Sequence record: PZ000615.1
Origin: a phage
Length of the DNA: 51,960 nucleotides
Reading direction: 5' to 3' (one strand)
Position numbers and translations under genes: made by a program. Of the stretch, positions 1-51,960 are shown in pieces. Below the pieces are notes generated by a model. The model was not told where the DNA came from and did not search any database. It saw nothing but the letters and a program-made list of their open reading frames with translations. Within the stretch, counting starts at the first letter, position 1, and each line of letters opens with the position of its first letter.

Positions 1-355
1 CGTTCGAGTCAAATCTCAGGTCAAATCGGCAATAGCTTGCGCGAAATCCTTTGCACTTATTCCGGACGTAATCGCGATGAATAGCCATGGCACCGGACAC
101 GGAAATCATACCACGCTTGCGCCATTCGTAAAGTGTGGCGTGAGAGATCTTAATGGCCTTGACAAGGGCGGCGGGTGAGCCGTAGTATTCAATCACCTTT
201 TCGAGGCGATGCGCTAATCCGGCCTTTACCTCATCCTTCAGGACGTAATAGCCAGTTGGTTTCTTGCGCTCTTTCTTATCAGCTCCGCGTGAAGTCCCGT
301 TATTACCGTTGAGAGAACGTTTGTCTACCGCGCCGGATTTTGTCAGTTTCGTCAT
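1..355 (-). CDS. Partial CDS (start codon in window, 3' end beyond window edge): putative helix-turn-helix transcriptional regulator
   Basis: Minus-strand open frame from ATG at 355-353 with GAGGA Shine-Dalgarno upstream, no stop before position 1 (hence absent from ORF track); translation contains HTH-like segment ISHATLYEWRKRGMISVSGAMAI; divergent from helicase operon. Confidence 0.4.
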   Translation of the reverse strand, partial: MTKLTKSGAVDKRSLNGNNGTSRGADKKERKKPTGYYVLKDEVKAGLAHRLEKVIEYYGSPAALVKAIKISHATLYEWRKRGMISVSGAMAIHRDYVRNKCKGFRASYCRFDLRFDSN

Positions 356-367
356 GATATTTTCCTC

Positions 368-412
368 AATAGCACTTTTTGTTAAACCAGTTGTCTTGTT
401 GAGTGTTATTAT
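368..412 (+). promoter_or_regulatory. Promoter-like cassette (palindromic element + -10-like hexamer)
   Basis: AATAGCACTTTTTGTTAAA 368-386; TATTAT 407-412, 22 nt after TTGTTA; upstream of helicase. Confidence 0.4.
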
Positions 413-450
413 ATCGGAATATTACTGTAAACGTAAGAGATAAATGCGCT

Positions 451-2484
451 ATGACTATGAGTATTCAAAAGCAAATTGCCGCTCTTGATCCTGAGTACAT
501 GAAGAGGGTTAAGAGTCGATTCACGTTTGGCGATCTGGTTCCTTATGACTACCAGGTTGTCATGTACGGCGAGACGGCAAAGAGGATCGCCAATTACGAA
601 CATCCTTTCTACATCAAGGCGTCAGTGTCAGCAGGTAAGACCGTAGGTTTTGCCATGGTTGCTGCTCAATGCCAGGTCATGAATCTGCCTATGCTCATTC
701 TTGCTCGTCAGGCTGAGATTGTTCAGCAGGACAGCGAGGAACTTTCAAACTTTGGCGTGAAGAACTCCGTTTACTGCGCAGGGCTTAACACCAAGTCTGC
801 ATACTTCCCGATAGTAGTCGGATCTGAGGGTTCTGTTGCTAATGGCTTGGACAAGGCTCTTGCTGACTTTTATCCTATGGTTGTCGGCATTGATGAATGC
901 CATCAGGTAGACTGGGAGGACTTAGCTGAGGCCATTGAGAACAATGAATCAAGGGATCAGATGTCACGAGCGAAAGACAAGCCTTATCGCGTCAACGAGC
1001 ATCACGTGGCGGAGGATTACAAATTTCATGACTTCGATGTCGTCGAATATGGTACAGGGCGAGCACAGTACACAATCATCATCATGGAATTAATGCGTCG
1101 TTGCCGTGAGCGGTACGGTCGAGAGCTGAGAGTTTTCGGAATGACTGGATCAGAGTTTCGCGGCGTGGTTCCTATCCTGGTTGAAGATAAAAAGCATCGT
1201 GGTTTCTGGCGTGAGCAGGTCACTGACATCAACACATCTTACCTTGTTGATTTCGGCTCTGTTGTTCCGACAATATTTGGTGGCACTGACGGACTCAAGT
1301 ATGACCTTGATGAGTTCAAGGCATCCAGTCAGGATGGAACTGCTGATTTCGGCGCGAAAGAAATGAAAGCCATGGAGAAGAAAATTCATGAGTCAGCCAG
1401 CTTAACCAAACAGATCATGACCAAGGTTGCAGAAATGGCACAGACCAGGAACGCCGTACTGATAACGTGCGCGGGTCAGCGTCATTGTAAGGAGGCGGCT
1501 GAAGCGTTGCCACCTGGTAGCACTTACGCAATCATCACCGAAAAGACTAACGCCAAGAAGCGACAGCAGATCTTGGATGACGTAAGGGCGGGTAAAATAA
1601 AATACACCTTCCAGGTTATGGCTTTGACAACTGGCGTCAACGTTCCAAACTGGGACTTTAGCGTCATACTCCGCAAGATAGGGAGCTTGACACTCCTGAT
1701 CCAGTTGCTTGGGCGCGGGATGCGATTACTCAAAAAGCAACAGATTGAAATGGGTATGGTCAAAGAGGATCATCTCGTCTGGGACTTTGCCGGAACAATG
1801 GATGAACTCGGACAGCTTTACTTTGATCCGATTCTGGAGCAGTACCAATATCAGAGAAAAGGAGACCGCATCAAAGACCAGGAAAAATGCCCTATCTGTG
1901 GGACAATGAACAGTGGATTTGCTCGTCGCTGTATGCACCGAGACGAACACGGAAACCGTTGTGAGTATTTCTGGAAGTCTCAGATCTGCTCTGACATTGT
2001 CGACAAGCGAACCAACGAGATCATAAAGAAAGGTTGCGGAACCGAAAATGATGTGGTAGCAAGGGTATGCCGTTGCTGTGACGCTTCTCTAATCGATCCC
2101 AACGAGAAGCTATCCGGCAAGATGTACACGAAAAATGATTGGTGTGACGTTCTTGACTTCAAGGTCGGCATGACCAAGAGCCAAACCGGAATACTTTATC
2201 ATTACCGACTCAGGGACGCCGTAGGGGTTGAGTTTGACGCCGTGGAGAAGTTCTTCCCTGAGAGCGATAACAAGATCTGTAAAACGCTCTGGCGGTCAAA
2301 GGGGGTTACTCCTCACGTAGTCGGAAAGGACAACCGCAATTTACTCGGTCTGACAAAAAACGCTGTCAAGATTTTTAGCATGAAACACCTCATACTCTCA
2401 CCAATCCGAGTTACTCACCGGAAAAATGGGAAGGGTGAGGACATTATTAGCCGCAAAGACTTTGGAGGGGAAATTGATAACTGA
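451..2484 (+). CDS. SF2 (DEAD/DEAH-type) ATP-dependent helicase with C-terminal Cys-rich zinc-ribbon region
   Basis: Track ORF 403..2484; first ATG at 451; Walker A SAGKT, Walker B/DEAH-like GIDECHQ, C-terminal CPICG...RRC...RCCD cysteine clusters. Confidence 0.75.
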   Translation: MTMSIQKQIAALDPEYMKRVKSRFTFGDLVPYDYQVVMYGETAKRIANYEHPFYIKASVSAGKTVGFAMVAAQCQVMNLPMLILARQAEIVQQDSEELSNFGVKNSVYCAGLNTKSAYFPIVVGSEGSVANGLDKALADFYPMVVGIDECHQVDWEDLAEAIENNESRDQMSRAKDKPYRVNEHHVAEDYKFHDFDVVEYGTGRAQYTIIIMELMRRCRERYGRELRVFGMTGSEFRGVVPILVEDKKHRGFWREQVTDINTSYLVDFGSVVPTIFGGTDGLKYDLDEFKASSQDGTADFGAKEMKAMEKKIHESASLTKQIMTKVAEMAQTRNAVLITCAGQRHCKEAAEALPPGSTYAIITEKTNAKKRQQILDDVRAGKIKYTFQVMALTTGVNVPNWDFSVILRKIGSLTLLIQLLGRGMRLLKKQQIEMGMVKEDHLVWDFAGTMDELGQLYFDPILEQYQYQRKGDRIKDQEKCPICGTMNSGFARRCMHRDEHGNRCEYFWKSQICSDIVDKRTNEIIKKGCGTENDVVARVCRCCDASLIDPNEKLSGKMYTKNDWCDVLDFKVGMTKSQTGILYHYRLRDAVGVEFDAVEKFFPESDNKICKTLWRSKGVTPHVVGKDNRNLLGLTKNAVKIFSMKHLILSPIRVTHRKNGKGEDIISRKDFGGEIDN

Positions 2485-2902
2485 TAAAGGCGATTACCTT
2501 GAATATTACGAGCGCGATCCAAGCGACACCAGAAAGGAGGAGGCGCACCAAAACGATAGCGCCTCTTGGGTTAAGTATCACTATCCGGAAATAATTTTCT
2601 GGCACACGGTCAACGAGGGTAAGAAAACAATCACCCAGGCAGACCGAGATCAGAGAGCTGGATTATTGAAGGGGGTGAGCGATAACGTATTCCTGAATGG
2701 AGTTTGTTACAAATTCCCGTTTGGAGCCATTGAGCTTAAGCGCGTCAATAAGAGCGGAAAGGGGGCAGCGTCACCAGTCAGCGATGAACAGAAAGCATAT
2801 CTCAAGCGCGTTCGTTCTGCTGGAGGTTTCGCCGCCGTCGCTTACGGGTTCGAACAGTTCAAGCTGGCTTTCCTTGATATGATAGGGAAACAGCACGAAT
2901 AG
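2426..2902 (+). CDS. VRR-NUC-like (PD-(D/E)xK) nuclease
   Basis: Track ORF; motif region FWHTVNEG...GVSDNVFL...GAIELKRVNKSGKG...EQKAYL resembles VRR-NUC; start uncertain (59-nt overlap with helicase). Confidence 0.5.
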   Translation: MGRVRTLLAAKTLEGKLITDKGDYLEYYERDPSDTRKEEAHQNDSASWVKYHYPEIIFWHTVNEGKKTITQADRDQRAGLLKGVSDNVFLNGVCYKFPFGAIELKRVNKSGKGAASPVSDEQKAYLKRVRSAGGFAAVAYGFEQFKLAFLDMIGKQHE

Positions 2903-2933
2903 CTAAAACAGCCGGAAGGGAATCCGGTATTAT
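2889..2933 (+). promoter_or_regulatory. Promoter-like cassette (variant element)
   Basis: CAGCACGAATAGCTAAA variant; hairpin CCGGAAGGGAATCCGG in spacer; TATTAT 2928-2933; upstream of dam. Confidence 0.35.
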
Positions 2934-2960
2934 CATCTCAACTTAAACAGGAGATTGATT

Positions 2961-3695
2961 ATGAAAGACGTTGCAGACAAAGATACTCACGACGCTTTTG
3001 TCTCATTTGAGCAGATTGAGCGCGAAAACTTCATTACCAACGCGCTTGTTCCTGGGTGCGGTCATTATTCAGCAGTCAAGCCGGATACTTACTACCAGGT
3101 AACTGGCAACCGCTACGCCGGAAGCAAGACACCTGACATCGTTCGTGACCTTTGGGCTACAGATCCAGAAGTGATTGAGTTCATGGAGAAGCGTTTCGGC
3201 AAGTATGATCTTGACGCGGCGGCAAGCGAACAAAACGCGGTCTGTGAAAAGTTCTACGACGAAAAGACCGACTGCCTGAAACGCTGGTGGGGCAAGAACA
3301 AACACGTTTGGCTTAACCCTCCGTACTCACATCCGGACGTCTTTGTCAAAAAGGCAATTGAGCAGATGGAGCATGGAAACCAGATTGACATGCTGCTGCC
3401 TGGTGACAACTCAACCGCATGGTTTGCCGAAGCGCGTCGGAATGCTGCTGAGATTATCTGGATCGAGGGAGATATTGAAACCGACATCGACGGAACTGAG
3501 TACGCCCGAACCGGACGACTTTCTTTCATCTCGGCTCTCACCGGAAAGCCAGTTGACGGAAACAACAAAGGCTCTGTGATCTTTATCATGCGAGAGCTGA
3601 AAGAAGGTGAGAAACAGAAAACTCACTACATCCCAATTACTGAAATTTGCCCAGGCGTGAGCCGCAAGCGTGCTAAAAAACGGAGCGTAAAATAA
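2961..3695 (+). CDS. dam: DNA N6-adenine methyltransferase (phage Dam type)
   Basis: Track ORF 2955..3695 starts at TTG; ATG at 2961 preceded by CAGGAG; catalytic motif WLNPPYSH (NPPY). Confidence 0.8.
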   Translation: MKDVADKDTHDAFVSFEQIERENFITNALVPGCGHYSAVKPDTYYQVTGNRYAGSKTPDIVRDLWATDPEVIEFMEKRFGKYDLDAAASEQNAVCEKFYDEKTDCLKRWWGKNKHVWLNPPYSHPDVFVKKAIEQMEHGNQIDMLLPGDNSTAWFAEARRNAAEIIWIEGDIETDIDGTEYARTGRLSFISALTGKPVDGNNKGSVIFIMRELKEGEKQKTHYIPITEICPGVSRKRAKKRSVK

Positions 3696-3928
3696 TGAGT
3701 AACTTCAACATTAAATACCTTACAAAGTCTGAAAAGTGGGCTTTATATCGCGCTCTGGTTGTTCTGGTTCTTATTGAGTCTGGATATAACAAAGACCATT
3801 TCGAGCTTGCTGATTCTCTTGATATGTCATTTGAGGAGATCGAAAGCATCCCTTATGACCAGTGGAAAGCCTTGATCATGAAAGACCTGCACGAGATGAT
3901 CGCAGATTGTCCGGAGGACTTTGGCTAA
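3695..3928 (+). CDS. Hypothetical protein
   Basis: Track ORF; TAATG start/stop overlap with dam. Confidence 0.5.
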   Translation: MSNFNIKYLTKSEKWALYRALVVLVLIESGYNKDHFELADSLDMSFEEIESIPYDQWKALIMKDLHEMIADCPEDFG

Positions 3929-4170
3929 TGGATATTCGCGAGGGTAGAGCGGCAGTATGGGAGCACGCAAAGGAATGCGGGATTGATGAAGATATAGCAC
4001 GAATTGCTAAACATTTCGACATCAAAGAGATTAATATCTTCACTCCTGGCGACGGCGGCAAGCTTACATATTTAAACGAACGCCCTCGCAAATTTCACAA
4101 GATAGCGGTTGCAGCGAAATCAGAAAAAACGCTTGACCAATACCTTAAAGAGGCAAGAGGCAAGAAATGA
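3928..4170 (+). CDS. Hypothetical protein (contains an internal copy of the promoter element)
   Basis: ATG at 3928 overlapping upstream stop (TAATG); track ORF 3862..4170 has an upstream non-ATG extension. Confidence 0.4.
   Translation: MDIREGRAAVWEHAKECGIDEDIARIAKHFDIKEINIFTPGDGGKLTYLNERPRKFHKIAVAAKSEKTLDQYLKEARGKK
3993..4037 (+). promoter_or_regulatory. Promoter-like cassette located inside a coding region
   Basis: TATAGCACGAATTGCTAAA then TAATAT at 4032-4037 with the same 22-nt spacing; inside ORF 3928..4170. Confidence 0.3.
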
Positions 4171-4421
4171 ATTTACCAGGCTTGAACTTTGACGAAACAG
4201 TTTACTCCCTTACGTGGAGAGGCAATATCAAGTTCCGTGAGATTCCATTCTCTGACTGGTTGCCTCCCGATCACAAGGATGTCATTTGTTACGGAAACGG
4301 TCAGGTATTTGAGGCTTATTTTTCTCCTCTATCTGGTTTCATGGTTCCGTCAGAAAACTCCACGGCTCATTGTGCTTTTGAGCCATGCGAGCTTGATTAC
4401 TGGTTGAAAGAGGTGGAGTAA
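4167..4421 (+). CDS. Hypothetical protein
   Basis: Track ORF; ATGA overlap with upstream gene. Confidence 0.5.
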   Translation: MNLPGLNFDETVYSLTWRGNIKFREIPFSDWLPPDHKDVICYGNGQVFEAYFSPLSGFMVPSENSTAHCAFEPCELDYWLKEVE

Positions 4422-4501
4422 TGCGATACGCTTTGATCCCGTTGGCGACACTAATTGCAGTTGTCGCACTCTTTCAAACCATCATGATTTACAACTAAGG
4501 A
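4421..4501 (+). CDS. Small hydrophobic peptide (26 aa), possible membrane protein
   Basis: ATG at 4421 overlapping upstream stop; translation MRYALIPLATLIAVVALFQTIMIYN; below track length cutoff. Confidence 0.3.
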
Positions 4502-4507
4502 ATCACC

Positions 4508-5644
4508 ATGCAACAGAAGATTACAGACGAACAATTGATCGCTGAGCGCGAATCCGGCAAAACTCAGCGTCAGATCGCTCAAGAGTACGGAATGAACATC
4601 CGAACCATCGAGCAACGTTGCGCACGCCTTGCAAAGAAAGGCCATGGTCACGGAAACAAGCACGTGTCTGTTCACGTTCCAGAAGGTTTCGCCGTAAAGG
4701 GAACCTCCACCATGATTCGCGGCAACGGCGAGGAGGTTGTTCGTTGGGTTAAGACCGACCAGGACAAAGAAAAAATGGCGGCAATGATGGACGCTGCTAT
4801 CGAGGCTTTCTGTGAGGAAATCCCACGAGCAACTCCACAAGAAAACAAGCTTGATGGAAAGTTTGTTGAGGGTCAGCTAGCTCTATATCCGGTATTTGAT
4901 CTGCACATTGGCGCTATGGCTCATAAGCACGAATGCGGTGAAAACTACTCAACCGACATCTCTGAGAAAGTCCTTAAGGACTTCTTTGAATACGCTGTTG
5001 AGATTTCACCTCATGCAGAAAAGGCCGTTCTTTTAATCGGCGGTGACTTCTTGCACTCTGACGGATTGGACGCGGTGACACCTGCTAGCGGTCACGTTCT
5101 GGATCAGGACTCGCGCTACGCTAAGCTTGTTCACGTAGCTATCCGATCTGTTCGTCGTGCTGTTTCGAAAATGCTGGATAAGCACAATGAAGTTGAGATC
5201 CAGATTATCGAAGGGAACCACGACCAGGCCGGAATGATCTGGCTGCGCGCTTCAATGGCGGCATTCTATGAAGATGAGCCGCGAGTGAATGTCGACGTTA
5301 GCCCTATGATCCTACACCGGACAAAGTGGGGTAAAACGCTATTGGGTTATACTCACGGTCACACCATGAAGAAAGCCGAAACCCGACTCTCAGCCATGGC
5401 GACAGATTTCCGTGAAGAGTTCGGAACAAGCAAGTACATTTACACGCACTCCGGACACTGGCACCATCAGACAATCACTGAGCACAGCTTAGGCATTGAC
5501 GAGGTTCACGGTCAGCTCGGAGCTAAGGACGCATACGCAGCTCGCGGCGGCTGGCGCTCATATCGTCAGGCGGCTGTCATTGTCTACTCCAAAGAGTTTG
5601 GCGAAATCGGGCGCTTTGTGTATCGCCCAGAAATGAGCAAGTAA
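4508..5644 (+). CDS. Calcineurin-like metallophosphoesterase with N-terminal HTH domain
   Basis: AAGGA SD before ATG 4508; motifs DLHIG (DxH), GGDFLHSDG (GDxxD), EGNHDQ (GNHD/E), HSGHWHH (GHxH); N-terminal QRQIAQEYGMNIRTIEQR HTH-like. Confidence 0.65.
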   Translation: MQQKITDEQLIAERESGKTQRQIAQEYGMNIRTIEQRCARLAKKGHGHGNKHVSVHVPEGFAVKGTSTMIRGNGEEVVRWVKTDQDKEKMAAMMDAAIEAFCEEIPRATPQENKLDGKFVEGQLALYPVFDLHIGAMAHKHECGENYSTDISEKVLKDFFEYAVEISPHAEKAVLLIGGDFLHSDGLDAVTPASGHVLDQDSRYAKLVHVAIRSVRRAVSKMLDKHNEVEIQIIEGNHDQAGMIWLRASMAAFYEDEPRVNVDVSPMILHRTKWGKTLLGYTHGHTMKKAETRLSAMATDFREEFGTSKYIYTHSGHWHHQTITEHSLGIDEVHGQLGAKDAYAARGGWRSYRQAAVIVYSKEFGEIGRFVYRPEMSK

Positions 5645-5691
5645 AACCAACAAGGGGCGGCTTTCGCCCCTAACCATAAGGAATCACACCG

Positions 5692-6207
5692 ATGATTTTT
5701 GAGCCTCACTATGAAGCGCCTCGCGTCGTTATTTTTGACTATGACGGAACGCTATCCGATGGAACTCACCGTTTGCACCTGCTGCCAACGAAAGACCAAC
5801 ACTTAACTGAAACATGGATTCCGTTTAATGCGGCCTGTGTTTATGATTCTCCAATCCGTGACACAATTGACGTGATGAATGCAATGTATGACGCAGGATT
5901 TTACGTCATCATTCTGACTGGTCGAAGTGATCACGTTTACGATGAGTCAGTAAAATGGCTGAAAGATAACGGCGCTCGTTACCATCATATGGAGATGCGA
6001 AAGCAGACCGACAATCGCAGAGACACAATCATCAAAGAGGAATACTTGCGCGGCATCGGCCTTGAAAACATCGTTGCAGCCTGGGACGACAGCCCGAACG
6101 TTATTGAGCATTTCCGCAACCTTGGGATTACCGTTTACCAGGTTTTCGATTACGGCGACAAGCTTCACAGTCGCACAGACTTAAAATCTCACGGAGTAGA
6201 AAAATAA
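5692..6207 (+). CDS. HAD-superfamily phosphatase (nucleotidase / polynucleotide 3'-phosphatase-like)
   Basis: N-terminal VVIFDYDGTLSDG (DxDGT motif); AAGGA SD. Confidence 0.6.
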   Translation: MIFEPHYEAPRVVIFDYDGTLSDGTHRLHLLPTKDQHLTETWIPFNAACVYDSPIRDTIDVMNAMYDAGFYVIILTGRSDHVYDESVKWLKDNGARYHHMEMRKQTDNRRDTIIKEEYLRGIGLENIVAAWDDSPNVIEHFRNLGITVYQVFDYGDKLHSRTDLKSHGVEK

Positions 6208-6788
6208 TGATTATCATTTTGAACGCACCAGCCGGAGCCGGAAAAGACACCATTCAGCAAGCAATTGCGGAGCTGCATGAGGTGTCACAGCTCAGCTTTA
6301 AAAAGCCTATGTTCGCTATGGCTAATGCCATGCTTGGCGATCTGGGGTTCATGGAATTCATGGACGCCTACAACAACCGCGAGCGAAAAGAAAAGCCACT
6401 TGAATTGCTTCACGGCTCAAGCCCTCGGCAGTTCATGATCTGGCTGAGTGAGAGCGTTATTAAACCTCACTTTGGCGACAAGCATTTTGGTAATCTGCTT
6501 TATGACGATTACATTATGCACGAGAATGACGGCTACTATGTCGGAGTTGTCAGCGACGGCGGGTTTGAGAGTGAGACGATTGCTCTGATCGATACTGGAG
6601 TTCCGGTTCGTCTTGTTCGACTTCATCGTGACGGCTACTCGTTTGCCGGAGACTCACGCGATTATGTCAGTCTGCCGCTCTACGCTAATAGCCCTACGTA
6701 TGACTACCAAGAGTTTGACGTTCAGTTAACTGAAGGTTTGCCAGTTGTGGCGGCGCTGGATATTCTCTCAATGGTCGGGTTGAAATAG
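6207..6788 (+). CDS. P-loop kinase, deoxynucleoside monophosphate kinase-like
   Basis: N-terminal IIILNAPAGAGKDT (GxxxxGKD/T P-loop as in phage dNMP kinases); TAATG coupling to upstream gene. Confidence 0.55.
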   Translation: MIIILNAPAGAGKDTIQQAIAELHEVSQLSFKKPMFAMANAMLGDLGFMEFMDAYNNRERKEKPLELLHGSSPRQFMIWLSESVIKPHFGDKHFGNLLYDDYIMHENDGYYVGVVSDGGFESETIALIDTGVPVRLVRLHRDGYSFAGDSRDYVSLPLYANSPTYDYQEFDVQLTEGLPVVAALDILSMVGLK

Positions 6789-6828
6789 CACGAATTGCTA
6801 AAACTTGCGCAACGGAATGCGCTATTAT
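6784..6828 (+). promoter_or_regulatory. Promoter-like cassette
   Basis: AATAGCACGAATTGCTAAA 6784-6802 (contains stop TAG of upstream gene); hairpin GCGCA-ACGGAA-TGCGC; TATTAT 6823-6828. Confidence 0.4.
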
Positions 6829-6867
6829 CTTTTCAACGAAACGAAACACCCAAACAGGAGAAACACC

Positions 6868-6972
6868 ATGAAAAACGCAATCAACTACATCTTATCTACT
6901 GCTGGCGGCGTCCTGGTTGTTGGCTTTATGATTTGGGTTGTAACCTTAGCATCTAACTTTAACGGGTTCTAA
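6868..6972 (+). CDS. Small membrane peptide (34 aa)
   Basis: GGAGAAACACC-ATG; translation MKNAINYILSTAGGVLVVGFMIWVVTLASNFNGF with one hydrophobic helix; below track cutoff. Confidence 0.35.
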   Translation: MKNAINYILSTAGGVLVVGFMIWVVTLASNFNGF

Positions 6973-6973
6973 A

Positions 6974-7174
6974 ATGTCAAAATCAATCGCTGTAAAATGC
7001 ATTCGCAACGATTCTAAAACACTGCCTTTCGCTGTTAATGGCGTATATAACGCGGAGGATATCGGCGGTCAGTATAAGATCAGCTATATGACAGGCGCTT
7101 ATACTTCTGACTTTATTCACGCGCCGTTAAATGGTCACTATCTGGAATTTATTCCGGTGGACATTCAGAAGTAA
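6974..7174 (+). CDS. Hypothetical protein
   Basis: Track ORF, followed by hairpin terminator. Confidence 0.45.
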   Translation: MSKSIAVKCIRNDSKTLPFAVNGVYNAEDIGGQYKISYMTGAYTSDFIHAPLNGHYLEFIPVDIQK

Positions 7175-7193
7175 AATCAACACTTTCCATTGC

Positions 7194-7217
7194 GGGAGCC
7201 TTTAGGCTCCCTTTTTG
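7194..7217 (+). terminator. Rho-independent terminator
   Basis: GGGAGCC-TTTA-GGCTCCC followed by TTTTT. Confidence 0.6.
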
Positions 7218-7286
7218 CGTTGTTTCATTCCTTCCTCCATTCGGTTATTATTGAACCAACTTTCCCAACTAACCAAGGCTAACGCT

Positions 7287-7502
7287 ATGAGAGACTTTAT
7301 TAACTCTATCGCTGGCACTGGCGGCGGCGTTACCCTTGGCGGCGCGGCGGCTGGTCAGCTTATCATTGCCGGAATAGGCTTAATCATCATGACAGCTTTC
7401 GGAGCCTGGGGTGCATATCTGCGCTGGAAGGACTCAAAAGCACTACACAAGGCACTAGCCAACGGCGACATCAAAGAGGCCGTCAGGATCAGGAGTCAGT
7501 GA
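7287..7502 (+). CDS. Putative holin/pinholin (71 aa)
   Basis: ATG at 7287 inside track ORF 7215..7502; Gly/Ala-rich hydrophobic segment [33 protein letters not shown] then charged C-tail; immediately upstream of endolysin. Confidence 0.5.
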
Positions 7503-7503
7503 T

Positions 7504-7986
7504 ATGAGCAACGTTTTAAAATCCACTCTGACGGGCGTTATGCTCGTCACTGCTGGTCTACTATCTCAGCTTGAGGGTACGCATTACACGCCTTACATCG
7601 ACATCGCTGGCGTCCCAACCGTCTGTGAAGGGATTACTGGTAAGGATGTAATCTGGGGCAAGAAGTACACGCGGCGCGAGTGCGATAAGCTGTTAGAGAA
7701 GCATATCGCTGTTGCTGCTAAGGCAGTTGACGGAGCCGTTAAGGCTGAAATCCCCGACACCATGAGAGCGGCTCTGTATAGCTTCACATTCAACGCTGGT
7801 CAAGGGGCTTTCCGTTCGTCCACCCTGTTACGTTTAACGAACCAGGGGCGCTTATGGGAGGCTTGCGGCGAGCTGAATAAGTGGGTTTACTTCTACAACC
7901 CAAAAACCGGAAAGAAAGAGGTTGCGAAAGGCCTGAAAAACCGACGCGCCGTTGAATATCAATATTGCGTTAAGGATCTGAAATGA
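7504..7986 (+). CDS. SAR-type endolysin (lysozyme, GH24-like)
   Basis: N-terminal weakly hydrophobic signal-anchor-release segment [15 protein letters not shown] followed by lysozyme motif [16 protein letters not shown]; AGGAG SD. Confidence 0.7.
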
Positions 7987-8390
7987 AAAAGACAATCATC
8001 GCTTGTTGCGTATCTCTGGCTTTAATCGTATCTGGTTGCTCGGCTACGTCTGCTCTGACTGGTCTAATCGGCAGCAAGCCGGATGTCACAGCACAGGCCG
8101 GAGCCGAAAACACAAAACAGACTCTCGGACTGAACAGCAAGGTTGACCAATCCAGCAAGTCGGACAACACGATTAAGGATTCAGCCGTCGGCTCTGTTGA
8201 TAGCTCCAACGGCAAACGAGTTAACGCCTCAAGCATCACGGCGGATATGATCAAGGCAGACAAGATTGAGATCAGGAATAATGAGGCTTACGTGTGGGAA
8301 ATGGAGGCAGGGATGTTTGTCGTTGGCCTAATGGCGGGCGCTCTCGCAGTTACCATCTACGCGACACGCAGAAAGAACAAAGGAGCCTAA
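7983..8390 (+). CDS. Unimolecular spanin (lipoprotein signal + C-terminal TMD)
   Basis: N-terminal lipobox LIVSGC, C-terminal [24 protein letters not shown] overlap with endolysin; followed by terminator. Confidence 0.65.
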
Positions 8391-8404
8391 CGGCTCCTTT
8401 TTTT
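8382..8404 (+). terminator. Rho-independent terminator after spanin gene
   Basis: GGAGCC-TAAC-GGCTCC followed by TTTTTTT. Confidence 0.6.
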
Positions 8405-8565
8405 ATTCGTACAACTTGACGTGAAGGATACAAACCCCATCCTCATCATTAAGACCATGCTCAAAGTGACCGCTAGCCCTCATGCTGGTCGTCAACATTG
8501 ACAGCAGGGCGCAATTCAAACCCTCCCCGCTTATCCGGTTCACAGCCACACACTCAACGATTGAG

Positions 8566-8952
8566 TCAATTACTGTTTGAGCTTCCACGTATGGATCTGG
8601 CTCTTTCAATTTCGTGCCTCCTGAATAGATATTCGTCATCAAGCTTTCCGATGTTCATCATCTCTTTCATGTAAAGGCTCTCGCTTGCTTCCAGTGAATG
8701 CAGCTCAAAGTCAAACGGCCTGCTCTCTTTGTTCTTTACCCAAGCCTTTCCGCCCGACATATCCAGGTAGCCAAGCGTGCAAAGGCGCGGAATGAACTCA
8801 CGACCGACACAGGCGGCGAACTGCTTAGGAGTAACTCCGGCGCTCCTGGCTAATCGCTCACACTCGCGATGACCGAACACAAATGTTGATAACTCCTGGC
8901 GGGTAAATTCCCGCCGTGACTCTGCGAACCGATACAGATCAAGAATGAACAT
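8566..8952 (-). CDS. Hypothetical protein
   Basis: Track ORF; adjacent to stop of 526-aa gene; overlapped at 3' end by alternative-frame ORF 8403..8642. Confidence 0.4.
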   Translation of the reverse strand: MFILDLYRFAESRREFTRQELSTFVFGHRECERLARSAGVTPKQFAACVGREFIPRLCTLGYLDMSGGKAWVKNKESRPFDFELHSLEASESLYMKEMMNIGKLDDEYLFRRHEIERARSIRGSSNSN

Positions 8953-8954
8953 GA

Positions 8955-10535
8955 TTACCCCAGTAAGCGCGGGTTAACGTAAACGTCATCACCAATCAGG
9001 CAGACGTAACCTAATTCCTCAAGCTTTGGCAGCAGGTGATCACGAATGCGCTTTGTGACTCCAGACTGACCAAAGAAAGGTTTGATCTTGCGTACACCCT
9101 CATAGATTGAGCGGAACTTGATCACGCCTTTAGCGTTCTTGCCACGCTTGACGATGAAGTCAACGAGAACCCTCATCTCAGCATCGTCACCAGCATGACC
9201 AGCAGAGTTAGCTGATGAGAGATAAGTTTTGCTCAGCTCATAGAACATCGCAACAGCCTCTTGCATCGTGTCAAGGTCAACCGTCTTTGACTTCTGAGGG
9301 TTTGAGTTCTCACTCGACCAATTCCGGATCACGTGGATAACCGACGCAAGGCGAATCGCCTGTTTGTCAAACTTACCCATCGCACCGCGCAGCATCGTGT
9401 GAGAATACTTCCCACCATCCGCCAAGTGTGGCTCCATCTCCTGGCGTGCTCGGTTGAGATACTTCATCGCAGCCGCTCCCACCTTGAGCTTAATATCGCT
9501 CTCACTCATGATTTCGTGGATCAGCTTGTAGTATTTGGCGACAAGCTCTGAATCAATCGGGGTGTAAGTGCTTTCGCCTTTCTCATCGACGAACTTACGA
9601 CGACCCAAGTAAGACTCCTCACGAACCAGCAAGAAACGCTCCGATACACCGATACCACGCGAACCAGCCGCCATGATACCTTCTATCGTTTCGTCCTGAG
9701 CGATAACCGCAATCGCCCCCATAGCTACAAAGCTCATGTTGTTGTCAGCATTCGCACGAGCGATGGATACGTGACCGCTATCCCAGGCTTTAAGCACAAG
9801 TTCACTGTTCGTCTTGCGGCTCGCGTCCTGGTATGTCATGCCGAGCAATGAGTTGATACTCGTTGCCTCATCCGATATCACCGAGAAGTTGCCTTGTCGG
9901 TTGTTGATTCGAGCCAAGCCCTCCGGCGTGGTGTCGGATACAGGAAACACGATGTCACACATCTTTTCGAGTTTCTCCTCCAGATCCTCAAGCTCCTCGT
10001 AGAGGGATGCCATATCAGCTTTAGACTTCTCCCCCTTGAGTTCGGTCTTACACGCTGAGATCTTAGCCATTAAGCGTTTGCGCTCTTTCTTGCGCAGCTC
10101 GTTAAGGCGGTCAACCTCTGCGATCATTGGTTTGATTGCCATTGAGTTAATGGCTGATTTACCTGTCGATGGTGGCTGACTGGTTACGACGTAAAGCGCC
10201 GTTGGCTGATCTGTCCCGTGGTAGTCTACAGTGAATCGACCAAGCATAGCAGCAGACACGCACGCAAGAAAATGCATGTAAGCCGATGACTCTGGGAACT
10301 GAACAGAACGCGCCGCGTTTGCCGAAAGCTTTCCGACGATATCCAGATCGTTACCGAGAGAGATCACAGGATATTTGTCATTGCCGCCGTCAACGTCTTT
10401 AACCTCCGTCCAAAACGAGGACGAATGACGATACCCGTTAGCCTTTATTGCAACGCGCAGAGGTGAGATCCCCTCATTTTCTGCGATCACAATAATCTGC
10501 TGTGGCGTCATGGTCTGTTGCATATGGTCAAACAT
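8955..10535 (-). CDS. Large hypothetical protein with P-loop-like motif and coiled-coil segment; possibly replication-associated (DUF3987-like by recollection only)
   Basis: ATG with AAGGAG SD; PSTGKSA P-loop-like, SVISDEAT Walker-B-like, Glu/Lys-rich coiled coil ELEDLEEKLEK. Confidence 0.55.
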   Translation of the reverse strand: MFDHMQQTMTPQQIIVIAENEGISPLRVAIKANGYRHSSSFWTEVKDVDGGNDKYPVISLGNDLDIVGKLSANAARSVQFPESSAYMHFLACVSAAMLGRFTVDYHGTDQPTALYVVTSQPPSTGKSAINSMAIKPMIAEVDRLNELRKKERKRLMAKISACKTELKGEKSKADMASLYEELEDLEEKLEKMCDIVFPVSDTTPEGLARINNRQGNFSVISDEATSINSLLGMTYQDASRKTNSELVLKAWDSGHVSIARANADNNMSFVAMGAIAVIAQDETIEGIMAAGSRGIGVSERFLLVREESYLGRRKFVDEKGESTYTPIDSELVAKYYKLIHEIMSESDIKLKVGAAAMKYLNRARQEMEPHLADGGKYSHTMLRGAMGKFDKQAIRLASVIHVIRNWSSENSNPQKSKTVDLDTMQEAVAMFYELSKTYLSSANSAGHAGDDAEMRVLVDFIVKRGKNAKGVIKFRSIYEGVRKIKPFFGQSGVTKRIRDHLLPKLEELGYVCLIGDDVYVNPRLLG

Positions 10536-10610
10536 CTTTTCTCCTTAGTGGCGGTGAATAGTACACCGCCGATCATAAAACACTATCAGTCAAAAAGCCA
10601 GTTGGGGCGA

Positions 10611-11027
10611 TTACAAATATTTCGCTTCAAAAGTTGTTCCGTCAGCAATGCTAAAACCTACATCCTCGCGGTACAGGTTCCAGGGGCAACCGTCCTCATC
10701 AAAGATCAGACCAGCCACACCGCCAAGCGCTCGACCGGAATCCACCTGGTAACGCTTGCCAACCTTAAATGATTTCTTCATTGGGTTTTTGTGATCAAGC
10801 GACATGCACTTGAGGGTTTTGGTTTTCAGCTCAACGAACGTTGCAGCAACGACGCCATTACTTGAGATGAAGATTTCACCACTCACGCCAACCGACAGGA
10901 CAATCTTTTCCTTGCCCTTGCCAACGGTCACATTACCCTCGTCATCAACCTTTGCCTTTACCATATGGTTAGCGTTAAAAGCTTTGGTCAGTGACATTGT
11001 GCATTTCAGTTTGATTGATTTAGACAT
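10611..11027 (-). CDS. Hypothetical protein
   Basis: Track ORF. Confidence 0.5.
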   Translation of the reverse strand: MSKSIKLKCTMSLTKAFNANHMVKAKVDDEGNVTVGKGKEKIVLSVGVSGEIFISSNGVVAATFVELKTKTLKCMSLDHKNPMKKSFKVGKRYQVDSGRALGGVAGLIFDEDGCPWNLYREDVGFSIADGTTFEAKYL

Positions 11028-11038
11028 TTCTATGTTCC

Positions 11039-11200
11039 TTATGCAAAGTTTTTGAATTTACGAGCGCGGCGCTCCGCTATGATTCGATCCGACACATAGT
11101 GATCAACTCGGCTATCATTGAACTTTGTCACGATATCATCAACCACAAAGATAGCAAGCGGGAGGATAACGGAGATTGCCATGATGATTAAGATGATCAT
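11039..11200 (-). CDS. Small membrane protein (53 aa)
   Basis: Minus-strand ATG at 11200; translation MIILIIMAISVILPLAIFVVDDIVTKFNDS... with N-terminal TM helix; below track cutoff. Confidence 0.35.
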   Translation of the reverse strand: MIILIIMAISVILPLAIFVVDDIVTKFNDSRVDHYVSDRIIAERRARKFKNFA

Positions 11201-11236
11201 TTGTCGTTCCTTTGTGCGTTTCGTTTCGATGGAGCT

Positions 11237-11281
11237 AATATAACAAAACCCGCCGGAGCGGGTTTATCAAAAAGTGCTATT
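11237..11281 (-). promoter_or_regulatory. Promoter-like cassette (minus orientation) overlapping terminator hairpin
   Basis: Minus strand AATAGCACTTTTTGATAAA, hairpin CCCGCTCCGGCGGG in spacer, TATATT 22 nt after TTGATA; upstream of small membrane ORF. Confidence 0.35.
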
Positions 11282-11960
11282 TTCGATTAGCCTGGAAAAC
11301 TGCACGAGCGAAACCGCGAGGTGTGAGTGACCGTAACTGCTTGGTCTTTGATGACTTGCCTCCGAGGAACTTCCATCCCCAGAAGAACCAGACACCCTCA
11401 TCTTTAGGCAGTTCCATCTTAACTGGCTCCTTGAACCCGTTACCGCACCAGATACAGGTTTTCTTTGTGTACCCATCTCGCAACGGCATTTTAGGATGCC
11501 AGGAACCCTCATCAGCTCCTACGTAATATCCGAAATCGCGAGGGTGGAAATAAAAGTTCGGCTTGCCTAACTTGTCCTCGTTCGACATCTTCCCTACAGG
11601 ATTCTCAATCATCCATGGAATATCAAGTTCCTGGCCTATGTTCTTAACCACTTTCGCACACTCAAGAGCGTAAGCCATTTCATCCTCCTCGCGGAAGTGC
11701 TTAGCGCCGGAATGAGCAAACAGCGTGCAATCAGGGAACCCAAAGATGATGTCAGGGCGCGGAATGCCAAGCAGATCACACTTGATAAGAAAATCCTTAT
11801 CGATCCACATATTGACGTAACGAACCAGAGGGTGATTCATCTTCACGGCGTACTCACCATGATTTCCAGAGTCGGCGTTGAAGCAATACACCGTGTGACC
11901 ATGCTCAGCCCAAGGCAACCCCATAATGCCGGATCCGTCAAAAAGCGACCATACAATCAT
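11277..11960 (-). CDS. Compact DNA cytosine-C5 methyltransferase-like protein
   Basis: Motif I SLFDGSG (FxGxG), motif IV GFPDCTLFAHSG (catalytic Cys), motif VI WMIENPVG (ENV); only 227 aa; stop codon TAG lies inside promoter element copy. Confidence 0.55.
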   Translation of the reverse strand: MIVWSLFDGSGIMGLPWAEHGHTVYCFNADSGNHGEYAVKMNHPLVRYVNMWIDKDFLIKCDLLGIPRPDIIFGFPDCTLFAHSGAKHFREEDEMAYALECAKVVKNIGQELDIPWMIENPVGKMSNEDKLGKPNFYFHPRDFGYYVGADEGSWHPKMPLRDGYTKKTCIWCGNGFKEPVKMELPKDEGVWFFWGWKFLGGKSSKTKQLRSLTPRGFARAVFQANRK

Positions 11961-11969
11961 CTCACCACC

Positions 11970-12206
11970 TCACCAAAAAGGAACACATTCTTTGCAAGCG
12001 CCCGTCAACCTGCACTCGTCGTTACAATACGTCATGCCGTCATCGGCAACCATCGTCGGAACTACAGCTCCGCTCTCTGCGATCACATCCATATCACCAA
12101 GAGCGTCATCAAGCGTGATCTCTTGCGTTGCTACCTTCTCAGCCCACTCCGGATCTAATCCAGCCTTGCGAGCTTCATAATAACGGAATCTCTCTGAACG
12201 GTTCAT
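11970..12206 (-). CDS. Hypothetical protein
   Basis: Track ORF. Confidence 0.45.
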   Translation of the reverse strand: MNRSERFRYYEARKAGLDPEWAEKVATQEITLDDALGDMDVIAESGAVVPTMVADDGMTYCNDECRLTGACKECVPFW

Positions 12207-12526
12207 TTTTTATTCGCCTCTCTTAATTTTGCCGCGCATGATTTGCAGCACGTCTTGCCCCATCCGCGAGCAAGGTCTGAATTCCTTACCGGATATACCT
12301 TATCGCAACCTGGAGCCTCGCATTTCTTAAGCTTTCCAGCAGTGCGCTTTTTAAACTCATCAACCTGATTTGATTGCTCGGCCTTGCGCCAAAACTGTTG
12401 GATTGTTGCGATTTGCTCCCCGTCCTCATTAACCAAAATAAGGACTGATTTTGATTCGCTGGCGATCACATCGCAATGATGGGAGTCGCCATTTATTTCA
12501 ATCAGAACGCGATCACCAGCTTTCAT
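12203..12526 (-). CDS. Hypothetical protein with C-terminal Cys cluster (zinc-ribbon-like)
   Basis: Track ORF; C-terminal CEAPGC...CCKSC. Confidence 0.45.
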   Translation of the reverse strand: MKAGDRVLIEINGDSHHCDVIASESKSVLILVNEDGEQIATIQQFWRKAEQSNQVDEFKKRTAGKLKKCEAPGCDKVYPVRNSDLARGWGKTCCKSCAAKLREANKK

Positions 12527-12756
12527 TATTTCACCTCGGAAATGATTGGGAGCATTTCATTAACCAAACGGATAGCTGACTCAATGCCAACGCGCTTAAT
12601 TCCCGTTTCGTTATTCTTGCACAAAATAACGCTACCGATAGTTGAGCGGGTAATTACCAGGCGCTTAACGTTGTGGCCTTTGCTCGTGCGAATATCAACG
12701 GAGCCGTTAACAGCCACTTTATTCATAATTTCGGTCACGCTAAATTTGTTGTTCAT
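12526..12756 (-). CDS. Hypothetical protein
   Basis: Track ORF. Confidence 0.45.
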   Translation of the reverse strand: MNNKFSVTEIMNKVAVNGSVDIRTSKGHNVKRLVITRSTIGSVILCKNNETGIKRVGIESAIRLVNEMLPIISEVK

Positions 12757-12789
12757 TTCATTACCTTACTGTTTTGTTGGATTGAGTAA

Positions 12790-12836
12790 AGCTTAACGCC
12801 TTTCTCGTTATTTGTCTTTAGCAATTTGTGCTATTT
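12790..12836 (-). promoter_or_regulatory. Promoter element copy (minus orientation), weak -10
   Basis: Minus strand AATAGCACAAATTGCTAAA; hexamer at the expected position is TTAAGC (poor -10). Confidence 0.25.
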
Positions 12837-13194
12837 AATCGCGGGTAGTCTTGCCGTCGAAAGCTCTGAATTTAAAGTTCACAGTCGAGTTATAATGCGC
12901 TCGTGAATATCCGTCTGGGAAGTTAAAACCAGGCTCAATCTCACCGACGAAACATATAAAGTCACCGTTGTGATTGCTCAGATTAATACCACCATCAGCC
13001 AGGCTTAATTTAATCAAGTTGGCATTGTCTGCTGCCTTATAACCCTGAGGAAAGAATCGATCACACGCCGCTATAATCTCAGCTTTCTGCAACTCCAATA
13101 TCTCAGAGGTTGCTCTCTTTACGGCGTCAGTTACAGATCTCACAGGTTCAACCGGAGCGTAATATCGGGAGATGCTTACGTTTACATTTTTCAT
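12835..13194 (-). CDS. Hypothetical protein
   Basis: Track ORF. Confidence 0.45.
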   Translation of the reverse strand: MKNVNVSISRYYAPVEPVRSVTDAVKRATSEILELQKAEIIAACDRFFPQGYKAADNANLIKLSLADGGINLSNHNGDFICFVGEIEPGFNFPDGYSRAHYNSTVNFKFRAFDGKTTRD

Positions 13195-13430
13195 TCAACC
13201 ACCTCAAATGTTGCAACGCCGAGAATTGCCAGGCCGCGAGGCCAGCGAGTTAGAGCTATCCATCCGGAGCCGTGTTTATGCTCGCGATCAGCTCCAGTGA
13301 TAACGAACTCATTCGGGACTGTTTTGCCGTTAATAACCAAATCGGCAGCTTCGTACACCGAACCCTTTTTGAATGGAGTCAAGACCTTTTTGTCAGACGA
13401 CTCAATTACGTTTGAGCATTTTACTTTCAC
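13191..13430 (-). CDS. Hypothetical protein
   Basis: Track ORF, overlaps neighbours by 4 nt. Confidence 0.45.
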   Translation of the reverse strand: MKVKCSNVIESSDKKVLTPFKKGSVYEAADLVINGKTVPNEFVITGADREHKHGSGWIALTRWPRGLAILGVATFEVVE

Positions 13431-13678
13431 AGTTTTCGCCCCTCGTCAATAAAGCATTCCAGAAATACGCTCTTATCTTCCAAGTCGAGCGATGAGTGAT
13501 TCAGCCACTCAATCACAGTGCCGAGCTGAACATTGTCAGCGTAAGCCTGACGCCCTTCATTGCAGAGGTCAACCGAGTTAACAACCGGAGCCTCGACGGT
13601 GATTGTGTCGGCGTGAACTTCCCAGGCTGATCCAAGGATGCAAGCTGTTGCGATGATGATTGCAGTGATGCGTTTCAT
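13427..13678 (-). CDS. Small secreted/periplasmic protein (signal peptide)
   Basis: N-terminal MKRITAIIIATACILGSAWEVHA signal-peptide-like; first gene after a promoter element copy. Confidence 0.5.
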   Translation of the reverse strand: MKRITAIIIATACILGSAWEVHADTITVEAPVVNSVDLCNEGRQAYADNVQLGTVIEWLNHSSLDLEDKSVFLECFIDEGRKL

Positions 13679-13707
13679 GATGCGTTCTCCTCTGTTTCGT
13701 TGAGATA

Positions 13708-13752
13708 ACTATACCAAAGCCAGCCCCAGGAGTTTTAGCAATTCGTGCTATC
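13708..13752 (-). promoter_or_regulatory. Promoter-like cassette (minus orientation)
   Basis: Minus strand GATAGCACGAATTGCTAAA then TATAGT after 22 nt; upstream of secreted-protein gene. Confidence 0.4.
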
Positions 13753-13810
13753 TGAAAAGGCGGCGCGGAACATCCGCCCTTAATGTTTTTGACCAGTCAG
13801 AGCGTCGACG

Positions 13811-13969
13811 TTACTTTGCGTCATGCTCCTGTACCTCTGCGTAATAGTTAATCTCGTGATCGATTTCATGCTCTCGCTTTCGGGCGTCTGCCTCATCAAG
13901 CCAAACGCTATCAATCCAAGAGTCACCGCCTGACCAATTCTCATTCTTTGTTACGATCCAGACTTTCAT
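13811..13969 (-). CDS. Small acidic protein (52 aa)
   Basis: ATGA start/stop overlap with upstream gene 13966..14382; translation MKVWIVTKNENWSGGDSWIDSVWLDEADARKREHEIDHEINYYAEVQEHDAK; below track cutoff. Confidence 0.3.
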   Translation of the reverse strand: MKVWIVTKNENWSGGDSWIDSVWLDEADARKREHEIDHEINYYAEVQEHDAK

Positions 13970-14382
13970 GACAGTTCCTCCGGATGATACATTTTCTCGC
14001 GACGAATCTTGACATCAGCAATTCGATCCATTGTCGATTCAATGTGATGAACGGATGAGATCGCACGTTGCCATAACTTAAGATGACGATCCCATACGAA
14101 CGACATCCCAGAAATGACAGCAAAAGGATAACCGCGCTCTGAATGGTACAGCACGCCAGGGTATTCAATTTTCATCATGCTCTCAATGCGCTTGATCGCG
14201 TAGTTGATGAAGCAAGCCTGGCCGTTAGCGTTTCCGGTCGTGTAGGTATTGCGCCACACGATTTCCCAGTCCCGATATGCAACAACAACCTCAGTACGCC
14301 CGATTGAGTTGTGGTTACGCTGCACGCTAAAGCCAGCCTCACGAGCGCGTTTCAGTGCATCCTCAAGGTGATAGTGTCTCAT
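13966..14382 (-). CDS. Hypothetical protein
   Basis: Track ORF. Confidence 0.5.
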   Translation of the reverse strand: MRHYHLEDALKRAREAGFSVQRNHNSIGRTEVVVAYRDWEIVWRNTYTTGNANGQACFINYAIKRIESMMKIEYPGVLYHSERGYPFAVISGMSFVWDRHLKLWQRAISSVHHIESTMDRIADVKIRREKMYHPEELS

Positions 14383-14386
14383 TATC

Positions 14387-14650
14387 TCAGTCCTCTACTG
14401 TGAATTTGATCGGCTCTTTGCCGTCTGCTTTACGCTGCTTGTTAACCAGTGATTCGAACTTACTCATGCACTCCTTCAGATCTGTAAAGGTTGACGCCGT
14501 ACCCATAACCCGATACGACTCAACGTTTTTGCCGCGAACATAGTTGATAACCTTTTTGCAGATCTTGAACTTGTCACCCTTTGCGCTTGACTCCTGAAAC
14601 ACTGCGATTGTGGTTGAGCCATGCTTGAATGCTTTAGTGATGAATGCCAT
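14387..14650 (-). CDS. Hypothetical protein (first gene of leftward early operon)
   Basis: Track ORF; AGGAGG SD; preceded by promoter element copy. Confidence 0.5.
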   Translation of the reverse strand: MAFITKAFKHGSTTIAVFQESSAKGDKFKICKKVINYVRGKNVESYRVMGTASTFTDLKECMSKFESLVNKQRKADGKEPIKFTVED

Positions 14651-14674
14651 GAGAGCCTCCTGTTTCGATGAGAT

Positions 14675-14721
14675 GATTATGACCGATTCGAGACTGATTG
14701 GTTTAGCAAAAAGTGCTATTT
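14675..14721 (-). promoter_or_regulatory. Promoter-like cassette (minus orientation), first of leftward operon
   Basis: Minus strand AATAGCACTTTTTGCTAAA; CATAAT-like hexamer ~23 nt downstream; then CATCGAAACAGGAGG-ATG. Confidence 0.4.
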
Positions 14722-14902
14722 CTTGCAGATTGTCATAATGACTATATTGTTGCTGTATTGTTCATGATCGCATAACGCCTTTGCTCATATAGCAATAGTG
14801 ATTGTTGCTGTGATAGCAAATGTGTGCGCTCATTATTGCTTGATATGCATTAAGTTGAGAGGGGTAGAGATGGTGATTCGCTGTTCGCCTGATGACTGTT
14901 GG

Positions 14903-15445
14903 AAATTTCACGGAGGATTTGGGGAGGATTACGGAGGATTTCTCGGACTCAATTAGACGAACCTTTCAGAGCTACAGCTCATCTTTCTCCATCCCTGACT
15001 TGTCTGATATGCTACGGAGGGTTGCGGAGGATTACGGAGGATTTGCAATTCGGCTCTAGCCCTTGGTGCGCGTGGCTTGCGAGAGATTTACGCCGGAAAA
15101 TGTCGATTTCTCTATGGGGGCTGGTATAGATATACATAGAGAATGATGAGAAAGTGATGTGTCCATACGCTCACAGAAAAAATCCGATAACCCAATAATC
15201 AACATAATCCTCCGTAAACTATGAAACGATACCAATATACCAATAGAGAGATATAGTAATAATATATATAAAAACCCTTATATTACATATATATATAGTA
15301 TTATTATATACTATCTATACTGATTAGCTTGGTCATAAAATGAGCTGATTTTACGGAGGATGGTTCCGGCGCAATCCTCCGCGATTTCGATAAGTGTATG
15401 ATTTGCAAGGCTGCATTTACGGAGGGTATTTTCCGCAAAACACGT
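14903..15445. repeat. Iteron/AT-rich non-coding region A (candidate origin or regulatory hub)
   Basis: Tandem CGGAGGATT-like 10-11-bp repeats at 14911-14940 and 15015-15043, inverted/extra copies at 15206-15214, 15351-15362, 15371-15384, 15415-15428; AT-rich core 15225-15330; blocks shared with region B. Confidence 0.6.
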
Positions 15446-15458
15446 AAAAACAACCCAA

Positions 15459-15503
15459 AATAGCACTTTTTGCTAAAACCGCACCCCTGGCTTTTGCTAT
15501 TAT
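15459..15503 (+). promoter_or_regulatory. Promoter-like cassette, first of rightward array
   Basis: AATAGCACTTTTTGCTAAA 15459-15477; TATTAT 15498-15503; then CAACGAAACGAAAGG. Confidence 0.4.
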
Positions 15504-15539
15504 TATCTCAACGAAACGAAAGGCACAAAGGAAAACGTC

Positions 15540-15830
15540 ATGAAACTGGTACGCGAATCTATCAAGCTTGGCACTGAGTACAACGGCAAATGGTGGTTCA
15601 CTATCGACGGCAACGACGCCGATGAGCTGGAAGCTGCTCAAGATCGCCTTTCATCAATGGAGACTGGATCTCACACTGTTAAGGCTGACGGCTCACTGAA
15701 AGCCGAGAGATGGAATGACTACTGTGACGGATGCCCTTGTTATGAAGATGGTCACTCTGCTGGATACTGGATTCCTGTCGACATGGTTCCAGCATTCAAG
15801 GCAGCATGGAAGATTGCAAAGAAAGCCTAA
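15540..15830 (+). CDS. Hypothetical protein (first gene of rightward early array)
   Basis: Track ORF; stop TAA abuts promoter element. Confidence 0.5.
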   Translation: MKLVRESIKLGTEYNGKWWFTIDGNDADELEAAQDRLSSMETGSHTVKADGSLKAERWNDYCDGCPCYEDGHSAGYWIPVDMVPAFKAAWKIAKKA

Positions 15831-15873
15831 TAGCACGAATTGCTAAACATGAGCCGGAGCAATCCGGCATAAT
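15829..15873 (+). promoter_or_regulatory. Promoter-like cassette
   Basis: AATAGCACGAATTGCTAAA; hairpin CCGGAGCAATCCGG; CATAAT 15868-15873. Confidence 0.4.
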
Positions 15874-15913
15874 AGCCCCATCGAAACGAAACAGTAGCTA
15901 CAAGGAAAAGAAA

Positions 15914-16069
15914 ATGGTACAGTTCAACATCATCGATACTGGCAACAAGGCACTCCTCGGGTTCTTCCGGTTCAAGTGTACTGGTGACGGTTTCACAGGT
16001 TACGGCAACATCGAGCTCGACGCATACCAGGAATGGGCTGAGGCTCGCTACATTGGAGATAAAGACTGA
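15914..16069 (+). CDS. Small hypothetical protein (51 aa)
   Basis: ATG at 15914 with AAGGAAAAG SD; track ORF 15806..16069 has an upstream extension that reads through the promoter element. Confidence 0.35.
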   Translation: MVQFNIIDTGNKALLGFFRFKCTGDGFTGYGNIELDAYQEWAEARYIGDKD

Positions 16070-16212
16070 TGATACATATCGGATGGTTGGTAAACGGGAC
16101 GTTCTACCCTGCTAGCGAGGCTAAGCGGGTAGACATGATCAGAGAGTTCAGGGGCGACAAGGTCGACATCGTCGAGGTTTATGCGGAGCGTTATCCATGC
16201 GTAAAATACTGA
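16069..16212 (+). CDS. Small hypothetical protein (47 aa), uncertain
   Basis: ATG overlapping upstream stop, GGAGA SD; overlaps start of next gene. Confidence 0.25.
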   Translation: MIHIGWLVNGTFYPASEAKRVDMIREFRGDKVDIVEVYAERYPCVKY

Positions 16213-16712
16213 TGGTGGCCTCATACGTGGGGCTGTTCACCCTGGCAAACGTGAACGTCGCTATGTTCGGAGTGTGGGTTACACCGTTCAACGCGCTATT
16301 CATTATTGCTGCTGATATGGTGATACGCGACAGAATCCAGTATGACGGCGGAGCGCTTGTTGCAATATTCGCCTCACTGCTTGCTGGTTCTGCAACAATA
16401 GCCATAGTTCCGGATGCAGGTCGAATAGCCATAGCGTCAAGCTTGTCCGTTGTCCTTGCTGGCCTTGCCTCTGCTGTTGCATTTAGGTTGAGGCGTGGGG
16501 ATTTCTACAGAAAGTCATATCAGGCAAATGTGATCGCTGCTGCTGTTGACTCAATCGCTTTCCCTGTGATAGCGTTCGGCTCGGTCATGATGTATGTGAC
16601 ACTCGCGCAGTTTGCAGCCAAAGTCATTGGCGCTTCTGTCATACTCTACTTAATGAAAAGGTGTTTCAATAATGACAGTTCACTTTCACGGCTCTCCAAT
16701 AACGGGCGGTAA
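16197..16712 (+). CDS. YhhQ/VUT-family-like integral membrane protein (putative queuosine-precursor transporter)
   Basis: Multi-pass hydrophobic protein; segments FNALFIIAADMVIRDRI, AFRLRRGDFYRKSYQANVIAAAVDSIAFPVIAF and QFAAKVIGASVILYLM align by eye with recalled E. coli YhhQ; alternative start 16212. Confidence 0.55.
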   Translation: MRKILMVASYVGLFTLANVNVAMFGVWVTPFNALFIIAADMVIRDRIQYDGGALVAIFASLLAGSATIAIVPDAGRIAIASSLSVVLAGLASAVAFRLRRGDFYRKSYQANVIAAAVDSIAFPVIAFGSVMMYVTLAQFAAKVIGASVILYLMKRCFNNDSSLSRLSNNGR

Positions 16713-16719
16713 GGGTGAT

Positions 16720-17493
16720 ATGATGGCTCGCGTTGCATATCGCGGCGCGGGTGCATTCGTATCTTACGCTCACCCAAAGCAGATCAACATGACCCTTGAG
16801 GTTGCTGACGCTGTATGCATAGACAACGGCGCATTCTCAAAGAAGAATACCGGACGCGAGACGGATTGGAACGGGTTTTACAACGACTTTCTCCCAAGGT
16901 TTATCGACCATCCGAAACTCAGATTCTTTGTTATTCCGGATGACATAAGCGGAGACGACCAGGAGAACGACAGGCTTATCCGTGAGCTACCAGCGCACCT
17001 TAAACACAAAGGCGCTCCGGTATGGCACTTGCACGAGAGCATAGATCGCCTTGTTCACCTGGCTAACGAGTGGGAGTATGTATGTCTTGGCTCATCAGGA
17101 GAATACTACTCAATCCGATCCCCTAAGTGGCGAGCAAGGATGGATGAGGCATTCAACGCTCTGATCTCTCGCGGGTATTCTGCTAAGCTTCACGGCCTGA
17201 GGATGCTGGATGGTCGAGTTCTTGGCAATTATCCACTTGACCAGGCCGACTCAACCAATATCGCCATTAATGCGCCAAAGTGGTTATGCAAGCACGTGCA
17301 GATGACTATAGAGGCTTGCCGGATGCAGACGCATTTCAGTAAGTGGATTGACACAACAGATCCGAAGGTAGCTCTTGATAACCTGATCTCTGCCGGAGGA
17401 ACTAAAGAGCAAATGCTATCTCAGAGGTGCGCAATCCTGAAATCGTGCATTGAGTCAGTCAAACCTCCGCATAAGTCTGACTGGTTAAAATAG
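16720..17493 (+). CDS. TGT-fold protein, putative DpdA-like DNA transglycosylase (tentative)
   Basis: Track ORF 16672..17493; probable ATG 16720 after AGGGTGA; CIDNGAF resembles TGT DSGGFQ catalytic-Asp motif, YVCLGSSGEY resembles TGT YAVGGLAVGE; no zinc CxCxxC..H motif; adjacent to YhhQ-like gene. Confidence 0.4.
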   Translation: MMARVAYRGAGAFVSYAHPKQINMTLEVADAVCIDNGAFSKKNTGRETDWNGFYNDFLPRFIDHPKLRFFVIPDDISGDDQENDRLIRELPAHLKHKGAPVWHLHESIDRLVHLANEWEYVCLGSSGEYYSIRSPKWRARMDEAFNALISRGYSAKLHGLRMLDGRVLGNYPLDQADSTNIAINAPKWLCKHVQMTIEACRMQTHFSKWIDTTDPKVALDNLISAGGTKEQMLSQRCAILKSCIESVKPPHKSDWLK

Positions 17494-17533
17494 CACTTTT
17501 TGCTAAACGCCGCCCGACGTAATCGGGCATAAT
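17489..17533 (+). promoter_or_regulatory. Promoter-like cassette
   Basis: AATAGCACTTTTTGCTAAA; hairpin GCCCGACGTAATCGGGC; CATAAT 17528-17533. Confidence 0.4.
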
Positions 17534-17562
17534 GCAGTTACACCAATCAAAGGAGCAATACC

Positions 17563-17856
17563 ATGAAAAAGAAAACCAACCTCGTTCGCGTTCGTCTGCT
17601 CACTGACGGCTATTTCCGCGACAGCGACAATCTGAAAGTATGGCTCAAGCCGCGCACCTTTCCCGTCATCGTCAACGCTGAGATCGTGAAGTCTGAAAGC
17701 GGGTTGCCAGTTTTCGCAAAAGTGCCAATGTCAGAATGCGTGGCTATCGGCATGAATCAGGAAATCTTCGGTAACGGCCTGGAAGGGTGCGGATTGTCCT
17801 GGGCGCTGCATGAGGTTGATGACTTATGCGGAAACCCTGAAGCTGAGATCCTGTAA
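17563..17856 (+). CDS. Hypothetical protein
   Basis: Track ORF; AAGGAG SD. Confidence 0.5.
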   Translation: MKKKTNLVRVRLLTDGYFRDSDNLKVWLKPRTFPVIVNAEIVKSESGLPVFAKVPMSECVAIGMNQEIFGNGLEGCGLSWALHEVDDLCGNPEAEIL

Positions 17857-18083
17857 TGGCTCGCCGTCAAGTGACCTGCAAGTGTGGGGCTTACAGTTTC
17901 CCGCATAGGTTCGGCGGCGGCAAATGTGACGGGCTTGTCATCGTGATATCGGCGGCGGGTTCGTCCCACTGCCAATATTGCCACCTGAATAATAACGGCT
18001 GTGAAGTAATAAAAGGTCAGGAGCATCCGCGAGAGTGTCCGGCTGTGATTGACTTCTGTGAATATAACGAGGTGAAATTGTGA
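17856..18083 (+). CDS. Small Cys-rich (putative zinc-binding) protein
   Basis: 10 Cys in 75 aa (CKCG...C..C...CQYC...C...C...C); TAATG coupling. Confidence 0.45.
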   Translation: MARRQVTCKCGAYSFPHRFGGGKCDGLVIVISAAGSSHCQYCHLNNNGCEVIKGQEHPRECPAVIDFCEYNEVKL

Positions 18084-18346
18084 ATCAGTTGCTGCTTGAC
18101 ATGATCATAAGCAATCTTGATGTTGAGTGCTTAGTCATTCCATCAACTATGGAGTTCGTATGTCTCGACCTCGACGGCGATGTTTACGCATACGAGGGGT
18201 CTGTTTATCGTGACGATGACGAATGGGTCAACGAACCGGATGGGGATCTACATTACATCGGAACCATCTCCGGATTCAACTGTAGCAGGGTTTGGCGTGA
18301 ATGCCTGTTCACTGCTGACCAATGGCGCGAGGCTATCAGCAAATGA
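18080..18346 (+). CDS. Hypothetical protein
   Basis: Track ORF with GTG start after GAGGTG. Confidence 0.4.
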   Translation: MNQLLLDMIISNLDVECLVIPSTMEFVCLDLDGDVYAYEGSVYRDDDEWVNEPDGDLHYIGTISGFNCSRVWRECLFTADQWREAISK

Positions 18347-18540
18347 AAACCTTCGAGAGCAAAGAGTACCACGATGAGGACGGCGACGGCTTAAGCGTTG
18401 ACTGTCATGACACTCACGTTGAGATTATGACCTGGAGCACTACAGGCTGCGGCGTATTCTCCGATCCGAAAGTCCTGCGTGAGATTGCTGCTCAACTGGT
18501 ACGCGGCGCGGAAGAACTAGAAAGGCAGGCTAATTCATGA
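18343..18540 (+). CDS. Hypothetical protein
   Basis: ATGA coupling to upstream gene; track ORF 18322..18540 has an upstream extension. Confidence 0.4.
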   Translation: MKTFESKEYHDEDGDGLSVDCHDTHVEIMTWSTTGCGVFSDPKVLREIAAQLVRGAEELERQANS

Positions 18541-18803
18541 AAAAGGTTGACAAGGGTTTATCTTTCTTTGCTGCGCTGGCTATAGTGGCGGCTATCATCG
18601 GCGGAGCTACAGTGTCCGAGGGCTACAGGATTCACAAGCTGATCAACAGTGTCGATGATGACGGGAAAGTTATCTGTGCTCTGACTGGTAACGAGCGAAC
18701 GCGAACCTATCCGGTGCTGGCTGGTAAGGTAACGGTAATGCAAACAACCCAGGAACAAGAGTATTATTGCGCTCCAGGTAAATTATACTGGGTTGCGAAA
18801 TAG
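18537..18803 (+). CDS. Small protein with N-terminal hydrophobic anchor/signal
   Basis: N-terminal LSFFAALAIVAAIIGGA; stop TAG inside promoter element. Confidence 0.45.
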   Translation: MKKVDKGLSFFAALAIVAAIIGGATVSEGYRIHKLINSVDDDGKVICALTGNERTRTYPVLAGKVTVMQTTQEQEYYCAPGKLYWVAK

Positions 18804-18843
18804 CACTTTTTGTTAAACATACCCGCCGTCGTGCGGGTATTAT
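18799..18843 (+). promoter_or_regulatory. Promoter-like cassette
   Basis: AATAGCACTTTTTGTTAAA; hairpin ACCCGCCGTCGTGCGGGT; TATTAT 18838-18843. Confidence 0.4.
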
Positions 18844-18871
18844 TGTTTTAACGAAACGAAAGGAGCAAATC

Positions 18872-19105
18872 ATGAGTCATGTAATCAACCAGAGAGCTAT
18901 CAACGAAACTCACCGCCAGGTATTGTGGGCTATCTTCATCACTCGCGACGGTCAGCGCTATGCGGTGCGCGATCACGGGTTTAAATGCAACACATACGCC
19001 GAGTTAGACGGGCGTTGGGTTCACACCTCAAACCTGTCAAGCTTCTTGGTCTGGAATGGCGAGTTCCAAGGTCACGACGATATCAGCAGTCTGATCGAAG
19101 AATAG
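18872..19105 (+). CDS. Hypothetical protein
   Basis: Track ORF; AAGGAG SD; stop abuts promoter element. Confidence 0.5.
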   Translation: MSHVINQRAINETHRQVLWAIFITRDGQRYAVRDHGFKCNTYAELDGRWVHTSNLSSFLVWNGEFQGHDDISSLIEE

Positions 19106-19145
19106 CACGAATTGCTAAAACTCAATATTGGTGTTGCGCTATAGT
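19101..19145 (+). promoter_or_regulatory. Promoter-like cassette
   Basis: AATAGCACGAATTGCTAAA; TATAGT 19140-19145. Confidence 0.4.
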
Positions 19146-19175
19146 AACCCCAACAACCAATCAGAGGAAATACCG

Positions 19176-19490
19176 ATGCAAGTATTCATTAAACTCGTTG
19201 ACACCTACTACATGGCGGCTCAGGGTATGGCTGGCGTTATCGTTAAGGGTGAAACCTTAAGCTCACATCCGGATTACGCAGCAAAGTCAGGCGATTCCGT
19301 TTTTGTGGATATCCGCGATATGAGGCCTTTCATGCGTCCTGAGCATCACCATTTGTGTGACGACTGGCTCGATAAGCCGACGCGATACCTGTACACCATC
19401 CCAGGCGTGTATGACACAATGGCAACGTGCGAGGTCGTCGATAACCCGTTTGCGCACTGGAACCGCATCAAGAGCGGCGAACTACACTAA
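19176..19490 (+). CDS. Hypothetical protein
   Basis: ATG 19176 with GAGGAAA SD; track ORF 19128..19490 has an upstream extension. Confidence 0.45.
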   Translation: MQVFIKLVDTYYMAAQGMAGVIVKGETLSSHPDYAAKSGDSVFVDIRDMRPFMRPEHHHLCDDWLDKPTRYLYTIPGVYDTMATCEVVDNPFAHWNRIKSGELH

Positions 19491-19548
19491 GACGATAAAC
19501 CACCAGGGGAGAATTTACTCCCCTCACAACGCGATAGAGGGCGTTTAA

Positions 19549-19860
19549 ATGGCATCAAAAAACAACGAAATTCGACACATCCACGATCTGAAGATTTCCC
19601 CTGAGCATTTCCGAAATGTGTGCCTCGGACTTAAGACGGCAGAATACCGACGCAACGACCGGAATTTTGAGCAGTTCGATACAATCCGGCTGCGCGAGTA
19701 TGACAACGGGCATACTGGAAATGAGATCTCGGCAATTATCACCCACGTTCTGGATCTGGATGAGTTCCATGACTTCCCAGACAATGCGCCATTTGCTGGT
19801 TACGTCATGCTGTCAATCCAGTTAATCAAGGGGAGCCGGAAATGCGCAAGTATCGAATAG
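19549..19860 (+). CDS. ASCH/PUA-like (DUF3850-like) domain protein
   Basis: HDLKISPEHFRNVCLGLKTAEYRRNDRNFEQFDTIRLREYD matches recalled DUF3850 N-terminal pattern. Confidence 0.5.
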   Translation: MASKNNEIRHIHDLKISPEHFRNVCLGLKTAEYRRNDRNFEQFDTIRLREYDNGHTGNEISAIITHVLDLDEFHDFPDNAPFAGYVMLSIQLIKGSRKCASIE

Positions 19861-20054
19861 CTCTAATCGAAACAACATCCGCATTTGGCGATCCAATTAA
19901 GTGCTACGCCGTTCAGGTTCGTGTTGCTCTGTTCTGGTGGGTGACGGTTGAAACGTGCGGTCATCTCTGCCAGGCTCGCTATTGGATCAACAAGAGCGGC
20001 GCTCCACATCGCAAAGAGCATATCATTAAAATCGTGAATAGCACGAAAAGCTAA
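19842..20054 (+). CDS. Hypothetical protein
   Basis: Track ORF; GGGGAG SD; 3' end reads into promoter element. Confidence 0.4.
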   Translation: MRKYRIALIETTSAFGDPIKCYAVQVRVALFWWVTVETCGHLCQARYWINKSGAPHRKEHIIKIVNSTKS

Positions 20055-20081
20055 AACATCCAGGTGTGGTCTTGCTATAGT
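20037..20081 (+). promoter_or_regulatory. Promoter-like cassette (variant element)
   Basis: AATAGCACGAAAAGCTAAA; TATAGT 20076-20081. Confidence 0.35.
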
Positions 20082-20110
20082 GAGATCACACCAAACGAGA
20101 TGATTCGAAC

Positions 20111-20341
20111 ATGATCGTAAAGAATAAGTTGGGCGAATACCACGCGAGCGACAAGACCGTTGAGCATGGTTTCGGATGGGGCGGTGGGTTGTACTTTCGA
20201 ACCAAAACAGGAAAATGGAAGTTCAATGGCATCGGGCAACCAGTAGCGAATGCGCTGGAAGTCGAGAAGTCAGACATCAATCCGGAAACTAAACTCCCGT
20301 GGGGGTTAGATCCGTCAACTCATACAAAGGTGGAATCATGA
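20111..20341 (+). CDS. Hypothetical protein
   Basis: Track ORF. Confidence 0.45.
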   Translation: MIVKNKLGEYHASDKTVEHGFGWGGGLYFRTKTGKWKFNGIGQPVANALEVEKSDINPETKLPWGLDPSTHTKVES

Positions 20342-20655
20342 AACTCCTGTGTCTCAACTCACCAGTGAAAGGCCTCATCAAAGAGGGTAAGCGTTACGAC
20401 ATCGTTAACGAAAGCAGCAAGGCGACAACCAAGGTCATCTTTGACGAGTTCGGGGTTGCGTTCTACCTGACTCGGGTTCCTGGCTCGGCTGGTCTGTATC
20501 AAACACGAATCGGTAGCGGCGTATTCCTGTTCCGCATGGTTGACGACAGTTTTGAGAAGCATCAAAAGAAACTGCGCAACGAGCGCCGAATCGAGCTTGC
20601 GATCCTGTTTGTTGGGGTGCTTCTGGTAACTGGATACATGATGATGCAGGGGTAA
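20338..20655 (+). CDS. Hypothetical protein with C-terminal TM helix
   Basis: ATGA coupling; C-terminal LAILFVGVLLVTGYMMM. Confidence 0.45.
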   Translation: MKLLCLNSPVKGLIKEGKRYDIVNESSKATTKVIFDEFGVAFYLTRVPGSAGLYQTRIGSGVFLFRMVDDSFEKHQKKLRNERRIELAILFVGVLLVTGYMMMQG

Positions 20656-20657
20656 CA

Positions 20658-20948
20658 GTGGACGGCGAAAACATGCGCTTTTACCCTTCCCAGGCGGGAG
20701 GGGTTAAAACTCACTACATGCACGACTTGCCACCTGGCTTGACGATGAAACGCATTCGCGAGGTCGGAAAAGAGTACGCCAAGAACGCTGGCCTTGAGTT
20801 TAAGGCCAAAAAGATACGAGGACGCAACCTACTCGTGATCCGCATGAGCTTTGTTCCATGGTTGATGGATGACTTCTCGTTTGCAGATGGTGTCAAGGGT
20901 TGTCAGTGTGACGCTTGCGAGCGTTGGTATAAGGAATCAGGAAAATGA
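20658..20948 (+). CDS. Hypothetical protein
   Basis: Track ORF (GTG start after AGGGG). Confidence 0.4.
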   Translation: MDGENMRFYPSQAGGVKTHYMHDLPPGLTMKRIREVGKEYAKNAGLEFKAKKIRGRNLLVIRMSFVPWLMDDFSFADGVKGCQCDACERWYKESGK

Positions 20949-21154
20949 TTAAGCGTTTAAAGCCGATTGATATCAGGCCTGGCGATCTGGTTTATTGTGG
21001 ATGGACTGGTAAAAAGAAATGGCGTCGGGTTATCGGCGTGGAGTGTAAATCCGCCTATCGCTACAATCTGTATATGGGTGATCAATGGGCGATTAGCGCC
21101 GGATCTGCTTGCGAGTTCCTGGTGAAGTCAAATCGCAAGCCGCATGGTTTCTAA
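20945..21154 (+). CDS. Hypothetical protein
   Basis: ATGA coupling; stop abuts promoter element. Confidence 0.45.
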   Translation: MIKRLKPIDIRPGDLVYCGWTGKKKWRRVIGVECKSAYRYNLYMGDQWAISAGSACEFLVKSNRKPHGF

Positions 21155-21198
21155 ATAGCACGAATTGCTAAAACGGGATGTTCGCTGACTGGTATATT
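21154..21198 (+). promoter_or_regulatory. Promoter-like cassette
   Basis: AATAGCACGAATTGCTAAA; TATATT 21193-21198. Confidence 0.4.
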
Positions 21199-21230
21199 GT
21201 GTTCATCCCAACACGAAAGAGGAAATGAAG

Positions 21231-21467
21231 ATGGAACTAGTTAAAGTCATTGCAGCAATCATGGAAGCGATCCACAGAGATTCAGAGGCGGTTGTTGTTT
21301 TCGAAGAGTCTGAATCCAAAGGCATCAAGTCAATCACTTTTTACAGTGACAGCGAGGACGGGTTGACCGCGCACCTGATCGCATCGGCAGGGACTGGGAA
21401 GCGTGATTTTAAAAACGCTATCGGGCTTGTTGTTTATCACTCACGCGCTATCAAAGAGGTTATCTAA
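21231..21467 (+). CDS. Hypothetical protein
   Basis: ATG 21231 at better spacing from AAGAGGA than track start 21225. Confidence 0.45.
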   Translation: MELVKVIAAIMEAIHRDSEAVVVFEESESKGIKSITFYSDSEDGLTAHLIASAGTGKRDFKNAIGLVVYHSRAIKEVI

Positions 21468-21468
21468 C

Positions 21469-21981
21469 ATGAAAGAAAAATACATGCGTGCAACAGCAGT
21501 TTCATTCGTCGCGCCGTTCACAATGAACGGGTTCACAGCAGGGCGACGCTACTTTTCCAACAAGGGCGCTTATATCTTCCAGCATCGAAACGGAGATGTT
21601 TATGGCATCACGAGAACCGGAGTAACTGATGATGATGGGCAGGATCGTGTTGTCTGCCTGGTTGAGACAAGCCTTTTCAACGGTGAAACCCTGGTTGCTC
21701 GAATCGAACACGAATACGACGAAATCGCGGTGGCTCGAAAAATCAAGAGATACCGTCGCATGGCGATTAACGCCTTTGCAATGTACGCCCGTCGATGGTG
21801 GAACATGAGCAAGAAACAGGCTCGCGCCTGGGGTCGAATGCAAGCTGAGCCGTTCTTCTACAATGACGGCGACGTTGTCCCAGGAACTGTGATTCACGAC
21901 TTCATTGAGCAGTGCGATATTTGGGAAGTTGACCAGGAGCTTTTCAACGACGCTGTTTATGAAGAGATTTCATGCTGGTAA
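21469..21981 (+). CDS. Hypothetical protein
   Basis: ATG 21469 directly after upstream stop; track ORF 21403..21981 has an upstream extension. Confidence 0.45.
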   Translation: MKEKYMRATAVSFVAPFTMNGFTAGRRYFSNKGAYIFQHRNGDVYGITRTGVTDDDGQDRVVCLVETSLFNGETLVARIEHEYDEIAVARKIKRYRRMAINAFAMYARRWWNMSKKQARAWGRMQAEPFFYNDGDVVPGTVIHDFIEQCDIWEVDQELFNDAVYEEISCW

Positions 21982-22025
21982 ATAGCACTAATTGCTAATC
22001 TTGCGCGAGGTCATTTTGATATAGT
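21981..22025 (+). promoter_or_regulatory. Promoter-like cassette
   Basis: AATAGCACTAATTGCTAAT; hairpin GAGGTCA...TGACCTC spanning TATAGT 22020-22025. Confidence 0.4.
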
Positions 22026-22066
22026 GACCTCATTCAAGCAAAGCAACCAATCAGAGGAATGAACTC

Positions 22067-22795
22067 ATGAAATTATCACTCAAAGCCATCGCAACCAATC
22101 GCATCAACGGATCTGTAACCGCGTTCAAGGTGTACCCAGTGTTAAATGACATGCTGGCAAGCCTGACGGATTCCGGATACTGGTTCATCAACGATAATGG
22201 TGAGAAGCAGTTCGCACACAAAGGAATCGTTCGCGACGGTTTTAGCGATCCGAAAAAGCAATACAGTTTTGACCTTTGTTTGCAGGTCAAAACGCTGGAG
22301 GAAACTATAAAGAGTCAGATTGACAAGTCTATCCGGTATTCTTTAAAGCCAGGTGGTGATTTATACGGGGCTTTGCGTGGAGGATTCCAAGGCGGCGGAT
22401 ATGTTCGGGATTTTTCATTCAGCAATGCATCTAACGCGGCGGCAAGTGCAGTCAAGGAAATGCAATCTGTTTGCGGAATCATTGGTGACGGCACTATCAA
22501 AGTCAAGATCGGTGACTTGCGCAGCGATGAGAAAAAGGAGCGTGACGCGGCTGTTGCTGAACTTGATAAGCATCTTCCAGCATACCGACGTTCTGATAAA
22601 GGGTTTGGTCTGGTTGAAAGCATTGAGTGGATCGGCAAGCTTAACGCGGCTCACAGTTCAGACTGTCAGAAATATGAGGGTATACTTGAAGATCTTATGG
22701 AGGCGTTCGACATTCGCACCATTGACGGACTCAAGCATTTTGCCTCGAACCTGAAGCGCTCGTCTGAAATTATCGACGCTGTTCGCAAGAAATAG
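22067..22795 (+). CDS. Hypothetical protein (242 aa)
   Basis: Track ORF; GAGGAATGAAC SD; stop TAG inside promoter element. Confidence 0.5.
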   Translation: MKLSLKAIATNRINGSVTAFKVYPVLNDMLASLTDSGYWFINDNGEKQFAHKGIVRDGFSDPKKQYSFDLCLQVKTLEETIKSQIDKSIRYSLKPGGDLYGALRGGFQGGGYVRDFSFSNASNAAASAVKEMQSVCGIIGDGTIKVKIGDLRSDEKKERDAAVAELDKHLPAYRRSDKGFGLVESIEWIGKLNAAHSSDCQKYEGILEDLMEAFDIRTIDGLKHFASNLKRSSEIIDAVRKK

Positions 22796-22835
22796 CACTA
22801 ATTGCTAAAACAATGCCGGAGCAATCCGGCATAAT
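22791..22835 (+). promoter_or_regulatory. Promoter-like cassette
   Basis: AATAGCACTAATTGCTAAA; hairpin CCGGAGCAATCCGG; CATAAT 22830-22835. Confidence 0.4.
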
Positions 22836-22865
22836 GAACTCATCGAAACAAACGGAGCTATAGAG

Positions 22866-23099
22866 ATGAGCAAGGCACAATACAAACTGATTCAGATCGT
22901 AAACGTTAGTGATCGACATGATGATGACAGCTTAACACTCAAGGAGTGCGGGGTTGTTCAAGGTGAGAAGTTTTACGCCGATGTTTACGGTGGCGGCACA
23001 GCCTGGATTCGAGCCAAGCGTGACAATGCTGATAAGAGCATTCTTGCAGGTGACAACCTTTCGGTTGACTTTGGCGATTATATCGAGGTGGCAAAGTGA
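22866..23099 (+). CDS. Hypothetical protein
   Basis: Track ORF. Confidence 0.45.
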   Translation: MSKAQYKLIQIVNVSDRHDDDSLTLKECGVVQGEKFYADVYGGGTAWIRAKRDNADKSILAGDNLSVDFGDYIEVAK

Positions 23100-23389
23100 A
23101 ACTCATCTGGATTCACACCTATGAAACAGGAACGGCAACCAATCGGAAAACTGTTGAGAGCGTTCATCACGTATACAACGAGGCGCTTGAGCAGCAAACA
23201 CTGCTTGGAGGCACTGTTGAGGAGTTCCGCCAAATGCCAACGATCGCATGGTTCCGCGAGCAGTACCTACAGCAGCCAAAGCCGGAGCCGGAGTTAATCC
23301 AGGTTATGGGGCGCGGGTTGCGCGGTACAATGGCGAAATGTATCATGGTCGACTTTCACGACGGAGAGAAAAATGAAACTGACAAGTAA
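23096..23389 (+). CDS. Hypothetical protein
   Basis: Track ORF, ATGA coupling. Confidence 0.45.
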   Translation: MKLIWIHTYETGTATNRKTVESVHHVYNEALEQQTLLGGTVEEFRQMPTIAWFREQYLQQPKPEPELIQVMGRGLRGTMAKCIMVDFHDGEKNETDK

Positions 23390-23741
23390 TATGCCAAAGA
23401 ATGCTATCTACATGGTTCACACTGCTCCAAGCGTGAAAGTTGCTGGTTGCGTCCTGGTTCACTTTGACCGATACGGCGTTCCTCGCGGTCTTGTTTCCGG
23501 AACTGGTGATTCTAAGTTCTGGTTCTATCCTGATGAGATTTGGGTAAATCAAGATCTACATTGCCATATGGTGGCGAGCCATGAGCCTGATTTCCGCAAC
23601 ATCTCTCGCGGTCGAATCAAGCGGATCATTAAGCACTGGAATCGAAACGCTGACATCTGCAACAATGCAGAAGATGCGGGAGATTACACTCCAGTGATGT
23701 CCTGGTACGGCGGTTTCGTGCCAAGCCCACAAAACAAGTAA
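23373..23741 (+). CDS. Hypothetical protein
   Basis: Track ORF, GGAGAG SD. Confidence 0.45.
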   Translation: MKLTSNMPKNAIYMVHTAPSVKVAGCVLVHFDRYGVPRGLVSGTGDSKFWFYPDEIWVNQDLHCHMVASHEPDFRNISRGRIKRIIKHWNRNADICNNAEDAGDYTPVMSWYGGFVPSPQNK

Positions 23742-23807
23742 TTTTAACCATCATTTAAAGCGCCTCAATCGCATTGTGAGAGGCGCAAATTTAAGAGGTA
23801 TGATTTT

Positions 23808-24038
23808 ATGTTTGGACTGTCAGAGGCTCACTGGAACATCGTTAAACGTGCGGCTCGTGGGCTTAATGATGCAATCGGTGAGCTACCCAAAGCAGACCGA
23901 AAGAAAGAGGCTGTAGTTATCAAGGTGATCAGCAAACATCACGCTCCGGTTGAAACGTTGATTGACCGCTATAAATTTGTGTGGACGGCTGGATACCTGG
24001 CCGGACGCGTTGGTAATAAGGAGAGTGATTATGAGTAA
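23808..24038 (+). CDS. Hypothetical protein
   Basis: Track ORF. Confidence 0.45.
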   Translation: MFGLSEAHWNIVKRAARGLNDAIGELPKADRKKEAVVIKVISKHHAPVETLIDRYKFVWTAGYLAGRVGNKESDYE

Positions 24039-24228
24039 GGTCAAAGCTGGAGATCGAATCAAGTGCGTAACATCCATCATGCAAGGCTGTTTTACTGTTG
24101 GTTGTGAGTATGCGGCGGAGAAGGTTCTAAGTGGCGGGTTCGTTACGGTTTACAATGACAATGGCGATCCTACAATTCTGGATTACCCTCACGATCCGGA
24201 TTACGGAAAGTTTGAAAAAGTAGATTGA
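24031..24228 (+). CDS. Hypothetical protein
   Basis: ATG 24031 after AAGGAGAG; track ORF 23962..24228 has an upstream extension. Confidence 0.4.
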   Translation: MSKVKAGDRIKCVTSIMQGCFTVGCEYAAEKVLSGGFVTVYNDNGDPTILDYPHDPDYGKFEKVD

Positions 24229-24386
24229 CGGCATCTGCTCTGACTGGTACATTTAGAACCGTAGACGAAAGAGGCGCTTACATGCGCAACTTGCCGAGAA
24301 AGGCGACATAAAATAAATCGGGCATCCGTGAACGCGTAGACGCCAGGGGGAGTCGTAACCCCCAACCATTCAGAGGAGATTGACGA

Positions 24387-24572
24387 ATGCTCTATGACGT
24401 CAAAATCACAATTCGCAAGCTAGGCCGAGCGTGCGCCACTTGCAAGCAAGATCTTGTTGGTCAGTTTGAAGCTGACTCAGCAGAGGGAGCGGTTAAGGCC
24501 GCGAAAGATAGCGTGAGCGTCGATTGGGATACTCACCAGGCGTTAATTAACTATGTAAGGAAATCATCATGA
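24387..24572 (+). CDS. Hypothetical protein
   Basis: Track ORF, GAGGAG SD. Confidence 0.45.
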   Translation: MLYDVKITIRKLGRACATCKQDLVGQFEADSAEGAVKAAKDSVSVDWDTHQALINYVRKSS

Positions 24573-24934
24573 TCACAACTATCATCATGTGTTTAATCTT
24601 CTTTGTTTTGGGTGGCGGCTTTACGTTCGTCGTAATTGCGGCTGGTGTTACTGAGTGCGCCAAGGATGGAATCCTTGCGGCGGCTTTCTACTCAGAGAAG
24701 CGCAAGCGTTGGGAGGTGATCGGCAATTATATGACCGTCTCCGGCAAGATCGGCAATATCCTAAAATCAGAAAATGCAGCCGAAAAGCTACACTACGTTG
24801 ACCTTGATCCTAAACCCAAGGAAAACAAAGAGCCGCTTAGCAAGCGATTCAAGGTGAAGTTAGGCATCAAGCGATCTGGCAAGGGCTGGCGACTCGATAA
24901 AAATAAGTCTGCCAACTTCAAACAAAGTGAATAA
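24569..24934 (+). CDS. Membrane-anchored hypothetical protein
   Basis: N-terminal TM IIMCLIFFVLGGGFTFVVIAAGV; followed by terminator. Confidence 0.45.
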   Translation: MITTIIMCLIFFVLGGGFTFVVIAAGVTECAKDGILAAAFYSEKRKRWEVIGNYMTVSGKIGNILKSENAAEKLHYVDLDPKPKENKEPLSKRFKVKLGIKRSGKGWRLDKNKSANFKQSE

Positions 24935-24940
24935 AAACTA

Positions 24941-24963
24941 ACCCGCTACGGCGGGTTTTTTTT
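24941..24963 (+). terminator. Rho-independent terminator closing the early array
   Basis: CCCGC-TACG-GCGGG followed by T8. Confidence 0.6.
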
Positions 24964-24974
24964 CGTCTGTAATC

Positions 24975-24983
24975 TGGTATAAT
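24975..24983 (+). promoter_or_regulatory. Extended -10 promoter element (TGgTATAAT) upstream of terminase genes
   Basis: TGGTATAAT immediately after terminator T-tract, ~25 nt upstream of terminase small subunit start; no palindromic element. Confidence 0.35.
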
Positions 24984-25008
24984 CAGGCGACCAACAGAGG
25001 AGCGTAAA

Positions 25009-25539
25009 ATGAAAGACCAACGCAGCGCGAACGAGCGCATTACAGAGCGCGGCAACTTCAAAGAGTTGTACCGCAAAAAGTACGGTGACGTGATCTCCCG
25101 AACCAAGATCTTAACTCCTGAGCAGCTTTTTGATATGGGTGTCGCCTATTTCGAGTGGGCTGAGGCGAACCACATCAAGGCGGCTGAAACTGCATCCTTC
25201 CAGGGTGAGGTTAGCGAGAGCCTGGTTCACAAGGTGCGAGTGTTCACCCTCAACGGGTTTGCCCTGTATGCCGGATGCACGCTCAACACTCTCAACCGAT
25301 ACAGATCCGAACCAGCATACGCTGAGGTGATGGAGTTCATTGACTCGGTCGTGTATGAGCAGAAATTCCAGCTAGCGGCTAACGGCATCGTTAACCCTGG
25401 CTTTATTGGCAAAGATCTTGGCATCGACAAACCAGCAAACATCACCGTCGAAACCATTTCCAGCTCTCAGAGCAGCGCTATCGGAACGGTTGAGCAGCAA
25501 ATGGAACAGGCAGTTTCTAACGTTCTTGACAGCCTGTAA
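25009..25539 (+). CDS. Putative terminase small subunit
   Basis: Position immediately upstream of terminase large subunit, size 176 aa, follows terminator plus extended -10 promoter. Confidence 0.5.
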   Translation: MKDQRSANERITERGNFKELYRKKYGDVISRTKILTPEQLFDMGVAYFEWAEANHIKAAETASFQGEVSESLVHKVRVFTLNGFALYAGCTLNTLNRYRSEPAYAEVMEFIDSVVYEQKFQLAANGIVNPGFIGKDLGIDKPANITVETISSSQSSAIGTVEQQMEQAVSNVLDSL

Positions 25540-25548
25540 GGAGTTCTT

Positions 25549-27111
25549 ATGTTGCTATGGGAAGAGATGACCGCACAGGAAAAACTGGCGGTCAAGATGA
25601 TGAGCAAGCACTCATTTGAGAAGATGATCCGGATCTGGTTCCAGCTACAGCAAGCGCAGAAATTCCTGCCAAACTGGCATCACCTTTGGCTTTGTCATGA
25701 GGTAGAGGAAATTATTGCTGGTCGACGGGGTAACACGATCTTTAACGTCACCCCTGGCTCAGGTAAAACAGAGGTGTTTTCTATCCACCTTCCTGTTTAC
25801 TCAATGATAAACCTAAAGAAGATCCGAAACCTCAACATCTCGTTTGCTGACAGTCTTGTGAAACGTAACTCTAAGCGCGTGCGGGAAATCATCGCATCGA
25901 AAGAGTTCCAAGAGCTATGGCCTTGCAAGTTCGCAACATCCAAGGACGACGAAATCCAGATCCTAAACGGCGATGACAAGGTTTGGTTTGAGCTAATATC
26001 AAAGGCGGCTGGCGGTCAGATCACTGGCTCTCGTGGCGGCTACATGACGGATGGTTTTTCCGGCATGGTTATGCTTGACGATATCGACAAGCCTGATGAC
26101 ATGTTCTCAAAGGTGAAGCGCGAGCGAACGCACACGCTACTGAAAAACACCATTCGATCACGACGAATGAAGGACTCCACGCCAATCATTGCTATTCAGC
26201 AGCGATTGCACGCGCAGGATTCGACATGGTTCATGATGAATGGGGGGATGGGTATAGAGTTCGATCAGATCTCCATTCCGGCGCTGGTTACTGAGGAATA
26301 CGGCGAGTCGTTGCCTGACTGGTTAAAACCACACTTCCGAAAGGATGTGTTGGGATCTGAATCGGTAGAGATTGACGGAGTGAAGCATTACTCTTTCTGG
26401 CCTGAAAAGGAAAGCGTACATGACCTCTTGGCACTACGAGAAGCTGACCTTTACACTTTTGAATCTCAGTACCAGCAGCGACCAATCGCTCTCGGCGGCT
26501 CGGTTTTCAATGCCGAATGGTGGACTTATTACGGACACTCACTTGAGGCTCATGAGCCGTATCCTGAGAAATGGGAGTACAGATTCATCACGGCTGATAC
26601 CGCTCAGAAGAAAGGGGAGTTGAACGACTATTCCGTGTTTATCCTCTGGGGTCGCAAAGGTGATAAGGTCTACTTCATCGACGGCGTAAGGGGCAAGTTT
26701 GACGCTCCTGAGCTGAGGACTGAGTTTGAGGCGTTTGTTAAAAAGTGCTGGCGCGACAACAAAGCTCAAGGCGTGCTGAGAAAAATTTACGTGGAAGATA
26801 AAGCGAGCGGTACGGGTTTGATTCAGGATATGGAGAAGAAACTCCCGATCAAGATCACGCCGCTACAGCGAGACAAGGACAAGGTTACACGAGCGATGGA
26901 TGCTCAGCCAGTTATCAAGGCTGGTCGTGTCGTACTGCCGGAATCTCACCCTATGCTTGCCGAGTTCGTTGCGGAGCATAGCGCTTTCACGTATGATGAT
27001 ACTCATCCGCACGATGACATTGTAGATAACACGATGGATGCAGTGAATGAGGAATTGAACATTGCAAGCGATCCGGTTGCGCGAATGAAGCGTTTAGCGG
27101 GTATGAAATAA
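25549..27111 (+). CDS. Terminase large subunit
   Basis: Walker A TPGSGKT, Walker B MLDDIDKPDD, C-terminal nuclease-like acidic region; 520 aa. Confidence 0.8.
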   Translation: MLLWEEMTAQEKLAVKMMSKHSFEKMIRIWFQLQQAQKFLPNWHHLWLCHEVEEIIAGRRGNTIFNVTPGSGKTEVFSIHLPVYSMINLKKIRNLNISFADSLVKRNSKRVREIIASKEFQELWPCKFATSKDDEIQILNGDDKVWFELISKAAGGQITGSRGGYMTDGFSGMVMLDDIDKPDDMFSKVKRERTHTLLKNTIRSRRMKDSTPIIAIQQRLHAQDSTWFMMNGGMGIEFDQISIPALVTEEYGESLPDWLKPHFRKDVLGSESVEIDGVKHYSFWPEKESVHDLLALREADLYTFESQYQQRPIALGGSVFNAEWWTYYGHSLEAHEPYPEKWEYRFITADTAQKKGELNDYSVFILWGRKGDKVYFIDGVRGKFDAPELRTEFEAFVKKCWRDNKAQGVLRKIYVEDKASGTGLIQDMEKKLPIKITPLQRDKDKVTRAMDAQPVIKAGRVVLPESHPMLAEFVAEHSAFTYDDTHPHDDIVDNTMDAVNEELNIASDPVARMKRLAGMK

Positions 27112-27149
27112 ACCGAGGGGCGAAAGCCCCTCTTTAACGAGGGCTTAAT

Positions 27150-28436
27150 ATGAAGCACGTAAAATCAGACGGTTACAACCAGACGTTCGGGAATGATGAC
27201 GGCTCCGAGGGAGTTGGCATTGTTTCATTTCTTGGTACTGGTGGAGCCATTCAAGATCCGTTAGTCCAATTCTATTATGAAAACAACATTGCACGACGAA
27301 TTGTTGACGTCATCCCTGAGGAGATGGTTTCACCTGGGTTTAAGGTTAATGGCGTTAGCGATAACGACGCGTTCCAGTCGGAATGGACAGCCAAAAAGCT
27401 TGACGCTCAGATCGTAGATGCTCTCTGCTGGTCTCGCCTGTTCGGTGGCTCCGCTATCCTGGCTATGGTCAATGACCGTCGAAACCTGAAATCACCAGTT
27501 GGAGAGGGTACTCTCGAATCGGTTCGCGTTTACGACAAGACTCAGATTGAGATCTCAGAGAAGGAAACTAACCCTCGAAACGTTCGGTTTGGTCTGCCTA
27601 AGCTGTACACAATCAAGCCGGATGACGGCCTTGAATTTGACGTTCACTACAGCCGCCTACATATCCTTGACGGCGACAGAATCCCGAACAAGCTACGCAA
27701 GGAGCTTAAAGGGTGGGGTGTCAGCGTCCTATCTCCGGATCTCATCAAGGCTATTAAAGACTATTCGAACTGCCATTTCCTGGCGACTGAGTTACTGAAG
27801 CGCAAGCAACAGACCGTGTGGAAAGCAAAGGACTTGGCAGCGCTGTGTGATGATAATGAGGGCATGTACGCCGCACGTCTGCGACTGGCTCAGGTTTCTG
27901 AAAACTCCGGCGTAGGCAAGCCAGTTGGCATTGATGCAGACGATGAAGAGTACGACATCCTGAACAGCGACATCACTGGTGTGCCTGAGTTCATGACGAT
28001 GAAAATGGATCGCATTGTTGAGCTTTGCGGAATCCACGAAATCATCATTAAGAATAAGAACACTGGCGGCGTGAGCGCGAGTCAGAACACTGCATTGCAG
28101 ACGTTCTATAAGCTGATCGAGCGAAAACGAAAGGATGACTTACAACCAATCCTTGAGTTTCTCTTGGGTTTCATGCTTAATGCTGAGGAGTGGTCGGTTG
28201 AGTTTGAACCTCTGTCAATTCCGTCCGATACCGAAAAGGCGAAAATCCTCAAGGATAACGCTGACTCTGTAGAGAAGCTGGTAAATGGTCAGGTGATGGA
28301 TACGGATGAGGCTCGCGAAACCCTCGACAACATGAACCTCGGACTCAAGTTTAAGGCTGGATCTCCAAAGCTACCAACGCGAGAAGAGGTGAAGAAACAA
28401 CAGGCGCAGGAGAAAGAGAATGAGGTTGATTCCTAA
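27150..28436 (+). CDS. Portal protein
   Basis: 428-aa ORF between terminase and head morphogenesis genes; typical position and size. Confidence 0.7.
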   Translation: MKHVKSDGYNQTFGNDDGSEGVGIVSFLGTGGAIQDPLVQFYYENNIARRIVDVIPEEMVSPGFKVNGVSDNDAFQSEWTAKKLDAQIVDALCWSRLFGGSAILAMVNDRRNLKSPVGEGTLESVRVYDKTQIEISEKETNPRNVRFGLPKLYTIKPDDGLEFDVHYSRLHILDGDRIPNKLRKELKGWGVSVLSPDLIKAIKDYSNCHFLATELLKRKQQTVWKAKDLAALCDDNEGMYAARLRLAQVSENSGVGKPVGIDADDEEYDILNSDITGVPEFMTMKMDRIVELCGIHEIIIKNKNTGGVSASQNTALQTFYKLIERKRKDDLQPILEFLLGFMLNAEEWSVEFEPLSIPSDTEKAKILKDNADSVEKLVNGQVMDTDEARETLDNMNLGLKFKAGSPKLPTREEVKKQQAQEKENEVDS

Positions 28437-29172
28437 CTGGCGCTTTCCTGAATCAAGCGAGCGGCAATTAAGCCGCTCCTTACAGGAGGCAACAAGAGAC
28501 TCAGTAATCCTGATGCGTGATCGCCTTGGGTCGTTGAAGTTTGACGCCGATGAGAACGAGATCGCACAGGCCGAGGAGGATTTGGAGGCGGAAGTTTTAG
28601 CCATATTCCTTTCGGTGGCTTTCGGTCTGTACGCTATAGGCCGGACGGTTTACCGATTCAACTCCCAACAGTGGCTTGCAATTGCTATCACCTCAGGCGG
28701 CAAGGATAACGCGGCTGTTATGACTCTCGACAAGTTCGGGGCTAATGAGCAGGAGACATGGTTCAGACAGAAAATTGAATTATGGGAAGGTACGGCAAGG
28801 AACAGCGTAACGAAACTCGCAAAGGACATCGTCGCTGACTGGTCATCAAACGTCAGGGTTTCAGCGATGAAGGGCGCGAGCCGAAAAGAGGTTGACGCAA
28901 CTATAGAAAAGCGATACGCAATCTATGGGAGCTGGTCAAAGAATCGCGCTAGTGGTATCATTGGCACGTTCAACTCTATGCTGATGAAGCAAAGGCTTTA
29001 TGACGCTGGAGTCGCATTCTACATCTGGCGCGGCAAAATGGATGATCGCGAAAGGGCATCCCATATTCTACTTGAGGGCGTGAAGCGCTCAGTATTTGGA
29101 GAGGGGATTTTCCCAGGCGAGGAGTACAATTGTCGTTGTTGGGCTGTTCCATACTGGGGAGATAAAAAGTGA
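28420..29172 (+). CDS. Head morphogenesis protein (Mu F / SPP1 gp7-like)
   Basis: Position after portal; C-terminal FYIWRGKMDDRERASH...NCRCWAVPY. Confidence 0.55.
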   Translation: MRLIPNWRFPESSERQLSRSLQEATRDSVILMRDRLGSLKFDADENEIAQAEEDLEAEVLAIFLSVAFGLYAIGRTVYRFNSQQWLAIAITSGGKDNAAVMTLDKFGANEQETWFRQKIELWEGTARNSVTKLAKDIVADWSSNVRVSAMKGASRKEVDATIEKRYAIYGSWSKNRASGIIGTFNSMLMKQRLYDAGVAFYIWRGKMDDRERASHILLEGVKRSVFGEGIFPGEEYNCRCWAVPYWGDKK

Positions 29173-30302
29173 AAAAGCAACGTTATGATAGCGTAAGGGT
29201 AAAGGCTCGTTTCGATGAGAATGGTTTTCTTGTTGATACGCCTATCGTTGCGCGAATTGGTGCGCAGACCTACTACAAGGCCGACGGCACTCCGAGAGTC
29301 GAATTCCGTCCGGCATCCGAAGTTTTCAAGCCTGAGTCACTGGCTACCTATCAGGGCAAGCCGATCACTCTCGGTCACGTGACCGTAAACAGCAAGAACG
29401 CAAAGCAGGTCGTTGTTGGCTCCTGTTCCGGCGTTGGCGTTCGAGCTGATAATGGCGTTGAGGTTCCGGTAACTGTTTATGACAGTGAAGCAATCGGAAA
29501 GGCAAAGCAAAAGATCGCGGCGGAGTTGTCGGTAGGTTACACGTCTGTAGATATTGAAGAGCCTGGTTGGGGCTGTAACGAAACTGGTGAGTACATTCTC
29601 GACAAGGATAAGAATGACTCAGATCACATTCCCGCCTCATGGGTTCGATTTGATGCTCTGCAAACTGAAATCACAGTTAACCATGTTGCGATGGTTTTTC
29701 GTGGCAGGGCTGGAATTGCGAAATTAAACCTTGATAGCGAGCAAGAGTTCCCGTATGATGAACTCGTTCCTAACAAAACTGATGAGGGTTTAGAAATGAA
29801 GAAAATCAAAATTGACGGCGTTGAATATGAAGTTCCGGTTCAGGTTGCGATTGCTCTTGAGAAAGCTGACGCTGCTGTTTCCGGCATCTCTGTAAAAGTT
29901 GACGCTGCCGTTGACGCTGCTGTTGCAGTAATCACCGCCGAGCGCGATCAGTTAAAAGTGAAGGTTGACTCAATCCCTGAACTGATCAAGGCCGCTCTCG
30001 ACAAGGCGAAAACTGACGAGGCCGCACTCGTTGCCCTGGTAGCTACAGCCGCCGATTTCGGTGTTAAAGCTGACGGTATGGACGCGAAAGCGATCAAGCT
30101 GGCAGTAATCAAAGAGGCTTCAGGTATCGACGCGAGCGCAAAAGATGACGCTTATATTGATGCATCGTTTGATTTTGCTGTAAACTCTGATAAAATGGCG
30201 CAACAGCGTCTTACTGTAAACGGCAAAGAGAAAGGCGACGAGAAAGGCAAGAAGAACGACGCCGATGAGATTCCAAACCCTCAGAACCGTTTCCGTAAGT
30301 AA
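29169..30302 (+). CDS. Putative head scaffolding / prohead core protein
   Basis: GTG start overlapping upstream stop; C-terminal Ala/Lys/Asp-rich helical region; position between morphogenesis and capsid genes. Confidence 0.5.
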   Translation: MKKQRYDSVRVKARFDENGFLVDTPIVARIGAQTYYKADGTPRVEFRPASEVFKPESLATYQGKPITLGHVTVNSKNAKQVVVGSCSGVGVRADNGVEVPVTVYDSEAIGKAKQKIAAELSVGYTSVDIEEPGWGCNETGEYILDKDKNDSDHIPASWVRFDALQTEITVNHVAMVFRGRAGIAKLNLDSEQEFPYDELVPNKTDEGLEMKKIKIDGVEYEVPVQVAIALEKADAAVSGISVKVDAAVDAAVAVITAERDQLKVKVDSIPELIKAALDKAKTDEAALVALVATAADFGVKADGMDAKAIKLAVIKEASGIDASAKDDAYIDASFDFAVNSDKMAQQRLTVNGKEKGDEKGKKNDADEIPNPQNRFRK

Positions 30303-30354
30303 TACCGATCAGGGAGGTTAGCTCCTCCCTAAACTTTCCATTAAGGAGATTATC

Positions 30355-30882
30355 ATGGCTCTAATTCGTGCATCATATACAGTTCATCGTGGTCAGGCTT
30401 ACGTTGGTCAGATCGCGGATACCTCACTTTACAACATCGACGGCGCTTGCGCTGCTGACGGAGTAGTCCCGATTGGCATCCCTGTTGCAGTTCAAGAAGT
30501 TCAGCCGATTGAAGGTCACAAGGTAGTCAAGCTGGCAACTGACAACTCCCTGCCAATCCTGGGTGTAACAATTATGTCTCACTCAAACTCTCCTGCTGGT
30601 CAGTACGAGGATGGTTTGGCGGTAAACGTAATGACTCATGGCCGAGTGTGGGTTAAGGCGTCAAACGATCTGACTGAAGCTCAAGCGTCATTTGACAAGG
30701 TTGTTTCATTCGACGCTAACGGCGTTGTTACTGACGGCGGCGCGGTTAAGACTGGCTACAAATTCACTGGTGAGATCCTACAGGGTCAGCAGGAGCCAGG
30801 CGGTCAGCCGTTCAAGCTGGTTAAAATTCAGGTGCTGCAATCAGCCGCAATTCCTTCATCTGGCGGCGTGACTGGTGAGTAA
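30355..30882 (+). CDS. Putative head decoration/accessory protein
   Basis: AAGGAG SD; position directly upstream of major capsid gene; Gly/Val-rich. Confidence 0.4.
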   Translation: MALIRASYTVHRGQAYVGQIADTSLYNIDGACAADGVVPIGIPVAVQEVQPIEGHKVVKLATDNSLPILGVTIMSHSNSPAGQYEDGLAVNVMTHGRVWVKASNDLTEAQASFDKVVSFDANGVVTDGGAVKTGYKFTGEILQGQQEPGGQPFKLVKIQVLQSAAIPSSGGVTGE

Positions 30883-30888
30883 TTAATA

Positions 30889-30909
30889 GGGGGCGAAAGC
30901 CCCCTTTCT
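30889..30909 (+). terminator. Terminator/attenuator hairpin
   Basis: GGGGGC-GAAA-GCCCCC then TTTCT. Confidence 0.45.
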
Positions 30910-30926
30910 AATACCACAAATAATTG

Positions 30927-30954
30927 TTGACCGTTTAACAAAAAGTGCTATTAT
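30927..30954 (+). promoter_or_regulatory. Sigma70-like promoter (TTGACC-N16-TATTAT) with inverted palindromic element in spacer; upstream of capsid gene
   Basis: TTGACC 30927-30932, TATTAT 30949-30954; spacer contains TTTAACAAAAAGTGCTATT, the reverse complement of the early element. Confidence 0.45.
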
Positions 30955-31004
30955 GGAGCCGTGTTCAGCCAAAAGGCTCTATCAACCTAAAGAGGATAAT
31001 CATC

Positions 31005-31958
31005 ATGACGATGAAACTTGATTCATTCGAACAGAACGACATTGTAAACGGCCTCCGCAAGATGGGCGTTGAAGCAGATAAATGTGACCAGTTAGGAATT
31101 TGGACTGTTAACCAGCTCAAGCAGACGCTGAAGCGTCAATATGAGGCGATGTATCCTGAAACTTCAGCTCTCAAGCTGTTCCCAGTAACAACCGAGCTGG
31201 CTCCGACAACTACCAACTTTGAATACCTGAAGTTTGACGGCGTGGCAATGGCAAAAATCATCGCTGACTACACCGACGACCTTCCAACCGTTGAAGCGAT
31301 GTCAAGTGTCGAAACTGGTCGAGTTCACCGACTGGGTAACGCGTGGTTAATCTCCATTGATGAGATCAAAACTGGCGCGGCAATGGGTAACAGCCTGTCA
31401 GACCGTAAAGCGACTCTGGCTCGTGAAGCTCATGAAACCCTGGTTAACAAGCTGGTGTTTAAAGGCTCTCGTCCTCACAAAATCGTAAGCGTGTTCGACC
31501 ATCCGAACATTACCCGAATCACCTCCGCGCCTGGCGCTTGGGCTGATCCGGAACTGGCAAGCGAAGAGCTGACCGACCTGATCGAGAAAATCGAAACTGT
31601 TACTAACGGTCTGCACCGTGTAACCGATATCGTTATTCCTCCGTCTCAGCGTCGACTGCTGGCTAAGCGTATGCCGGAAACGACCATGACATATCTGGAC
31701 TGGTTCAAGTCTCAGAACAACGGCATCGAGATCACCTCTATTGCCGAGCTGGAAGATATCGACGGCGCTGGCACTAAGGCGGTTCTCGCTTACGAGAAAT
31801 CTCCGATGAATATGTCCATCGAGATTCCTGAGGCGTTTAACATGCTGCCTATGCAGCCGAAAGACCTGCACTTCAAAGTACCTTGCACCTCCAAAGCCAC
31901 TGGCTTGATCGTGTATCGTCCTCTGACCATGGCAATGCTCATCGGCGTAGGTAAGTAA
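31005..31958 (+). CDS. Major capsid protein (lambda gpE-like)
   Basis: ATG 31005 after AAGAGGA (track ORF 30945..31958 has an upstream extension); size, position, strong promoter upstream and strong terminator downstream. Confidence 0.7.
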   Translation: MTMKLDSFEQNDIVNGLRKMGVEADKCDQLGIWTVNQLKQTLKRQYEAMYPETSALKLFPVTTELAPTTTNFEYLKFDGVAMAKIIADYTDDLPTVEAMSSVETGRVHRLGNAWLISIDEIKTGAAMGNSLSDRKATLAREAHETLVNKLVFKGSRPHKIVSVFDHPNITRITSAPGAWADPELASEELTDLIEKIETVTNGLHRVTDIVIPPSQRRLLAKRMPETTMTYLDWFKSQNNGIEITSIAELEDIDGAGTKAVLAYEKSPMNMSIEIPEAFNMLPMQPKDLHFKVPCTSKATGLIVYRPLTMAMLIGVGK

Positions 31959-31963
31959 TCGAA

Positions 31964-31993
31964 AGCCCCTGATTAATTTCAGGGGCTTTTTTG
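31964..31993 (+). terminator. Rho-independent terminator after major capsid gene
   Basis: AGCCCCTGA-TTAAT-TTCAGGGGCT followed by TTTTTT. Confidence 0.7.
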
Positions 31994-32058
31994 TTGACTA
32001 ATCAATCCGCATAATGGTAATCTACAGACCTCAACAACAATTGACTAAGGAGTCAAAA

Positions 32059-32421
32059 ATGGCTGGTTTAACTAAAGAAGAAAAAGCAGCACGCGCAGCA
32101 GCAGCAGCGGCGGCAGCAGCAGAAACTGTAACTATCCCTGAGAATGAACTCCCTCGCGAGAATCATAAGATTGTCGTACTGGTTCACGGGCTGGTTCGCA
32201 TCGGTAAGCAGGACTTTGTTACTGACGACGTGGTTGAAATCACCGACGAGCAATTGCAATCTCAGGCGATCAAATATCTGTTCGTTAAGGGGTTCGTTGA
32301 GTTCCTGGACGCTCGCGATAAGACTCGCGAATTCGTGAAAGAAATCCGCTCCGGCAATCGAATCAAAGAGCAGCCCGAAAAGACGGTTGAAGAACTCGAA
32401 AAGGGCGCTGAGATTAAGTAA
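32059..32421 (+). CDS. Hypothetical structural-module protein with poly-Ala N-terminus
   Basis: ATG 32059 after AAGGAG; KAARAAAAAAAAE run; flanked by terminators. Confidence 0.45.
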   Translation: MAGLTKEEKAARAAAAAAAAAETVTIPENELPRENHKIVVLVHGLVRIGKQDFVTDDVVEITDEQLQSQAIKYLFVKGFVEFLDARDKTREFVKEIRSGNRIKEQPEKTVEELEKGAEIK

Positions 32422-32426
32422 CCGAA

Positions 32427-32455
32427 TGGGGCGCTACGGCGTCCCTTTTTTTTTA
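32427..32455 (+). terminator. Rho-independent terminator
   Basis: GGGGCGC-TACG-GCGTCCC followed by T9. Confidence 0.6.
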
Positions 32456-32471
32456 ACTGGAGAAAACCACA

Positions 32472-32876
32472 ATGAACGATTACCAGGAAATATTAGTTAT
32501 CATGCGCAGACTTGCTCCGCCTCTTGGTCAGGTTCCAGATGAGTTGTTGGTTGCCTGGGTTGAGCTAGCTAGCATGTTTGTATGCGGTCACAGGTTCAAA
32601 GACAAGCACGCTCACGCTTTGGCTCTGTACACGATGCACCTGATGTTTTTGGATGGTGCGATGAAAACTGAGGATGAGGACGTTGAGAGCTACTCGCGCC
32701 GAGTAACTGAATTCTCCCTGAACGGTGAATTTACTCAGCGATTCGCAAGCATCTCAAGCGAGAACCAGTCAGGGAAGGTTATACGCTCAACTCCGTGGGG
32801 TAAGATGTACGAGATCCTTAATAAAAAGATGGGCGGCGGGTTTGGTCTGATCACTGGGTTTAAGAGAGGTTGCTGA
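32472..32876 (+). CDS. Putative head-tail connector/adaptor
   Basis: Position after capsid; ~130 aa. Confidence 0.45.
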
Positions 32877-33250
32877 TGAACTACAAGCAGATTCAGAAAA
32901 TGGCTAGCGCTGGGATCAGAAACTTTTCTGACGATAACGGATGGTTTGATATCATCATTAGCGGCGGCGGGAAGAAAGTCGTTGGCGGGAAAGAGGTCAT
33001 TATTCCGGAGGAGAGAGGTATTCTCAAGGGTGCTGTTCGAGACGTTAATGATCGTGACGTAAACGGAGACTCCATCCGAGCTGGAGACAAACGCGGGTTT
33101 TTCACTTGCGATCAGGAAATAAAGCAGGGTATGCGCGTCATCATTGACGGCGAGATGTACACCGTAGTGAACGCGAGAGCCATAAAGCCAACTGGCACAG
33201 TGGTTGCTTACCGCCCTATACTCCGGCGCGTGGCGGTAGCAAATGGCTAA
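32876..33250 (+). CDS. Putative head closure / head-tail joining protein
   Basis: ATGA coupling; position. Confidence 0.4.
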   Translation: MNYKQIQKMASAGIRNFSDDNGWFDIIISGGGKKVVGGKEVIIPEERGILKGAVRDVNDRDVNGDSIRAGDKRGFFTCDQEIKQGMRVIIDGEMYTVVNARAIKPTGTVVAYRPILRRVAVANG

Positions 33251-33671
33251 CTACACCATAAAGCAGTTTCACAGCACTGTTGATGAGTGGATTAAAGCGG
33301 CTGAGAACAACCTATTCGAGGTCGTGAAAATAGCTTGCTCTGACATCCACCGCGACTTAGTTATGAACTCTCCGGTTGATACAGGGCGCTTTCGTGGCAA
33401 CTGGCAGATAACCTTTAACCGGATGCCACTGTACGCTCTAAATCAATATGACAAGGAGGGTGCTAAAACAATTGCGGAGGGTCAGCGAGCGCTTAGCCTT
33501 TTCGGTAAAGGCTCTGGCATAACGACCATCTATTTCTCCAATATGCTCATCTACGCTAACGCGCTTGAGTACGGTCATTCAAAACAGGCTCCGGCTGGCG
33601 TTCTTGGTATCGTAGCTGTCAGGCTGAGATCGTACTTTGCTAAAGCGGTGAGAGAGGCGAGGGCAAAATAA
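33243..33671 (+). CDS. HK97 gp10-like tail component
   Basis: SPVDTGRFRGNW resembles HK97 gp10 family VDTGxLRxS motif. Confidence 0.5.
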   Translation: MANYTIKQFHSTVDEWIKAAENNLFEVVKIACSDIHRDLVMNSPVDTGRFRGNWQITFNRMPLYALNQYDKEGAKTIAEGQRALSLFGKGSGITTIYFSNMLIYANALEYGHSKQAPAGVLGIVAVRLRSYFAKAVREARAK

Positions 33672-34075
33672 TGCATTACGAACTATATGAGGCTAGCGCT
33701 GAGTTTGTGGCGTCAATCATCCAGGATAGTGACAACCTTGTTGCCTGGGAGAATATCTCTTTCACTCCACCTGTAGACGGATCGGAATACTACCGATTCA
33801 ACTACAAAGAGGCTGACACGGTAACGGTATCACTTGATCGCAAGTGTGCTTACTTTGTCGGAATGGTTCAGGTCGATGTTGTGTTTGCGCCTGGCTCCGG
33901 CATTAGTGTAGCAAGAAAGTTAGCCGCCGATGTTGCAAAAAGTGCTGTCGATGGTACAATGCTTGCGACAGGTTATATTTTATCTCGTGGTGAGGTTCAC
34001 CCCGTTCAGAAATCAGACACGGGCTGGTTCATTCCGGTTCGGTTCTATGTTAGATGTGAAACAAAAGGAGCATAA
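33671..34075 (+). CDS. Putative tail terminator/completion protein
   Basis: TAATG coupling; position upstream of major tail gene. Confidence 0.4.
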   Translation: MHYELYEASAEFVASIIQDSDNLVAWENISFTPPVDGSEYYRFNYKEADTVTVSLDRKCAYFVGMVQVDVVFAPGSGISVARKLAADVAKSAVDGTMLATGYILSRGEVHPVQKSDTGWFIPVRFYVRCETKGA

Positions 34076-34076
34076 C

Positions 34077-34733
34077 ATGCACTTACCAAACGGTTCTCAA
34101 ATCTTTGTTGAAAACACTCGTGACGTTGAAGTCGCAGTGACCGAGCTAACCAACGCCAAAAACCCAGTCGCAACTGTTGCAGACGGGACAAAGTTCAAAG
34201 CTGGTGATTACGCGCTCGTGACCTTCTCCAGTTGGGCGGCTCTCACTAACCGCGTGGTTCGTATCAAGTCAGTGGCAACAAACGATCTGACTATTGAGGG
34301 TTTCGACTCCTCAGACACGAACAAATATCCGGCTGGTGCCACTGCGTCAATCGTCAAAATTCTGACCTGGGTTGAAATCCCTTGCGTTCAGGATCTGGCG
34401 CAGGAGGGTGGCGAGCAGCAGTTTTACAACTATCAGTGTCTTGCTGATGACCGTGAGCAGCAGTTGCCAACGTTCAAGTCAGCCGTGTCTCTGACGTATA
34501 CTTTTGCGCACGAATACGACAACCCGATCTATCCGGTTCTGTCGAAAGCGGAGGAGTCCGGCGAGGTAAAAGCTCTCCGCATGTTCATCCCTAAAGCGAA
34601 AGAGATGCGTATGTACTCCGGCGTTCTGTCGTTCAACGACATCCCACAGACGACCATGAACGAAATGGAAACCGTTTCGTTAGCCGTTGCTCTGAAAGGT
34701 AAATTCGAATCCGTTCCTGCTGAGGCGGTATAA
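34077..34733 (+). CDS. Major tail (tube) protein
   Basis: ATG 34077 after AAAAGGAG; position upstream of G/T chaperone pair; followed by terminator. Confidence 0.6.
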   Translation: MHLPNGSQIFVENTRDVEVAVTELTNAKNPVATVADGTKFKAGDYALVTFSSWAALTNRVVRIKSVATNDLTIEGFDSSDTNKYPAGATASIVKILTWVEIPCVQDLAQEGGEQQFYNYQCLADDREQQLPTFKSAVSLTYTFAHEYDNPIYPVLSKAEESGEVKALRMFIPKAKEMRMYSGVLSFNDIPQTTMNEMETVSLAVALKGKFESVPAEAV

Positions 34734-34738
34734 AATTA

Positions 34739-34768
34739 AGGGAGGGCGCTTGCTCTCCCTTTTCTTTT
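34739..34768 (+). terminator. Rho-independent terminator after major tail gene
   Basis: GGGAGGGCGC-TT-GCTCTCCC followed by TTTTCTTTT. Confidence 0.55.
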
Positions 34769-34814
34769 GTGTATAATCAACGCAACGAAACAACAAACCA
34801 CTGGAGTAAAACAA

Positions 34815-35141
34815 ATGGCTAAGATGAAACTCACTATCAAAAAACGTCCCGATTTCAAACTCAAGCTTGAGCTGCAAATGCCTGACACTGATGACGTTGC
34901 GGTTGTAGTCCTTGACGTTGAGCACCGCAAAGCCAAGGAGCTTGCAGATCTGTTCAATGCTCCGGATGAAAAGCGTCCTGATGATGTAACTTTCTTCAAG
35001 GAGTTCGTGAAGGGGTGGGATCTGGAGGAGGAGTTCAACGACGAGAACATTAAGGAAGTCATTGAATGGTTCCCGAACATCATGGTTACGTTCACCTATG
35101 AGTACATGAAAGCTCTCACGGGTCAGCGAGTAAAAAACTAA
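34815..35141 (+). CDS. Tail assembly chaperone (lambda gpG-like)
   Basis: Acidic ~108-aa protein upstream of tape measure; slippery heptamer A AAA AAC at its 3' end. Confidence 0.6.
   Translation: MAKMKLTIKKRPDFKLKLELQMPDTDDVAVVVLDVEHRKAKELADLFNAPDEKRPDDVTFFKEFVKGWDLEEEFNDENIKEVIEWFPNIMVTFTYEYMKALTGQRVKN
35132..35138 (+). other. Programmed -1 ribosomal frameshift slippery site (A AAA AAC)
   Basis: Heptamer X XXY YYZ in G frame, 1 nt before G stop; -1 frame reads KKLKRAVFLLHQKPPTDAEL into T ORF. Confidence 0.55.
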
Positions 35142-35158
35142 AAAGGGCTGTTTTCTTA

Positions 35159-35461
35159 TTGCACCAAAAGCCGCCAACAGATGCAGAACTTGAAGCAGCC
35201 GGATTCACCAGGGCTGACTATGAGGAAGATGAGGATAATCTCGAAGAGGTGATCTTCTCTGAAGAAATGGCGGCATCATGGGAGGTGTTTACGGCAATGT
35301 CAACGCAATGGAGATACGCTCCGAACGGAGTTATTACAGGGCTTGATTATAATACCTTTCCAATGGTGGCAAAACTCTATAAAATAGAGGACGAGGAAAT
35401 AGCCTTTGAAGATTTACGAGTTCTTGAGCGTGCCACGCTCGAAATAGCTCACAAACAATAG
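35159..35461 (+). CDS. Tail assembly chaperone T-like extension, probably expressed as G-T fusion by -1 frameshift
   Basis: Open frame in -1 relative to G with no convincing own start; continuous with G after shift at 35132-35138. Confidence 0.5.
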   Translation: MHQKPPTDAELEAAGFTRADYEEDEDNLEEVIFSEEMAASWEVFTAMSTQWRYAPNGVITGLDYNTFPMVAKLYKIEDEEIAFEDLRVLERATLEIAHKQ

Positions 35462-35499
35462 CGCTCCTCGTGGGCGCTTTTTTTATACCTGGAGGTTTT

Positions 35500-38448
35500 A
35501 TGTCTGAAAATCAAATCGCTGGCTTGAGTATGTCAGTCGACGTCTCCCAGGTGAATGAGGCGACTAAATCACTTGCCAATTTTAAACAGGCCAACAACGA
35601 GACAAAGCGAAGCGTTGAAGATCTGGCGGCGGCTGAGGCAATGGCGCGAGCCAAGGCAAAAGCCCTTAAAGAGGAGCAGGAAAATTTAGCGGCTGAAACA
35701 CTGGCGTTGAAGCGCGGCCTTGACGGTATCGTTAAGTCTATTGATCCCACGGCTGGGAAGATGCAAAAGCTCGCTGAGGCGGCAAAGCAATTAGACCGAG
35801 CCTGGGAGAAAGGGATTGTTCCTGATAAGGAGTTTTTCCGCCTTGGTGAGGTGATTGATAACCAGTCAGCGAAGTTACGCAATGCACAGCTCGCACTGAC
35901 TGAGGAAGGTCGTGCGGCGATTGAAAACTCTAAGGCCAAGCAGCGAGCAACAAGCGCGAGCAAGTCATTCCTTGATAGCTTGAGAGAGCAAGCCGAAACG
36001 ACTGGAATGAGCAAGATCGAGTTGCTCGAATACAAAGCCGCGCAGATGGGCGTAACGGCTCAAGCCGCTCCAATGATTGCAAAGCTTAACCAGCAGAACA
36101 AAGCAATGAACGTTGCAGGGTTGAGCGCCGGACGTTATCGCATGGCAATGCAGCAATTGCCAATGCAGATCACAGATGTGGTGACTTCACTTGCCTCTGG
36201 TATGCCTGTTTGGTTGGTGGCTATTCAGCAGGGCGGTCAAATTAAGGACAGCTTTGGCGGCGTAGGCAATACGTTCAAGTTACTGTTACAGCAGATCACG
36301 CCGTTACGTGTGGCGATGGTTGGACTCGTTGGGGCGATGGCTGGGATTGGGCTGTCAGCATACGACGCATACAAGGCGAACCGTCAGTTCGAAACATCTC
36401 TCATTCTGACTGGTAATTACGCAGCTACGTCAGCGGGTCAGTTATCAGAGTTGACGTCTGAGCTGAACAAGAACAGCCTTTCAACAATCGGATCTCTTGA
36501 TAAGATTGCTGGCACTCTGGCAAGCTCAGGGAAATACACTCTGAACCAGATCAAGGAGATCACGGCAGTAACGGCGGATTGGTCAGAGGTGACTGGAGAG
36601 TCAACAGATAAGATCATTGACTACTTCGACGACATCGCAAAAGATCCGGTTAAAGGTCTGGCGAAACTTAACGAGCAGTTTAACTTTTTGGATAAGGGTC
36701 AACTGACCTATATCTCGAACCTTGAGAAGACCAAAGGGAAAACGGCGGCTGTTACCGAAGCGACGAAACTGTTTGCTGATGTAATGGAAAACCGAATCGC
36801 CAAGATCGCAGACACCGCGACACCTCTTGAAAAGATGTGGACTGACATTAAGAAGTGGTCGGCTGATGCGTGGCGTTGGGTTGGAGATCATACGATTGGC
36901 GCTCTCAACCTGATAACTGACGTTGTGGCTGGTACGATTGAGCAGATCAGATACCTGATTAACTCAGGCGACATGATGATCAGTCAATTCGTGGTTGACA
37001 CTGCGAACGTCATGAGCAAGATTCCAGGAACAAGCAACTTCTTTAAGGGGATCGCAAAAGAACAGCAGCAGTTTGTTGACGATACCAAGCAGAAGAACGC
37101 AGACCTGCTAAAGAGCATTGCTGAGCGTGACGCTCGAATCCGTAAGGGTGAGATGGGGTACATTGAAGCAGCCAAGAAGCGCGGAGAAGCTGACAAGCAG
37201 TACGCCGAAACCACAAAGGACGCGGTACGGAAAGAGGCTGAGCAGTTAGCCAAAAAGAACGCGGTTCGTAAGCAAGGAGTCGCAGACGGAATCAAAGTTT
37301 CGGAACAGTACCAGGCTGAGCTACTTGCTCTTGAAGCTCAACTGAAAGTTTTGCAGGATCACAAGGCGCTTGACGATAAGATTTCACAGCAGCGTAAAAC
37401 ATACTGGAACGATGTCGCCAAATTCCAGATTCTTGAGCAAGCAGCAAAGACCAGAGCACTGACGGCGGATGAGAAATCATTGTTAGCCAACAAGTCAATC
37501 ATCCTTGCATACTCTGAGCAGAAAGCTTTGCTCGGTGATAAGATCGTAGGCCAGGAGAGAATGAACGCCTTACTTGATAAGAGCGCGAAAACAATCCTTG
37601 AGCTGGATCAGAAAATGGCATCAATGGACGCCACTAAAGGCATGGGTGACATGGCTAAGCGCCGAGCTGATGAGATTGCCAAGATGAAAGCCGACTGGGA
37701 GAAAGGCGGGGGAAGTCTTGACGACAAGGCTTATCAGGATATGGAGAAAAAGCAAGTAGAGTATTATGAGCGAGAGGATTCATTGCGCTCTGACTGGTTG
37801 GCTGGCGCTGCGAATGGATTTGCGACTTGGGCGGAGAATGCTGGTAATATGTACGCTCAGACGGGAGCTGTTGCTCAGGCGACTATGTCGGGCATGACGG
37901 ATGAGATCACGAACTTTGTTACAACTGGCAAGGCTGACTTTGCAGACTTCACGGCTAACATCCTCAAGATGATCGCCAAGATGCTTGTCCAAATGGCTTT
38001 GCTTAACGCAATGAAAGCCGCGTTTGGTGGCACTGCTTTTGGTAACATGATGGGGATGTCATCTCATGCAAACGGCGGCGTTGTTGGTAACGGGTTCGCT
38101 CGTGGCGGTTATACCGGAAACGGCGGTAAGTATGAACCAGCCGGAATTGTTCACCGTGGTGAGTTCGTTTTCACCAAGGAGGCAACAAAAAGGATTGGTG
38201 TCGCAAACCTTCACAGAATGATGCGTGGTTACGCGAGCGGCGGAGTTGTTGGTGGCTCATCCTCTGGCGGTGGCTCTGGCGGCGGTGGTGTTGTGATCGG
38301 AGTTGGCGATATCAATATCAACGGGATGGGTGGAGTCGACCAGTCAGCAGCGAAAGGAATGGAACAGGGTGTTCGTCAGGTCGTCATGGATGTGCTTAAC
38401 AGAGAGTGCAGCCAGGGCGGTAGAATTTACCAGCTTGTGAGGGGCTAA
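35500..38448 (+). CDS. Tail tape measure protein
   Basis: ATG 35500 after GGAGG; ~980 aa, helical N-terminal two-thirds, Gly-rich C-terminal region, position after G/T. Confidence 0.8.
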   Translation: MSENQIAGLSMSVDVSQVNEATKSLANFKQANNETKRSVEDLAAAEAMARAKAKALKEEQENLAAETLALKRGLDGIVKSIDPTAGKMQKLAEAAKQLDRAWEKGIVPDKEFFRLGEVIDNQSAKLRNAQLALTEEGRAAIENSKAKQRATSASKSFLDSLREQAETTGMSKIELLEYKAAQMGVTAQAAPMIAKLNQQNKAMNVAGLSAGRYRMAMQQLPMQITDVVTSLASGMPVWLVAIQQGGQIKDSFGGVGNTFKLLLQQITPLRVAMVGLVGAMAGIGLSAYDAYKANRQFETSLILTGNYAATSAGQLSELTSELNKNSLSTIGSLDKIAGTLASSGKYTLNQIKEITAVTADWSEVTGESTDKIIDYFDDIAKDPVKGLAKLNEQFNFLDKGQLTYISNLEKTKGKTAAVTEATKLFADVMENRIAKIADTATPLEKMWTDIKKWSADAWRWVGDHTIGALNLITDVVAGTIEQIRYLINSGDMMISQFVVDTANVMSKIPGTSNFFKGIAKEQQQFVDDTKQKNADLLKSIAERDARIRKGEMGYIEAAKKRGEADKQYAETTKDAVRKEAEQLAKKNAVRKQGVADGIKVSEQYQAELLALEAQLKVLQDHKALDDKISQQRKTYWNDVAKFQILEQAAKTRALTADEKSLLANKSIILAYSEQKALLGDKIVGQERMNALLDKSAKTILELDQKMASMDATKGMGDMAKRRADEIAKMKADWEKGGGSLDDKAYQDMEKKQVEYYEREDSLRSDWLAGAANGFATWAENAGNMYAQTGAVAQATMSGMTDEITNFVTTGKADFADFTANILKMIAKMLVQMALLNAMKAAFGGTAFGNMMGMSSHANGGVVGNGFARGGYTGNGGKYEPAGIVHRGEFVFTKEATKRIGVANLHRMMRGYASGGVVGGSSSGGGSGGGGVVIGVGDININGMGGVDQSAAKGMEQGVRQVVMDVLNRECSQGGRIYQLVRG

Positions 38449-38450
38449 GA

Positions 38451-38801
38451 ATGGCGTTAGAGACTTTTACCTGGTGTACGCAGGTTCAAAATAACGGAGG
38501 CGCTGGAAGCGTCTCCGACAACGTGAGAGGCATTCAATTTGGAAATGGTTTTAGACAACTGGCAACGGCTGGTCTAAATACCATCCGAAGAGAGTTCAAT
38601 ATCGTTTACGGCGGCAAGAGCTGGGAGGACGTTTACAACTTTCTAACTCGCCATACCTACAAGCCGTTTATCTGGAAAGCTCCAGATGGTAAGCTTGGCG
38701 TGTTCACGGTTAAGAGCGGCAGCATTGCAACAAGGCCGATCAAAAACGGAATGCTTGAGGTGACTTGCCAGGTCAGCGAGGAATTCACGAGCGCACGATA
38801 A
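38451..38801 (+). CDS. Minor tail protein (lambda gpM-like)
   Basis: Pattern FTW...IQFGNGFRQLATAGLN...VYGG...FL..H.YKPFIWKAPDG matches recalled lambda gpM. Confidence 0.6.
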   Translation: MALETFTWCTQVQNNGGAGSVSDNVRGIQFGNGFRQLATAGLNTIRREFNIVYGGKSWEDVYNFLTRHTYKPFIWKAPDGKLGVFTVKSGSIATRPIKNGMLEVTCQVSEEFTSAR

Positions 38802-38873
38802 GTCAAAAGGCTACCTTTCGAGGTGGCCTTTTTTATTGTACAATGTTCGAACCATTTAACAGGAGGTCTTGAC

Positions 38874-39629
38874 ATGACGCCAAATATTAGCGAAAAGTTT
38901 GTTAACTGCTTGCAGAAGCTATACCCTGGAGAGATTCTCACACTGGTGGAGGTTGACGGGACGCGGTTCGGTGCGCAGGTTTACCGATTCCACAACGAGA
39001 ACATCCAGTTCACACAGGAGGAGTTACTCCTCGCAACCTCAACCGGAACCCTGCCGGACAAGGTTATCCGGTTTAACGGTAATGAGTTCGGAGGTCGTCC
39101 GTTCGGACTTTCCGGTTTCACTATGTCGAGCGATGGAACTCCCGACAAGCCTCAGCTAACCCTGTCAAATATTGACTCTCAGGTTTCAGCCCTAATCCGA
39201 TCCTACAACGGCATGATGCAAGCCAAGGTCACTATCTGGATTATCGTTCGGGACTTGCTGAAAGACGACTGGACTGTTGACGAGGGAGATTTCCGCAAGC
39301 TGGTTTACTACGTAGAGCGGCCTAACTACTGCGATCACACACGTGCAACATTCGATCTGACATCTCCATACGATATGGATGGGATTATGATCCCAGGTCG
39401 ACTATCTCAAAGTGTTTGCTACTGGGCGCAACGCGGATGGTACAAGAGCGGAAAGGGTTGCATGTACAACGGTCAGAACGGATACTTTGACAAGGACGGG
39501 AATCAGGTATCAGATCCGTCACAGGATTATTGCCCTGGCACAGTGAACGCCTGTAAGCTCAGATACAAAGAGGGTGAGCTTGATTTCGGCGGGTGCGCGG
39601 CAGCTTCATTAGTTCGGAGGAGATCATAA
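38874..39629 (+). CDS. Minor tail protein (lambda gpL-like)
   Basis: ATG 38874 after AGGAGG; C-terminal Cys cluster CPGTVNAC...GGC as in gpL. Confidence 0.6.
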   Translation: MTPNISEKFVNCLQKLYPGEILTLVEVDGTRFGAQVYRFHNENIQFTQEELLLATSTGTLPDKVIRFNGNEFGGRPFGLSGFTMSSDGTPDKPQLTLSNIDSQVSALIRSYNGMMQAKVTIWIIVRDLLKDDWTVDEGDFRKLVYYVERPNYCDHTRATFDLTSPYDMDGIMIPGRLSQSVCYWAQRGWYKSGKGCMYNGQNGYFDKDGNQVSDPSQDYCPGTVNACKLRYKEGELDFGGCAAASLVRRRS

Positions 39630-40375
39630 TGCTACAGCCAAAAATTAACCTTCACATCTTTCAGCACGCCAATGAGGTTTACCCTAACGAGTGCGCTGGA
39701 TTGATTACGCAGAAGTCACGGGTACAGAAGTATCACAGGATCGACAACGTGAGCAAAACTCCAGAGGAGCACTGCGAACCAGATCCGCAACAGTACGGTG
39801 ATGTTGTTGTTTGGGCTGAGGGGAACGGTCACGAGATTATCGGGTTTGTTCACTCGCACACCGGAGACGGCGCAACAACTCTACCAAGCGCACACGATCT
39901 GTGTATGTGCAACGAGTTCAAAATCCCGTTCGTCATCGTCAGCATTCCGGAGGGTGACTTACGAATCGTTGAGCCAACGGACATGCCTCTGACTGGTCGG
40001 CCTTGGGCGCTTGGCTCTTATGACTGTTGGGGCTTGATCATGGCATTTCATGAACTTCACGGCGTAAAGCTGAATGACTTCAGAAAGCCATACGAATGGT
40101 GGAAAGAGGGCGAAAACCTTTACCAGGATAACTATCTTGAAGAGGGTTTTATTCCTGTTGATGGTCGTGAACCTGTGTTCGGTGATATGATCATATTTCA
40201 GCTACAATCTGAGGTGTGGAACCACGCAGGGATTTACGTCGGTGATAACCAAATCCTTCATCATGGGTTTGGGAAGTTATCGCGTCGTGATATTTACTCA
40301 GGCTGGTATCAGCAACACAACGTTATGATTTGCAGACATAAGGATCTAAAATATGACATCTCTCAAACGTATTAA
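39629..40375 (+). CDS. Tail assembly protein (lambda gpK-like; MPN/JAB + NlpC/P60-like)
   Basis: TAATG coupling; HSHTGDGATTLPSAHD JAB-like motif and downstream Cys/His region. Confidence 0.65.
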   Translation: MLQPKINLHIFQHANEVYPNECAGLITQKSRVQKYHRIDNVSKTPEEHCEPDPQQYGDVVVWAEGNGHEIIGFVHSHTGDGATTLPSAHDLCMCNEFKIPFVIVSIPEGDLRIVEPTDMPLTGRPWALGSYDCWGLIMAFHELHGVKLNDFRKPYEWWKEGENLYQDNYLEEGFIPVDGREPVFGDMIIFQLQSEVWNHAGIYVGDNQILHHGFGKLSRRDIYSGWYQQHNVMICRHKDLKYDISQTY

Positions 40376-40952
40376 GCTCACAGGGTCGTTAGGCAAACGG
40401 TTCGGTGTTTTCCATGAGCTTGCTGTTGATTCCTTCACGGAGGGCGTTCGCGCTCTGTCGTCTCAGGTTGATGGGTTCAGGGAGTTCATGAATAGCGAGG
40501 TCGGGCAACGAATGAGATTCGCCCTTTTCGTTGATGGAAAGAACATTGGACTCGCAGACGATAGCGCGTTCAAGTGTGCTCGTGAGATCAGAATCATTCC
40601 AATCCCGACAGCATCAAAGAGCGGCGGGTTGCTGAACATCGTTATCGGAGCGGCGATTATGGTTGCGGCGTTCTATACTGGCGGCGCTTCACTTGCTGCG
40701 ATGGGCGCTCTTTCCTCTGCGGCGTTTATGGCTGGCGGAGCCATGGTTCTTGGAGGTGTAACTCAGATGTTATCTCCTCAGCCTGGCGGTATGGATATGT
40801 CTCCAAAGTCAGCGTCAAACACTCCATCATACGCTTTCGGCGGGGCTATCAATACCACGGCGGCGGGTTATCCTCTCGCCCTTCCATACGGAGAGAGAAC
40901 GAACGGCGGGGCGGTTTGGTCTGCCGGATCTTACGCCGAGGACATCGCTTAA
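40353..40952 (+). CDS. Tail assembly protein (lambda gpI-like)
   Basis: Position after K-like gene; Gly/Ala-rich hydrophobic C-terminal half. Confidence 0.6.
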   Translation: MTSLKRIKLTGSLGKRFGVFHELAVDSFTEGVRALSSQVDGFREFMNSEVGQRMRFALFVDGKNIGLADDSAFKCAREIRIIPIPTASKSGGLLNIVIGAAIMVAAFYTGGASLAAMGALSSAAFMAGGAMVLGGVTQMLSPQPGGMDMSPKSASNTPSYAFGGAINTTAAGYPLALPYGERTNGGAVWSAGSYAEDIA

Positions 40953-40962
40953 TTAAGTCAAC

Positions 40963-40990
40963 GCCTCCTATGGTATAGGGGGCTTTTTTT
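40963..40990 (+). terminator. Rho-independent terminator
   Basis: GCCTCCTAT-GGT-ATAGGGGGC followed by T7; TATAAT follows at 40994-40999. Confidence 0.5.
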
Positions 40991-41026
40991 GTTTATAATG
41001 GGCGCTCTATTAACGGAGGGTCAGTT

Positions 41027-44000
41027 ATGGCTAAAATCATTTCCGCCCGTAAGGGTGGCGGCAGTAAGCCGCATCAACCTCGCGAGATGGACGACAACCT
41101 AATCTCACGCGACAAAATCAAAATATTGCTAGCGCTCTCTGATGGTGAAGTGGATGAGGGATTCACCCTGAAAGATCTGCTTTTCGATGACGTTCCGGTT
41201 GTTGCAGCCGATGGGACAGAGAACTATCAGAATGTTAGAGCTGAGTTCCGCTACGGTACGCAAGAACAATCTTACATTCCAGGGTTCACCGAGTCGAACA
41301 ACGAAATCACCGTTCAGCGTGACGTATCGACTGAAACGCCATACGTAATCAGCGTTACTAACCAAGTATTGAGCGCTATCCGAATTCGAATGATGACGGA
41401 TCGAATTGCTCACACCAAGGATAACGGCGACACCGTAGGCGCAAAAGTTGAGTATAGATTCGACATGGCTATCAACGGCGGCGCGTATGAGGAAGTGACG
41501 CGAACTGTGTTTGACGGTAAGAATACAAGCGGGTATGACCGTTCGATCAGGATCAACTTGCCGGAGAGTTACCAGCAGGTATTGATTCGAGTTGTGCGAC
41601 TTACTCCGGACGACTCAAGCGACAGGACTCAAAGCAAGTTCAGGGTTCAGAGCTACAGCGAAGTGATTGACGCTAAGTTTCGCTATCCTCTGACGGCTTT
41701 ACTGTTCGTTGAGTTTGATTCTGACCTGTTCCCGAACCAGTTGCCGACAATCTCAGTCAAGAAGAAATGGAAAAAGATTCAGGTTCCAGTGAACTACGAT
41801 CCGGTTTCCCGAACTTACTCCGGCACTTGGAACGGCATGTTCAAAACCGCATGGTCTAACAACCCTGCATGGGTTCTGTATGACCTGATCATGAATCAGC
41901 GTTACGGGCTTGATCAGAAGGAACTCGGAATTGACGTGGATAAGTGGAGCCTCTACGAGGTTGCTCAATACTGCGATCAGATGGTTCCAGATGGTCACGG
42001 TGGACAGGAGCCGCGCTACCTTTGCGATATGGTTGTTCAATCTCAGGTTGAGGCTTACCGACTGATTCGTGACGTTTGCTCTATTTTCCGTGGGATGTCG
42101 TTCTACAACGGTGAGAGCTTGTCAATCGTAATCGACAAGCCGCGAGATCCGGTTTACCTGTTCACGAATGACAACGTTGTCGACGGCGCGTTTGCCAGGG
42201 TGTTCGCTTCAGAGAAAAGCATGTACACGAGCGTTAACGTGATGTTTGATGACCGAGAGAACATGTTTAACCAGGACGTCGAGCCAGTGTTTGATAATGA
42301 GGCATCTCGCCGTTTTGGTAACAACCCGACAGACATCACGGCAATCGGATGCACGCGACGCAGTGAGGCTAACCGCCGAGGTCGCTGGATTATCAAAACG
42401 AACCTCCGGAGCACGACGGTAAACTTTGCGACTGGGCTTGAGGGCATGATTCCGATGATTGGCGATGTTATCGCAGTTTCCGATAACCATTGGCAACACA
42501 ACATCATGTATAACCTTTCCGGTCGACTGATGGAGGTTTCAGGAGTGCAGGTGTTCACGTCGTTCCGTGTCGATGCAAGGCCAGGTGATTTCATTATCGT
42601 TAACAGACCTGACGGCAAGCCACAGAAGAGAACAATCTCCCGCGTATCGTCAGACGGAAAAACGATAACGCTGAACGTAGGTTTCGGGTTTGCTGTTCAG
42701 CCTGACGCTGTTTTCGCGATTGAGCGCTCCGATCTGACGTTTGAACAATACGTTGTTACCAAGATCGAGAAGGGAGACGGCGACGAGGAATTTGTTCACC
42801 GCATCACGGCGATTGAATACGATCCGACCAAATATGACGCCATTGACTACGGTGTCGTGATTGACCAGCGACCAACAAGCATTGTTGATCCTGATCACCT
42901 GAAAGCGCCTGAAGGAATCAAGATTTCCTCTTTCTCTCGCGTAGTTCAGGGGATGAGCATTGAAACGATGGTTGTGAACTGGAATAAGGTTCAGTATGCA
43001 AACCGATACGAAATGCAGTGGCGCAAGGATAATGGCAACTGGAACAACACTCCACAAACAGCAGCAACCGAGATTGACGTTGAGGGGATTTACGCTGGTG
43101 TTTATGAGGTTCGAGTTCGCGCAGTGTCGGCAGCGGGTAACGTGTCGCCATGGTCAGAGATTGAGGTTAAATCCCTGACTGGTAAAACTGGCAAGCCGAA
43201 CAAGCCGATTAACCTCACAGCTACAGACGGTGAAGTTTTCGGTATTCGTGTCAAGTGGGGTATGCCTGAAGGATCTGGTGATACTGCTTACGTAGAGTTA
43301 CAGCAAGCTCCTGACGACAACGCCGGAGGTTATTTACCTGAGGCGGCGACTCTGGTTAGCATGGTTCCTTACCCTCAGCATGAATACTGGCACAGCGTAC
43401 TACCGAGCGGCTTCATCAACTGGTATCGCGTTCGCTCAGTGGACAAGATCGGAAACGTGTCGGACTGGACTGATTTCGTTCGCGGAATGGCTACGGATGA
43501 CGTAGACAAAATTGGCGAGGTTGTCAAGATTGAGTTTGAAGAGACGGAAGGTTTCAAGGAATTGAAAAAAACCGTTGAGGAGTTGGTTGGTCAGCTTGAC
43601 GAGCAAAGCGAAGAACTCAAAGAGACAGGCGATACCATGAAGGACTACGGAGCCAAACTCAGAGCACAGGCTGAGGCTGATATTGAGAACGCGCTAGCGA
43701 ACAACACGGATGTGATCCGGATGACCAAGGAGAACGGAAAGCGTAAGGCTGAGTTCAGATTTGCGGTTAACCTGGTTGCTACGGAGAGTGAGGCGAGAGC
43801 GGAGGCTATCACCAAGCTATCAGCACAGTTTGACGAGGATATCGGGGCGGCGGTCACTCGCATGGATCAGGCAATCGCGAAAGAAGGTGAGGCGCGAGCG
43901 AAAGCAATCGCAGATCTGAAAGCGCAGATTGACGATGAGGTAGTGGCTCAGATTACAACCGTTCAGGAGGCGCTGGCGAAGGAAACGGAAACTCGCGTCA

Positions 44001-44929
44001 CTCAGTACCAGGAAATGAGCGCCAGACTTGGTAAAGCCGAGGGTAGCATTACCAATAACGCAACGGCTATCGTGACGGAGAGAGAGGCAAGGGTTCAGCA
44101 GTACAACCAGCTCAACTCTAAGATCGACGGCAACCAGACATCAACAAATGCAAGCATCGGCAGACTTGACCAGGCAATCACGACGGAAACAAACGCTCGT
44201 GTTAGCCAGTACAACGAGCTTAACGCAAGCATCAAGGGAGTAGATACTAAGGTTGACGGGCAGGTCAAACGACTTGATCAGGCTATTGTTGATGAGCGTA
44301 ACGCGCGAGTGACTTCAATCACTCAAGTTACGGCAACGGCAAACGCGGCGCAGTCTACCGCAAACACTGCAAACGGAAAGGCAGACCAGGCTAACACTAA
44401 AGCAGGACAGGCGCAGACGACAGCTAACCAGGCACAGGCGACGGCAAGCACTAAGCTTGATGCCAACGCAAGCACTAGCGGAGCGGTAAACGCGTCTTAC
44501 ACTGTGAACCTTGGCGTTAAGATGGTTGATGGTAAGCAGGTAAACGCAGGTATGATGATCGACATTACAGGGACTACGGCGGCACCTAAGGGAAGGGTTT
44601 TCTTTAACGTTGATCAGTTTGGTGTTGGTAAAATTGCTGGCGGTAAGATTATCGCAATGCCGTTCTTTATGGAAGGTAACGCGGTATACATGCAAGCTGC
44701 ATTTATCAAGAACGGTACAATCGACAACGCCAAGATCGGGAGCTTTATCCAGTCAAACAACTACGTAGCAAACTCTGCTGGTTGGCGGCTTGATAAGAAC
44801 GGGACGTTTGTTAACTTTGGCTCTACTGCTAACGAAGGGTCAATGAAGCAGGATAACCAAACGATCACCGTAAGGGACAGGAACGCAAGGGTAAGAGTTC
44901 AGATTGGACGCATTACCGGAGTGTGGTAA
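41027..44929 (+). CDS. Central tail fibre / host specificity protein (lambda gpJ-like)
   Basis: 1300-aa ORF after I-like gene; C-terminal region with repeated coiled-coil units. Confidence 0.8.
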   Translation: MAKIISARKGGGSKPHQPREMDDNLISRDKIKILLALSDGEVDEGFTLKDLLFDDVPVVAADGTENYQNVRAEFRYGTQEQSYIPGFTESNNEITVQRDVSTETPYVISVTNQVLSAIRIRMMTDRIAHTKDNGDTVGAKVEYRFDMAINGGAYEEVTRTVFDGKNTSGYDRSIRINLPESYQQVLIRVVRLTPDDSSDRTQSKFRVQSYSEVIDAKFRYPLTALLFVEFDSDLFPNQLPTISVKKKWKKIQVPVNYDPVSRTYSGTWNGMFKTAWSNNPAWVLYDLIMNQRYGLDQKELGIDVDKWSLYEVAQYCDQMVPDGHGGQEPRYLCDMVVQSQVEAYRLIRDVCSIFRGMSFYNGESLSIVIDKPRDPVYLFTNDNVVDGAFARVFASEKSMYTSVNVMFDDRENMFNQDVEPVFDNEASRRFGNNPTDITAIGCTRRSEANRRGRWIIKTNLRSTTVNFATGLEGMIPMIGDVIAVSDNHWQHNIMYNLSGRLMEVSGVQVFTSFRVDARPGDFIIVNRPDGKPQKRTISRVSSDGKTITLNVGFGFAVQPDAVFAIERSDLTFEQYVVTKIEKGDGDEEFVHRITAIEYDPTKYDAIDYGVVIDQRPTSIVDPDHLKAPEGIKISSFSRVVQGMSIETMVVNWNKVQYANRYEMQWRKDNGNWNNTPQTAATEIDVEGIYAGVYEVRVRAVSAAGNVSPWSEIEVKSLTGKTGKPNKPINLTATDGEVFGIRVKWGMPEGSGDTAYVELQQAPDDNAGGYLPEAATLVSMVPYPQHEYWHSVLPSGFINWYRVRSVDKIGNVSDWTDFVRGMATDDVDKIGEVVKIEFEETEGFKELKKTVEELVGQLDEQSEELKETGDTMKDYGAKLRAQAEADIENALANNTDVIRMTKENGKRKAEFRFAVNLVATESEARAEAITKLSAQFDEDIGAAVTRMDQAIAKEGEARAKAIADLKAQIDDEVVAQITTVQEALAKETETRVTQYQEMSARLGKAEGSITNNATAIVTEREARVQQYNQLNSKIDGNQTSTNASIGRLDQAITTETNARVSQYNELNASIKGVDTKVDGQVKRLDQAIVDERNARVTSITQVTATANAAQSTANTANGKADQANTKAGQAQTTANQAQATASTKLDANASTSGAVNASYTVNLGVKMVDGKQVNAGMMIDITGTTAAPKGRVFFNVDQFGVGKIAGGKIIAMPFFMEGNAVYMQAAFIKNGTIDNAKIGSFIQSNNYVANSAGWRLDKNGTFVNFGSTANEGSMKQDNQTITVRDRNARVRVQIGRITGVW

Positions 44930-44935
44930 AGTATT

Positions 44936-44964
44936 GGGACTGCTAAGGCAGTCCCTTTTTTTTT
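44936..44964 (+). terminator. Rho-independent terminator after J-like gene
   Basis: GGGACTGC-TAAG-GCAGTCCC followed by T9. Confidence 0.7.
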
Positions 44965-44982
44965 ATTAGAGAGGTTTTAACA

Positions 44983-45297
44983 ATGGCTGAATATGGTGTA
45001 GCAACGTGGGACGGGAACGGGAGGCCGAACAACTATGGCATAAAGCCTGTAAGCGTAAGTGGAACTTTGCAGTTATCAAGGGGGCAGAAGTCAGGATCTT
45101 ATTCTGTAGCTGTTCCACCTGGCTGCAAGCTAACATACTTCCAAGTGTCAAATGACGCAAACTACACAACTCAGAGGAGGAAGATAAACATAAATGGTGG
45201 AAATGTGTCTATTACCGGAGTTTCAGATACTGATTATTCCGCAAACACAGAGCCAGCAATAGCGGCTTTTCTTATATTTCAGATAGAGGCTTCTTAA
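44983..45297 (+). CDS. Hypothetical protein (paralogue of next gene)
   Basis: Starts MAEYGV; low-GC segment downstream of J. Confidence 0.45.
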   Translation: MAEYGVATWDGNGRPNNYGIKPVSVSGTLQLSRGQKSGSYSVAVPPGCKLTYFQVSNDANYTTQRRKININGGNVSITGVSDTDYSANTEPAIAAFLIFQIEAS

Positions 45298-45963
45298 ATG
45301 GCTGATTATGGTGTTTTACTATCAACAACAAGCGGCGGAGTGTGGGTTACTCCAGAAAGCACACCCATAGCATTACAGGCGAAGAAAACCGCCAATTTAC
45401 AGGCAACTTCAGGATTTAACGTAAAAATATCCCACACCTTTCCAGCGGGGAAACCAGTAATACCTTTCGTTCATGTTACTGCTGAGTGCGAGATAACTTC
45501 ATCAATAAGTGGCAATGTTATAACAATTGATTTCCTTAGACCTACAGCAAATGGTGTTGCTGAGGTTTACTTCTTTAGTATATTCCCCCAAACCAAACCT
45601 CAATACGGTTTAGCTGTTTGGGATGCGGCTGGTGTTTTGGTTCTAACAAATGAAACCAAAACGCTTACAGACGTTGAGCGGATTGGCGCGCCAGGATCGG
45701 AAAGTTCAGGTTACAACATAAATGTGACAAGATCCGGAAAGTGGGCTTGCATACCTGGAATGCTTGGATTGATAACAGGAGTAATATCAACTGGTATGCC
45801 AAGGCCTTACCAGGCAATATACAAAACAATAGCCTTAAGGGAGGGGGCTAACACAAGGATAAAAGCGAGACCCCAATCAGCCCCAGGAGGTCCGATCCAA
45901 AACGTCATGTACAGCAACATGAGAAATTCCATAATGGCAATAAATGTTGCTAACTATGATTAA
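45298..45963 (+). CDS. Hypothetical protein (paralogue of previous gene)
   Basis: Starts MADYGV; low-GC; followed by terminator. Confidence 0.45.
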   Translation: MADYGVLLSTTSGGVWVTPESTPIALQAKKTANLQATSGFNVKISHTFPAGKPVIPFVHVTAECEITSSISGNVITIDFLRPTANGVAEVYFFSIFPQTKPQYGLAVWDAAGVLVLTNETKTLTDVERIGAPGSESSGYNINVTRSGKWACIPGMLGLITGVISTGMPRPYQAIYKTIALREGANTRIKARPQSAPGGPIQNVMYSNMRNSIMAINVANYD

Positions 45964-45985
45964 GCGCCTGCGGGCGCTTTTTTTG
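45964..45985 (+). terminator. Rho-independent terminator
   Basis: GCGCC-TGC-GGGCGC followed by T7. Confidence 0.55.
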
Positions 45986-46010
45986 TTTCTTACTCAATGG
46001 TACAATAGCG

Positions 46011-46029
46011 TTTAGCAAAAAGTGCTATT
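46011..46029 (+). promoter_or_regulatory. Inverted copy of palindromic element upstream of tail fibre gene
   Basis: TTTAGCAAAAAGTGCTATT (reverse complement of AATAGCACTTTTTGCTAAA) embedded in larger inverted repeat AATAGCG...GCTATT; between terminator 45964-45985 and tail fibre start. Confidence 0.3.
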
Positions 46030-46049
46030 CATAACATGAGGGCTTGACA

Positions 46050-48029
46050 ATGGCAATTTATAGAAAAGGTGAGGCATCACTCGCGGCAGACGGTACTGTT
46101 ACCGGATACGGTACGAACTGGAAAGATCAGCTTGCTCTGGTTCGAATCGGCGCGACCGTCGTATTCCTGACTGGTAACGCAATTAGCGCTATCGGGACGG
46201 TATCGGCTATCGTGTCTGAAACTCAACTTCAAACCATTCAGACTGACGGCGCTGTCGTTGCCCGTGGTAAGTATTTCATCCTACTGCATGACTCGCTGAC
46301 GGTTGACGGCCTGGCGCAAAACGTTGCTGAGACACTCCGTTATTATCAGTCACAAGAAACTGAGATTGCTGACGCGGTTGATTATTTCAGAACTTTCGAC
46401 TGGGAGAAGTTTGAGAAGATCGCGACATCGGTTAAGACCAGCGCGGCGGCTGCTAAGGTTTCAGAAACCAACGCCAAAACATCAGAGACGAACGCCAAGG
46501 CTAGCGAGAATGCGTCACTGCAAAGCAAGAACTCGGCGGCAGGTTCAGCTACGGCAGCAAAAACCAGTGAGACTAACGCAAAGACGTCTGAGACTCGCTC
46601 AAAGACTTCAGAGACTAACTCTGCTGCATCGGCTGTAACGGCAACCAACGAGGCAGACCGAGCCAAGCGTGAAGCTGATCGCGCTGCGGCGGCTAACCCT
46701 GACAACGCGTTACTGAAAGCGAATAACCTGAGTGACGTTCCGGATAAGGCGGCTGCAAGGGCTAACCTTCAAATCGATAGATTTAACCAAGACTCAACAA
46801 CTGAGACAAGGATTCTGTCTGGTGATAAGTCTCAGGCTATGATTGTGTCAACTGGTTCCACGTGGGGAGTGTACAGGTTTGGATCTGGTTGGGTTCCTCT
46901 AGAGATTGCTCAGGGCGGAACCGGAGCAAGCAATGCAGAAGGGGCAAGGAAGAGCTTGCAGTTAAGTGGTGATGACTACGTCAACTTTAATGGATTATCT
47001 TTGAAAAACCAGTTAACGATGAGTAGCAACGGGCAGCCAATTTCACCAACGCTGCTTACAAGGGTGTTTGATGCAAGTGGAAGCAACCTTCTCGGTTCTG
47101 CTGAATTGAGAGCTAACTCAAATGGTAACGTAGAACTCGTTAATAGGATTTCTGGATCGCCAAGGGCGCTGGCGCTATTCCCTGATGGTTCTGTTGCTTT
47201 TTCATCGTTTAATGGCAGATTCATAAGTCAAGGCATGGGTCTTGGGGTCGGTCGAGATATTTCTACTGGTTACGTACTCAATGCAATGAAGGATGTCATC
47301 AACAACGGAGAAACTCAGGCGTTCAGGGTTACTGGGACTGGTGGCATGGTTATTGGTGGAGTTAACTTCCAATATGCACCTTCAATGTCATTCCATTCTG
47401 GAGATGTAGTAGGGGCTTTGTGGGTTGACTACAGGACTGGTAACGCAATGACTGTTTCCGGAACAAGGTCATCTATACTTGGTAACACGACTCCAAATCA
47501 GAACGTGTTATGGGGTACTGCTAACACAACTGTTGACGCTAACGGATTTTTGAAAAGGGCATCACCAATAGTCAAGATTATGAGTAATTCATTTGAGACT
47601 AATGAAGAGTCCGAGGGCGTTTTAGTAACAAGGGTTGGAGTTGGTGAATATCTTGTTTCGGGATGTCTTGGGCTTCATTCAGATCTTGCGTGGGGTGGCG
47701 TAGATGGAGGATTTGAAGTTCCAAAAGACAGGAATGGACAGAACAAGATATGGGTTGACTATGACATGAAAGAGGATGGTTCAATTCTGGTTAAAACCTA
47801 CCACAGGGAGTATAAAGACGTTCCTGAGTTCGCCAAAAACAAGAAGGATGGTTTTGAGGATGGTCAGCCTATTGATATCCCATATGACTCATTCTTAAGC
47901 ATTCGAGTTGAAATGCCGGAGGACAGCGCATACAACAAGAGAATTAGGGAGGCCGAATCAGATGTAAGAAGCAACGCAAACAGGGAATGGTGGAGTAAAA
48001 TACACGAAACTGGTTGCGAGGAGGAATAA
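46050..48029 (+). CDS. Tail fibre protein
   Basis: ATG 46050; N-terminal repeated KTSETNAK / Ala-Ser-Thr-rich collar motif typical of phage tail fibres; divergent C-terminal domain. Confidence 0.7.
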
Positions 48030-48059
48030 AAAAAGGAGCCGTAAGGCTCCTTTTCTTTT
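48027..48059. terminator. Bidirectional terminator between convergent tail fibre and ssb genes
   Basis: A-run, GGAGCC-GTAA-GGCTCC, T-run; same stem sequence as terminator at 8382. Confidence 0.6.
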
Positions 48060-48061
48060 GC

Positions 48062-48502
48062 TTAGAATGGAATATCGTCGTCGAAATCCATCGGTGGGCT
48101 GTTTTGTGGTTTATTGCTTTGCTGCTGTTGTTGTCGTGGCTGTTGATTTCCTTTTGGCTGCTGAGGCTCACCCCATGCGCCTTGTTGCTGCTGCTGAGAT
48201 CGCTGGCTGTAGATTAGTTGAGCAAATCCGGCTGGCTGCAACGTTACGTAGGTTGTTCCGTTGTGCTCGCGAATGACTGGCTTGAGCTGATCGCACTGCA
48301 CAGAGATTGTTTTTCCTAGCTGGAACGCATCGCGATACCAGTTCATCAGGCCGTCTGTTTTCGCGTTGAAAAAGAACGTGTAGTTAGTATACTCTCGCGT
48401 CCCTTCACGGTTCTTGTACGACTCGCTAAGCTCAATGATGAATGTCGTTTCGTTGTGGATGCGCGGCTCTTTGCGGATCTCTCCGGTGATAATATGAGGC
48501 AT
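48062..48502 (-). CDS. ssb: Single-stranded DNA-binding protein
   Basis: OB-fold-sized N-terminus, Gln/Pro-rich linker, acidic C-terminal tail DFDDDIPF. Confidence 0.8.
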   Translation of the reverse strand: MPHIITGEIRKEPRIHNETTFIIELSESYKNREGTREYTNYTFFFNAKTDGLMNWYRDAFQLGKTISVQCDQLKPVIREHNGTTYVTLQPAGFAQLIYSQRSQQQQQGAWGEPQQPKGNQQPRQQQQQSNKPQNSPPMDFDDDIPF

Positions 48503-48546
48503 GGTTAACTCCTGATTGGTTGGCGGGTTTCCCCGCCTGTTTTGAT

Positions 48547-49218
48547 TTAGTCGAAGCTCTCAATATCTTGAGGCTCTGGCTGTTTTTTTGATTCAGGTTC
48601 GGATTTTACAGCATCCTTAACCTTGTTTACAGCTTTCTTTTGAACGGCTGTAAATCCACCTGCTGATCCGACAGTTAGAGCTGCCTTGCGTTTCTCATAG
48701 CGTTCCTGGATGATTGGCTTATCAACAGGGCTTGAAGCGCTCCAGGCTTTACCAAACTGCTCAGTCAACTCATCCATACTCTCACACTTGTCGAGTCGCT
48801 TGTTCCAGTCCTTGGCGCTCATCACTGCAATTTGCGCGTCATCGTCTGCCTGAGATAAACCAAGCGCAGCAACCAGGCCGTAACGACGGGCGTATGTGAA
48901 AGCAGATCCCATTCCCTGAGGGTCAGCCTTTACTACAGGGAGAACAGCCAAGTAAGAGATGAACTGACCTGATACGTGTCGTATGGTGGTTATTACGCGA
49001 ATCTCTTTGCTGTTGCTCTCTTCAGACATTGACTGCTCAATCATCAGCATCTCGCTTTCAAGCGGAGGAGTCACAGTGTCAAGAACGCTGTCAAGAGTAG
49101 CATATTTACCCTTACCAGCTCCGCCGTTAACCTTGTCTTTCAGAACCTTTACGAACTTCTGTCGCGCTCGAAAGATCGCAGGGAAAAGTTCAGTTGTAAC
49201 GTTTGATTGCATTTTCAT
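48547..49218 (-). CDS. erf: Erf-family single-strand annealing protein
   Basis: Segment GMGSAFTYARRYGLVAALGL typical of Erf family; adjacent to SSB and exonuclease. Confidence 0.6.
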   Translation of the reverse strand: MKMQSNVTTELFPAIFRARQKFVKVLKDKVNGGAGKGKYATLDSVLDTVTPPLESEMLMIEQSMSEESNSKEIRVITTIRHVSGQFISYLAVLPVVKADPQGMGSAFTYARRYGLVAALGLSQADDDAQIAVMSAKDWNKRLDKCESMDELTEQFGKAWSASSPVDKPIIQERYEKRKAALTVGSAGGFTAVQKKAVNKVKDAVKSEPESKKQPEPQDIESFD

Positions 49219-49275
49219 TATTCATGCCTTTTGTGTTTTGTAGGGTGGCAGTATATCACCGCCACCGATTAAATG

Positions 49276-50325
49276 CTATTGGTTATCTTGAGAGAAAAGC
49301 TCTTTGAATTGGTACTTCACAAACTCCGGAGTAGGGAGTTCAACTTCATCGGCGTTATTCTCATAACTAGGCCAAACGTCATTTTTTACGCACTCAGCAA
49401 ACACGTGAATGACGCTGGTGTACTGCTGACGACCAATCGTTAACTGAGCGTGGTTCATAGTGAAACCGAGTGGCAGGAAAGGCATTTTCTTTTCCTGAGC
49501 CAGGAACCGGATAACGATAGGTCGAGTCTCCTCAAACGCCGCCTTGAACAGATCCCGTTGCAATGCCATTTTCAGGTAATAGCCAAGGTTAAACGCATGG
49601 CGAGCAAATTCAGAAGGCTTAACACTCTGAGTGGTCTTGTAGTCAGTAATAACCACAATCTCCGGATGAATCTCAGGATCGTAACCGTATCGACGGATTA
49701 TGTCTGGGTCTGTGATCGTGTCGACGTGATCGAGTCTAACCTTAACCTTAACCCCGAAAATGGTTCCGAAGATTGAAATCTCACGCAATGCTGTTTTGCT
49801 GTTGATGGTTGCAGCGTGGCGCGGGATGTTCAGTAACGTCTGACGCATGTATTTGCAAGAGTCATAATCCTCAGCCTTAACGAGTTCCTTACCCTCACTT
49901 TTCGCGTTCCACTCCGCGAGCATATCCTCAAGCCACAGAACGTTTACATCAATTTCGTTCTTTGCCGCCATAACCAGCAACTCAGGATATCCCTTACCGC
50001 TAGTACCAATCAGGCCACACGCCTTTAGCTTTGACGCCAGGGCTGTTTGACTCGTGATGCAGTCTTTCAGCTCTCCAGCCATAACACCGCGAGCGTACAA
50101 GCTTTCAAACTTCTCGACCTCAAGCATCATCGTATGTGACTGAGTACCGAAAGCCAAAGCTTGAGTTTCAACTCGCTCCTTGAATTTCCAACTCGCTGGT
50201 GACTTCTCGTGAATCTCTGCGAGAGATGATCCTGATACATACTCAGAAACCCAAGTATCCTCAGCGTGATACTCATCGTTTGACATCTCCTCGTTGAGGA
50301 AATACTGAAAGCGTGGCTGTTCCAT
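49276..50325 (-). CDS. PD-(D/E)xK-type exonuclease (recombination exonuclease)
   Basis: Track ORF 49276..50388 starts at TTG; ATG at 50325 after CAGGAG; motifs RLDHVD and VITDYKT (D...D/ExK). Confidence 0.55.
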   Translation of the reverse strand: MEQPRFQYFLNEEMSNDEYHAEDTWVSEYVSGSSLAEIHEKSPASWKFKERVETQALAFGTQSHTMMLEVEKFESLYARGVMAGELKDCITSQTALASKLKACGLIGTSGKGYPELLVMAAKNEIDVNVLWLEDMLAEWNAKSEGKELVKAEDYDSCKYMRQTLLNIPRHAATINSKTALREISIFGTIFGVKVKVRLDHVDTITDPDIIRRYGYDPEIHPEIVVITDYKTTQSVKPSEFARHAFNLGYYLKMALQRDLFKAAFEETRPIVIRFLAQEKKMPFLPLGFTMNHAQLTIGRQQYTSVIHVFAECVKNDVWPSYENNADEVELPTPEFVKYQFKELFSQDNQ

Positions 50326-50355
50326 ATCTGACTCCTGTTCGTTTGTGTGTTGTGG

Positions 50356-50399
50356 AGTATACCCGATCTCATTCGTTGCGTTTAGCAAAAAGTGCTAAT
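50356..50399 (-). promoter_or_regulatory. Promoter-like cassette (minus orientation) upstream of exonuclease-erf-ssb operon
   Basis: Minus strand AATTAGCACTTTTTGCTAAA then TATACT ~21 nt downstream, then CAGGAG SD and ATG 50325. Confidence 0.4.
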
Positions 50400-50407
50400 T
50401 TTCACTC

Positions 50408-50860
50408 AACGGAGGATTGCGGAAATTTACGGAGGATTTGAAATCTGGCTCTAAGCCTTGCCACTACTGGATTTGTCGACAATCTACGCCGGAAAATGTC
50501 GATTTTCTCGCTCTATAGACACCAAAAACGCAGAAAACAGGCACAAAAAAAGATCCAATAACCCAATAATCAACATAATCCTCCGTAAATAAATAATATA
50601 CATCACATAGATAATGATAATATCTATATATATTAGACACTTACGTATATCTAAAGGTTGAAAATAGCTCATTATTTGAACGAAATTCGCGGAGGATTGA
50701 TCCGGCGTAAATTCCGCAAATTCTGTAAGTAACTGATTTTGTTGAATGCAATTGCGGAGGATTTTTTCGTGAATCTCCCGTAAATCGGCCTTGTTTAAGT
50801 TTGTTAAATCTTTTTCCGGAGGATTGCGGAGGATTGCGGAGGGTTTGCGGAGGATTTTTC
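50408..50860. repeat. Iteron/AT-rich non-coding region B, paralogous to region A
   Basis: CGGAGGATT copies at 50410-50440, 50575-50588 (inverted), 50688-50700, 50750-50765, four tandem copies 50816-50856; AT-rich core 50580-50660; shares TACGCCGGAAAATGTCGATTT and ATAACCCAATAATCAACATAATCCTCCGTAAA with region A. Confidence 0.6.
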
Positions 50861-50887
50861 CGGCGTAAAAAAACCCGCCGAAGCGGG

Positions 50888-51829
50888 TTAGTTTTTGCGG
50901 TTGATTAGGACTATCGGATCGTAAAGTGCTCGCTTGCAACCGGATTTGAATCCTGAGCGGTCATCATTTGGAATGATAACTTTCAACTCCCTGTCATCTG
51001 CCATGTATAGAGTATCAAGATCGCCTGACGCACAAGCCACTCTAAGCTCACGCTCTCCGGTATACCTGTATGCGACAATCTCAAGGTTGCTAGGCTCAAT
51101 GCACGCCCAACACTCTTGGCCTGTAGCCTCATGAACTCGGACGGCATCAAACCACGAATTAACAAGGTATATGGCTTTGTCTGTCGATCCTACCTTTATG
51201 ACTGCTCCTCTCGTGTAGTCTCTGGCATAGAACCGCTCATCGCCAAGCTCATCTATAAATAGAAGGTTGCAGTATTCATCATCAAGATCATCTCCCTGCA
51301 CGAGCTGCATCGGGAGTACGTGAAAAACGCTCTCAGCTCCATTCTCAAGGGTTTTCACGCCTACATCGAATGATTCACCTATTAGCCCCTCAAACATCGT
51401 CAGAGGCGTCTGCGCTCGCTTCTCAGTCCTATCCAGAACCGCCTGGCATTTGTCATGCTCGGCAGTAGCTCCAAAGCTGTAGCCTGGGTCTTTCGCGGCT
51501 CTCTTGTTCTGCTTGATTACATATTCCTGAGGAACCTTGCCGAGGAATCTACCGAGGATGTTAATGCATTCACTGTAAGGCTCGCCGGACAACTTCATAA
51601 GCCAGCCAATCCCTTTGTCAGCTCCGCAATTGTTGCAATAAGCCCAACCGTCACCGACCTTGTTGTCCTTTTTGTTTGTCCAACGAAATCTATCCTTACC
51701 GCCACAGTGAGGGCAGTCCTGATGCTTGCCGTTGAAGTATTTCGAGTTCAGGCCGCAAATGCTTTGGAGCGCGTCTTGCCACATGTTAGCCATGTATGGG
51801 ATCACGTCCTCCTCCTGGTACATCATCAT
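50888..51829 (-). CDS. DNA primase (zinc-ribbon + TOPRIM-like)
   Basis: N-terminal CPHCGG...RFRW...CNNCG zinc ribbon; C-terminal acidic motifs GDLDTLY and IIPNDDRSG. Confidence 0.55.
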   Translation of the reverse strand: MMMYQEEDVIPYMANMWQDALQSICGLNSKYFNGKHQDCPHCGGKDRFRWTNKKDNKVGDGWAYCNNCGADKGIGWLMKLSGEPYSECINILGRFLGKVPQEYVIKQNKRAAKDPGYSFGATAEHDKCQAVLDRTEKRAQTPLTMFEGLIGESFDVGVKTLENGAESVFHVLPMQLVQGDDLDDEYCNLLFIDELGDERFYARDYTRGAVIKVGSTDKAIYLVNSWFDAVRVHEATGQECWACIEPSNLEIVAYRYTGERELRVACASGDLDTLYMADDRELKVIIPNDDRSGFKSGCKRALYDPIVLINRKN

Positions 51830-51854
51830 TTTTCAATTCTCCAAAATAGAAACG

Positions 51855-51900
51855 GGCGCGATCATAATAACCGCGCCCGTGTGGGATTGTTTAGCTTTTA
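51855..51900 (-). promoter_or_regulatory. Promoter-like cassette (minus orientation, variant) upstream of primase
   Basis: Minus strand AATAAGCACTAAAAGCTAAA; hairpin GGGCGCGG...CGCGCCC in spacer; TATTAT; GGAGA SD. Confidence 0.35.
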
Positions 51901-51960
51901 GTGCTTATTTTACTACTCGGAGCATTTCTCGACGGTCACAGCGAGTGGTTAGAGCCTTGC

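Follow-up and report, generated by a model that had tools for sequence, protein, structure and literature searches.

The gene at positions 19549..19860 (+) of the stretch of DNA that we analysed (51,960 nucleotides, hereafter the window) encodes a minimal stand-alone ASCH-type PUA-like β-barrel of the DUF3850 family (PF12961), the family of phage P2 Orf91 and PDB entry 3iuw. The window is the complete ~52-kb genome of a T1-like siphophage (Drexlerviridae, genus Eclunavirus), and its nearest deposited relatives are the Enterobacter phages Ec_L1 and Phc (~83-84% nucleotide identity over the aligned parts). The gene adds one more member to a family that is known and already annotated, and is a phage accessory gene of an ordinary, widespread kind; taken alone it has little importance beyond a correct annotation, and its orthologue is already labelled in RefSeq. 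The family, with a solved structure and a nearly invariant putative polar pocket, offers a tractable biochemical question.

Gene call, family membership and predicted fold

The ORF starts with ATG, runs for 103 codons before its stop and is preceded by a Shine-Dalgarno-like GAGGG, read from the sequence, at 19537..19541 (+), 7 nt upstream of the ATG; this box is conserved in Ec_L1 and Phc. A peptide quoted for this gene in a preliminary description of the window, HDLKISPEHFRNVCLGLKTAEYRRNDRNFEQFDTIRLREYD, corresponds to residues 12-52 of the ORF, whose bounds are exactly 19549..19860 (+). The protein matched Pfam DUF3850 over residues 11-73 (E=1.1e-15; 58 bits, gathering cut-off 22.9) and PHROG 986 ('RNA-binding protein') with E=9e-32. 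The latter match covers positions 92-179 of a 253-position profile, a partial alignment that is consistent with the longer, fused members of that PHROG. Orthologues are present in both other Eclunavirus genomes, with 77% amino acid identity in Ec_L1 (gp43; 'RNA-binding protein' in RefSeq, 'DUF3850 domain-containing protein' in UniRef) and ~60% in Phc, where the orthologue carries no annotation in the record. Assemblies of public read sets contain proteins that are identical or 87-93% identical to that of the window.

Comparison with the Ec_L1 orthologue gave a dN/dS of 0.13 (Nei-Gojobori), and the gene is under purifying selection. Opposite-strand ORFs that overlap it lack comparable Pfam, PHROG, orthologue or dN/dS support. 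The small size of 19549..19860, and nothing else, would favour reading it as a chance ORF that is no functional gene; given the Pfam and PHROG matches, the orthologues, the purifying selection and a confident predicted fold, we consider that reading refuted and its probability close to nil.

An exhaustive HMMER search returned 2796 homologue clusters at 50% identity (E<=1e-3), from which 87 diverse short homologues were drawn; their alignment is the basis of the conservation analysis, the search profile and the structural model. The AlphaFold2 model built on this alignment is confident (mean pLDDT 88.7, pTM 0.77) and has a structured core at residues 11-92 (19579..19824, +). Its elements are a strand at 11-16, a helix at 18-25 and strands at 31-35, 45-51, 55-69 (long) and 85-92, with residues 70-84 forming a clade-specific loop of lower confidence. 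The model contains the ASCH-type core, a five-stranded β-barrel with one helix between strands 1 and 2, a topology described previously (PMC6803910).

When the profile of the 87 homologues was searched against the PDB, the sole match was 3iuw (E=1.8e-28), and we therefore regard this E. faecalis V583 protein (NP_814290) as a true DUF3850 member and as the family's only solved structure. Homology of the 103-aa protein to 3iuw was found by sequence and by structure. The next structural matches were the ASCH proteins PH0355, PF0470, YqfB, ZmASCH, EOLA1 and TRIP4, and the matching viral predicted structures were all labelled DUF3850 or ASCH, none of them with an assigned function. The preliminary description had proposed a DUF3850/ASCH-fold identity from the N-terminal sequence pattern; the 58-bit PF12961 match, the homology to 3iuw and the structural matches to ASCH proteins bear this out, and the ASCH/PUA-like fold itself is found in the model.

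The Pfam ASCH HMM (PF04266) scored the window protein below its threshold (14.9 bits against 21.2, E=0.043), and 28 of 46 longer DUF3850 family members matched this HMM at E<=1e-3. DUF3850 is a Pfam family separate from ASCH and shares a clan with it. For the 103-aa protein, there was no match to the family HMMs of the modified-base readers EVE, YTH and SRA, no meaningful match in an NCBIfam scan, and 0 families at E<=1 among the defence and counter-defence models of PADLOC.

Distribution of the family and its relation to DNA-modification genes

Using tblastn, we found relatives in 501 of 50,697 phage records. The domain ranks among the more widespread phage accessory domains, with representatives in P2, T1-like, T7-like, Listeria, Enterococcus and cyanophage genomes; known members of PF12961 are P2 Orf91, Wphi orf91, Ec_L1 gp43 and 3iuw. 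The carriers include phages of Klebsiella, Yersinia, Vibrio, Enterococcus, Listeria and Clostridium, mycobacterial phages and cyanophages. In P2 and Wphi, orf91 follows gene A as the final gene of the early operon, whereas the gene of the window is one of a long series of small ORFs on the same strand (~15.5-24.9 kb) that precede the terminase genes (~25 kb); in T1-like JMPW2 the DUF3850 gene lies in the left-end small-ORF run. The Eclunavirus clade differs from other DUF3850 proteins by its longer loop at residues 70-84 and, at two semi-conserved positions, by F in place of the consensus G43 and H in place of the consensus Y55. Longer homologues are fusions to DUF551, DUF1642 or unrecognised extensions, and one is fused to a dATP/dGTP pyrophosphohydrolase domain; the domain fusions of close homologues were uninformative as to function. 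A literature search for DUF3850 and orf91 found no functional study in the library covered, and 'RNA-binding protein' and 'Activating signal cointegrator' are labels carried over by annotation. We conclude that DUF3850 is an autonomous, horizontally mobile accessory gene of virulent and temperate phages of many hosts.

In one carrier, the T7-like Kayfunavirus EcoDS1 (locus L085, 3037-3264), a 75-aa DUF3850 gene separates the tail tubular genes 11 and 12. This late, structural region is an odd spot for a putative gene of nucleic-acid or nucleotide metabolism.

The preliminary description had also noted three DNA-modification genes in the surroundings and suggested that their co-occurrence with DUF3850 might not be coincidental. 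The three genes are present in the window: a Dam gene at 2955-3695 (Pfam PF05869), a DNA methyltransferase gene at 11277-11960 (-) that matches phrog_757, and a gene at 16672-17493 (+) for a DpdA-like 'queuine tRNA-ribosyltransferase' of 273 aa (phrog_887). The last of these overlaps a gene at 16197-16712 (+) for a probable VUT/YhhQ-like transporter of 171 aa (phrog_4899; weak match to Pfam Vut_1, E=0.0024), homologues of which are annotated 'VUT family protein'. None of the modification genes adjoins DUF3850, the nearest being DpdA, 2 kb off. Phc has an extra N6/N4-type adenine methyltransferase gene two genes upstream of its DUF3850 gene (L082, 4303-5016), which has no counterpart at 18800-19500 of the window, where small ORFs lie at 18872-19105 and 19173-19490.

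Relatives of the DpdA-like protein occur in Pantoea phage MED16 and Salmonella phage 7-11, the second of which is a DpdA-encoding phage; DpdA-only phages and phage homologues of YhhQ have already been recorded (PMC6884629). A single-query search of IMG/VR with the DpdA-like protein found no close relatives. The transporter/DpdA pair is missing in Ec_L1, is 95-98.5% identical in Phc and is also present in Rogunavirinae Opt-719 and Tunavirus LHE71; it may be a mobile cassette through which salvaged precursors serve the modification of DNA with 7-deazaguanine.

All four presence/absence combinations of DUF3850 and DpdA occur among related phages. Both genes are found in the window, Phc and LHE71; Ec_L1 lacks DpdA and the transporter but keeps Dam, the second methyltransferase and the DUF3850 orthologue; Tunavirus JMPW2 has DUF3850 and no DpdA in the same region; and, within the regions fetched, Opt-719 and the P2-like SW9 have DpdA without DUF3850, and the T7-like and P2-like phages that carry DUF3850 have no DpdA. 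We also recovered IMG/VR loci using a 31-sequence subset of DUF3850 proteins. Within the 10-kb flanks of 80 such loci, a DpdA-like gene was found at 2, both in the 'ea' accessory region of lambdoid prophages, and a window-type Dam and a phrog_757-type methyltransferase at 1 each. Given 2 DpdA-like neighbours in 80 loci and the occurrence of every combination, we rejected a linkage between DUF3850 and DpdA.

One lambdoid 'ea' region (L055, 6858-8924) encodes a ParB-like protein of 261 aa two genes upstream of a DpdA-like protein of 264 aa, with a 198-aa DUF3850-containing protein ~1 kb downstream. Bacterial DpdA pairs with DpdB, a ParB-like ATPase, and the arrangement at this locus recalls that pairing.

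Methyltransferases of the Dam type were frequent neighbours of DUF3850 elsewhere. In a Pfam scan of 150 neighbour ORFs within 3 kb of DUF3850 at 47 dereplicated loci, the commonest neighbour family was MethyltransfD12, the Dam-like N6-adenine methyltransferases. A purpose-built HMM applied to 83 loci placed 21 of 23 D12-type hits within 254 nt of DUF3850; a D12 Dam gene abuts DUF3850 at 19 of the 83, or at 21 if the more divergent methyltransferase of L064/L072 is included. The two genes of such pairs mostly have overlapping stop and start codons and stand in either order, an adjacency that echoes the repeated fusion or operonic association of ASCH domains with N6A-methyltransferases (PMC4738411).

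On synteny inspection, nearly all of these loci proved to be early operons of the P2/186-like type, arranged as CI/cox/CII/.../DksA-like/[DUF3850]/Dam/gpA; outside P2-like prophages, the adjacency was seen in only 2 of ~32 locus groups (L025 and L064/L072). When the search was reversed and anchored on Dam (L091-L169), DUF3850 was present at 6 of 79 loci, and the usual gene upstream of Dam encoded a DksA-like zinc finger. Anchoring on gpA gave 66 loci with full flanks, of which 9 had both Dam and DUF3850, 47 Dam alone, 1 DUF3850 alone and 9 neither (odds ratio 1.7, Fisher p=1.0, a test limited by the narrow lineage, with gpA identity of at least 78%). Beside gpA, Dam is near-ubiquitous; DUF3850 occupies this slot as an insert only occasionally. 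We therefore attribute the adjacency of DUF3850 and Dam in P2-like prophages to a shared insertion slot beside gene A, and caution that tight adjacency there shows the shared slot and not a demonstrable functional coupling. On the evidence of synteny and of both anchored tests, the adjacency was rejected as a sign of coupling to Dam, for which there is no statistical support. The presence of DUF3850 does not follow that of the modification genes found in this phage (Dam, the second methyltransferase and DpdA), and the suggestion that their co-occurrence is not coincidental finds no support in the DpdA combinations, the 80-locus counts or the gpA-anchored test.

In P2/186-like prophages, the stretch that separates the DksA-like gene from gene A behaves like an island of DNA modification, with a D12 Dam in 56 of the 66 gpA-anchored loci (L170-L247). 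The gene directly downstream of Dam was gpA at 39 of 75 loci; otherwise a PAPS-reductase/DndC-like gene (12), a DpdA-like gene (9) or a C5 methyltransferase gene (3) was found there.

The putative pocket and its possible activity

Across the 87 homologues, residues H12, L14, K15, P18, F21, G27, K29, E32, R34, D37, R38, D44, L48, E50 and G57 are invariant or at least 90% conserved; K29, E32 and R34 reach at least 98%, D37 and R38 are invariant, and N36 is 80% conserved. The ASCH signature GxKxxExR lies at 19627..19650 (+) as G27-L-K29-T-A-E32-Y-R34 and is followed by the family-specific N36-D37-R38. The window protein carries the complete family set, H-x-L-K...G-x-K-x-x-E-x-R-x-N-D-R...D...E, as H12, L14, K15, G27, K29, E32, R34, N36, D37, R38, D44 and E50. 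In EOLA1, TRIP4, ZmASCH and TTHA0113, the GxKxxExR signature, as defined in PMC6803910, lines the cavity between helix 1 and strand 2. Judging from sequence equivalence, the conserved polar residues of DUF3850 would line the same ASCH cavity and form a putative pocket. No aromatic cage of the kind found in modified-base readers was evident among the conserved residues of the 87 homologues. The family is slightly acidic on average (median charge -1, pI 6.3), and the window protein has a charge of -3.

We compared this set of residues with those of characterised ASCH proteins. YqfB-type enzymes use a catalytic triad, Lys21-Thr24-Glu74, together with Arg26; they are acidic and showed no RNA or nucleic-acid binding and no nuclease activity (PMC9599836). 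An hhalign alignment (87.5% probability) equates K29, E32 and R34 with K21, T24 and R26 of E. coli YqfB, so that the Lys and Arg are kept and the nucleophile Thr24 is Glu32 in the window protein; the alignment stops before Glu74, which has no alignable counterpart. Because of the Thr24-to-Glu replacement and the unalignable Glu74, we rejected an identity as a YqfB-type N4-acetylcytidine amidohydrolase. The EOLA1/TRIP4-like clade has in common with the window protein the fold and GxKxxExR with its K/E/R triad. However, this clade has Ser/Thr7 in strand 1 where DUF3850 apparently has the invariant K15 (hhalign register extrapolated gap-free), and DUF3850 has its own invariant H12, D37, R38, D44 and E50. 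A preprint reports deacetylation of free ac4C by human EOLA1 through K21/E24/R26, cites another study in which mouse EOLA1 was inactive, and places bacterial members of the clade in restriction-modification contexts (bioRxiv 10.64898/2026.08.01.741249).

Other ASCH folds are readers, nucleases or glycosylases, as exemplified by the ZmASCH RNase and the 5hmC glycosylase BapA. The ZmASCH ribonuclease and the readers EVE, YTH, SRA and McrB-N have the PUA-like barrel in common with the window protein, although at 5-15% identity and with extra secondary-structure elements, and none of them is a DUF3850 member. This common barrel is the basis of both the 'RNA-binding' label and the hypothesis of a modified-base reader. 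The nucleic-acid binding and recognition of modified bases named in the preliminary description would be properties expected from the family at large. The DUF3850 domain itself also occurs in ParB-CTPase-DUF3850 fusions, which are enriched in prophages and adjoin parA (PMC12704722); the window protein, in contrast, is stand-alone, and no Pfam-recognisable ParB domain was present in its sampled close homologues.

We propose, at a probability of about 50%, that the DUF3850 protein is a small enzyme whose substrate is a free or exposed base, probably a modified one, rather than a general nucleic-acid binder. The putative polar pocket would consist of the ASCH octapeptide residues K29, E32 and R34 and of the family-invariant H12, K15, D37, R38, D44 and E50. 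Such a pocket could accommodate a nucleobase, either of a free nucleoside or nucleotide or one exposed in, or flipped out of, RNA or DNA. The base would probably be acted on hydrolytically, beyond mere binding, given the large number of invariant polar residues in a domain of 80 residues, and the protein, possibly a hydrolase, would work apart from the phage's Dam, second methyltransferase and DpdA. We favour an enzyme because of these invariant charged residues in a small domain, the near-neutral to acidic charge, and what is reported for YqfB and EOLA1: both of these characterised ASCH proteins stand alone and deacetylate free N4-acetylcytidine (PMC9599836; bioRxiv 10.64898/2026.08.01.741249). 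An acidic charge like that of YqfB-type enzymes and the single pyrophosphohydrolase fusion would also support a small-molecule or exposed-base substrate. The chemistry may differ from ac4C deacetylation, since Thr24 is replaced by Glu, Glu74 is unalignable and Ser/Thr7 is apparently K15. The ParB-CTPase-DUF3850 fusions would be easier to reconcile with a module that binds DNA or RNA than with an enzyme for small molecules, and the readers, nucleases and glycosylases among ASCH folds also count against the proposal.

The label given by PHROG and RefSeq implies instead an RNA-binding protein, or a ribonuclease like ZmASCH of Zymomonas, that would act on host or phage transcripts or on tRNA. We consider this unlikely, as the label is a transferred prediction, the window protein is net acidic in a family that is about neutral, the YqfB-type ASCH proteins show neither RNA binding nor nuclease activity, and ZmASCH has extra helices and 14% identity to the window protein. 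A reader of modified DNA, tied to the phage's own modification genes, seems somewhat less probable still: such a protein would bind, in DNA, N6-methyladenine made by Dam or the second methyltransferase or 7-deazaguanine made by DpdA, and thereby regulate, protect or discriminate phage DNA. PUA-like relatives (EVE, YTH, SRA and some ASCH proteins) do read modified bases, D12 Dam genes abut DUF3850 in both orders, Phc has its extra adenine methyltransferase two genes upstream, and phages fuse the ParB-CTPase fold to DUF3850 or to DNA methyltransferases. Against this, the window has no modification gene adjacent to DUF3850, the four DUF3850/DpdA combinations all occur, the Dam- and gpA-anchored tests gave no support, and adjacency was scarce outside P2-like prophages; in the Kayfunavirus, tail genes flank DUF3850 and the region fetched contains no methyltransferase, and an evident aromatic cage is lacking.

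We hold it improbable that the barrel is a degenerate one that has no nucleobase ligand and instead contacts other proteins as an adaptor or as a decoy, aimed for example at a host factor. In favour of such a role are the small size and acidic charge of the stand-alone protein and its place among small accessory ORFs; phage accessory genes of this kind are often inhibitors. However, ten polar positions of the ASCH pocket are nearly invariant across phages of very different hosts, which is hard to reconcile with lineage-specific binding of a host protein, and the protein has no PADLOC match. Just as doubtful is the broader proposal that DUF3850 proteins form a phage-wide class of small proteins that sense or enzymatically act on a modified purine, such as N6-methyladenine, and operate alongside Dam-type methylation of the phage or the host. 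They could, for example, process modified nucleotides from degraded DNA or RNA, or mark methylated phage DNA, and the gene in this phage would then be part of a layered modification strategy with Dam, the second methyltransferase and the VUT-DpdA cassette. The tight DUF3850-Dam pairs, in both orders and in at least two non-P2 contexts, could fit this proposal, but the lineage-controlled test found no association.

Local features around the gene

A 7-bp G+C-rich hairpin lies at 19505..19524 (+), within the 58-nt gap (19491-19548) 5' of the DUF3850 gene. It has a predicted RNA folding energy of -19.1 kcal/mol (z=-3.1), and its stem carries a compensatory change from A-U to C-G in Phc. Across the three Eclunavirus genomes the gap reaches 92% identity, more than the coding sequence on either side. 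A U-tract is absent from the + strand of the hairpin, which is therefore not a classical terminator. No second copy of the motif was found within the window, and an Rfam and tRNA scan of the entire window, hairpin included, gave no match.

At its 3' end, the DUF3850 gene overlaps by 19 nt the next ORF (19842..20054, +; 70 aa), which belongs to phrog_2010, a PHROG with no assigned function. A comparable overlap of 25 nt with the downstream small ORF is present in Ec_L1, and the overlaps in the two genomes suggest that the DUF3850 gene and the phrog_2010 ORF are translationally coupled.

The gene also has a mosaic appearance. Its N-terminal two-thirds are nearest to Ec_L1 (L001, 19183-19497), whereas the segment DEFHDFPDNAPFAGYVMLSI, residues 71-90, is identical to that of Phc (L082, 5508-5816) and differs from that of Ec_L1, a pattern that suggests intragenic recombination.

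Follow-up and report, generated by a model that had tools for sequence, protein, structure and literature searches.

The repeat element of the T1-like phage studied here, 19-21 bp long and present in activation position in about 18 copies in the window (the whole stretch of 51,960 nucleotides analysed, sequence record PZ000615.1), is, judged by its sequence, probably a near-perfect copy of the marbox, the site at which the host stress regulators MarA, SoxS, Rob and RamA would bind. The best explanation for its arrangement, and one that we regard as likely, is that class II marboxes activate the promoters of the non-structural genes, while reversed boxes repress those of the capsid and tail-fibre genes; regulator binding, a capsid transcript start near position 30961 and the repression itself are all predictions of this explanation.

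The repeat matches the host marbox

Two definitions of the marbox were compared with the window. The 20-mer consensus AYnGCACnnWnnRYYAAAYn, which reportedly comes from Martin et al. 1999 and agrees with the mar and micF boxes as they stand in MG1655, is found within one mismatch at 20 sites (null 0.88), all of them at repeat copies, and the capsid and tail-fibre copies both match it at 20 of 20 positions. The published definition 5'-GCAnnWWnTGnnAAA-3' (PMC12052159) has 17 exact matches in the window (null mean 0.53, maximum 2), and every one of the 17 is a repeat copy. With a weight matrix trained on other genera only, the window contains 20 strong copies at 26-35 bits, where the null reaches 15 bits at most; the capsid copy scores 30.4 bits, and a weak box-like site at 33931 (11 bits) falls within the range of noise.

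The information profile of the repeat consists of conserved ATAGCAC and TAAA blocks around a variable, A/T-rich centre and matches the two recognition elements of the marbox, with GCAC as RE1, YAAA as RE2 and 7 bp between them. The marbox is described as having an A site GCAC and a B site CAAA (PMC9638938) and as following the pattern TTT-7X-CGTG (PMC8811837), and the description of the repeat logo of phage TLS agrees with the block profile (PMC11447400). Exact boxes number 11-20 per Drexlerviridae genome and one in lambda. Between genera, proteins have diverged to 50-65% identity while the box has stayed invariant, as would suit a conserved host reader, and the window encodes no MarA-like protein.

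The 21-nt direct repeats of T1-like phages have been described in TLS as DR1-DR18 with the consensus aaATAGCACnnnTTGnTAAAA, and their function was listed in 2024 as an open question (PMC11447400). The window repeat is the same element: it conforms to aaATAGCACnnnTTGnTAAAA in multiple intergenic copies, falls into the same three centre classes and lies about 50-75 nt upstream of start codons. The TLS repeats are stated to follow the direction of transcription, and the paper comments neither on inverted copies nor on a link with the marbox (PMC11447400). By the TLS rule, along transcription and about 76 nt from the start codon, some 18 window copies fit, while the capsid and tail-fibre copies are inverted and stand 52 and 20 nt from their ATG. 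In TLS itself, DR7 lies on the minus strand (15044..15024) within the plus-strand late region and is very probably the TLS capsid copy. When IMG/VR was scanned for ATAGCACNNNTTGNTAAA, many of the matches listed were chance singletons, and among those listed only contigs of about 46-53 kb had multiple matches, in agreement with a T1-like distribution. A literature search found no paper tying marboxes to the T1-like 21-nt repeats, and no transcriptome or map of transcription start sites for any T1-like phage.

Forward copies stand in class II position

About 16-17 copies in the window have class II geometry, namely a forward box and, 18 bp further on, a near-consensus -10, without a -35. The order 20-bp box-N18-(-10) holds for 16 of the 20 boxes in the window and, in seven genomes, for 98 of 133 boxes; at a given position a qualifying -10 hexamer has a chance of 0.016. 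The view of the first-pass annotation that the other copies are in an activating geometry is borne out, since they are centred at about -41 of promoters without a -35. The match of these promoters to the -35 hexamer averages 1.47 of 6 (maximum 3) and that to the -10 hexamer 4.94 of 6; in class II marbox promoters of the host the -35 match averages 1.9, with none above 3, and the -10 is canonical (PMC10268841). Class II marbox promoters start transcription some 7 nt past the -10 and rely on the activator. A leader, A(A/T)CGAAACGAAAGG, is conserved at the class II-type promoters of the phage and begins 6-7 nt past the -10 hexamer, which indirectly supports their predicted start site.

The closest known counterparts are the micF-type promoters of the mar-sox-rob(-ram) regulon of E. 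coli, Salmonella and Klebsiella, which also include lpxC P2, lpxL P1 and rfaY P1. These resemble the phage promoters in consensus, RE1/RE2 and 7-bp spacing, and likewise have a forward box at -51 to -32 (centre about -41), no recognisable -35 and a canonical -10. In MG1655 micF, ACAGCACTGAATGTCAAAAC at -51 to -32 is followed by 18 bp and TAGAAT, so the distance from box to -10 is exactly the same as in the phage. However, the phage carries about 18 boxes per 52 kb on a virulent genome, far nearer the consensus than the boxes of the chromosome, described as degenerate; the terminator hairpin of the preceding gene is often found within the 18 bp; and dependence of the phage promoters on MarA, SoxS, Rob or RamA is a prediction.

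On the plus strand, the first box (369-388, 20/20) stands in class II position for the helicase operon, with its -10 TATTAT at 407-412, and also lies at about +15 to +33 of the divergent promoter of a Cro-like regulator (TATAAT 413-408, minus strand; ATG 355). A scan for box and -10 gave a class II-type promoter at 2890-2909 (N18, TATTAT). The box scan gave further class II-type boxes at 3994-4013 (N18, TAATAT; within or at the end of a coding region), 6785-6804 (upstream of small ORFs and the holin-endolysin-spanin cassette), 15460-15479 (right edge of a 740-bp non-coding region), 15830-15849 (20/20), 17490-17509 (20/20), 18800-18819 (20/20; with a 19-mer core exactly reverse-complementary to the capsid copy), 19102-19121, 20038-20057, 21155-21174, 21982-22001 and 22792-22811, the last before the structural module. 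On the minus strand it gave class II-type promoters at 11261-11280 (with a terminator-like hairpin in the N18 spacer), 13732-13751, 14700-14719 (20/20, left edge of the same non-coding region) and 50379-50398 (N17 after the 20-bp box, TATACT; exoVIII/Erf/SSB operon), and at 12815-12834 a box whose -10, TAAGCT, is weak or displaced (N19 from the 20-bp box, N21 from the 19-mer). The weight matrix gave, also on the minus strand, a weak marbox-like copy of 14.3 bits at 51888-51907, with TATTAT after N18, upstream of the primase gene. Calling the repeat an early element, as had been done at first, proved too narrow, as these promoters would drive everything outside the structural module, the lysis cassette included.

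The authors of the TLS paper proposed that the repeats are UP elements or enhancers, or else stoperators (PMC11447400), so that the repeat would either stimulate transcription through RNA polymerase only or act as a roadblock of the L5 type. The A/T-rich ends and the position at -51 to -33, where alpha-CTD binds, are in keeping with an UP-like enhancer, but the invariant GCAC and TTG of the repeat are unlike UP elements, which are A/T-rich tracts at -40 to -60 with no fixed G/C positions, and an UP element inside a spacer or downstream of a start site would be functionless. A roadblock, for its part, sits poorly with the fixed 18 bp to the -10 in 98 of 133 copies and with a virulent phage that has no repressor/integrase module in any annotation examined. 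We consider it very improbable that either accounts for the repeat.

Several other host and phage sites were tried and rejected. The inner palindrome fits the Lrp pattern yAGhAwATTwTdCTr at 12-13 of 15 positions and leaves the invariant flanks, the asymmetry and the fixed -10 distance unexplained. SlyA (TTAGCAAGCTAA) has the wrong spacing or the wrong key bases, and the same applies to CRP, FNR, Fis, IHF, OxyR, the DnaA box and the T4 MotA box. For sigma54 (GG-N10-GC, -24/-12), the element reads AG-N8-GC and is followed by a sigma70-type -10 at a fixed distance; TTGCTA as a displaced -35 would need a spacer of 22 bp.

The capsid promoter contains a reversed box

The plus-strand promoter upstream of the capsid gene occupies positions 30927-30954 and reads TTGACC-N16-TATTAT with a TG extended -10; the sigma70-like promoter sequence noted there at first is confirmed and is conserved across the family. 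It comprises the -35 hexamer TTGACC (30927-30932, TTGac being position-conserved in relatives), a 16-nt spacer of g plus TTTAACAAAAAGTGC (30933-30948) and the extended -10 TG-c-TATTAT (30946-30954; TG 30946-30947, TATTAT 30949-30954), of which TG and TATT come from the repeat. Its description as the best sigma70-like promoter stands in part: a hexamer scan of the whole window, intergenic or not, reached at most 10 of 12 matches and ten sites share that score, the capsid promoter being the only one of the ten with a TG extended -10. Upstream, an intrinsic terminator on the same strand (30889-30909; GGGGGC-GAAA-GCCCCC plus TTTCT), at the 3' end of the gene 30355-30882, shields the promoter from read-through, and a terminator precedes the capsid promoter in most relatives. 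The A-rich block CACAAATAATTG (30915-30926) adjoins the -35 on its 5' side; its CAyAAA part is kept across most of 13 distinct capsid promoters and may be an UP-like element. The transcript is predicted to start 6-8 nt past the -10, at 30960-30962, and the plus-strand major capsid protein gene follows at 31005-31958 (ATG 31005; RBS AAGAGG 30990-30995), its product being 99% identical to the Ec_L1 protein annotated "major head protein". The capsid leader of the window folds no better than shuffles (z = -0.22), and an RNA-level role of the capsid copy was rejected, as the copy lies upstream of its own start site.

The first-pass annotation had seen in the spacer an inverted, palindromic copy of the element. 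The 19-mer that it named, TTTAACAAAAAGTGCTATT (30934-30952, plus strand), matches the copies at 368 and 18799 exactly in reverse complement and has 10 copies at three or fewer mismatches in the window (chance 0.02), but it is not confined to the spacer, as it fills 15 of the 16 spacer positions and the first four bases (TATT) of the -10. It is not a palindromic site either: only 5+5 bases are symmetric, one of them variable, and its asymmetry is conserved, as would suit a marbox that a monomer reads. As a 20-bp marbox, ATAGCACTTTTTGTTAAACG, the copy lies on the minus strand at 30932-30951, reversed relative to the capsid gene, at about -29 to -10 with its centre at about -19.5; RE1 (GCAC) overlaps the TG of the extended -10 and positions -12/-11, and RE2 (TAAA) abuts the -35. 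The sequence constraint on this copy is the same as on the others.

Boxes that overlap the core promoter, with a centre between -35 and +25, form the repression class (PMC12052159), and both the capsid box and the tail-fibre box (about -5 to +16) lie in this range. In E. coli pbpG, a marbox in the spacer is associated with direct repression by MarA and SoxS, and also Rob; in vitro, the promoter is repressed by SoxS and not by MarA. The pbpG and capsid promoters both carry the box inside the core promoter, between -35 and -10, and the core of the phage box recurs unchanged in the pbpG spacer as GCACTTTTTGCT; however, the best 20-mer match of pbpG is forward, with RE1 beside the -35, whereas the capsid box is reversed, with RE1 on the extended -10. 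The rob promoter, another marbox promoter repressed by MarA and SoxS, has a core, AGCAAAAAATGCTATTAT, that is identical at 17 of 20 positions to the capsid core TTAACAAAAAGTGCTATTAT. Schneiders and Levy are said to have located the rob marbox, in 2006, between the -35 and -10 hexamers. A reversed box in class II position can activate, as at yadG (PMC10268841), and orientation alone is therefore no proof of repression.

Thirteen distinct promoter sequences share the capsid arrangement, down to a capsid identity of 72%. Within the spacer, conservation falls on the positions that a marbox needs (TTA.CAA...TGC; TTA.CAA...TGCTAT), and the variable positions are those that vary in other copies, while the promoter flanks are free to vary. 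If true, the marbox reading would account for the cross-genus conservation of a spacer that is normally free to drift.

The capsid copy could, on the other hand, be mere promoter DNA, captured for example by repeat recombination because its GTGCTATT end makes a good extended -10, with a constitutive promoter served by RNA polymerase only. The bases that the repeat gives to the -10 agree with this, as do the next two bases of the capsid copies, which always restore the T at -7 (TATTAT, TATCAT, TATTCT); moreover, the Braunvirinae (DTL, L023) have no capsid box and an ordinary promoter, TTGATT-N16-TGTATAAT, at the same place, so the box is dispensable, and other late promoters in the window (TerS TGgTATAAT, J TATAAT) are also without a box. 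Nevertheless, RNA polymerase does not read the RE2-side spacer bases TTA.CAA, which are conserved across the 13 promoters and vary only where other copies vary. The tail-fibre copy, downstream of its -10, contributes nothing to a promoter and yet is conserved in the window, NBD2, T1 and DTL, and extra copies over late-gene 5' ends in T1, ESCO41 and NBD2 count against this reading as well, which we consider improbable.

The tail-fibre promoter carries a second reversed copy

A second reversed copy, absent from the first-pass annotation, lies at the tail-fibre promoter. This plus-strand promoter has an extended -10 TGgTACAAT at 45998-46006 with a terminator before it, and the same layout is found in NBD2, T1 and DTL. 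The box, on the minus strand at 46009-46028, covers the predicted start site; the tail-fibre ATG is at 46050. An antisense promoter at the capsid or tail-fibre copy was rejected, as no conserved -10 occurs at N18 on the other strand.

A phage regulator as the alternative reader

Instead of a host protein, a DNA-binding protein encoded by the phage could read the repeat. It would activate from -41 and block the capsid and tail-fibre promoters, and the likeness to the marbox would then be convergence or mimicry. The candidate is the Cro-like regulator (phrog_2856), whose gene starts 12 nt after the copy at 368. It is found in 825 phage records, essentially all T1-like, and no other transcription-factor-like gene is shared by all five annotated relatives; its model has an all-alpha Cro fold (pLDDT 88; Xfaso1/N15 Cro, TM-target 0.75). 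The box between its promoter and RBS has the geometry of autoregulation, and of the only three canonical sigma70 promoters in TLS, one (P57) serves this gene, so that the protein could be made first.

However, helices 2 and 3 of its helix-turn-helix are its least conserved part (top-residue frequency 0.52-0.56, against 0.83 in the N-terminal arm), whereas the DNA element is invariant across the family, which makes this protein a less likely reader. Cro-type dimers also read operators of two-fold symmetry, and in the repeat only TAGCA-N5-TGCTA is symmetric, with position 5 varying (G/A/T) and flanks that are asymmetric but conserved. A second repeat family, arrays of YYRCGGAGGAT, is available as the real target of the regulator, and an activator made by the phage would leave the transcription of the first genes unexplained. 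Finally, it would be a large coincidence for a host site family to be matched exactly in its sequence, its spacing and orientation and its distance. We therefore think it unlikely, though less so than the other alternatives, that a phage protein is the reader.

Proposed mechanism

Under the marbox reading, we propose that the monomeric AraC-family proteins MarA, SoxS and Rob, with RamA in Enterobacter, Klebsiella and Salmonella, would read the asymmetric 20-bp box with two helix-turn-helix motifs, one for RE1 and one for RE2. First, at about 17 forward boxes the bound regulator would substitute for -35 recognition, contacting sigma70 region 4 and alpha-CTD, and the class II marbox promoters would in this way drive the replication, recombination, small-gene and lysis operons. 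Second, the capsid promoter would be a self-sufficient sigma70 promoter (A-rich block, TTGACC, 16-bp spacer, TG-TATTAT) behind a terminator, and a regulator on its box would mask the TG and -12/-11 positions that sigma contacts and hinder RNA polymerase. One pool of host protein would thus turn the non-structural promoters on and hold the capsid and tail-fibre promoters down. Later, relief could come as replicated genomes, with about 21 boxes each, titrate the regulators and as MarA and SoxS are degraded. The idea that a single factor both activates and represses had been raised at first; the geometry and the precedents of pbpG and rob fit it, with a host protein as the most likely factor in place of a phage regulator.

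A similar logic is known from lambda cI at PRM/PR, phi29 p4, the C-proteins and Mu Mor/C (sites at -51 to -33), which activate from about -40 and repress from sites in the core promoter, so that the position of the site decides between opposite outcomes; the Mor/C site also replaces the -35. Those regulators, however, are encoded by the element itself and bind symmetric sites as dimers, whereas the phage repeat is asymmetric and of a host regulon type.

A constitutive repressor on a late gene needs a mechanism of relief, and the titration proposed for it, and with it the timing of the late genes, is speculative. Laboratory cells that are not under stress contain little MarA or SoxS, and most of their Rob is held in aggregates (PMC10268841). 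T1-like phages grow well despite this, so the promoters would need little activator or would use free Rob. To our knowledge, classical selections for T1 resistance gave only tonA and tonB mutants and none in rob, marA or soxS; the absence of such mutants could reflect redundancy among three or four regulators.

The broadest form of the proposal, that the Drexlerviridae run nearly their whole non-structural programme on host MarA, SoxS, Rob and RamA through idealised class II marboxes, and that reversed boxes delay or throttle the virion genes until titration, we put forward tentatively, as possible rather than probable. We know of no study that settled gene timing in T1, an original T phage without a polymerase or sigma factor of its own, and the virulent phage examples known to us use plain sigma70 promoters or phage-made factors. 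The marbox reading gives a testable answer to the questions of repeat function and T1 timing and, if true, would be a clear case of a virulent phage family whose promoters are organised around a stress regulon of the host. The course of infection would in that case depend on the antibiotic, oxidative and bile stress that the host is under, and compounds that induce mar/sox/rob/ram, among them salicylate, bile salts and some antibiotics, would change the result of infection by phages of a family that therapy cocktails use widely. The growth of these phages in Escherichia, Klebsiella, Enterobacter and Salmonella would likewise be tied to the regulators of multidrug resistance, which would bear on the combination of phages with antibiotics.

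Results

By sequence, the repeated element of this T1-like phage is a marbox, the 20-bp asymmetric site of the host regulators MarA, SoxS, Rob and RamA. The marbox definition of the Grainger laboratory, 5′-GCAnnWWnTGnnAAA-3′ (PMC12052159), gave 17 exact matches in the window against a null mean of 0.53 and maximum of 2, all 17 being repeat copies, and the classical 20-mer AYnGCACnnWnnRYYAAAYn with at most one mismatch gave 20 sites against 0.88 in the null, again all repeat copies. Four positions distinguish the phage box from the marRAB marbox of MG1655, GATTTAGCAAAACGTGGCAT. The A site of the marbox has been given as GCAC and the B site as CAAA (PMC9638938), the spacing of the recognition elements as TTT-7X-CGTG (PMC8811837), and the motifs of the four regulators are nearly indistinguishable (PMC10268841). 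Exact boxes number 11-20 per Drexlerviridae genome versus one in lambda, and no paper linking marboxes with T1-like phages was found in the open-access literature.

With three free central bases the repeat reads TTTArCAAnnnGTGCTATT, and a weight matrix trained on other genera only (ESCO41, NBD2, DTL and T1) identified 20 strong copies in the window, scoring 26-35 bits (null maximum 15), besides two weak ones. On the other strand, 17 of 19 copies read AATAGCACnnnTTGyTAAA, followed after 20 bp by a (T/C)ATnnT hexamer that matches TATAAT at five or more of six positions in 16 of the 17; a conserved leader, A(A/T)CGAAACGAAAGGAG, begins 6 nt past the hexamer, and the start codon lies 51-67 nt after the repeat. 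These forward copies plainly have the make-up of promoters in which the repeat occupies -51 to -33 and no -35-like hexamer is present. Downstream of them lie the helicase operon and two minus-strand operons, the primase and recombination genes, the lysis cassette and the numerous small genes at 15.5-24.9 kb. Only the structural module (25.0-48.0 kb) is left out, and therefore "early element", the name used in the first-pass annotation, is too narrow.

The layout is that of class II marbox promoters, wherein a forward box overlaps the -35 position and is centred near -41 (PMC12052159, PMC9638938, PMC8811837, PMC10268841). A box followed after 18 bp by a -10 was found for 16 of the 20 boxes in the window and 98 of 133 in seven Drexlerviridae genomes, the chance of a qualifying hexamer at a given position being 0.016; micF of MG1655 is built likewise, with a box at -51 to -32, 18 bp and TAGAAT, the phage box being 20 bp. 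The -35 match of the box promoters averages 1.47 of 6 (maximum 3) and the -10 match 4.94 of 6, and Salmonella class II marbox promoters are described similarly with respect to -35 and -10 (PMC10268841). The box of the helicase promoter (369-388) lies, in addition, downstream of a divergent TATAAT facing the regulator gene, at about +15 to +33.

Two further features of these sites were observed. The TAG within the box (AATAGCAC) ends the upstream ORF as its stop codon in four cases, 11277-11279, 17491-17493, 18801-18803 and 22793-22795, so that coding sequence extends into the next operon's promoter. Between box and -10, the 18-bp interval often consists of a G+C-rich hairpin with a T-rich stretch after it (e.g., cccgctccggcggg-ttttgt), as at 11243-11260, 15850-15867, 18820-18837 and 22812-22829, and looks like the terminator of the upstream gene nested in the next promoter.

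The capsid promoter consists of TTGACC, a 16-nt spacer and TATTAT at 30927-30954, with TG at -15/-14. Its description as the best sigma70-like promoter stands: hexamer matches reach at most 10 of 12 in the window, and only this one of ten such sites has the TG. The repeat copy here is, as had been proposed, the exact reverse complement of the copies at 368 and 18799; it occupies 15 of the 16 spacer positions but is not confined to the spacer, since the 19-mer (TTTAACAAAAAGTGCTATT, 30934-30952; ten copies at ≤3 mismatches, 0.02 expected by chance) also supplies the TATT of the -10. A terminator hairpin (30889-30909) with an A-rich block after it lies upstream, and the capsid ATG (31005), preceded by the RBS AAGAGG, downstream; the encoded protein shares 99% identity with the annotated major head protein of Enterobacter phage Ec_L1. 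The capsid box matches AYnGCACnnWnnRYYAAAYn at 20 of 20 positions and is reversed relative to the gene, spanning about -29 to -10, with RE1 (GCAC) on the TG and the first -10 bases and RE2 (YAAA) adjoining the -35. An antisense class II promoter was ruled out, because the opposite strand has no -10 at class II distance in the window or its relatives (TATTAG, TATCAG, TAGACA, TAAGCG and others).

A second reversed box, also a 20/20 match to the classical 20-mer, lies ahead of the tail-fibre gene, 2 nt past TGgTACAAT (the 19-mer starts 4 nt past it), spanning about -5 to +16; this layout recurs in NBD2, T1 and DTL. Extra boxes cover the 5′ ends of other late genes, directly before the RBS or ATG, in T1 (L145; 8362-8381, 18833-18851 and 25021-25040), ESCO41 (L003; 25496-25515) and NBD2 (L004; 25745-25764), namely TerS and the tape-measure chaperone in T1 and the J-like tail gene in all three, where the box includes the RBS (AATAGCACAAAAAGGTAAAcatcATG). 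None of these extra boxes is followed by a -10. The window lacks such extra copies, and its TerS and J promoters are box-free: TGgTATAAT (24975-24983) for TerS and TATAAT (40994-40999) for the 1300-aa tail gene each follow a terminator and have no -35. These -10-driven structural-module promoters placed after terminators match the "transcripton" layout described for T1.

The arrangement at the capsid promoter is conserved across the family, as seen in 13 distinct sequences recovered from T1 and from IMG/VR contigs whose capsids are as little as 72% identical. Conservation is limited to an upstream CAyAAA, TTGac, TTA.CAA, TGCTAT, the T at -7 and a short cgtg in the leader, while all remaining columns drift. 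Spacer variation is confined to positions that vary in other repeat copies, with every centre class present, which argues that the spacer is under marbox-type constraint beyond that of a promoter. At the same place, the Braunvirinae DTL (L144, 18800-18876) and contig L023 (about 1100-1200; capsid identity 54%) have a box-free TTGATT-N16-TGTATAAT, which looks like natural loss, although they retain class II boxes and the tail-fibre box. The T1 capsid leader (15092-15120) opens with a stable hairpin and a U-run, GCCGUGA...UCACGGUUUUUU (z = -2.8), a possible 5′ stabiliser or leader terminator; the leader in the window keeps only the short CGTG motif and folds no better than shuffles.

The window is collinear with the Eclunavirus phages Phc and Ec_L1 at about 86% identity, within the T1-like Drexlerviridae. 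The 136-aa regulator gene (phrog_2856) spans its ends (51905-51960 joined to 1-355, minus strand) and closes exactly, so the window is a complete, circularly permuted genome. About 20 "Campylobacter phage" records contain a regulator and capsid region of T1-like type that are about 88% identical to E. coli phages, and are probably mislabelled hosts or contaminants.

Discussion

The repeats themselves have been reported before. The TLS archetype paper described 18 intergenic 21-nt direct repeats (consensus aaATAGCACnnnTTGnTAAAA) about 76 nt upstream of start codons, present too in T1, Rtp and Rogue1, suggested stoperators, enhancer sites or UP elements, and left their function as an open question for T1-like phages; its table places DR7 on the minus strand within the plus-strand late region without comment (PMC11447400), and DR7 is very probably the TLS capsid copy.

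The idea that one factor would act at both the repeat promoters and the capsid promoter holds in outline, and this factor is most likely host MarA, SoxS, Rob or RamA. Reading of the first genes of an infecting genome must rely on host proteins, which favours an activator made by the host over one made by the phage; the window encodes no MarA-like protein. That the phage's own Cro-like regulator reads the box seems unlikely. The protein occurs throughout the family (825 records), its confident model shows an all-alpha Cro-type domain that carries conserved extensions at the N- and C-termini, and a box lies in the leader of its gene. However, its HTH helices are its least conserved part, far behind the N-terminal basic arm and the C-terminal part, while the DNA element is invariant, and the element, which had been called palindromic, has no two-fold symmetry. 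The regulator also has a plausible alternative target in a second repeat family, YYRCGGAGGAT (39 hits at ≤2 mismatches against 10.9 expected in the window), which forms head-to-tail arrays of 10-11 bp period (e.g., 14908-14939, 15012-15042 and 50814-50855) clustered in two large non-coding regions, 14900-15430 and 50400-50860, with an extremely AT-rich block in the first (about 15225-15320). The arrays are candidates for origin iterons with an unwinding element, or for the real operators of the Cro-like regulator.

With host MarA, SoxS, Rob or RamA as the preferred reader, we infer by analogy that the capsid promoter may be repressed. A published screen assigns boxes centred between -35 and +25 to the repression class (PMC12052159), MarA and SoxS repress rob, and the late promoter resembles the marbox-repressed host promoters rob and pbpG: in MG1655, GCACTTTTTGCT in the pbpG spacer (L149) equals the phage box core exactly, the core of rob, AGCAAAAAATGCTATTAT (L148), is identical to the capsid promoter core of the window at 17 of 20 positions, and the rob promoter core (...AACAGCAAAAAATGCTATTAT...) agrees with the capsid promoter core of ESCO41 at 15 of 15 bases. 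A regulator on the capsid box would cover the sigma contacts with the TG and -12/-11. pbpG is repressed in vitro by SoxS, not by MarA, and a reversed box can activate, at yadG (PMC10268841). Each new genome would add about 21 high-affinity boxes, SoxS is present at about 2,500 molecules per cell (PMC9638938), and Lon degrades MarA, SoxS and RamA; relief of capsid repression by such a titration timer is speculation. MarA and SoxS are scarce in cells that are not under stress, and most Rob sits in aggregates there (PMC10268841), which makes the degree of phage dependence uncertain.

Judged from its sequence, the capsid promoter is a phage-borne addition to those promoters whose core contains a marbox, and the Braunvirinae offer a natural comparison for the role of the capsid box.

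What the first reader, a model, noticed from the sequence alone, without database searches (positions are those of the whole stretch)
44983..45963. Low-GC pair of paralogous genes inserted between the J-like gene and the tail fibre gene
Two adjacent ORFs begin with the same N-terminus (MAEYGV / MADYGV) and sit in a visibly AT-richer segment bounded by strong terminators at 44936-44964 and 45964-45985. Position and composition suggest a horizontally acquired moron in the host-range region. Candidate roles are tail fibre accessory or chaperone proteins, receptor-masking or superinfection-exclusion factors.
Basis: seen in the sequence. Interest (0 to 1): 0.5.

Follow-up and report, generated by a model that had tools for sequence, protein, structure and literature searches.

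The report
Tail-tip receptor-binding gene pair
The two small AT-rich genes after the J-like gene are most likely not an inserted extra (moron) but the conserved, exchangeable cassette that T1-like and lambda-like phages probably use to build the receptor-binding tip of the tail; this copy is an ordinary member of that family, whose function has not been settled by experiment.

Summary
ORF1 (44983-45297, 104 aa) and ORF2 (45298-45963, 221 aa) exist as described. They are the 3rd-lowest and lowest GC3 genes of 78 in the window. Hairpin terminators flank them. They are true paralogues: ORF1 matches the N-terminal half of ORF2 (hhalign 96%).

The moron, chaperone and exclusion readings are not supported. 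The pair (PHROG 557 + 425) sits next to the J gene in T1, HK022/HK225, weberviruses, dhillonviruses and Enterobacter prophages (after the fibre genes in SSU5). It is under purifying selection (dN/dS 0.04-0.08). Neither protein has a signal peptide or lipobox.

The last ~70 residues of J track the cassette type.

Best reading: ORF2 is the terminal receptor-binding protein, probably for an FhuA-like transporter, and ORF1 is a small paralogous tip or adaptor subunit. This is a new member of a known kind.

The parts
44711..44929 (+). Codons for the last ~70 residues of the J-like central fibre protein: proposed docking tip for the cassette proteins (lies at the end of the Pfam Phage_Tail_Tip region, J residues 1141-1274)
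   Evidence: The last 60-70 aa are 68-73% identical in T1, HK225, Sushi and the Enterobacter prophage, although J residues ~990-1140 are only 0-25% identical. Identity is 42-58% in AAS23 and swan01 (divergent cassettes) and 23-27% in Oekolampad (DUF6453 cassette). Pfam hit. GC already falls from ~44450.
44936..44964 (+). GC-rich 8-bp stem-loop plus U9: intrinsic terminator or attenuator between J and ORF1
   Evidence: -16.4 kcal/mol, z -5.0. A stem-loop at the same place, with different stem sequences, is present in Ec_L1, T1, Sushi, AAS23, Bas09, Bas13, Roth93 and the Enterobacter prophage (sequences; T1, Sushi, AAS23, Bas09 and the prophage folded). No sigma-70-like promoter lies between it and ORF1.
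44983..45297 (+). ORF1, 104 aa: small beta-sandwich protein (PHROG 557), paralogue of the N-terminal half of ORF2; proposed tail-tip adaptor or accessory subunit
45298..45963 (+). ORF2, 221 aa: two-domain beta-sandwich protein (PHROG 425); proposed terminal receptor-binding protein. Conserved hairpin motifs at aa 1-23 and 96-125; variable sandwiches at aa 24-95 and 126-216
45962..45985 (+). Intrinsic terminator closing the cassette
   Evidence: 7-bp GC stem, U run, -12.8 kcal/mol.
46050..48029 (+). Lateral tail fibre gene (context, not part of the cassette): probable primary, reversible adsorption fibre
   Evidence: PHROG 1591 E 3e-118 and Pfam Phage_tail_C_2 E 7e-57. The distal two thirds cannot be aligned with the Ec_L1 fibre.

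Best explanation
ORF1 and ORF2 are the distal tail-tip cassette of a T1-like (Drexlerviridae, Eclunavirus-like) phage, the locus that the literature calls the 'bona fide RBP locus downstream of gpJ'.

ORF2 is the terminal receptor-binding protein. It docks non-covalently on the C-terminal tip of the trimeric J fibre and binds an outer-membrane protein of the host. That receptor is most probably an FhuA-like TonB-dependent transporter of Enterobacter. Binding gives irreversible adsorption and triggers DNA ejection.

ORF1 is a small paralogue of the ORF2 N-terminal domain. It acts as a second tip subunit or adaptor.

Docking is inferred to use the short, strongly conserved N-terminal hairpin motif (YG-x3-W-D/N-x2-G). 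This motif occurs three times: once at the ORF1 N-terminus, once at the ORF2 N-terminus and once in the middle of ORF2. The variable beta-sandwich bodies are inferred to face outward.

The two genes are translationally coupled. They lie behind a terminator-like hairpin, which probably lowers their expression relative to J.

The cassette, together with the J tip, moves between phage lineages as a unit. This would explain its deviant composition.

Shown here: gene structure, composition, paralogy, conservation and position, purifying selection, fold and profile similarity to a solved RBP, co-variation with the J tip, and exchange between lineages. Taken from papers: virion presence of a homologue and FhuA dependence of carriers. 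Inferred: docking mode, stoichiometry, and receptor identity in this phage.
For: Membership and position. ORF1 matches PHROG 557 and ORF2 matches PHROG 425. ORF2 has tblastn homologues in 397 phage records and ORF1 in 347, with the same taxonomic spread. In every locus opened the pair sits directly after J or abutting it; SSU5 is the exception, where it follows the fibre genes.

Remote homology. The deep ORF2 family matches DUF6453 (the Oekolampad RBP family) in hhalign at 90% probability (E 1.7e-6, 97 columns). Seven of 82 family representatives hit PF20051.

Virion presence. AAS23 gp23, which is 27% identical to ORF2, was detected in virions by LC-MS/MS (PMC8004638).

Receptor. T1, HK022, N15, ES18 and phi80 all carry the cassette and all use FhuA, while relatives that do not use FhuA lack it (PMC13164509 citing Wietzorrek 2006). 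Weberviruses are sensitive to fhuA mutations, and Roth93 gp53/gp54 is absent from the insensitive phage Roth44. The predicted gp54-FhuA complex has ipTM 0.75 (PMC12629751). gp53/gp54 are the pair directly after J and are 44% identical to ORF1 and ORF2. An Enterobacter prophage pair 71% identical to ORF1 and ORF2 is followed by a Cor homologue, 70% identical to HK225 Cor.

J tip. The last ~70 aa of J co-vary with the cassette type. A 2026 preprint independently flags the GpJ tip as specificity-associated (10.64898/2026.04.02.716166).

Docking motif. The hairpin segments are the most conserved parts yet have the lowest pLDDT in the monomer models. This pattern fits segments that fold on a partner.

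Selection. dN/dS is 0.079 for ORF1 and 0.044 for ORF2 against Ec_L1.

Independence from cor. No cor homologue is found anywhere in this window. None is annotated at the locus in Ec_L1 or in the weberviruses Sushi and Roth93. The pair therefore does not depend on Cor.
Against: - No direct experiment exists for any member of the FhuA-type family. No structure has been solved, and sequence searches of the PDB find nothing.
- ORF2 itself does not reach Pfam DUF6453.
- The ORF1 homologue of AAS23 (gp22) was not reported in virions.
- The T1 cryo-EM map does not resolve the distal end of J (PMC11945409).
- One paper assumes the two proteins are related to superinfection exclusion (PMC13164509).
[quoted passage not shown] Receptor identity at 34-44% identity is therefore a probability, not a certainty.
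- No multimer prediction could be run here.
Confidence: 0.7

Rival explanations
1. The proteins are assembly factors, not virion receptor-binding proteins. In this reading ORF1, or both proteins, act as chaperones or adaptors that help fold or attach the J tip or the neighbouring lateral tail fibre, and are absent or substoichiometric in the particle.
For: - The position between J and the lateral fibre gene in this window.
- AAS23 gp22, the ORF1 homologue, was not reported among virion proteins.
- The authors of PMC12309495 first considered 'structural or chaperone-like roles'.
- ORF1 is small, and its most conserved part is a short N-terminal motif.
Against: - In T1, Sushi, Bas03 and Bas13 the lateral fibre gene is elsewhere or on the other strand, while the pair stays with J.
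- There is no Pfam or PHROG match to tail-fibre assembly families.
- The ORF2 homologue is in virions.
- The ORF2 fold matches a solved RBP.
Confidence: 0.13
2. The proteins are superinfection-exclusion or receptor-masking factors. In this reading they act in the infected cell envelope, together with or instead of Cor, to block the receptor against secondary infection.
For: - In FhuA-dependent coliphages the pair is linked to cor.
- Database labels read 'outer membrane protein' and 'membrane associated protein'.
- PMC13164509 assumes a Sie-related role.
Against: - There is no signal peptide, lipobox or transmembrane segment. The maximum 19-residue hydropathy is 0.74 for ORF1 and 1.43 for ORF2, and the lipobox scan found nothing credible at the locus, only a minus-strand overlap ORF (44966-45169).
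- Computed membrane affinity of homologues is low (PMC12309495).
- The pair is kept under purifying selection in virulent phages with no cor at the locus.
- It co-varies with the J tip.
- A homologue is a virion protein.
Confidence: 0.06
3. The pair is a moron: a recently acquired, autonomously expressed pair that benefits the host or phage but is dispensable for the virion.
For: - The lowest GC3 in the genome.
- Flanking terminators.
Against: - The pair is present in every relative examined, with low GC3 in all eight phage relatives checked and in the Enterobacter prophage.
- No promoter-like site lies upstream.
- The upstream hairpin is itself conserved.
- The phage is a virulent T1-like type, with no lysogeny in which a moron would be expressed.
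- Against Ec_L1, the pair is the best conserved stretch of the 13 kb compared (90-96.5% identity).
Confidence: 0.03

Closest known systems
FhuA-type cassette downstream of gpJ in T1 (AZS32466/AZS32465), HK022 p24/p25, N15 gp22/gp23, phi80 gp22/gp23, ES18 gp29/gp30, Dhillonvirus JLBYU60 YP_010740311/312 and Webervirus Roth93 gp53/gp54 (PHROG 557 + PHROG 425)
   Same: - The same two families in the same order, adjacent to J, and with the same sizes (about 100 and about 220 aa).
- The same conserved N-terminal motifs and the same type of J C-terminal tip.
- ORF2 identity is 34% to T1, 37% to HK225, 38% to JLBYU60 and 44% to Roth93.
   Different: - No Cor lipoprotein gene follows the pair here, as is also the case in Ec_L1 and the weberviruses.
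- The lateral fibre gene follows directly on the same strand.
- The host is presumably Enterobacter.
- The function of the family is inferred, not demonstrated.
Oekolampad (Bas18) RBP, Pfam DUF6453 (PF20051), PDB 9RPT chain C: the LptD-binding receptor-binding protein of a small siphophage
   Same: - Encoded at the same locus beside the J gene.
- Profile-profile homology at 90% probability over ORF2 54-160 against RBP 162-264.
- An N-terminal G-h-h-h-D-x-N/x-G hairpin-like motif (seen by eye) that is the most conserved part of the family.
- The tail-proximal part is disordered in isolation (PMC12685063).
   Different: - It is a single 321-aa chain rather than two chains of 104 and 221 aa.
- It lies on the opposite strand to J.
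- There is no significant pairwise or HMM sequence match to ORF2.
- It binds a different receptor (LptD) and has a different exclusion partner (Rtp45-type).
- The J tip is only 23-27% identical.
T5 pb5 on the pb4 central fibre, with the Llp exclusion lipoprotein
   Same: The working principle is the same: a separate, non-covalently attached protein at the end of a trimeric straight fibre binds FhuA irreversibly. A cognate lipoprotein often blocks the same receptor from inside.
   Different: There is no sequence or fold relation in any search here. pb5 is a single 640-aa protein encoded elsewhere in the genome. This similarity is from established knowledge of T5 (PMC9586334), not from a test here.
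Lambda lom (a moron between J and stf)
   Same: It occupies the same map position between J and the side fibre gene and has deviant composition.
   Different: Lom is a signal-peptide-bearing outer-membrane beta-barrel expressed from the prophage. ORF1 and ORF2 have no signal peptide, are soluble beta-sandwiches, and occur in virulent phages. The database label 'outer membrane protein' on PHROG 557 appears to be inherited from this positional analogy.

Membership tests
FhuA-type RBP cassette of T1-like and lambdoid siphophages (PHROG 557 + PHROG 425) | Sequence membership of both proteins | tested here: met
   PHROG 557 E 7.1e-30 over residues 3-102; PHROG 425 E 5.5e-67 over residues 1-221. tblastn gives 34-44% identity to the T1, HK225, JLBYU60 and webervirus proteins.
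FhuA-type RBP cassette of T1-like and lambdoid siphophages (PHROG 557 + PHROG 425) | Small gene then ~220-aa gene, adjacent to each other and to the J-like gene | tested here: met
   J ends at 44929, ORF1 starts at 44983 and ORF2 at 45298. T1, HK225, Sushi, AAS23, Bas03/09/13, Roth93 and the Enterobacter prophage have the same layout.
FhuA-type RBP cassette of T1-like and lambdoid siphophages (PHROG 557 + PHROG 425) | Matching J C-terminal tip | tested here: met
   The last ~70 aa are 68-73% identical to carriers of the same cassette type, against 23-27% for the DUF6453 carrier.
FhuA-type RBP cassette of T1-like and lambdoid siphophages (PHROG 557 + PHROG 425) | Accompanying Cor exclusion lipoprotein | tested here: not met
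   tblastn with five Cor proteins finds nothing below E 0.3 in the window, and there is no lipobox ORF at the locus. Cor is also absent from the locus as annotated in Ec_L1 and the weberviruses, so it is a frequent companion rather than a defining part.
FhuA-type RBP cassette of T1-like and lambdoid siphophages (PHROG 557 + PHROG 425) | Infection depends on FhuA; the protein binds FhuA | not testable with these tools
   Indirect evidence only: FhuA dependence of carriers and Cor next to the 71%-identical prophage cassette.
FhuA-type RBP cassette of T1-like and lambdoid siphophages (PHROG 557 + PHROG 425) | Protein present in the virion tail tip | not testable with these tools
   The homologue AAS23 gp23 was found by LC-MS/MS of virions; gp22 was not reported (PMC8004638).
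Pfam DUF6453 (PF20051), the family of the solved Oekolampad LptD-binding RBP | Match to the Pfam model | tested here: not met
   ORF2 has no Pfam hit at E<=1. Only 7 of 82 family representatives hit PF20051, with a best E of 9.4e-6.
Pfam DUF6453 (PF20051), the family of the solved Oekolampad LptD-binding RBP | Shared fold and remote homology | tested here: met
Moron (lambda lom/bor type) | Patchy presence among close relatives | tested here: not met
   The pair is present in all relatives examined, and it is the best conserved stretch against Ec_L1.
Moron (lambda lom/bor type) | Own promoter and terminator; deviant composition | tested here: inconclusive
   A terminator is present and composition is deviant. 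No sigma-70-like promoter lies upstream. The scan covers only one promoter type.
Cor / Llp / Rtp45-type exclusion lipoproteins | Signal peptide with a lipobox cysteine; about 60-80 aa | tested here: not met
   The N-termini MAEYGVATWDGNG and MADYGVLLSTTSG contain no lipobox, and there is no similarity to Cor.
Tail fibre assembly chaperones (Tfa / gp38 type) | Family match and position downstream of the fibre gene they serve | tested here: not met
   No Pfam or PHROG chaperone hit. The genes lie upstream of the fibre gene here and are unlinked to it in T1 and Sushi.

The most novel reading that the evidence does not exclude
ORF1 and ORF2 together provide three homologous modules, each made of a conserved docking hairpin plus a variable beta-sandwich. 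One copy of each protein would therefore form a pseudo-threefold cap that matches the three subunits of the J tip.

The single-chain DUF6453 RBPs (321 aa, against 104 + 221 aa here) would then be the fused three-module form of the same ancestor. In that case the receptor-binding families of small siphophages that a 2026 preprint treats as unrelated (at least the FhuA and LptD types) would be one superfamily, diversified by domain duplication and by gene fission or fusion.
Probability: 0.25. Interest if true: 0.6.

Novelty: new member of a known kind. Interest (0 to 1): 0.33.

Why it matters
Terminal receptor choice decides which bacteria a siphophage can kill and which resistance mutations arise. 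For T1-like phages the FhuA-type cassette has been named as the determinant only by correlation and structure prediction, and one recent paper reads the same genes as exclusion factors.

This window adds an Enterobacter-phage member that carries no cor gene, which argues against the exclusion reading. The analysis also ties the family by fold and by profile to the one solved RBP from this locus.

Three further results give concrete constructs for structural work and for swapping receptor specificity between Enterobacter, Klebsiella and E. coli phages. The J tip co-varies with the cassette. The cassette moves between temperate and virulent lineages. The docking motifs are the conserved parts.

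For annotation, the labels 'outer membrane protein' and 'membrane associated protein / moron' attached to PHROG 557 and 425 look wrong.

Tried and rejected
- Pfam gave nothing for either protein.
- Sequence searches of the PDB with the single proteins and with profiles found nothing meaningful.
- hhalign with the shallow alignments failed. ORF1 against ORF2 aligned only a 12-column motif (49%). ORF2 against DUF6453 gave 0.6% and ORF1 against DUF6453 gave 2%. Only the 82-sequence alignment built from the representative search gave signal.
- ORF1 against the N-terminal third of DUF6453 gave no support (1%). The fission/fusion idea is therefore unproven for that module.
- The search for cor in the window was negative.
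- Readthrough of the in-frame TAA between ORF1 and ORF2 was considered and rejected. The two genes are in different frames or overlap in T1, HK225, Sushi and Bas09.
- Opposite-strand ORFs inside the region (for example 44966-45169, 67 aa) were treated as spurious, because the plus-strand genes are under clear purifying selection.
- Per-phage receptor assignments in the BASEL paper sit in figures and could not be read.
- A multimer prediction of the J tip with ORF1 and ORF2 could not be run, because only single-chain jobs are offered and both were used.

Full report
**What the window is.** The region 44400-46600 is 86% identical in DNA to Enterobacter phage Ec_L1 (Drexlerviridae, Eclunavirus) and to phage Phc. 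The gene order matches Ec_L1: tape measure, M, L, K, I, J, two small genes, lateral fibre, then ssb, erf, exonuclease and primase on the other strand. This is a virulent T1-like siphophage, presumably of Enterobacter.

**Checking the observation.** ORF1 (44983-45297, 104 aa, MAEYGV...) and ORF2 (45298-45963, 221 aa, MADYGV...) are as described.
- Each has a Shine-Dalgarno sequence 8 nt upstream. The TAA of ORF1 is directly followed by the ATG of ORF2, in the same frame.
- The pair has 43.4% GC against 48.4% for the window, the 3rd percentile of windows of that size.
- ORF2 has the lowest GC3 of 78 genes (0.351; mean 0.528, sd 0.057). ORF1 has the third lowest.
- Both flanking hairpins are real. 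The first is at 44936-44955 with a U9 run (-16.4 kcal/mol, z -5.0). The second is at 45962-45979 with a U run (-12.8 kcal/mol).

**Are the two genes paralogues?**
- Pairwise BLASTP gives only the six N-terminal residues and an 11-residue motif, ORF1 3-13 against ORF2 102-112 (E 0.006).
- Shallow profiles give only that motif.
- A search of 1.8 billion representatives with the ORF2 profile found 123 clusters. An 82-sequence alignment of these (A4) gives a clear answer.
- The ORF1 family aligns with the N-terminal half of the ORF2 family over its full length. The tool reports 90% probability. A local run with an enlarged ORF1 alignment gives 96.2%, E 2e-9, over 96 columns.
- The two halves of ORF2 are related to each other (92.5%, 55 columns).
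- There are therefore three homologous modules: one in ORF1 and two in ORF2.

**Distribution.**
- ORF1 matches PHROG 557 and ORF2 matches PHROG 425. Their database labels, 'outer membrane protein' and 'membrane associated protein / moron', have no support here. Neither protein has a signal peptide or hydrophobic segment.
- tblastn finds ORF2 homologues in 397 phage records and ORF1 homologues in 347, with the same taxonomic spread.
- The pair directly follows J in T1, HK225 (the record notes similarity to HK022 p24/p25), Sushi, AAS23, Bas03, Bas09, Bas13 and Roth93. The same layout is found in Enterobacter chromosomes, that is, in prophages.
- In swan01 the cassette is inverted and abuts the end of J. 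In SSU5 it follows the fibre genes.
- The lateral fibre gene is not linked to the pair in T1 or Sushi. The pair therefore belongs with J, not with the fibre.
- Low GC3 relative to J is seen in all eight phage relatives checked and in the Enterobacter prophage. It is a trait of the cassette, not a mark of recent arrival in this genome.

**The genes are functional and have their own history.**
- Against Ec_L1, dN/dS is 0.079 for ORF1 and 0.044 for ORF2. dS is 0.52 and 0.30, compared with 1.03 for J, 1.98 for gpI and 1.82 for erf.
- In a sliding comparison, 45100-46100 is the best conserved stretch of 13.5 kb (90-96.5%). The distal two thirds of the lateral fibre gene cannot be aligned.
- ORF1 and ORF2 are 71% identical to the pair of an Enterobacter prophage whose J is 37% and gpI 43% identical.
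- The cassette is therefore exchanged between temperate and virulent lineages.

**The J tip travels with the cassette.** The last ~70 residues of J are 68-73% identical in T1, HK225, Sushi and the prophage, although residues ~990-1140 are only 0-25% identical. Identity at the tip is 42-58% in AAS23 and swan01, whose ORF2 homologues are only 24-27% identical. It is 23-27% in Oekolampad, which has a different RBP. A 2026 preprint reached a similar view from k-mer models (10.64898/2026.04.02.716166).

**Structure.**
- AlphaFold2 models have a mean pLDDT of 83.6 for ORF1 and 77.0 for ORF2.
- ORF1 consists of a low-confidence 22-residue N-terminus followed by a seven-strand sandwich.
- ORF2 repeats that plan in residues 1-95, then has a second low-confidence segment (100-123) and a second sandwich (126-216).
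- The low-confidence segments are the most conserved parts of both families: 2.1-2.3 bits against 1.2-1.3 bits in ORF2. I read this as segments that fold only on a partner.
- Foldseek against the PDB found nothing.
- That protein (bas18_0025, 321 aa) is encoded beside J in Oekolampad and belongs to Pfam DUF6453.
- The deep ORF2 profile aligns with a DUF6453 profile at 90% probability: ORF2 54-160 against RBP 162-264. Seven of 82 family representatives hit PF20051. ORF2 itself does not hit it.

**What papers add.**
- The BASEL study called this locus the 'bona fide RBP locus' because its alleles track the terminal receptor (PMC8594841).
- The Oekolampad RBP binds LptDE in a cryo-EM structure, and its tail-proximal part is disordered (PMC12685063).
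- AF2-multimer models of dhillonvirus homologues place the ~220-aa 'hand-like' protein as a monomer on all three chains of the J tip (PMC12309495).
- AAS23 gp23, the ORF2 homologue, was found in virions by LC-MS/MS. gp22 was not reported (PMC8004638).
- Weberviruses are sensitive to fhuA mutations. Roth93 gp53/gp54 are missing from an insensitive relative, and the predicted gp54-FhuA complex has ipTM 0.75 (PMC12629751). I verified that gp53/gp54 are the pair after J and that they are 44% identical to ORF1 and ORF2.
- T1, HK022, N15, ES18 and phi80 all carry the cassette and all use FhuA. However, the same paper assumes an exclusion role for the two proteins (PMC13164509).
- The T1 cryo-EM map does not resolve the distal end of J (PMC11945409).

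**Receptor.** The window has no cor gene. The 71%-identical prophage cassette is followed by a Cor homologue, 70% identical to HK225 Cor, and Cor is the known FhuA blocker. Together with the webervirus data, this makes an FhuA-like transporter the most likely receptor. Divergent family members in warwickviruses belong to phages reported not to rely on FhuA alone (PMC10373560), so this step remains an inference.

**Expression.** No sigma-70-like promoter lies between the J terminator and ORF1. A GC-rich stem-loop sits at the same place in T1, Sushi, AAS23, Bas09 and the prophage, with different stem sequences and with or without a U run. I infer attenuation that sets the amount of cassette proteins below that of J. 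This has not been tested.

**Verdict.** The pair is the tail-tip receptor-recognition cassette of this phage. ORF2 is the probable receptor-binding protein and ORF1 a paralogous small tip or adaptor subunit. The moron, chaperone and exclusion readings are poorly supported. This is a new member of a known kind, so interest is modest. What goes beyond the literature is the fold and profile link between the FhuA-type proteins and DUF6453, the three-module architecture, and the co-transfer of the J tip with the cassette.

Noticed in passing
window 46500-48000: The distal two thirds of the lateral tail fibre gene cannot be aligned with the Ec_L1 fibre (about 40-60% identity with many gaps; 661 aa here against 818 aa there), while the 5' end and both flanks are 78-90% identical. 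This fibre swap, not the ORF1/ORF2 pair, is the variable host-range element relative to the nearest relative.
   Followed up: partly
window 44936-44964; L002 5654-5698; L004 5642-5686; L005 5661-5694; L007 4456-4500; L019 7643-7685: A 7-10 bp GC-rich stem with a tetraloop lies between the J stop codon and the start of the small gene in every Drexlerviridae relative and in the Enterobacter prophage. The stem sequences differ, and only some are followed by a U run. It looks like a conserved attenuator or RNA-stability element.
   Followed up: partly
L019 8781-9014 (Enterobacter sp. chromosome, GCA_011752765.1): The prophage copy of the cassette is followed by a 77-aa lipoprotein 70% identical to HK225 Cor. 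The window, Ec_L1 and the weberviruses have no cor at this locus. The virulent lineages seem to have taken or kept the receptor-binding genes without the exclusion gene.
   Followed up: yes
window 44000-44450 (J residues ~990-1140): The coiled-coil-like shaft of J is 0-25% identical even to relatives whose N-terminal 800 residues are 60-90% identical. It has weak SF-assemblin and alanine-zipper Pfam hits and strong A over T skew. This is a hypervariable spacer between a conserved hub part and a conserved tip.
   Followed up: partly
L015 3948-5112 (phage swan01): In this warwickvirus the cassette is inverted relative to J and preceded by an 89-aa lipoprotein (MKKLIAVIATVAALTGC...). This is probably a different exclusion protein paired with a divergent (24% identical) ORF2-type protein.
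   Followed up: no
window 50450-50750: This is the lowest-GC stretch of the last 14 kb (0.35). It lies between the exonuclease and primase genes on the minus strand and could be a promoter or origin region.
   Followed up: no
window 45295-45300: ORF1 and ORF2 are in the same frame, separated only by TAA-ATG, and Ec_L1 is the same. Their summed length (325 aa) nearly equals the single-chain DUF6453 RBP (321 aa). The frame relation is not conserved in T1, HK225, Sushi or Bas09, so readthrough is unlikely.
   Followed up: yes

Follow-up and report, generated by a model that had tools for sequence, protein, structure and literature searches.

How does a gene that begins directly behind a transcription terminator obtain its transcripts, and what does a repeated sequence element lying between the two contribute to its control? 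T1-like phages are common, are found in therapy collections and are notorious as laboratory contaminants, and annotation efforts have turned up no more than a handful of sigma-70 promoters in them; one paper doubted that a tail spike gene located behind a terminator receives any transcription. The window, by which we mean the whole stretch of 51,960 nt analysed here, is a complete genome of a T1-like siphophage (Drexlerviridae). It is circularly permuted, the ORF of a 136-aa Cro-like regulator running unbroken over its two ends, and its tail fibre region is ~88–91% identical to that of the Enterobacter phages Ec_L1 and Phc of the genus Eclunavirus. A literature search for start-site mapping or transcriptome data on Drexlerviridae found none. 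For the tail fibre gene, the answer that we offer combines a predicted extended −10 promoter of its own, insulation by terminators and a family-wide repeat sitting on the inferred start site. The features of the locus are the following.

45298–45963, plus strand: 221-aa ORF at the end of the tail block (ORF list; annotated in Ec_L1 as 'membrane associated protein')
45962–45989, plus strand: intrinsic terminator from a terminator scan, with stem AAGCGCC/GGCGCTT (7 pairs, 5 of them G-C), loop TGCG and then TTTTTGTTTC
45998–46006, plus strand: predicted extended −10 promoter TGgTACAAT, read from the sequence (TG at 45998–45999, hexamer TACAAT at 46001–46006)
46004–46009, plus strand: AATAGC, left arm of a larger palindrome from an inverted-repeat scan, incidental and overlapping the last 3 nt of the −10 hexamer
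46012–46029, no strand assigned: 18-mer repeat motif TTAGCAAAAAGTGCTATT, proposed operator, recognized by copy number, PWM score and the same motif in T1, TLS and Roth24
46013, plus strand: transcription start as predicted from sigma-70 geometry, 7 nt past the −10 hexamer
46038–46042, plus strand: RBS GAGGG, 7 nt before the ATG, with a purine-rich RBS at the equivalent place in relatives
46050–48029, plus strand: tail fibre gene, 659 aa from the ATG (ORF list; annotated tail fibre in Ec_L1, Phc and T1-like phages)
48031–48054, no strand assigned: terminator hairpin closing the tail fibre unit and common to the convergent ssb gene (10 pairs, then CTTTTGCTTA)

An earlier note on this DNA had suggested that a palindrome in the gap could uncouple the tail fibre gene from the tail operon. 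The uncoupling itself is borne out, with a strong terminator before the gene and another (48031–48054) after it, but the palindrome is not its cause; it is due to the terminators together with a predicted promoter of the gene's own. The upstream 221-aa ORF, for which no match was found in Pfam, has its stop codon at 45961–45963 and leaves an intergenic gap of 86 nt between 45963 and 46050, in which the terminator stem occupies 45962–45979 and its T-run extends up to 45989. T1 also has a terminator at the equivalent place upstream of its fibre gene, according to its annotation and to sequence comparison. Since terminators stand on both sides, the tail fibre gene would constitute a single-gene transcription unit, self-promoted insofar as the predicted promoter activity holds. 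As its start codon we take the ATG at 46050, which is kept across relatives while the sequence upstream diverges; the TTG at 46044 given in the ORF list was rejected as a mechanical call. The terminator at 45962–45989 ends the tail operon, and TGgTACAAT would restart transcription at ~46013.

The same note stated that no clear −35/−10 pair is visible in the gap. This is literally true, as a scan of the gap finds none, but it passed over the extended −10 element at 45998–46006, a type of promoter that a −35/−10 scan cannot detect. Extended −10 (TGn) sigma-70 promoters need no −35, and TGgTACAAT is no different from them in sequence terms: TG lies at −15/−14 and 5/6 hexamer positions match TATAAT, including the A at −11 and the T at −7. 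The place of a −35 is occupied by the T-run of the terminator. Only 5 matches to TGNTANAAT occur in the 52-kb window, all of them in the late region and on the plus strand. If the hexamer occupies −12 to −7, transcription would start at ~46013 and the motif would lie over ~−1 to +17, its 17-bp pseudo-dyad TTAGCAA-AAA-GTGCTAT (46012–46028) being centred at ~+8; in relatives the motif spans +1 to +17 or +6 to +22 with respect to the inferred start. Other placements of a promoter were rejected. Pairs of −35 and −10 elements in or across the motif (TTTAGC...TAACAT, or TGcTATTCA taken as −10) have spacings of 9–15 nt or lack the T at −7, and a start there would moreover fall inside the RBS.

The promoter comparison covered 69 distinct upstream sequences of relatives. 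The motif is found at the tail fibre position in 27 of the 69, and all 27 have TGnTAnnnT ending 5, 6 or 11 nt before it. In the window the extended −10 lies 5 nt upstream of the motif, and with its position kept in 27/27 motif-bearing relatives the proposal of a pure operator without a promoter cannot be upheld. Among the 42 distinct relatives without the motif, 32 have an extended −10, TGcTATTAT, ~43–46 nt before the ATG, which brings the distinct relatives with an extended −10 before the tail fibre gene to 59/69; the 10 remaining motif-less ones include TLS-like sequences with TTGCAT-17-CATAAT. Because ~60% of the distinct relatives sampled (42/69) have a tail fibre promoter without the motif, the operator would be dispensable. 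The promoter of the T1 tail fibre gene additionally has TTGCAA at 17-nt spacing. An annotated T1 reading frame of 47 aa, ORF 25 (CPTT1_054; L002 1503–1646), starts inside this promoter (acaATGataaaat); it is probably not a gene, because in the window a frame opened at the equivalent ATG (45997) closes after three codons.

At the nucleotide level the window resembles T1-like phages from 45995 onwards, a point at the promoter, and in T1 the tail fibre gene sits after the primase gene on the other strand. The similarity from 45995 despite this different gene position indicates that the promoter-operator cassette travels with the gene. That the cassette stays with a receptor-binding gene on relocation, as seen between T1 and the window phage, matters for host-range engineering by tail fibre swaps.

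The sequence in the gap is present as described earlier, AATAGCGTTTAGCAAAAAGTGCTATT at 46004–46029, and it was correctly recognized as the reverse complement of a repeated element: the pattern TTAGCAAnnnGTGCTATT is found 20 times in the window at ≤2 mismatches, where 0.10 would be expected and no shuffle reached 20, and the same pattern gives 20 copies in T1 (0.14 expected). With GTTTAGCAAAAAGTGC, 15 window matches are obtained at ≤3 mismatches against 0.54 expected. The same motif also occurs in TLS, and the Klebsiella phage Roth24 has 16 copies at ≤3 mismatches with the same −10 geometry. PWM scores are bimodal, with 20 strong copies at 25–35 and a best shuffle of 16, and the tail fibre copy (32.5) is among the higher ones. 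The reverse complement of 46012–46029 is AATAGCACTTTTTGCTAA, then AC, and agrees with the consensus derived from the window itself at all 15 specified positions, and that of 46009–46029 is AATAGCACTTTTTGCTAAACG, to be compared with the published TLS consensus aaATAGCACnnnTTGnTAAAA.

This consensus comes from the 2024 re-annotation of TLS, which describes a 21-nt direct repeat (DR1–DR18) in 21 places, sees the same repeat in T1, Rtp and vB_EcoS_Rogue1, and suggests that it serves as stoperators, enhancer sites or UP elements (PMC11447400). There the copies point with transcription and lie ~76 nt before start codons, and reverse-strand copies in the late region, such as DR7, are listed too (PMC11447400). 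As cited in that work, a 2004 paper noted the repeat first, in T1 (PMC11447400). The TLS repeat and the window motif have the same sequence and are likewise multi-copy and intergenic. The tail fibre copy departs from the TLS description in being reversed and in stopping 20 nt short of the ATG, not ~76. It is a sequence member of the published repeat family in an atypical placement, like the copy at the capsid promoter. The motif as such is already published; its 21-nt spacing to a −10, its dyad and its overlap with the cores of late promoters are unreported in the TLS paper.

The motif profile is a 17-bp pseudo-dyad, TTAGCAA-www-GTGCTAT, with wTAGCAm in each half. The half-sites TTAGCAA and ATAGCAC agree at 5/7 positions, the dyad symmetry being imperfect. 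The G/C-containing TAGCAC and TTGCTAA make up the invariant positions, and variation falls in the A/T centre (TTT, GAA, TAA). Flanks and centre are asymmetric and the orientation is conserved, an asymmetry that a simple symmetric dimer leaves unexplained. Rich in information, multi-copy and constant from genus to genus, the motif is built like a protein-binding site and would be that of a sequence-specific, probably dimeric, DNA-binding protein.

The larger inverted repeat, AATAGC (46004–46009) and GCTATT (46024–46029), does exist, as had been claimed, but it is incidental, being no more than expected by chance and unconserved. Its right arm GCTATT belongs to the conserved motif. The left arm shares AAT with the −10 hexamer and competes for the same bases with the inner dyad TAGCA/TGCTA; Phc and L007, both close relatives, read AATGGC there, T1 lacks the arm altogether, and AATAGC occurs ≤25 nt upstream at 3/20 motif copies. 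We therefore rejected the larger palindrome, neither conserved nor special, as a functional unit; the conserved unit is the inner element.

Could the element act as RNA instead, a 5′ hairpin of the tail fibre mRNA that stabilises the message or controls access to the RBS, in the form UAGCA-AAAAG-UGCUA or, in read-through RNA, as the longer AAUAGC/GCUAUU? A start at ~46013 would put the stem at the extreme 5′ end of the message, finishing 10 nt before the RBS, and likewise in T1. The hairpins are nevertheless weak (−5 kcal/mol or less) and no better than shuffles (z = −1.6, +0.3 and 0.0, the first value being that of the larger-palindrome hairpin at −5 kcal/mol). TTAACA, a frequent variant of the motif, puts an A-C mismatch into the stem that nothing compensates, and nine distinct relatives carry it in the tail fibre leader. 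The motif copy of the capsid promoter precedes the start and is untranscribed from that promoter, and an Rfam search gave no match apart from the terminator hairpin at E = 0.15. Taken together, the weak folds, the uncompensated variant, the untranscribed capsid copy and the lack of an Rfam match favour a DNA site. On the fold z-scores and the Rfam result we rejected an RNA element as the main reading and hold it to be very improbable.

Regarded as a DNA site, the tail fibre copy is best read against its sister copies. On the strand of the downstream gene, 17/20 window copies and 16/20 T1 copies have a canonical layout consisting of AATAGCACnnnTTGCTAA, 21 nt, a −10 hexamer, a short leader (CATCGAAAC...), an RBS and an ATG. 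The hexamers are TATAGT, TATTAT or CATAAT, with TG at −15/−14 in 15/33 copies; an eighteenth window copy (12818) has a weak hexamer only. Canonical copies serve early, replication and recombination genes. The −10 lies at exactly 21 nt in 30 of the 40 copies of the window and T1, and at 20 or 22 nt in 3 more. An exact-pattern scan of viral contigs mixed chance single matches with Drexlerviridae, and multi-copy contigs were used for the spacing: among the matches listed, 135 of 181 distinct copies from such contigs have the −10 at 21 nt and 26 at 20 or 22 nt, whereas chance single matches gave a flat distribution of −10 distances. The 21-nt spacers vary in sequence between copies, often as GC hairpins, while their length is kept, and this fixed length centres the dyad at ~−42. 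No −35 stands at usable spacing in the canonical copies, TTGCTA being rejected in that role as its 22-nt spacing is too long. Most copies would therefore, by this geometry, occupy a class II activator position, at ~−42 and 21 nt upstream of a −10 without a −35. The fixed geometry turns an unexplained repeat into a specific, checkable hypothesis.

Class II activator sites are known from lambda cI, which at OR2 (centre −42) activates PRM, from CRP and FNR (−41.5) and from Mu Mor and C (−43.5). The 17–18 canonical window copies likewise have the dyad at ~−42, a good −10 and no −35 at proper spacing. Unlike strict class II promoters, ~40% of the canonical ones have a TG extension and might fire unaided. 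This likeness is limited to the sister copies; the tail fibre copy, which is reversed relative to its gene, opposite to the 17–18 promoter-upstream copies of the window, does not share it. We looked for a canonical leftward promoter served by the tail fibre copy and rejected it, as no minus-strand −10 occurs at 20–22 nt in that direction in either the window or T1.

Several minor observations concern the surroundings of these copies. Some 21-nt spacers (e.g. 18817–18843, 22809–22835 and 11243–11263) hold GC-rich hairpins whose 3′ arm abuts the −10 or T-rich hexamer, and at such spacers one gene's terminator appears to share sequence with the following gene's promoter. At 51887–51912 a degenerate motif with a 1-nt insertion (AATAAGCACTAAAAGCTAAAC) stands 21 nt before TATTAT, upstream of the primase gene. 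The left end of T1 has a sense copy ~420 nt before the first gene (L004 104–121; L103), with no −10 in either geometry.

The fixed 21-nt spacing would also fit direct contact with RNA polymerase, and the TLS authors raised the idea of an UP element (PMC11447400). Were the motif an UP-element-like enhancer read by the polymerase itself, the reversed tail fibre copy would be a by-product of little function. UP elements are A/T-rich stretches at −40 to −60 of the promoter they serve; the canonical motif spans ~−51 to −34, in UP-element territory, and its ends and centre are A/T-rich. Its invariant positions, however, contain G/C, and it is the A/T centre that varies. An UP element cannot act from +1 to +17 or from inside a spacer, and the tail fibre copy lies downstream of the sole promoter-like element in the gap; yet both misplaced copies, at the tail fibre and capsid genes, are conserved at full strength, even though the N-terminal 120 aa of the tail fibre are only ~60% identical. 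We regard this enhancer as quite unlikely.

The placement of these two copies, the only non-canonical ones in the window, suggests a different function. The second of them lies at the following site.

30927–30954, plus strand: putative promoter of the major capsid protein gene, TTGACC-16 nt-TATTAT, with the motif at 30935–30952 making up the spacer and the first three −10 bases

Here the motif covers −26 to −10. The same capsid design is found in T1 (TTGACG-16-TATTAT) and in six relatives (L205–L210). A late antitermination site of the lambda Q type was among the readings considered; a terminator follows directly on the capsid promoter in T1, but not in the window. In the promoter of the T1 small-terminase gene, TGgTAAAAT overlaps the start of a motif copy, an arrangement repeated in other contigs among the matches listed. 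Unlike T1, the window has no motif copy at its small-terminase promoter, where an extended −10 (TGGTATAAT, 24975–24983) is seen directly after a terminator and 25 nt before the ATG (25009). Wherever the motif is not at −42 of an early promoter, it thus covers the core or the start site of a late one, whichever way it points, and this is how a repressing operator would look.

At the tail fibre gene, a protein bound to the motif (~−1 to +17) would block RNA polymerase and so would hold down or delay the tail fibre unit. Negative or temporal control of the conserved extended −10 promoter is the likely role of this copy. The fuller proposal, that 46012–46029 is an operator which represses or times a self-promoted tail fibre unit and is bound by a sequence-specific protein, has in our estimate about an even chance of being right. 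The sequences themselves show the motif family with its copy number and fixed spacing, the conserved extended −10 and the terminators; we infer promoter activity, start site, protein binding and direction of regulation, and the binding proteins considered below are candidates.

Operators of this kind have precedents, and those of Cro/CI-type dimeric repressors are dyad-symmetric sites of ~14–18 bp. The lac operator O1 is centred at +11, and the lambda and P22 operators lie over PR and PL. As in these systems, a ~17-bp pseudo-palindrome lies over the start (tail fibre) or the core (capsid) of a promoter, and the genome holds a gene for a Cro-fold protein. Unlike lambda and P22, the phage is virulent, has one motif type in ~20 places and shows a presumed recognition helix that varies while the site is constant.

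The motif might also act without any regulation of the fibre promoter itself, if a bound protein served as a stoperator-type roadblock that stops polymerases leaking through the terminator at 45962–45989 and insulates the tail fibre unit from the tail operon. Motif copies do lie in short intergenic gaps beside terminator hairpins, with an orientation that follows transcription, and the tail fibre copy comes directly after a terminator; the TLS paper drew the analogy with the stoperators of mycobacteriophage L5 (PMC11447400). L5 stoperators are asymmetric, keep one orientation and silence a temperate genome, and the canonical copies follow this orientation rule, but the tail fibre copy breaks it, being oriented opposite to the other copies. 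Nor do stoperators keep a fixed distance to a −10, and a roadblock leaves the exact 21-nt distance (~75% of copies, among the matches listed) unexplained. Besides, a roadblock amounts to repression here, because the motif is downstream of the unit's own promoter and the fibre transcript would be stopped too. A pure roadblock seems to us to have little likelihood, and we return to an operator that represses or times the tail fibre promoter.

Which protein might bind it? The first candidate is the phage's own Cro-like protein, and the second is host Lrp. Two features of the window bear on the former.

1–355 and 51905–51960, minus strand: 136-aa Cro/CI-like helix-turn-helix protein, candidate binder, the ORF being unbroken over the window junction
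368–385, minus strand: motif copy between the divergent Cro-like gene and the helicase promoter, 12 nt before the Cro-like ATG (helicase −10 TATTAT at 407–412)

The Cro-like protein gives a weak match to P22_Cro and a match to phrog_2856, 'transcriptional regulator', at E = 6e-66. Its structural model (pLDDT 88) has all-helical Cro proteins as best fold matches, and the homologues returned by a word-indexed search are all ≥47% identical and come mostly from ~50-kb contigs. The same regulator/helicase arrangement occurs in T1 (36443–36460) and in TLS, where DR11 stands next to P57; the T1 Cro-like gene has a near-consensus promoter (TTGAAT-17-TATAAT) with the motif in the leader. Against this candidate, the presumed recognition helix varies (SHATLYEW, SNQTVQGW, SIQVVQQW), although T1, TLS, Roth24 and the window share an essentially invariant motif, and a variable helix with an invariant site is not usual for a cognate pair of operator and repressor. 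The invariant residues of the protein lie in its basic N-terminal arm and its C-terminal part. Two other 'HTH-like' proteins of T1 and their window homologues were rejected as binders, having no Pfam domain and nothing that links them to the motif.

C proteins of restriction-modification systems activate at low and repress at high occupancy, with delayed expression as a result. They are small helix-turn-helix proteins like our candidate, whose weak fold matches include C.BclI and C.Esp1396I (E ~0.7–0.9 for its model). C-boxes are paired sites at one promoter, whereas the motif occurs as single sites across the genome.

If the binder were a strongly conserved host protein, the constancy of the motif across phages of Escherichia, Klebsiella and Enterobacter would be explained in spite of the varying phage helix-turn-helix. 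If host Lrp rather than a phage protein bound the motif, it could activate early promoters, since it is already present at infection; it would act on ~17 of them from −42 and sit on the capsid and tail fibre promoters until titrated by replicated phage genomes. Two facts count against it: cells contain little Lrp in rich medium, in which T1 grows fast, and the classical mutations to T1 resistance lie in fhuA and tonB and not in lrp. The motif core TAGCA-N5-TGCTA (46013–46027) matches the E. coli Lrp consensus yAGhAwATTwTdCTr, as quoted in PMC5554404, at 12/15 positions on one strand and 13/15 on the other, with the TAG/CTA ends at the same spacing in both; by chance a 15-mer would reach ≥12 with a probability of 6e-4 and ≥13 with one of 7e-5. 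This match is a lead and not a test, because it emerged after many consensus sequences had been tried, and ~40 other 15-mers of the window also score ≥12. Natural Lrp sites are degenerate and usually clustered, but the motif sites are single and near-identical. We consider binding by Lrp unlikely, though it keeps its place as second candidate behind the Cro-like protein. The T4 MotA box and the IHF, Fis and CRP consensus sequences gave no convincing match or the wrong spacing and were rejected.

A protein that activates early and represses late would require that the late promoters be released, and titration by replicating genomes, a speculation, could provide that release. Carried further, one invariant 17-bp site in two geometries could run the timing of this whole virulent phage family, an extension that we put forward tentatively and hold to be doubtful. 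If true, the site at ~−42 would switch on ~17 early and replication promoters without a −35, and where it overlies the core of a late promoter (capsid, tail fibre and, in T1, small terminase) it would keep that promoter inactive; the ~20 sites per genome would be multiplied by replication, titrate the binder and release the late promoters. The binder might then be a pre-existing host protein such as Lrp, through which the phage would read the physiological state of its host.

Two further stretches of the window deserve mention. At 33928–33960, ATGTTGCAAAAAGTGCTGTC weakly resembles the motif, with a PWM score of 10.8 that is within the null range, and runs directly into TGGTACAAT; the stretch is inside coding sequence, ~120 nt before the presumed major tail gene, and could be an internal promoter. 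Between the two divergent early arms, positions 15230–15330 are very AT-rich with alternating AT runs, a composition that could be related to replication or packaging.

Follow-up and report, generated by a model that had tools for sequence, protein, structure and literature searches.

The phage sequence PZ000615.1 (51,960 nucleotides; this whole stretch is referred to below as the window) contains three leftward genes between positions 48062 and 50325. A preliminary description, made from the sequence alone, proposed that they encode an exonuclease, an Erf annealase and a single-strand DNA-binding protein (SSB), that they are co-oriented behind one promoter cassette, and that together they form a complete Red-like recombination system. 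The locus raises the questions of whether these family assignments hold, whether the genes are transcribed as one unit, and what the block would do for the phage. The window is a genome-sized relative of Eclunavirus, with 81-84% DNA identity to Enterobacter phages Phc and Ec_L1, and the locus is very probably the recombination block conserved in T1-like phages, in this case a virulent one of the Eclunavirus type (Drexlerviridae).

Gene block and family assignments

The open reading frame (ORF) listing contained the three minus-strand ORFs at exactly the coordinates given in the preliminary description, and all of the motifs quoted there were found in the translations. The genes and their parts are as follows.

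49276..50325, minus strand: exo, predicted RecE-type PD-(D/E)xK 5'-3' dsDNA exonuclease, 349 aa (profile, solved-structure and fold matches)
exo, aa 60-64: motif GTQSH
exo, aa 197-202 (49720-49737): motif RLDHVD
exo, aa 226-231 (49633-49650): motif ITDYKT
48547..49218, minus strand: erf, predicted Erf-family single-strand annealing protein, 223 aa (Pfam, PHROG and PDB matches)
erf, aa 16-135: ERF domain; the remaining C-terminal part is variable and acidic
erf, aa 108-121 (48856-48897): motif TYARRYGLVAALGL
48062..48502, minus strand: ssb, predicted divergent OB-fold SSB, 146 aa (PHROG 44, AF2 model and Foldseek)
SSB, aa 1-99: OB domain, followed by a disordered Q/P-rich linker and the host-type tip PPMDFDDDIPF
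SSB, aa 141-146 (48065-48082): motif DDDIPF

The genes are separated by 57 nt (exo-erf) and 44 nt (erf-ssb), each is preceded by a Shine-Dalgarno sequence, and the trio is bracketed upstream by the primase-gene terminator and one cassette of repeat plus -10 hexamer, and downstream of ssb by a bidirectional terminator. The assignments of all three products survived the profile, solved-structure and (for exo and SSB) fold tests, with family matches far beyond chance and homologues in the hundreds, and the profile searches placed neither the annealase nor the exonuclease in an unrelated family.

The ORF lister gave a longer form of exo (370 aa) starting from a TTG at 50388. We rejected this form in favor of the ATG at 50325, because the TTG lies inside the TTGCTA of the upstream repeat, while the ATG has an AGGAG 8 nt upstream and agrees with the annotated starts in Ec_L1 and Phc. 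The product matched Pfam PF12684 (DUF3799; E = 3.7e-16, 60 bits against a cut-off of 26), PHROG 412 (exonuclease VIII; E = 2.8e-97) and, over the C-terminal part of the model only, the NCBIfam RecE model (8e-15). The RecE structure 3H4R in the PDB was also matched by sequence (1.5e-4), with DYK of the phage protein aligned to DVK and GTQSH aligned to GTAFH of RecE, and it was the best PDB match in a Foldseek search with the AF2 model (pLDDT 88.9; E = 1.4e-9, target-normalised TM 0.75). Residues H64, D199, D228 and K230 were invariant in 26 homologues, so that the catalytic H...D...D-x-K set is intact in this alignment, and exonuclease VIII of T1 (P0218) is 51% identical. These sequence and model comparisons support a RecE/DUF3799-type PD-(D/E)xK nuclease with predicted exonuclease activity. 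The PD-(D/E)xK family expected for exo was thus recovered through the DUF3799/RecE match, but membership of the YqaJ/lambda-exonuclease families, for which profile searches had also been proposed, was rejected: Pfam gave no match to YqaJ (PF09588) at E<=0.1, and lambda exonuclease (6m9k) ranked 48th in the Foldseek search (E = 0.24), far behind RecE at rank 1.

The Erf assignment was confirmed by Pfam PF04404 (ERF), which matched aa 16-135 above the gathering score, as anticipated (E = 4e-18, 66.3 bits against a cut-off of 25), and by the Erf-like PHROG 155 (9.7e-38) and PHROG 2324 (1e-34); homologues were found in 1255 phage records. The full length of the protein was matched by 'Gp77' (PDB 9y6u; E = 9e-57), a solved coliphage Erf. 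By tblastn, Gp77 is 100% identical to Erf of coliphages SLUR29, orkinos and the JLBYU series, which identifies its origin in a Drexlerviridae genus different from that of the present phage. The Gp77 sequence accounts for 48 chains over two PDB entries (9y6u and 9y9c), a number that suggests a large oligomer. A literature search for 9y6u/Gp77 found no paper describing the entry, and the Avs preprint was ruled out on inspection as its source. The sequence matches support an Erf-family single-strand annealing protein, for which annealing is predicted.

The third product is more divergent. No Pfam family, PF00436 included, matched it at E<=0.1, the NCBIfam SSB models scored far under their cut-offs, and the NCBIfam and PDB sequence matches covered only the tail (aa 94-146). 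PHROG 44 (SSB) matched aa 2-146 (E = 1.8e-12). The AF2 model gives pLDDT >=89 and a beta1-3/helix/beta4-5 topology for aa 1-100, and pLDDT <50 for the linker at aa 105-134. Among the best 50 PDB matches in Foldseek, 47 were bacterial or mitochondrial SSBs and the others were PriB and two trypanosome OB-fold proteins, although the match is a moderate one (E ~2e-4, target-normalised TM ~0.5, rmsd ~5 A). The final 11 residues, PPMDFDDDIPF, are also the end of the enterobacterial SSBs of E. coli and Klebsiella. In 28 homologues, F140, D141, D143, I144, P145 and F146 of the tip were invariant and D142 was present in >=90%; among the aromatic residues of the OB domain, Y38, Y41, F43 and F44 were invariant and W55 and F60 were present in >=90%. 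For the SSB, the PHROG match, the OB fold and the DDDIPF tail bore out the preliminary description, but a Pfam SSB match was not obtained. The profile match and the fold model support a divergent OB-fold SSB, with predicted binding to single-stranded DNA. Whether the tail was recently acquired from host ssb was examined by blastn of 48062-48230 against a set of 5,426 complete E. coli genomes, and no match was obtained; this is weak negative evidence, because the low-complexity filter may have masked the Q-rich part and Enterobacter genomes lie outside the search.

Comparison with related phages and known recombination systems

The trio is already annotated in the closest relatives. Ec_L1 (NC_042122) has exonuclease VIII (gp84), an Erf-like ssDNA annealing protein (gp83) and a single strand DNA binding protein (gp82), and the product names in Phc (MZ669808) agree with those of the Ec_L1 RefSeq record. 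Both phages share with PZ000615.1 the gene order and orientation, the neighbours (a convergent tail fibre gene and an upstream primase gene), the hairpins and the upstream region, with protein identities of ~87-91%. The differences are only those of species-level sequence divergence, with a different terminator sequence after ssb and a TCCTCCG repeat count differing by +/-1. The trio is also syntenic in T1, Hanrivervirus, Webervirus and Rogunavirus. T1 has the orthologous ST29 (RecE-like), ST28 (Erf-like) and ST27, followed by a terminator pair and a convergent tail-fibre gene, and the orthologues in TLS are Gp51, Gp53 and Gp54. This layout varies: TLS and Hanrivervirus have a further small gene, not present in PZ000615.1, that separates exo from erf. 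In T1 the orientation of the block relative to the primase gene is inverted, so that exo has cor and not primase as its upstream neighbour. The trio is the standard, previously annotated T1-like (Drexlerviridae) recombination block, and the original observation is for this reason correct but ordinary; it adds one orthologue set to a block annotated in a congeneric RefSeq record and recognised since the T1 genome.

Among well-known systems, RecE of the E. coli Rac prophage has the C-terminal nuclease fold and the catalytic residues in common with exo, at 18% identity. RecE has 866 residues, whereas exo, with 349, is without the long N-terminal region and has ~90 residues more than the RecE nuclease core. 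RecE/RecT is also a two-component pair of exonuclease and annealase, with RecT as the partner instead of Erf. The Erf of phage P22, the founding member of the ERF family, shares the ERF domain (PF04404) with the present protein. In P22, Erf is paired with Arf and with the anti-RecBCD Abc proteins, and is not known to have a dedicated exonuclease as partner. Phage lambda Red (Exo, Beta, Gam) likewise has adjacent genes for a 5'-3' exonuclease and a single-strand annealing protein, but both (the annealase being Red-beta) belong to families other than those of exo and Erf, and PZ000615.1, unlike lambda Red, encodes its own SSB. The likeness to Red is a functional analogy only. The part of the 'complete Red-like' claim that held is the adjacent, co-oriented exonuclease and annealase pair with a 57-nt gap, linked in at least five genera; the word 'complete' was overstated, because a PHROG scan of 10 neighbouring proteins showed no Gam-type RecBCD inhibitor.

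Putative promoter cassette and the question of a single operon

The element at 50356-50399 noticed in the preliminary description is real, and consists of a perfect 15-nt core copy of a repeat followed by TATACT. The signals at and within the borders of the block are as follows.

50872..50889, minus strand: intrinsic terminator closing the primase gene, with a 7-bp GC stem and then a run of seven T, unchanged in Ec_L1 and Phc
50379..50399, minus strand: T1-like 21-nt direct repeat AATTAGCACTTTTTGCTAAAC, which makes up the upstream half of the cassette, with a perfect 15-nt core match
50356..50361, minus strand: -10-like hexamer TATACT (TATAAT in Phc), at the fixed repeat distance of the family minus 1 nt
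49244..49266, minus strand: exo-erf hairpin GGTGGCGGTGATATACTGCCACC, containing the extended -10-like TGATATACT, with no U-tract after it
48522..48537, minus strand: erf-ssb hairpin GGCGGG-GAAA-CCCGCC with a GNRA tetraloop, terminator-like on the plus strand only
48031..48054, both strands: bidirectional intrinsic terminator common to ssb (minus) and the convergent tail-fibre gene (plus)

In TLS and T1, a 21-nt repeat (aaATAGCACnnnTTGnTAAAA) is found in intergenic positions ~76 nt upstream of start codons, and its function is called open (PMC11447400). The cassette repeat agrees with this published definition in consensus, intergenic position and orientation with exo transcription, lies 74 nt upstream of the exo ATG, and is conserved in Ec_L1 and Phc. 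The 15-nt core TAGCACTTTTTGCTA gave 28 strand-hits (<=3 mismatches) in the window against 1.6 expected, and the repeat family comprises 22 oriented copies; in 16 of these, a hexamer that matches TATAAT in at least five of six positions stands at one and the same offset. The corresponding figure for T1 is 10 of 22 repeats, plus three at +1. Since the -10 hexamer stands at one fixed offset both here and in T1, the 21-nt repeat could be the upstream half of a non-canonical promoter. A literature search for the repeat string AGCACTTTTTGC found nothing relevant. A plain sigma-70 consensus scan called no promoter at 50356-50399, because the spacer from TTGCTA to TATACT is 21 nt, and a canonical sigma-70 promoter at this position was rejected on account of this spacing and the negative scan. 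The exo promoter of T1, by contrast, is a canonical TTGACT-17-TATAAT. A 10/12 sigma-70 site inside exo (49724-49697) was treated as chance, since the count of such sites is within the shuffle expectation.

The strongest hairpin is the terminator after ssb (-18.4 kcal/mol, z = -5.5), with a 13-bp stem and a U-run. Ec_L1 and Phc have other hairpin-plus-T-run sequences in the same place, and the T1 annotation has a terminator pair at the equivalent position. At the other end, the terminator of the primase gene may insulate the exo promoter from upstream transcription, judging from its sequence and position. Within the block, the exo-erf hairpin (-16.2 kcal/mol, z = -2.9) has 23 nt that are invariant in three Eclunaviruses while the flanks vary, and the erf-ssb hairpin (-14.3 kcal/mol, z = -3.4) shows one compensatory pair change in Ec_L1 (GGCGGC/GCCGCC); in three other genera the erf-ssb gap has hairpins of differing sequence. 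The terminator scan called the erf-ssb hairpin on the plus strand only, and it is not a sense-strand terminator. The intergenic hairpins are not known elements, since no Rfam family reached its gathering threshold anywhere in the window.

We consider it plausible from these signals that the block is one transcription unit, from the cassette to the bidirectional terminator at 48031-48054. One repeat cassette and a single terminal terminator were found, and the cassette as the one promoter is a plausible reading, but the canonical sigma-70 spacing is missing, and the conserved TGATATACT between exo and erf is a possible internal promoter. Erf and ssb together, or ssb alone, could instead have their own start, with the hairpins uncoupling their expression through attenuation or RNA processing. 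Such a division, which we consider rather unlikely, would fit the invariant exo-erf hairpin, whose TGATATACT holds a hexamer identical to that of the exo promoter, as well as the hairpins enclosing TATAGT in the exo-erf gaps of Webervirus and Rogunavirus. It would also fit the erf-ssb hairpin of Hanrivervirus JakobBernoulli, which is followed by a U6 run and has a true terminator shape, and the published TLS map, in which a repeat and a terminator lie inside the block (P51-gp51-DR9-gp52-T52; PMC11447400), so that transcription as one unit does not hold for every member of the family. However, no further copy of the 21-nt repeat is present between 48062 and 50325, no U-tract was seen after either intergenic hairpin of PZ000615.1, the gaps are short with a ribosome-binding site for each gene, and the complete exo-erf segment of Webervirus shows no folding advantage over shuffled sequences (z = -0.19).

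Proposed function of the block

If the block is one unit, host RNA polymerase would start ~24 nt upstream of exo and produce a single exo-erf-ssb message, the stability or relative dosage of which may be tuned by the two conserved intergenic hairpins. Exo would resect double-strand ends in the 5'-3' direction, SSB would coat the 3' single strand and recruit host and phage partners through its host-type tip, and Erf oligomers would then anneal complementary strands. For a phage that has terminal redundancy, packages by the headful mechanism and carries no DNA polymerase of its own, this pathway would allow genomes to be linked as concatemers, replication to be re-initiated at DNA ends and breaks to be mended, with exchange between related phages as a by-product. 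The roles suggested in the preliminary description, in recombination-dependent replication and in mosaicism, are what we infer for the block. Work of the Ritchie laboratory in the 1980s reportedly showed that amber mutants of T1 affected in gene 3.5 or gene 4 recombine and form concatemers poorly, and that the host RecE pathway can rescue them. 'Recombination block of genes' is a stock wording for T1-like phages (PMC7718038), and in TLS the exodeoxyribonuclease Gp51, the recombinase Gp53 and the SSB Gp54 are listed under replication/recombination functions (PMC11447400).

Two other roles were considered. Exo and SSB could serve mainly in host DNA breakdown and nucleotide scavenging, or in general replication support, with recombination being secondary. 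In T1 and TLS, early gene products break down the genome of the host, and its nucleotides are recycled (PMC11447400), any replication fork needs an SSB, and by profile searches the phage encodes a primase and a helicase without a DNA polymerase. We nevertheless regard this role as improbable: linkage of exonuclease and annealase genes is the signature of a two-component recombinase, the exo-erf linkage is maintained over at least five Drexlerviridae genera, and a distinct 'DNA repair exonuclease' (PHROG 704) is encoded at 4508-5644. For the 146-aa protein alone, it could be proposed that it mainly mimics the host SSB tail, titrating or hijacking SSB-interacting proteins of the host, and is not a working ssDNA binder. 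Its sequence likeness to host SSB is indeed confined to ~45 residues of the tail (E = 1e-7 to 6e-6), and the OB domain, missed by the Pfam SSB family, is only 12-20% identical to solved SSBs. Yet this domain is confidently folded and finds SSB-family structures almost exclusively, it is well conserved among 28 sequences with its aromatics, and PHROG 44 matches the full length, which makes mimicry alone very improbable.

RecE/Erf/SSB trios of Enterobacter-infecting phages are candidate recombineering tools for Enterobacter and Klebsiella, a modest practical value, and the host-matched SSB tail may aid their portability. Bacterial defence systems are also known to be triggered by proteins of this kind: Stevie, a T1-like phage, escapes Retron-Vpa2 through mutations that map to exo and the ERF-domain gene rec, 'in the same operon' (10.1101/2025.10.22.683967), and Avs21 is triggered by ERF-type annealases (Avs preprint).

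Non-coding region upstream of exo

The best lead for further work is the 562-bp non-coding stretch directly upstream of exo; the promoter-repeat and origin questions are listed as open in the T1/TLS literature. Its main feature is the following.

50400..50871, minus strand: conserved non-coding region, with 8-9 copies of AATCCTCCGYAA flanking an AT-rich block (~50590-50650)

Some of the AATCCTCCGYAA copies are phased 10-11 bp apart, and the core ATCCTCCG has 17 matches, in two clusters, against 1.4 expected. The region is 92% identical among the three phages, compared with 81-84% for a 2.8-kb query dominated by the three coding genes, and a colinear second copy is present at 14.9-15.4 kb. T1 has a comparable layout upstream of exo, namely ~530 bp of non-coding DNA that contain short repeats as well as an AT-rich block, but its repeats are GTGTAACAG instead of AATCCTCCGYAA. 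One speculative reading, which we think rather unlikely, is that this region, physically linked to the recombination operon, serves T1-like phages as an origin of replication or as a master hub of regulation, with the 21-nt repeat as the upstream half of a non-canonical promoter for host polymerase. A 30-codon ORF at 50484-50576, preceded by a strong Shine-Dalgarno sequence, was rejected as a gene; its first eight codons recur in the copy at 15 kb and the remainder is unrelated there, so that the conservation is at the DNA level and not at the protein level.

The exo-erf-ssb module and its relatives

The listing of open reading frames (ORFs) in the 46-52 kb region showed three successive, co-oriented ORFs where the preliminary description had placed genes for an exonuclease, an Erf annealase and an SSB:

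48062-48502, minus strand, ssb, 146 amino acids (ORF list)
48547-49218, minus strand, erf, 223 amino acids (ORF list)
49276-50325, minus strand, exo, 349 amino acids, ATG start chosen

The ORF lister opened exo at a TTG codon (49276-50388), which we rejected because this codon falls within the upstream repeat. The in-frame ATG at 50325 has AGGAG 8 nt upstream and is the annotated start of the Ec_L1 and Phc orthologues; exo was therefore taken as 49276-50325, with the same end at 50325 as described previously. All of the peptide motifs quoted earlier were present: RLDHVD at residues 197-202 and ITDYKT at residues 226-231 of exo, TYARRYGLVAALGL at residues 108-121 of Erf, and DDDIPF as the final six residues of the SSB.

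A megablast search of 47900-50700 against 50,697 phage records gave Enterobacter phages Phc (84% identity, 94% of the query) and Ec_L1 (81% identity); both belong to the genus Eclunavirus of the family Drexlerviridae. The window (51,960 bp) is colinear with Ec_L1 (51,894 bp) at this locus, and the Ec_L1 RefSeq names are "exonuclease VIII", "Erf-like ssDNA annealing protein" and "single strand DNA binding protein". The trio is orthologous to a module that is well known and has already been annotated. Its neighbours in profile searches are the usual T1-like set (primase, helicase, two methyltransferases, the PHROG-704 repair exonuclease, polynucleotide kinase, dNMP kinase, endolysin and spanin). 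The gene order is kept in Eclunavirus, Webervirus, Rogunavirus, Tunavirus T1 (as ST29-ST28-ST27) and Hanrivervirus, where an additional small gene separates exo from erf. Compared with T1 (29623-36431), the block of the tail fibre gene and ssb-erf-exo (window 46044-51829) is inverted relative to primase, so that exo adjoins primase here and cor in T1, and a large non-coding gap is attached to exo in both.

The three proteins

The exo product matched PF12684 (DUF3799, "PDDEXK-like"; 3.7e-16, over the gathering score) and PHROG 412 "exonuclease VIII" (2.8e-97), whereas the Pfam search gave no match to YqaJ. The match to the NCBIfam RecE equivalog was confined to the C-terminal nuclease part of the model, and E. 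coli RecE (3H4R) was the sole match of a phmmer search against PDB sequences. In the alignment with RecE, ITDYKT corresponds to IMDVKT and GTQSH to GTAFH, and H64, D199, D228 and K230 are invariant among 26 homologues, down to 49% identity. An AlphaFold2 model from the alignment of these homologues (pLDDT 88.9) had RecE as its top PDB match in Foldseek (E 1.4e-9, TM 0.75 on the target); the next matches were other PD-(D/E)xK nucleases (3l0a, Cas4-like ACE1, the AdnAB/AddAB nuclease domains and EXO5). The lambda exonuclease/YqaJ type was rejected, lambda exonuclease ranking 48th (E 0.24) and YqaJ having no Pfam match. The protein is a PD-(D/E)xK exonuclease, as described previously, of the RecE-type subfamily and not of the lambda exonuclease/YqaJ type; the exonucleases VIII of T1 and Rtp are 51% and 46% identical to it, respectively.

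Residues 16-135 of the annealase matched PF04404 (ERF; 4e-18), and PHROGs 155 and 2324 "Erf-like ssDNA annealing protein" matched at 1e-37 and 1e-34. A close relative has been solved (PDB 9y6u/9y9c, "Gp77", 48 chains in total; E 9e-57, full length), and tblastn showed Gp77 to be 100% identical to Erf of the T1-like coliphages SLUR29, orkinos and the JLBYU series. Erf homologues were present in 1,255 phage records, mainly from Klebsiella, Escherichia and Salmonella phages. Annealases of the ERF family are sensed by Avs21.

The ssb product had no Pfam family at E<=0.1, and its NCBIfam and PDB sequence matches were limited to residues ~94-146, a stretch similar to the disordered linker and tip of the SSBs of E. 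coli and Klebsiella; the host protein likewise ends in PPMDFDDDIPF. Over its full length, the phage protein matched PHROG 44 (SSB; 1.8e-12). For structure prediction, 269 homologues were gathered and 28 aligned. Residues 1-100 were predicted with pLDDT block means of 89-93 and a beta1-beta3/helix/beta4-beta5 topology, and residues 105-134 as disordered. Of the top 50 Foldseek PDB matches, 47 were bacterial or mitochondrial SSBs and the others were PriB and two trypanosome OB-fold proteins, with E ~2e-4, identity of 9-20% and TM of only ~0.5. We conclude that the protein has an SSB-type OB fold, diverged past Pfam detection, with a host-type tail. A test for a recent host-gene origin of the tail, which covered E. 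coli genomes alone and is weakened by low-complexity masking, was negative. Beyond DDDIPF, the homologues P0018, P0027, P0063, P0107 and P0110 continue for 15 conserved residues (ASVGLQYGKHRIYAL or similar). The C-terminal Phe, which is normally free and bound by partner proteins, would be buried by this extension, which could be a read-through product, a frameshift product or a real variant.

Profile searches for Erf, YqaJ/lambda exonuclease and SSB thus placed neither the annealase nor the exonuclease in an unrelated family. The observation in the preliminary description is confirmed. Its interpretation is likewise supported but needs correcting in three points: the subfamily of the exonuclease, the comparison with Red and the certainty of a single promoter.

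Proposed function and comparison with lambda Red

The three linked genes encode proteins with the folds of their families, intact catalytic residues in the exonuclease and a host-type tip on the SSB. By analogy with RecE, SSB and Erf/Rad52-type annealases, the exonuclease would resect double-strand ends 5'-3', the SSB would cover the exposed single strand and recruit partners through its tip, and Erf would anneal complementary strands. T1 mutants in genes 3.5 and 4 reportedly fail to recombine and to form concatemers, a defect that the host RecE pathway relieves. Phages of the T1 type have no gene for a DNA polymerase, package by the headful mechanism and are terminally redundant (PMC11447400), and hence concatemer formation, end-primed replication restart and repair are the probable uses of the trio, with exchange between related phages as a likely by-product. 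In the T1 record, 2.8 kb are annotated as a repeat region. Replication/recombination functions have been given for TLS Gp51/53/54 (PMC11447400), and in the T1-like phage Stevie, mutations for escape from Retron-Vpa2 were found in exo and the ERF-domain gene rec of one operon (10.1101/2025.10.22.683967).

The expression "complete Red-like system" used previously is an overstatement. The linkage of exonuclease and annealase holds, but both enzyme families differ from those of lambda, and no Gam analogue was present among the scanned neighbour proteins.

Predicted transcription signals

The trio had been placed behind one promoter cassette. Upstream of exo, AATTAGCACTTTTTGCTAAAC lies at 50399-50379 (minus strand) with the inverted repeat TAGCA-N5-TGCTA, followed by TATACT at 50361-50356 and, 24-30 nt further, by AGGAG and the ATG. 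This cassette is not new and is the published 21-nt repeat: TLS has 18 intergenic copies (aaATAGCACnnnTTGnTAAAA), oriented with transcription ~76 nt upstream of start codons, and the repeat also occurs in T1, Rtp and Rogue1, its function being posed as an open question with a stoperator, an enhancer site and an UP element as candidates (German et al. 2024, PMC11447400). In the window, the 15-nt repeat core was found repeatedly, and an oriented scan detected 22 copies of the T1-like repeat AATAGCACnnnnTGCTAAA, for example:

371, 2892, 3996, 6787, 15462, 15832, 17492, plus strand, 21-nt repeat
18802, 19104, 20040, 21157, 21984, 22794, plus strand, 21-nt repeat
51905, 50396, 14717, 13749, 12832, 11278, minus strand, 21-nt repeat

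A hexamer matching TATAAT in at least five of six positions follows 16 of these 22 copies at a single offset, 22 nt past TTGCTA; the same offset was found in 10 of 22 copies in T1, with three more shifted by one. The fixed offset suggests a non-canonical promoter with the repeat as its upstream half, a normal -35/-10 pair being ruled out by the spacer of 21-22 nt. The hexamer of the exo copy is 1 nt nearer to the repeat than the family offset, and the sigma-70 consensus scan did not call this cassette. Where the exo cassette lies here, T1 and JakobBernoulli have canonical TTGACT-17-TATAAT and TTGACT-17-TAAAAT, respectively, and Webervirus PKP126 has the repeat with TTGCAC-16-TATACT; the cassette therefore sits in the promoter's place. 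We treat it as a likely, putative promoter.

In many copies, a GC hairpin separates the repeat from its -10, resembling terminator-plus-promoter punctuation. The repeat cassette upstream of primase (51852-51905, minus strand) illustrates a -10 within a terminator-like hairpin: its TATTAT occupies the loop of a 9-bp GC hairpin, behind which a T-run lies. T1 often shows this arrangement (for example at 1452, 2271, 3537 and 4866 of the genome used, L006). The minus-strand copies at 46011-46026 and 30934-30949, inside or beside the plus-strand structural region, are opposite in orientation to the genes around them; both precede a GC hairpin, and neither has a -10 at the usual offset.

The block contains no additional copy of the 21-nt repeat. 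The punctuation in and around it is as follows:

50889-50872, minus strand, strong intrinsic terminator at the end of the primase gene, 7-bp GC stem then T7
49244-49266, minus strand, exo-erf hairpin GGTGGCGGTGATATACTGCCACC, 23 nt in a 57-nt gap, -16.2 kcal/mol, z -2.9
48522-48537, erf-ssb hairpin GGCGGG-GAAA-CCCGCC with GNRA tetraloop in a 44-nt gap, -14.3 kcal/mol, z -3.4
48031-48054, bidirectional terminator with 13-bp stem, common to ssb and the convergent tail-fibre gene

An internal promoter for erf and ssb may lie in the exo-erf gap, since the hairpin, which is invariant in three Eclunaviruses with variable flanks, encloses the extended -10-like motif TGATATACT, and hairpins around TATAGT also occur in this gap of Webervirus (L004, 3412-3482) and Rogunavirus (L005, 2587-2654), although the Webervirus segment overall folded no better than shuffles. 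A single promoter for the trio is plausible but less certain than described previously. The erf-ssb hairpin has one compensatory pair change in Ec_L1, and hairpins of unrelated sequence occupy this gap in three other genera. It has no U-run after it on the sense strand and was terminator-like only on the plus (antisense) strand in the terminator scan; it may stop antisense transcription running in from the tail-fibre operon or make the upstream mRNA more stable. At the spot equivalent to 48031-48054, a terminator pair is annotated in T1.

The non-coding region upstream of exo

Between the terminator of the primase gene (50888-51829; PHROG 510, 1.8e-102) and the exo cassette lies a 562-bp non-coding gap with 92% identity among three Eclunaviruses, compared with 81-84% for the 2.8-kb query dominated by the trio. 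The window has two repeat modules:

50400-50871, upstream of exo, 8-9 copies of AATCCTCCGYAA and an AT-rich block
14900-15400, 8-9 copies of AATCCTCCGYAA, an AT-rich block and shared boxes

Upstream of exo, the AATCCTCCGYAA copies flank the AT-rich block on both sides, several of them 10-11 bp apart. For the core ATCCTCCG, 17 matches were counted in the window where 1.4 were expected, and 15 of them fall within two clusters (upstream of exo and 14908-15384), which are colinear copies of a ~400-bp module with extra shared boxes such as TTTACGGAGGATTATGTTGATTATTGGGTTAT and GAAATCGACATTTTCCGGCGTA. T1 has the same layout upstream of exo (29851-30377) with other repeats, namely the only three exact copies of GTGTAACAG in its genome and TGTAAC half-sites around an AT-rich palindromic block, and in JakobBernoulli the gap at this place is ~500 bp long and also includes an AT-rich block.

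Iteron-type origins look like this, with phased, lineage-specific repeats around an AT-rich block. The sequence makes the module upstream of exo a candidate replication origin, which we regard as a lead and not a result; a dense regulator-binding array or regulatory hub is equally possible. According to the papers on TLS and SU57 (PMC11447400, PMC7718038), neither an origin nor iterons were found. The region also contains a hydrophobic mini-ORF of 30 codons (50484-50576, minus strand) with a strong GGAGG ribosome-binding site. Only its first 8 codons recur at ~15.2 kb, the remainder being different, and its conservation therefore appears to be at the DNA level and not at the protein level.
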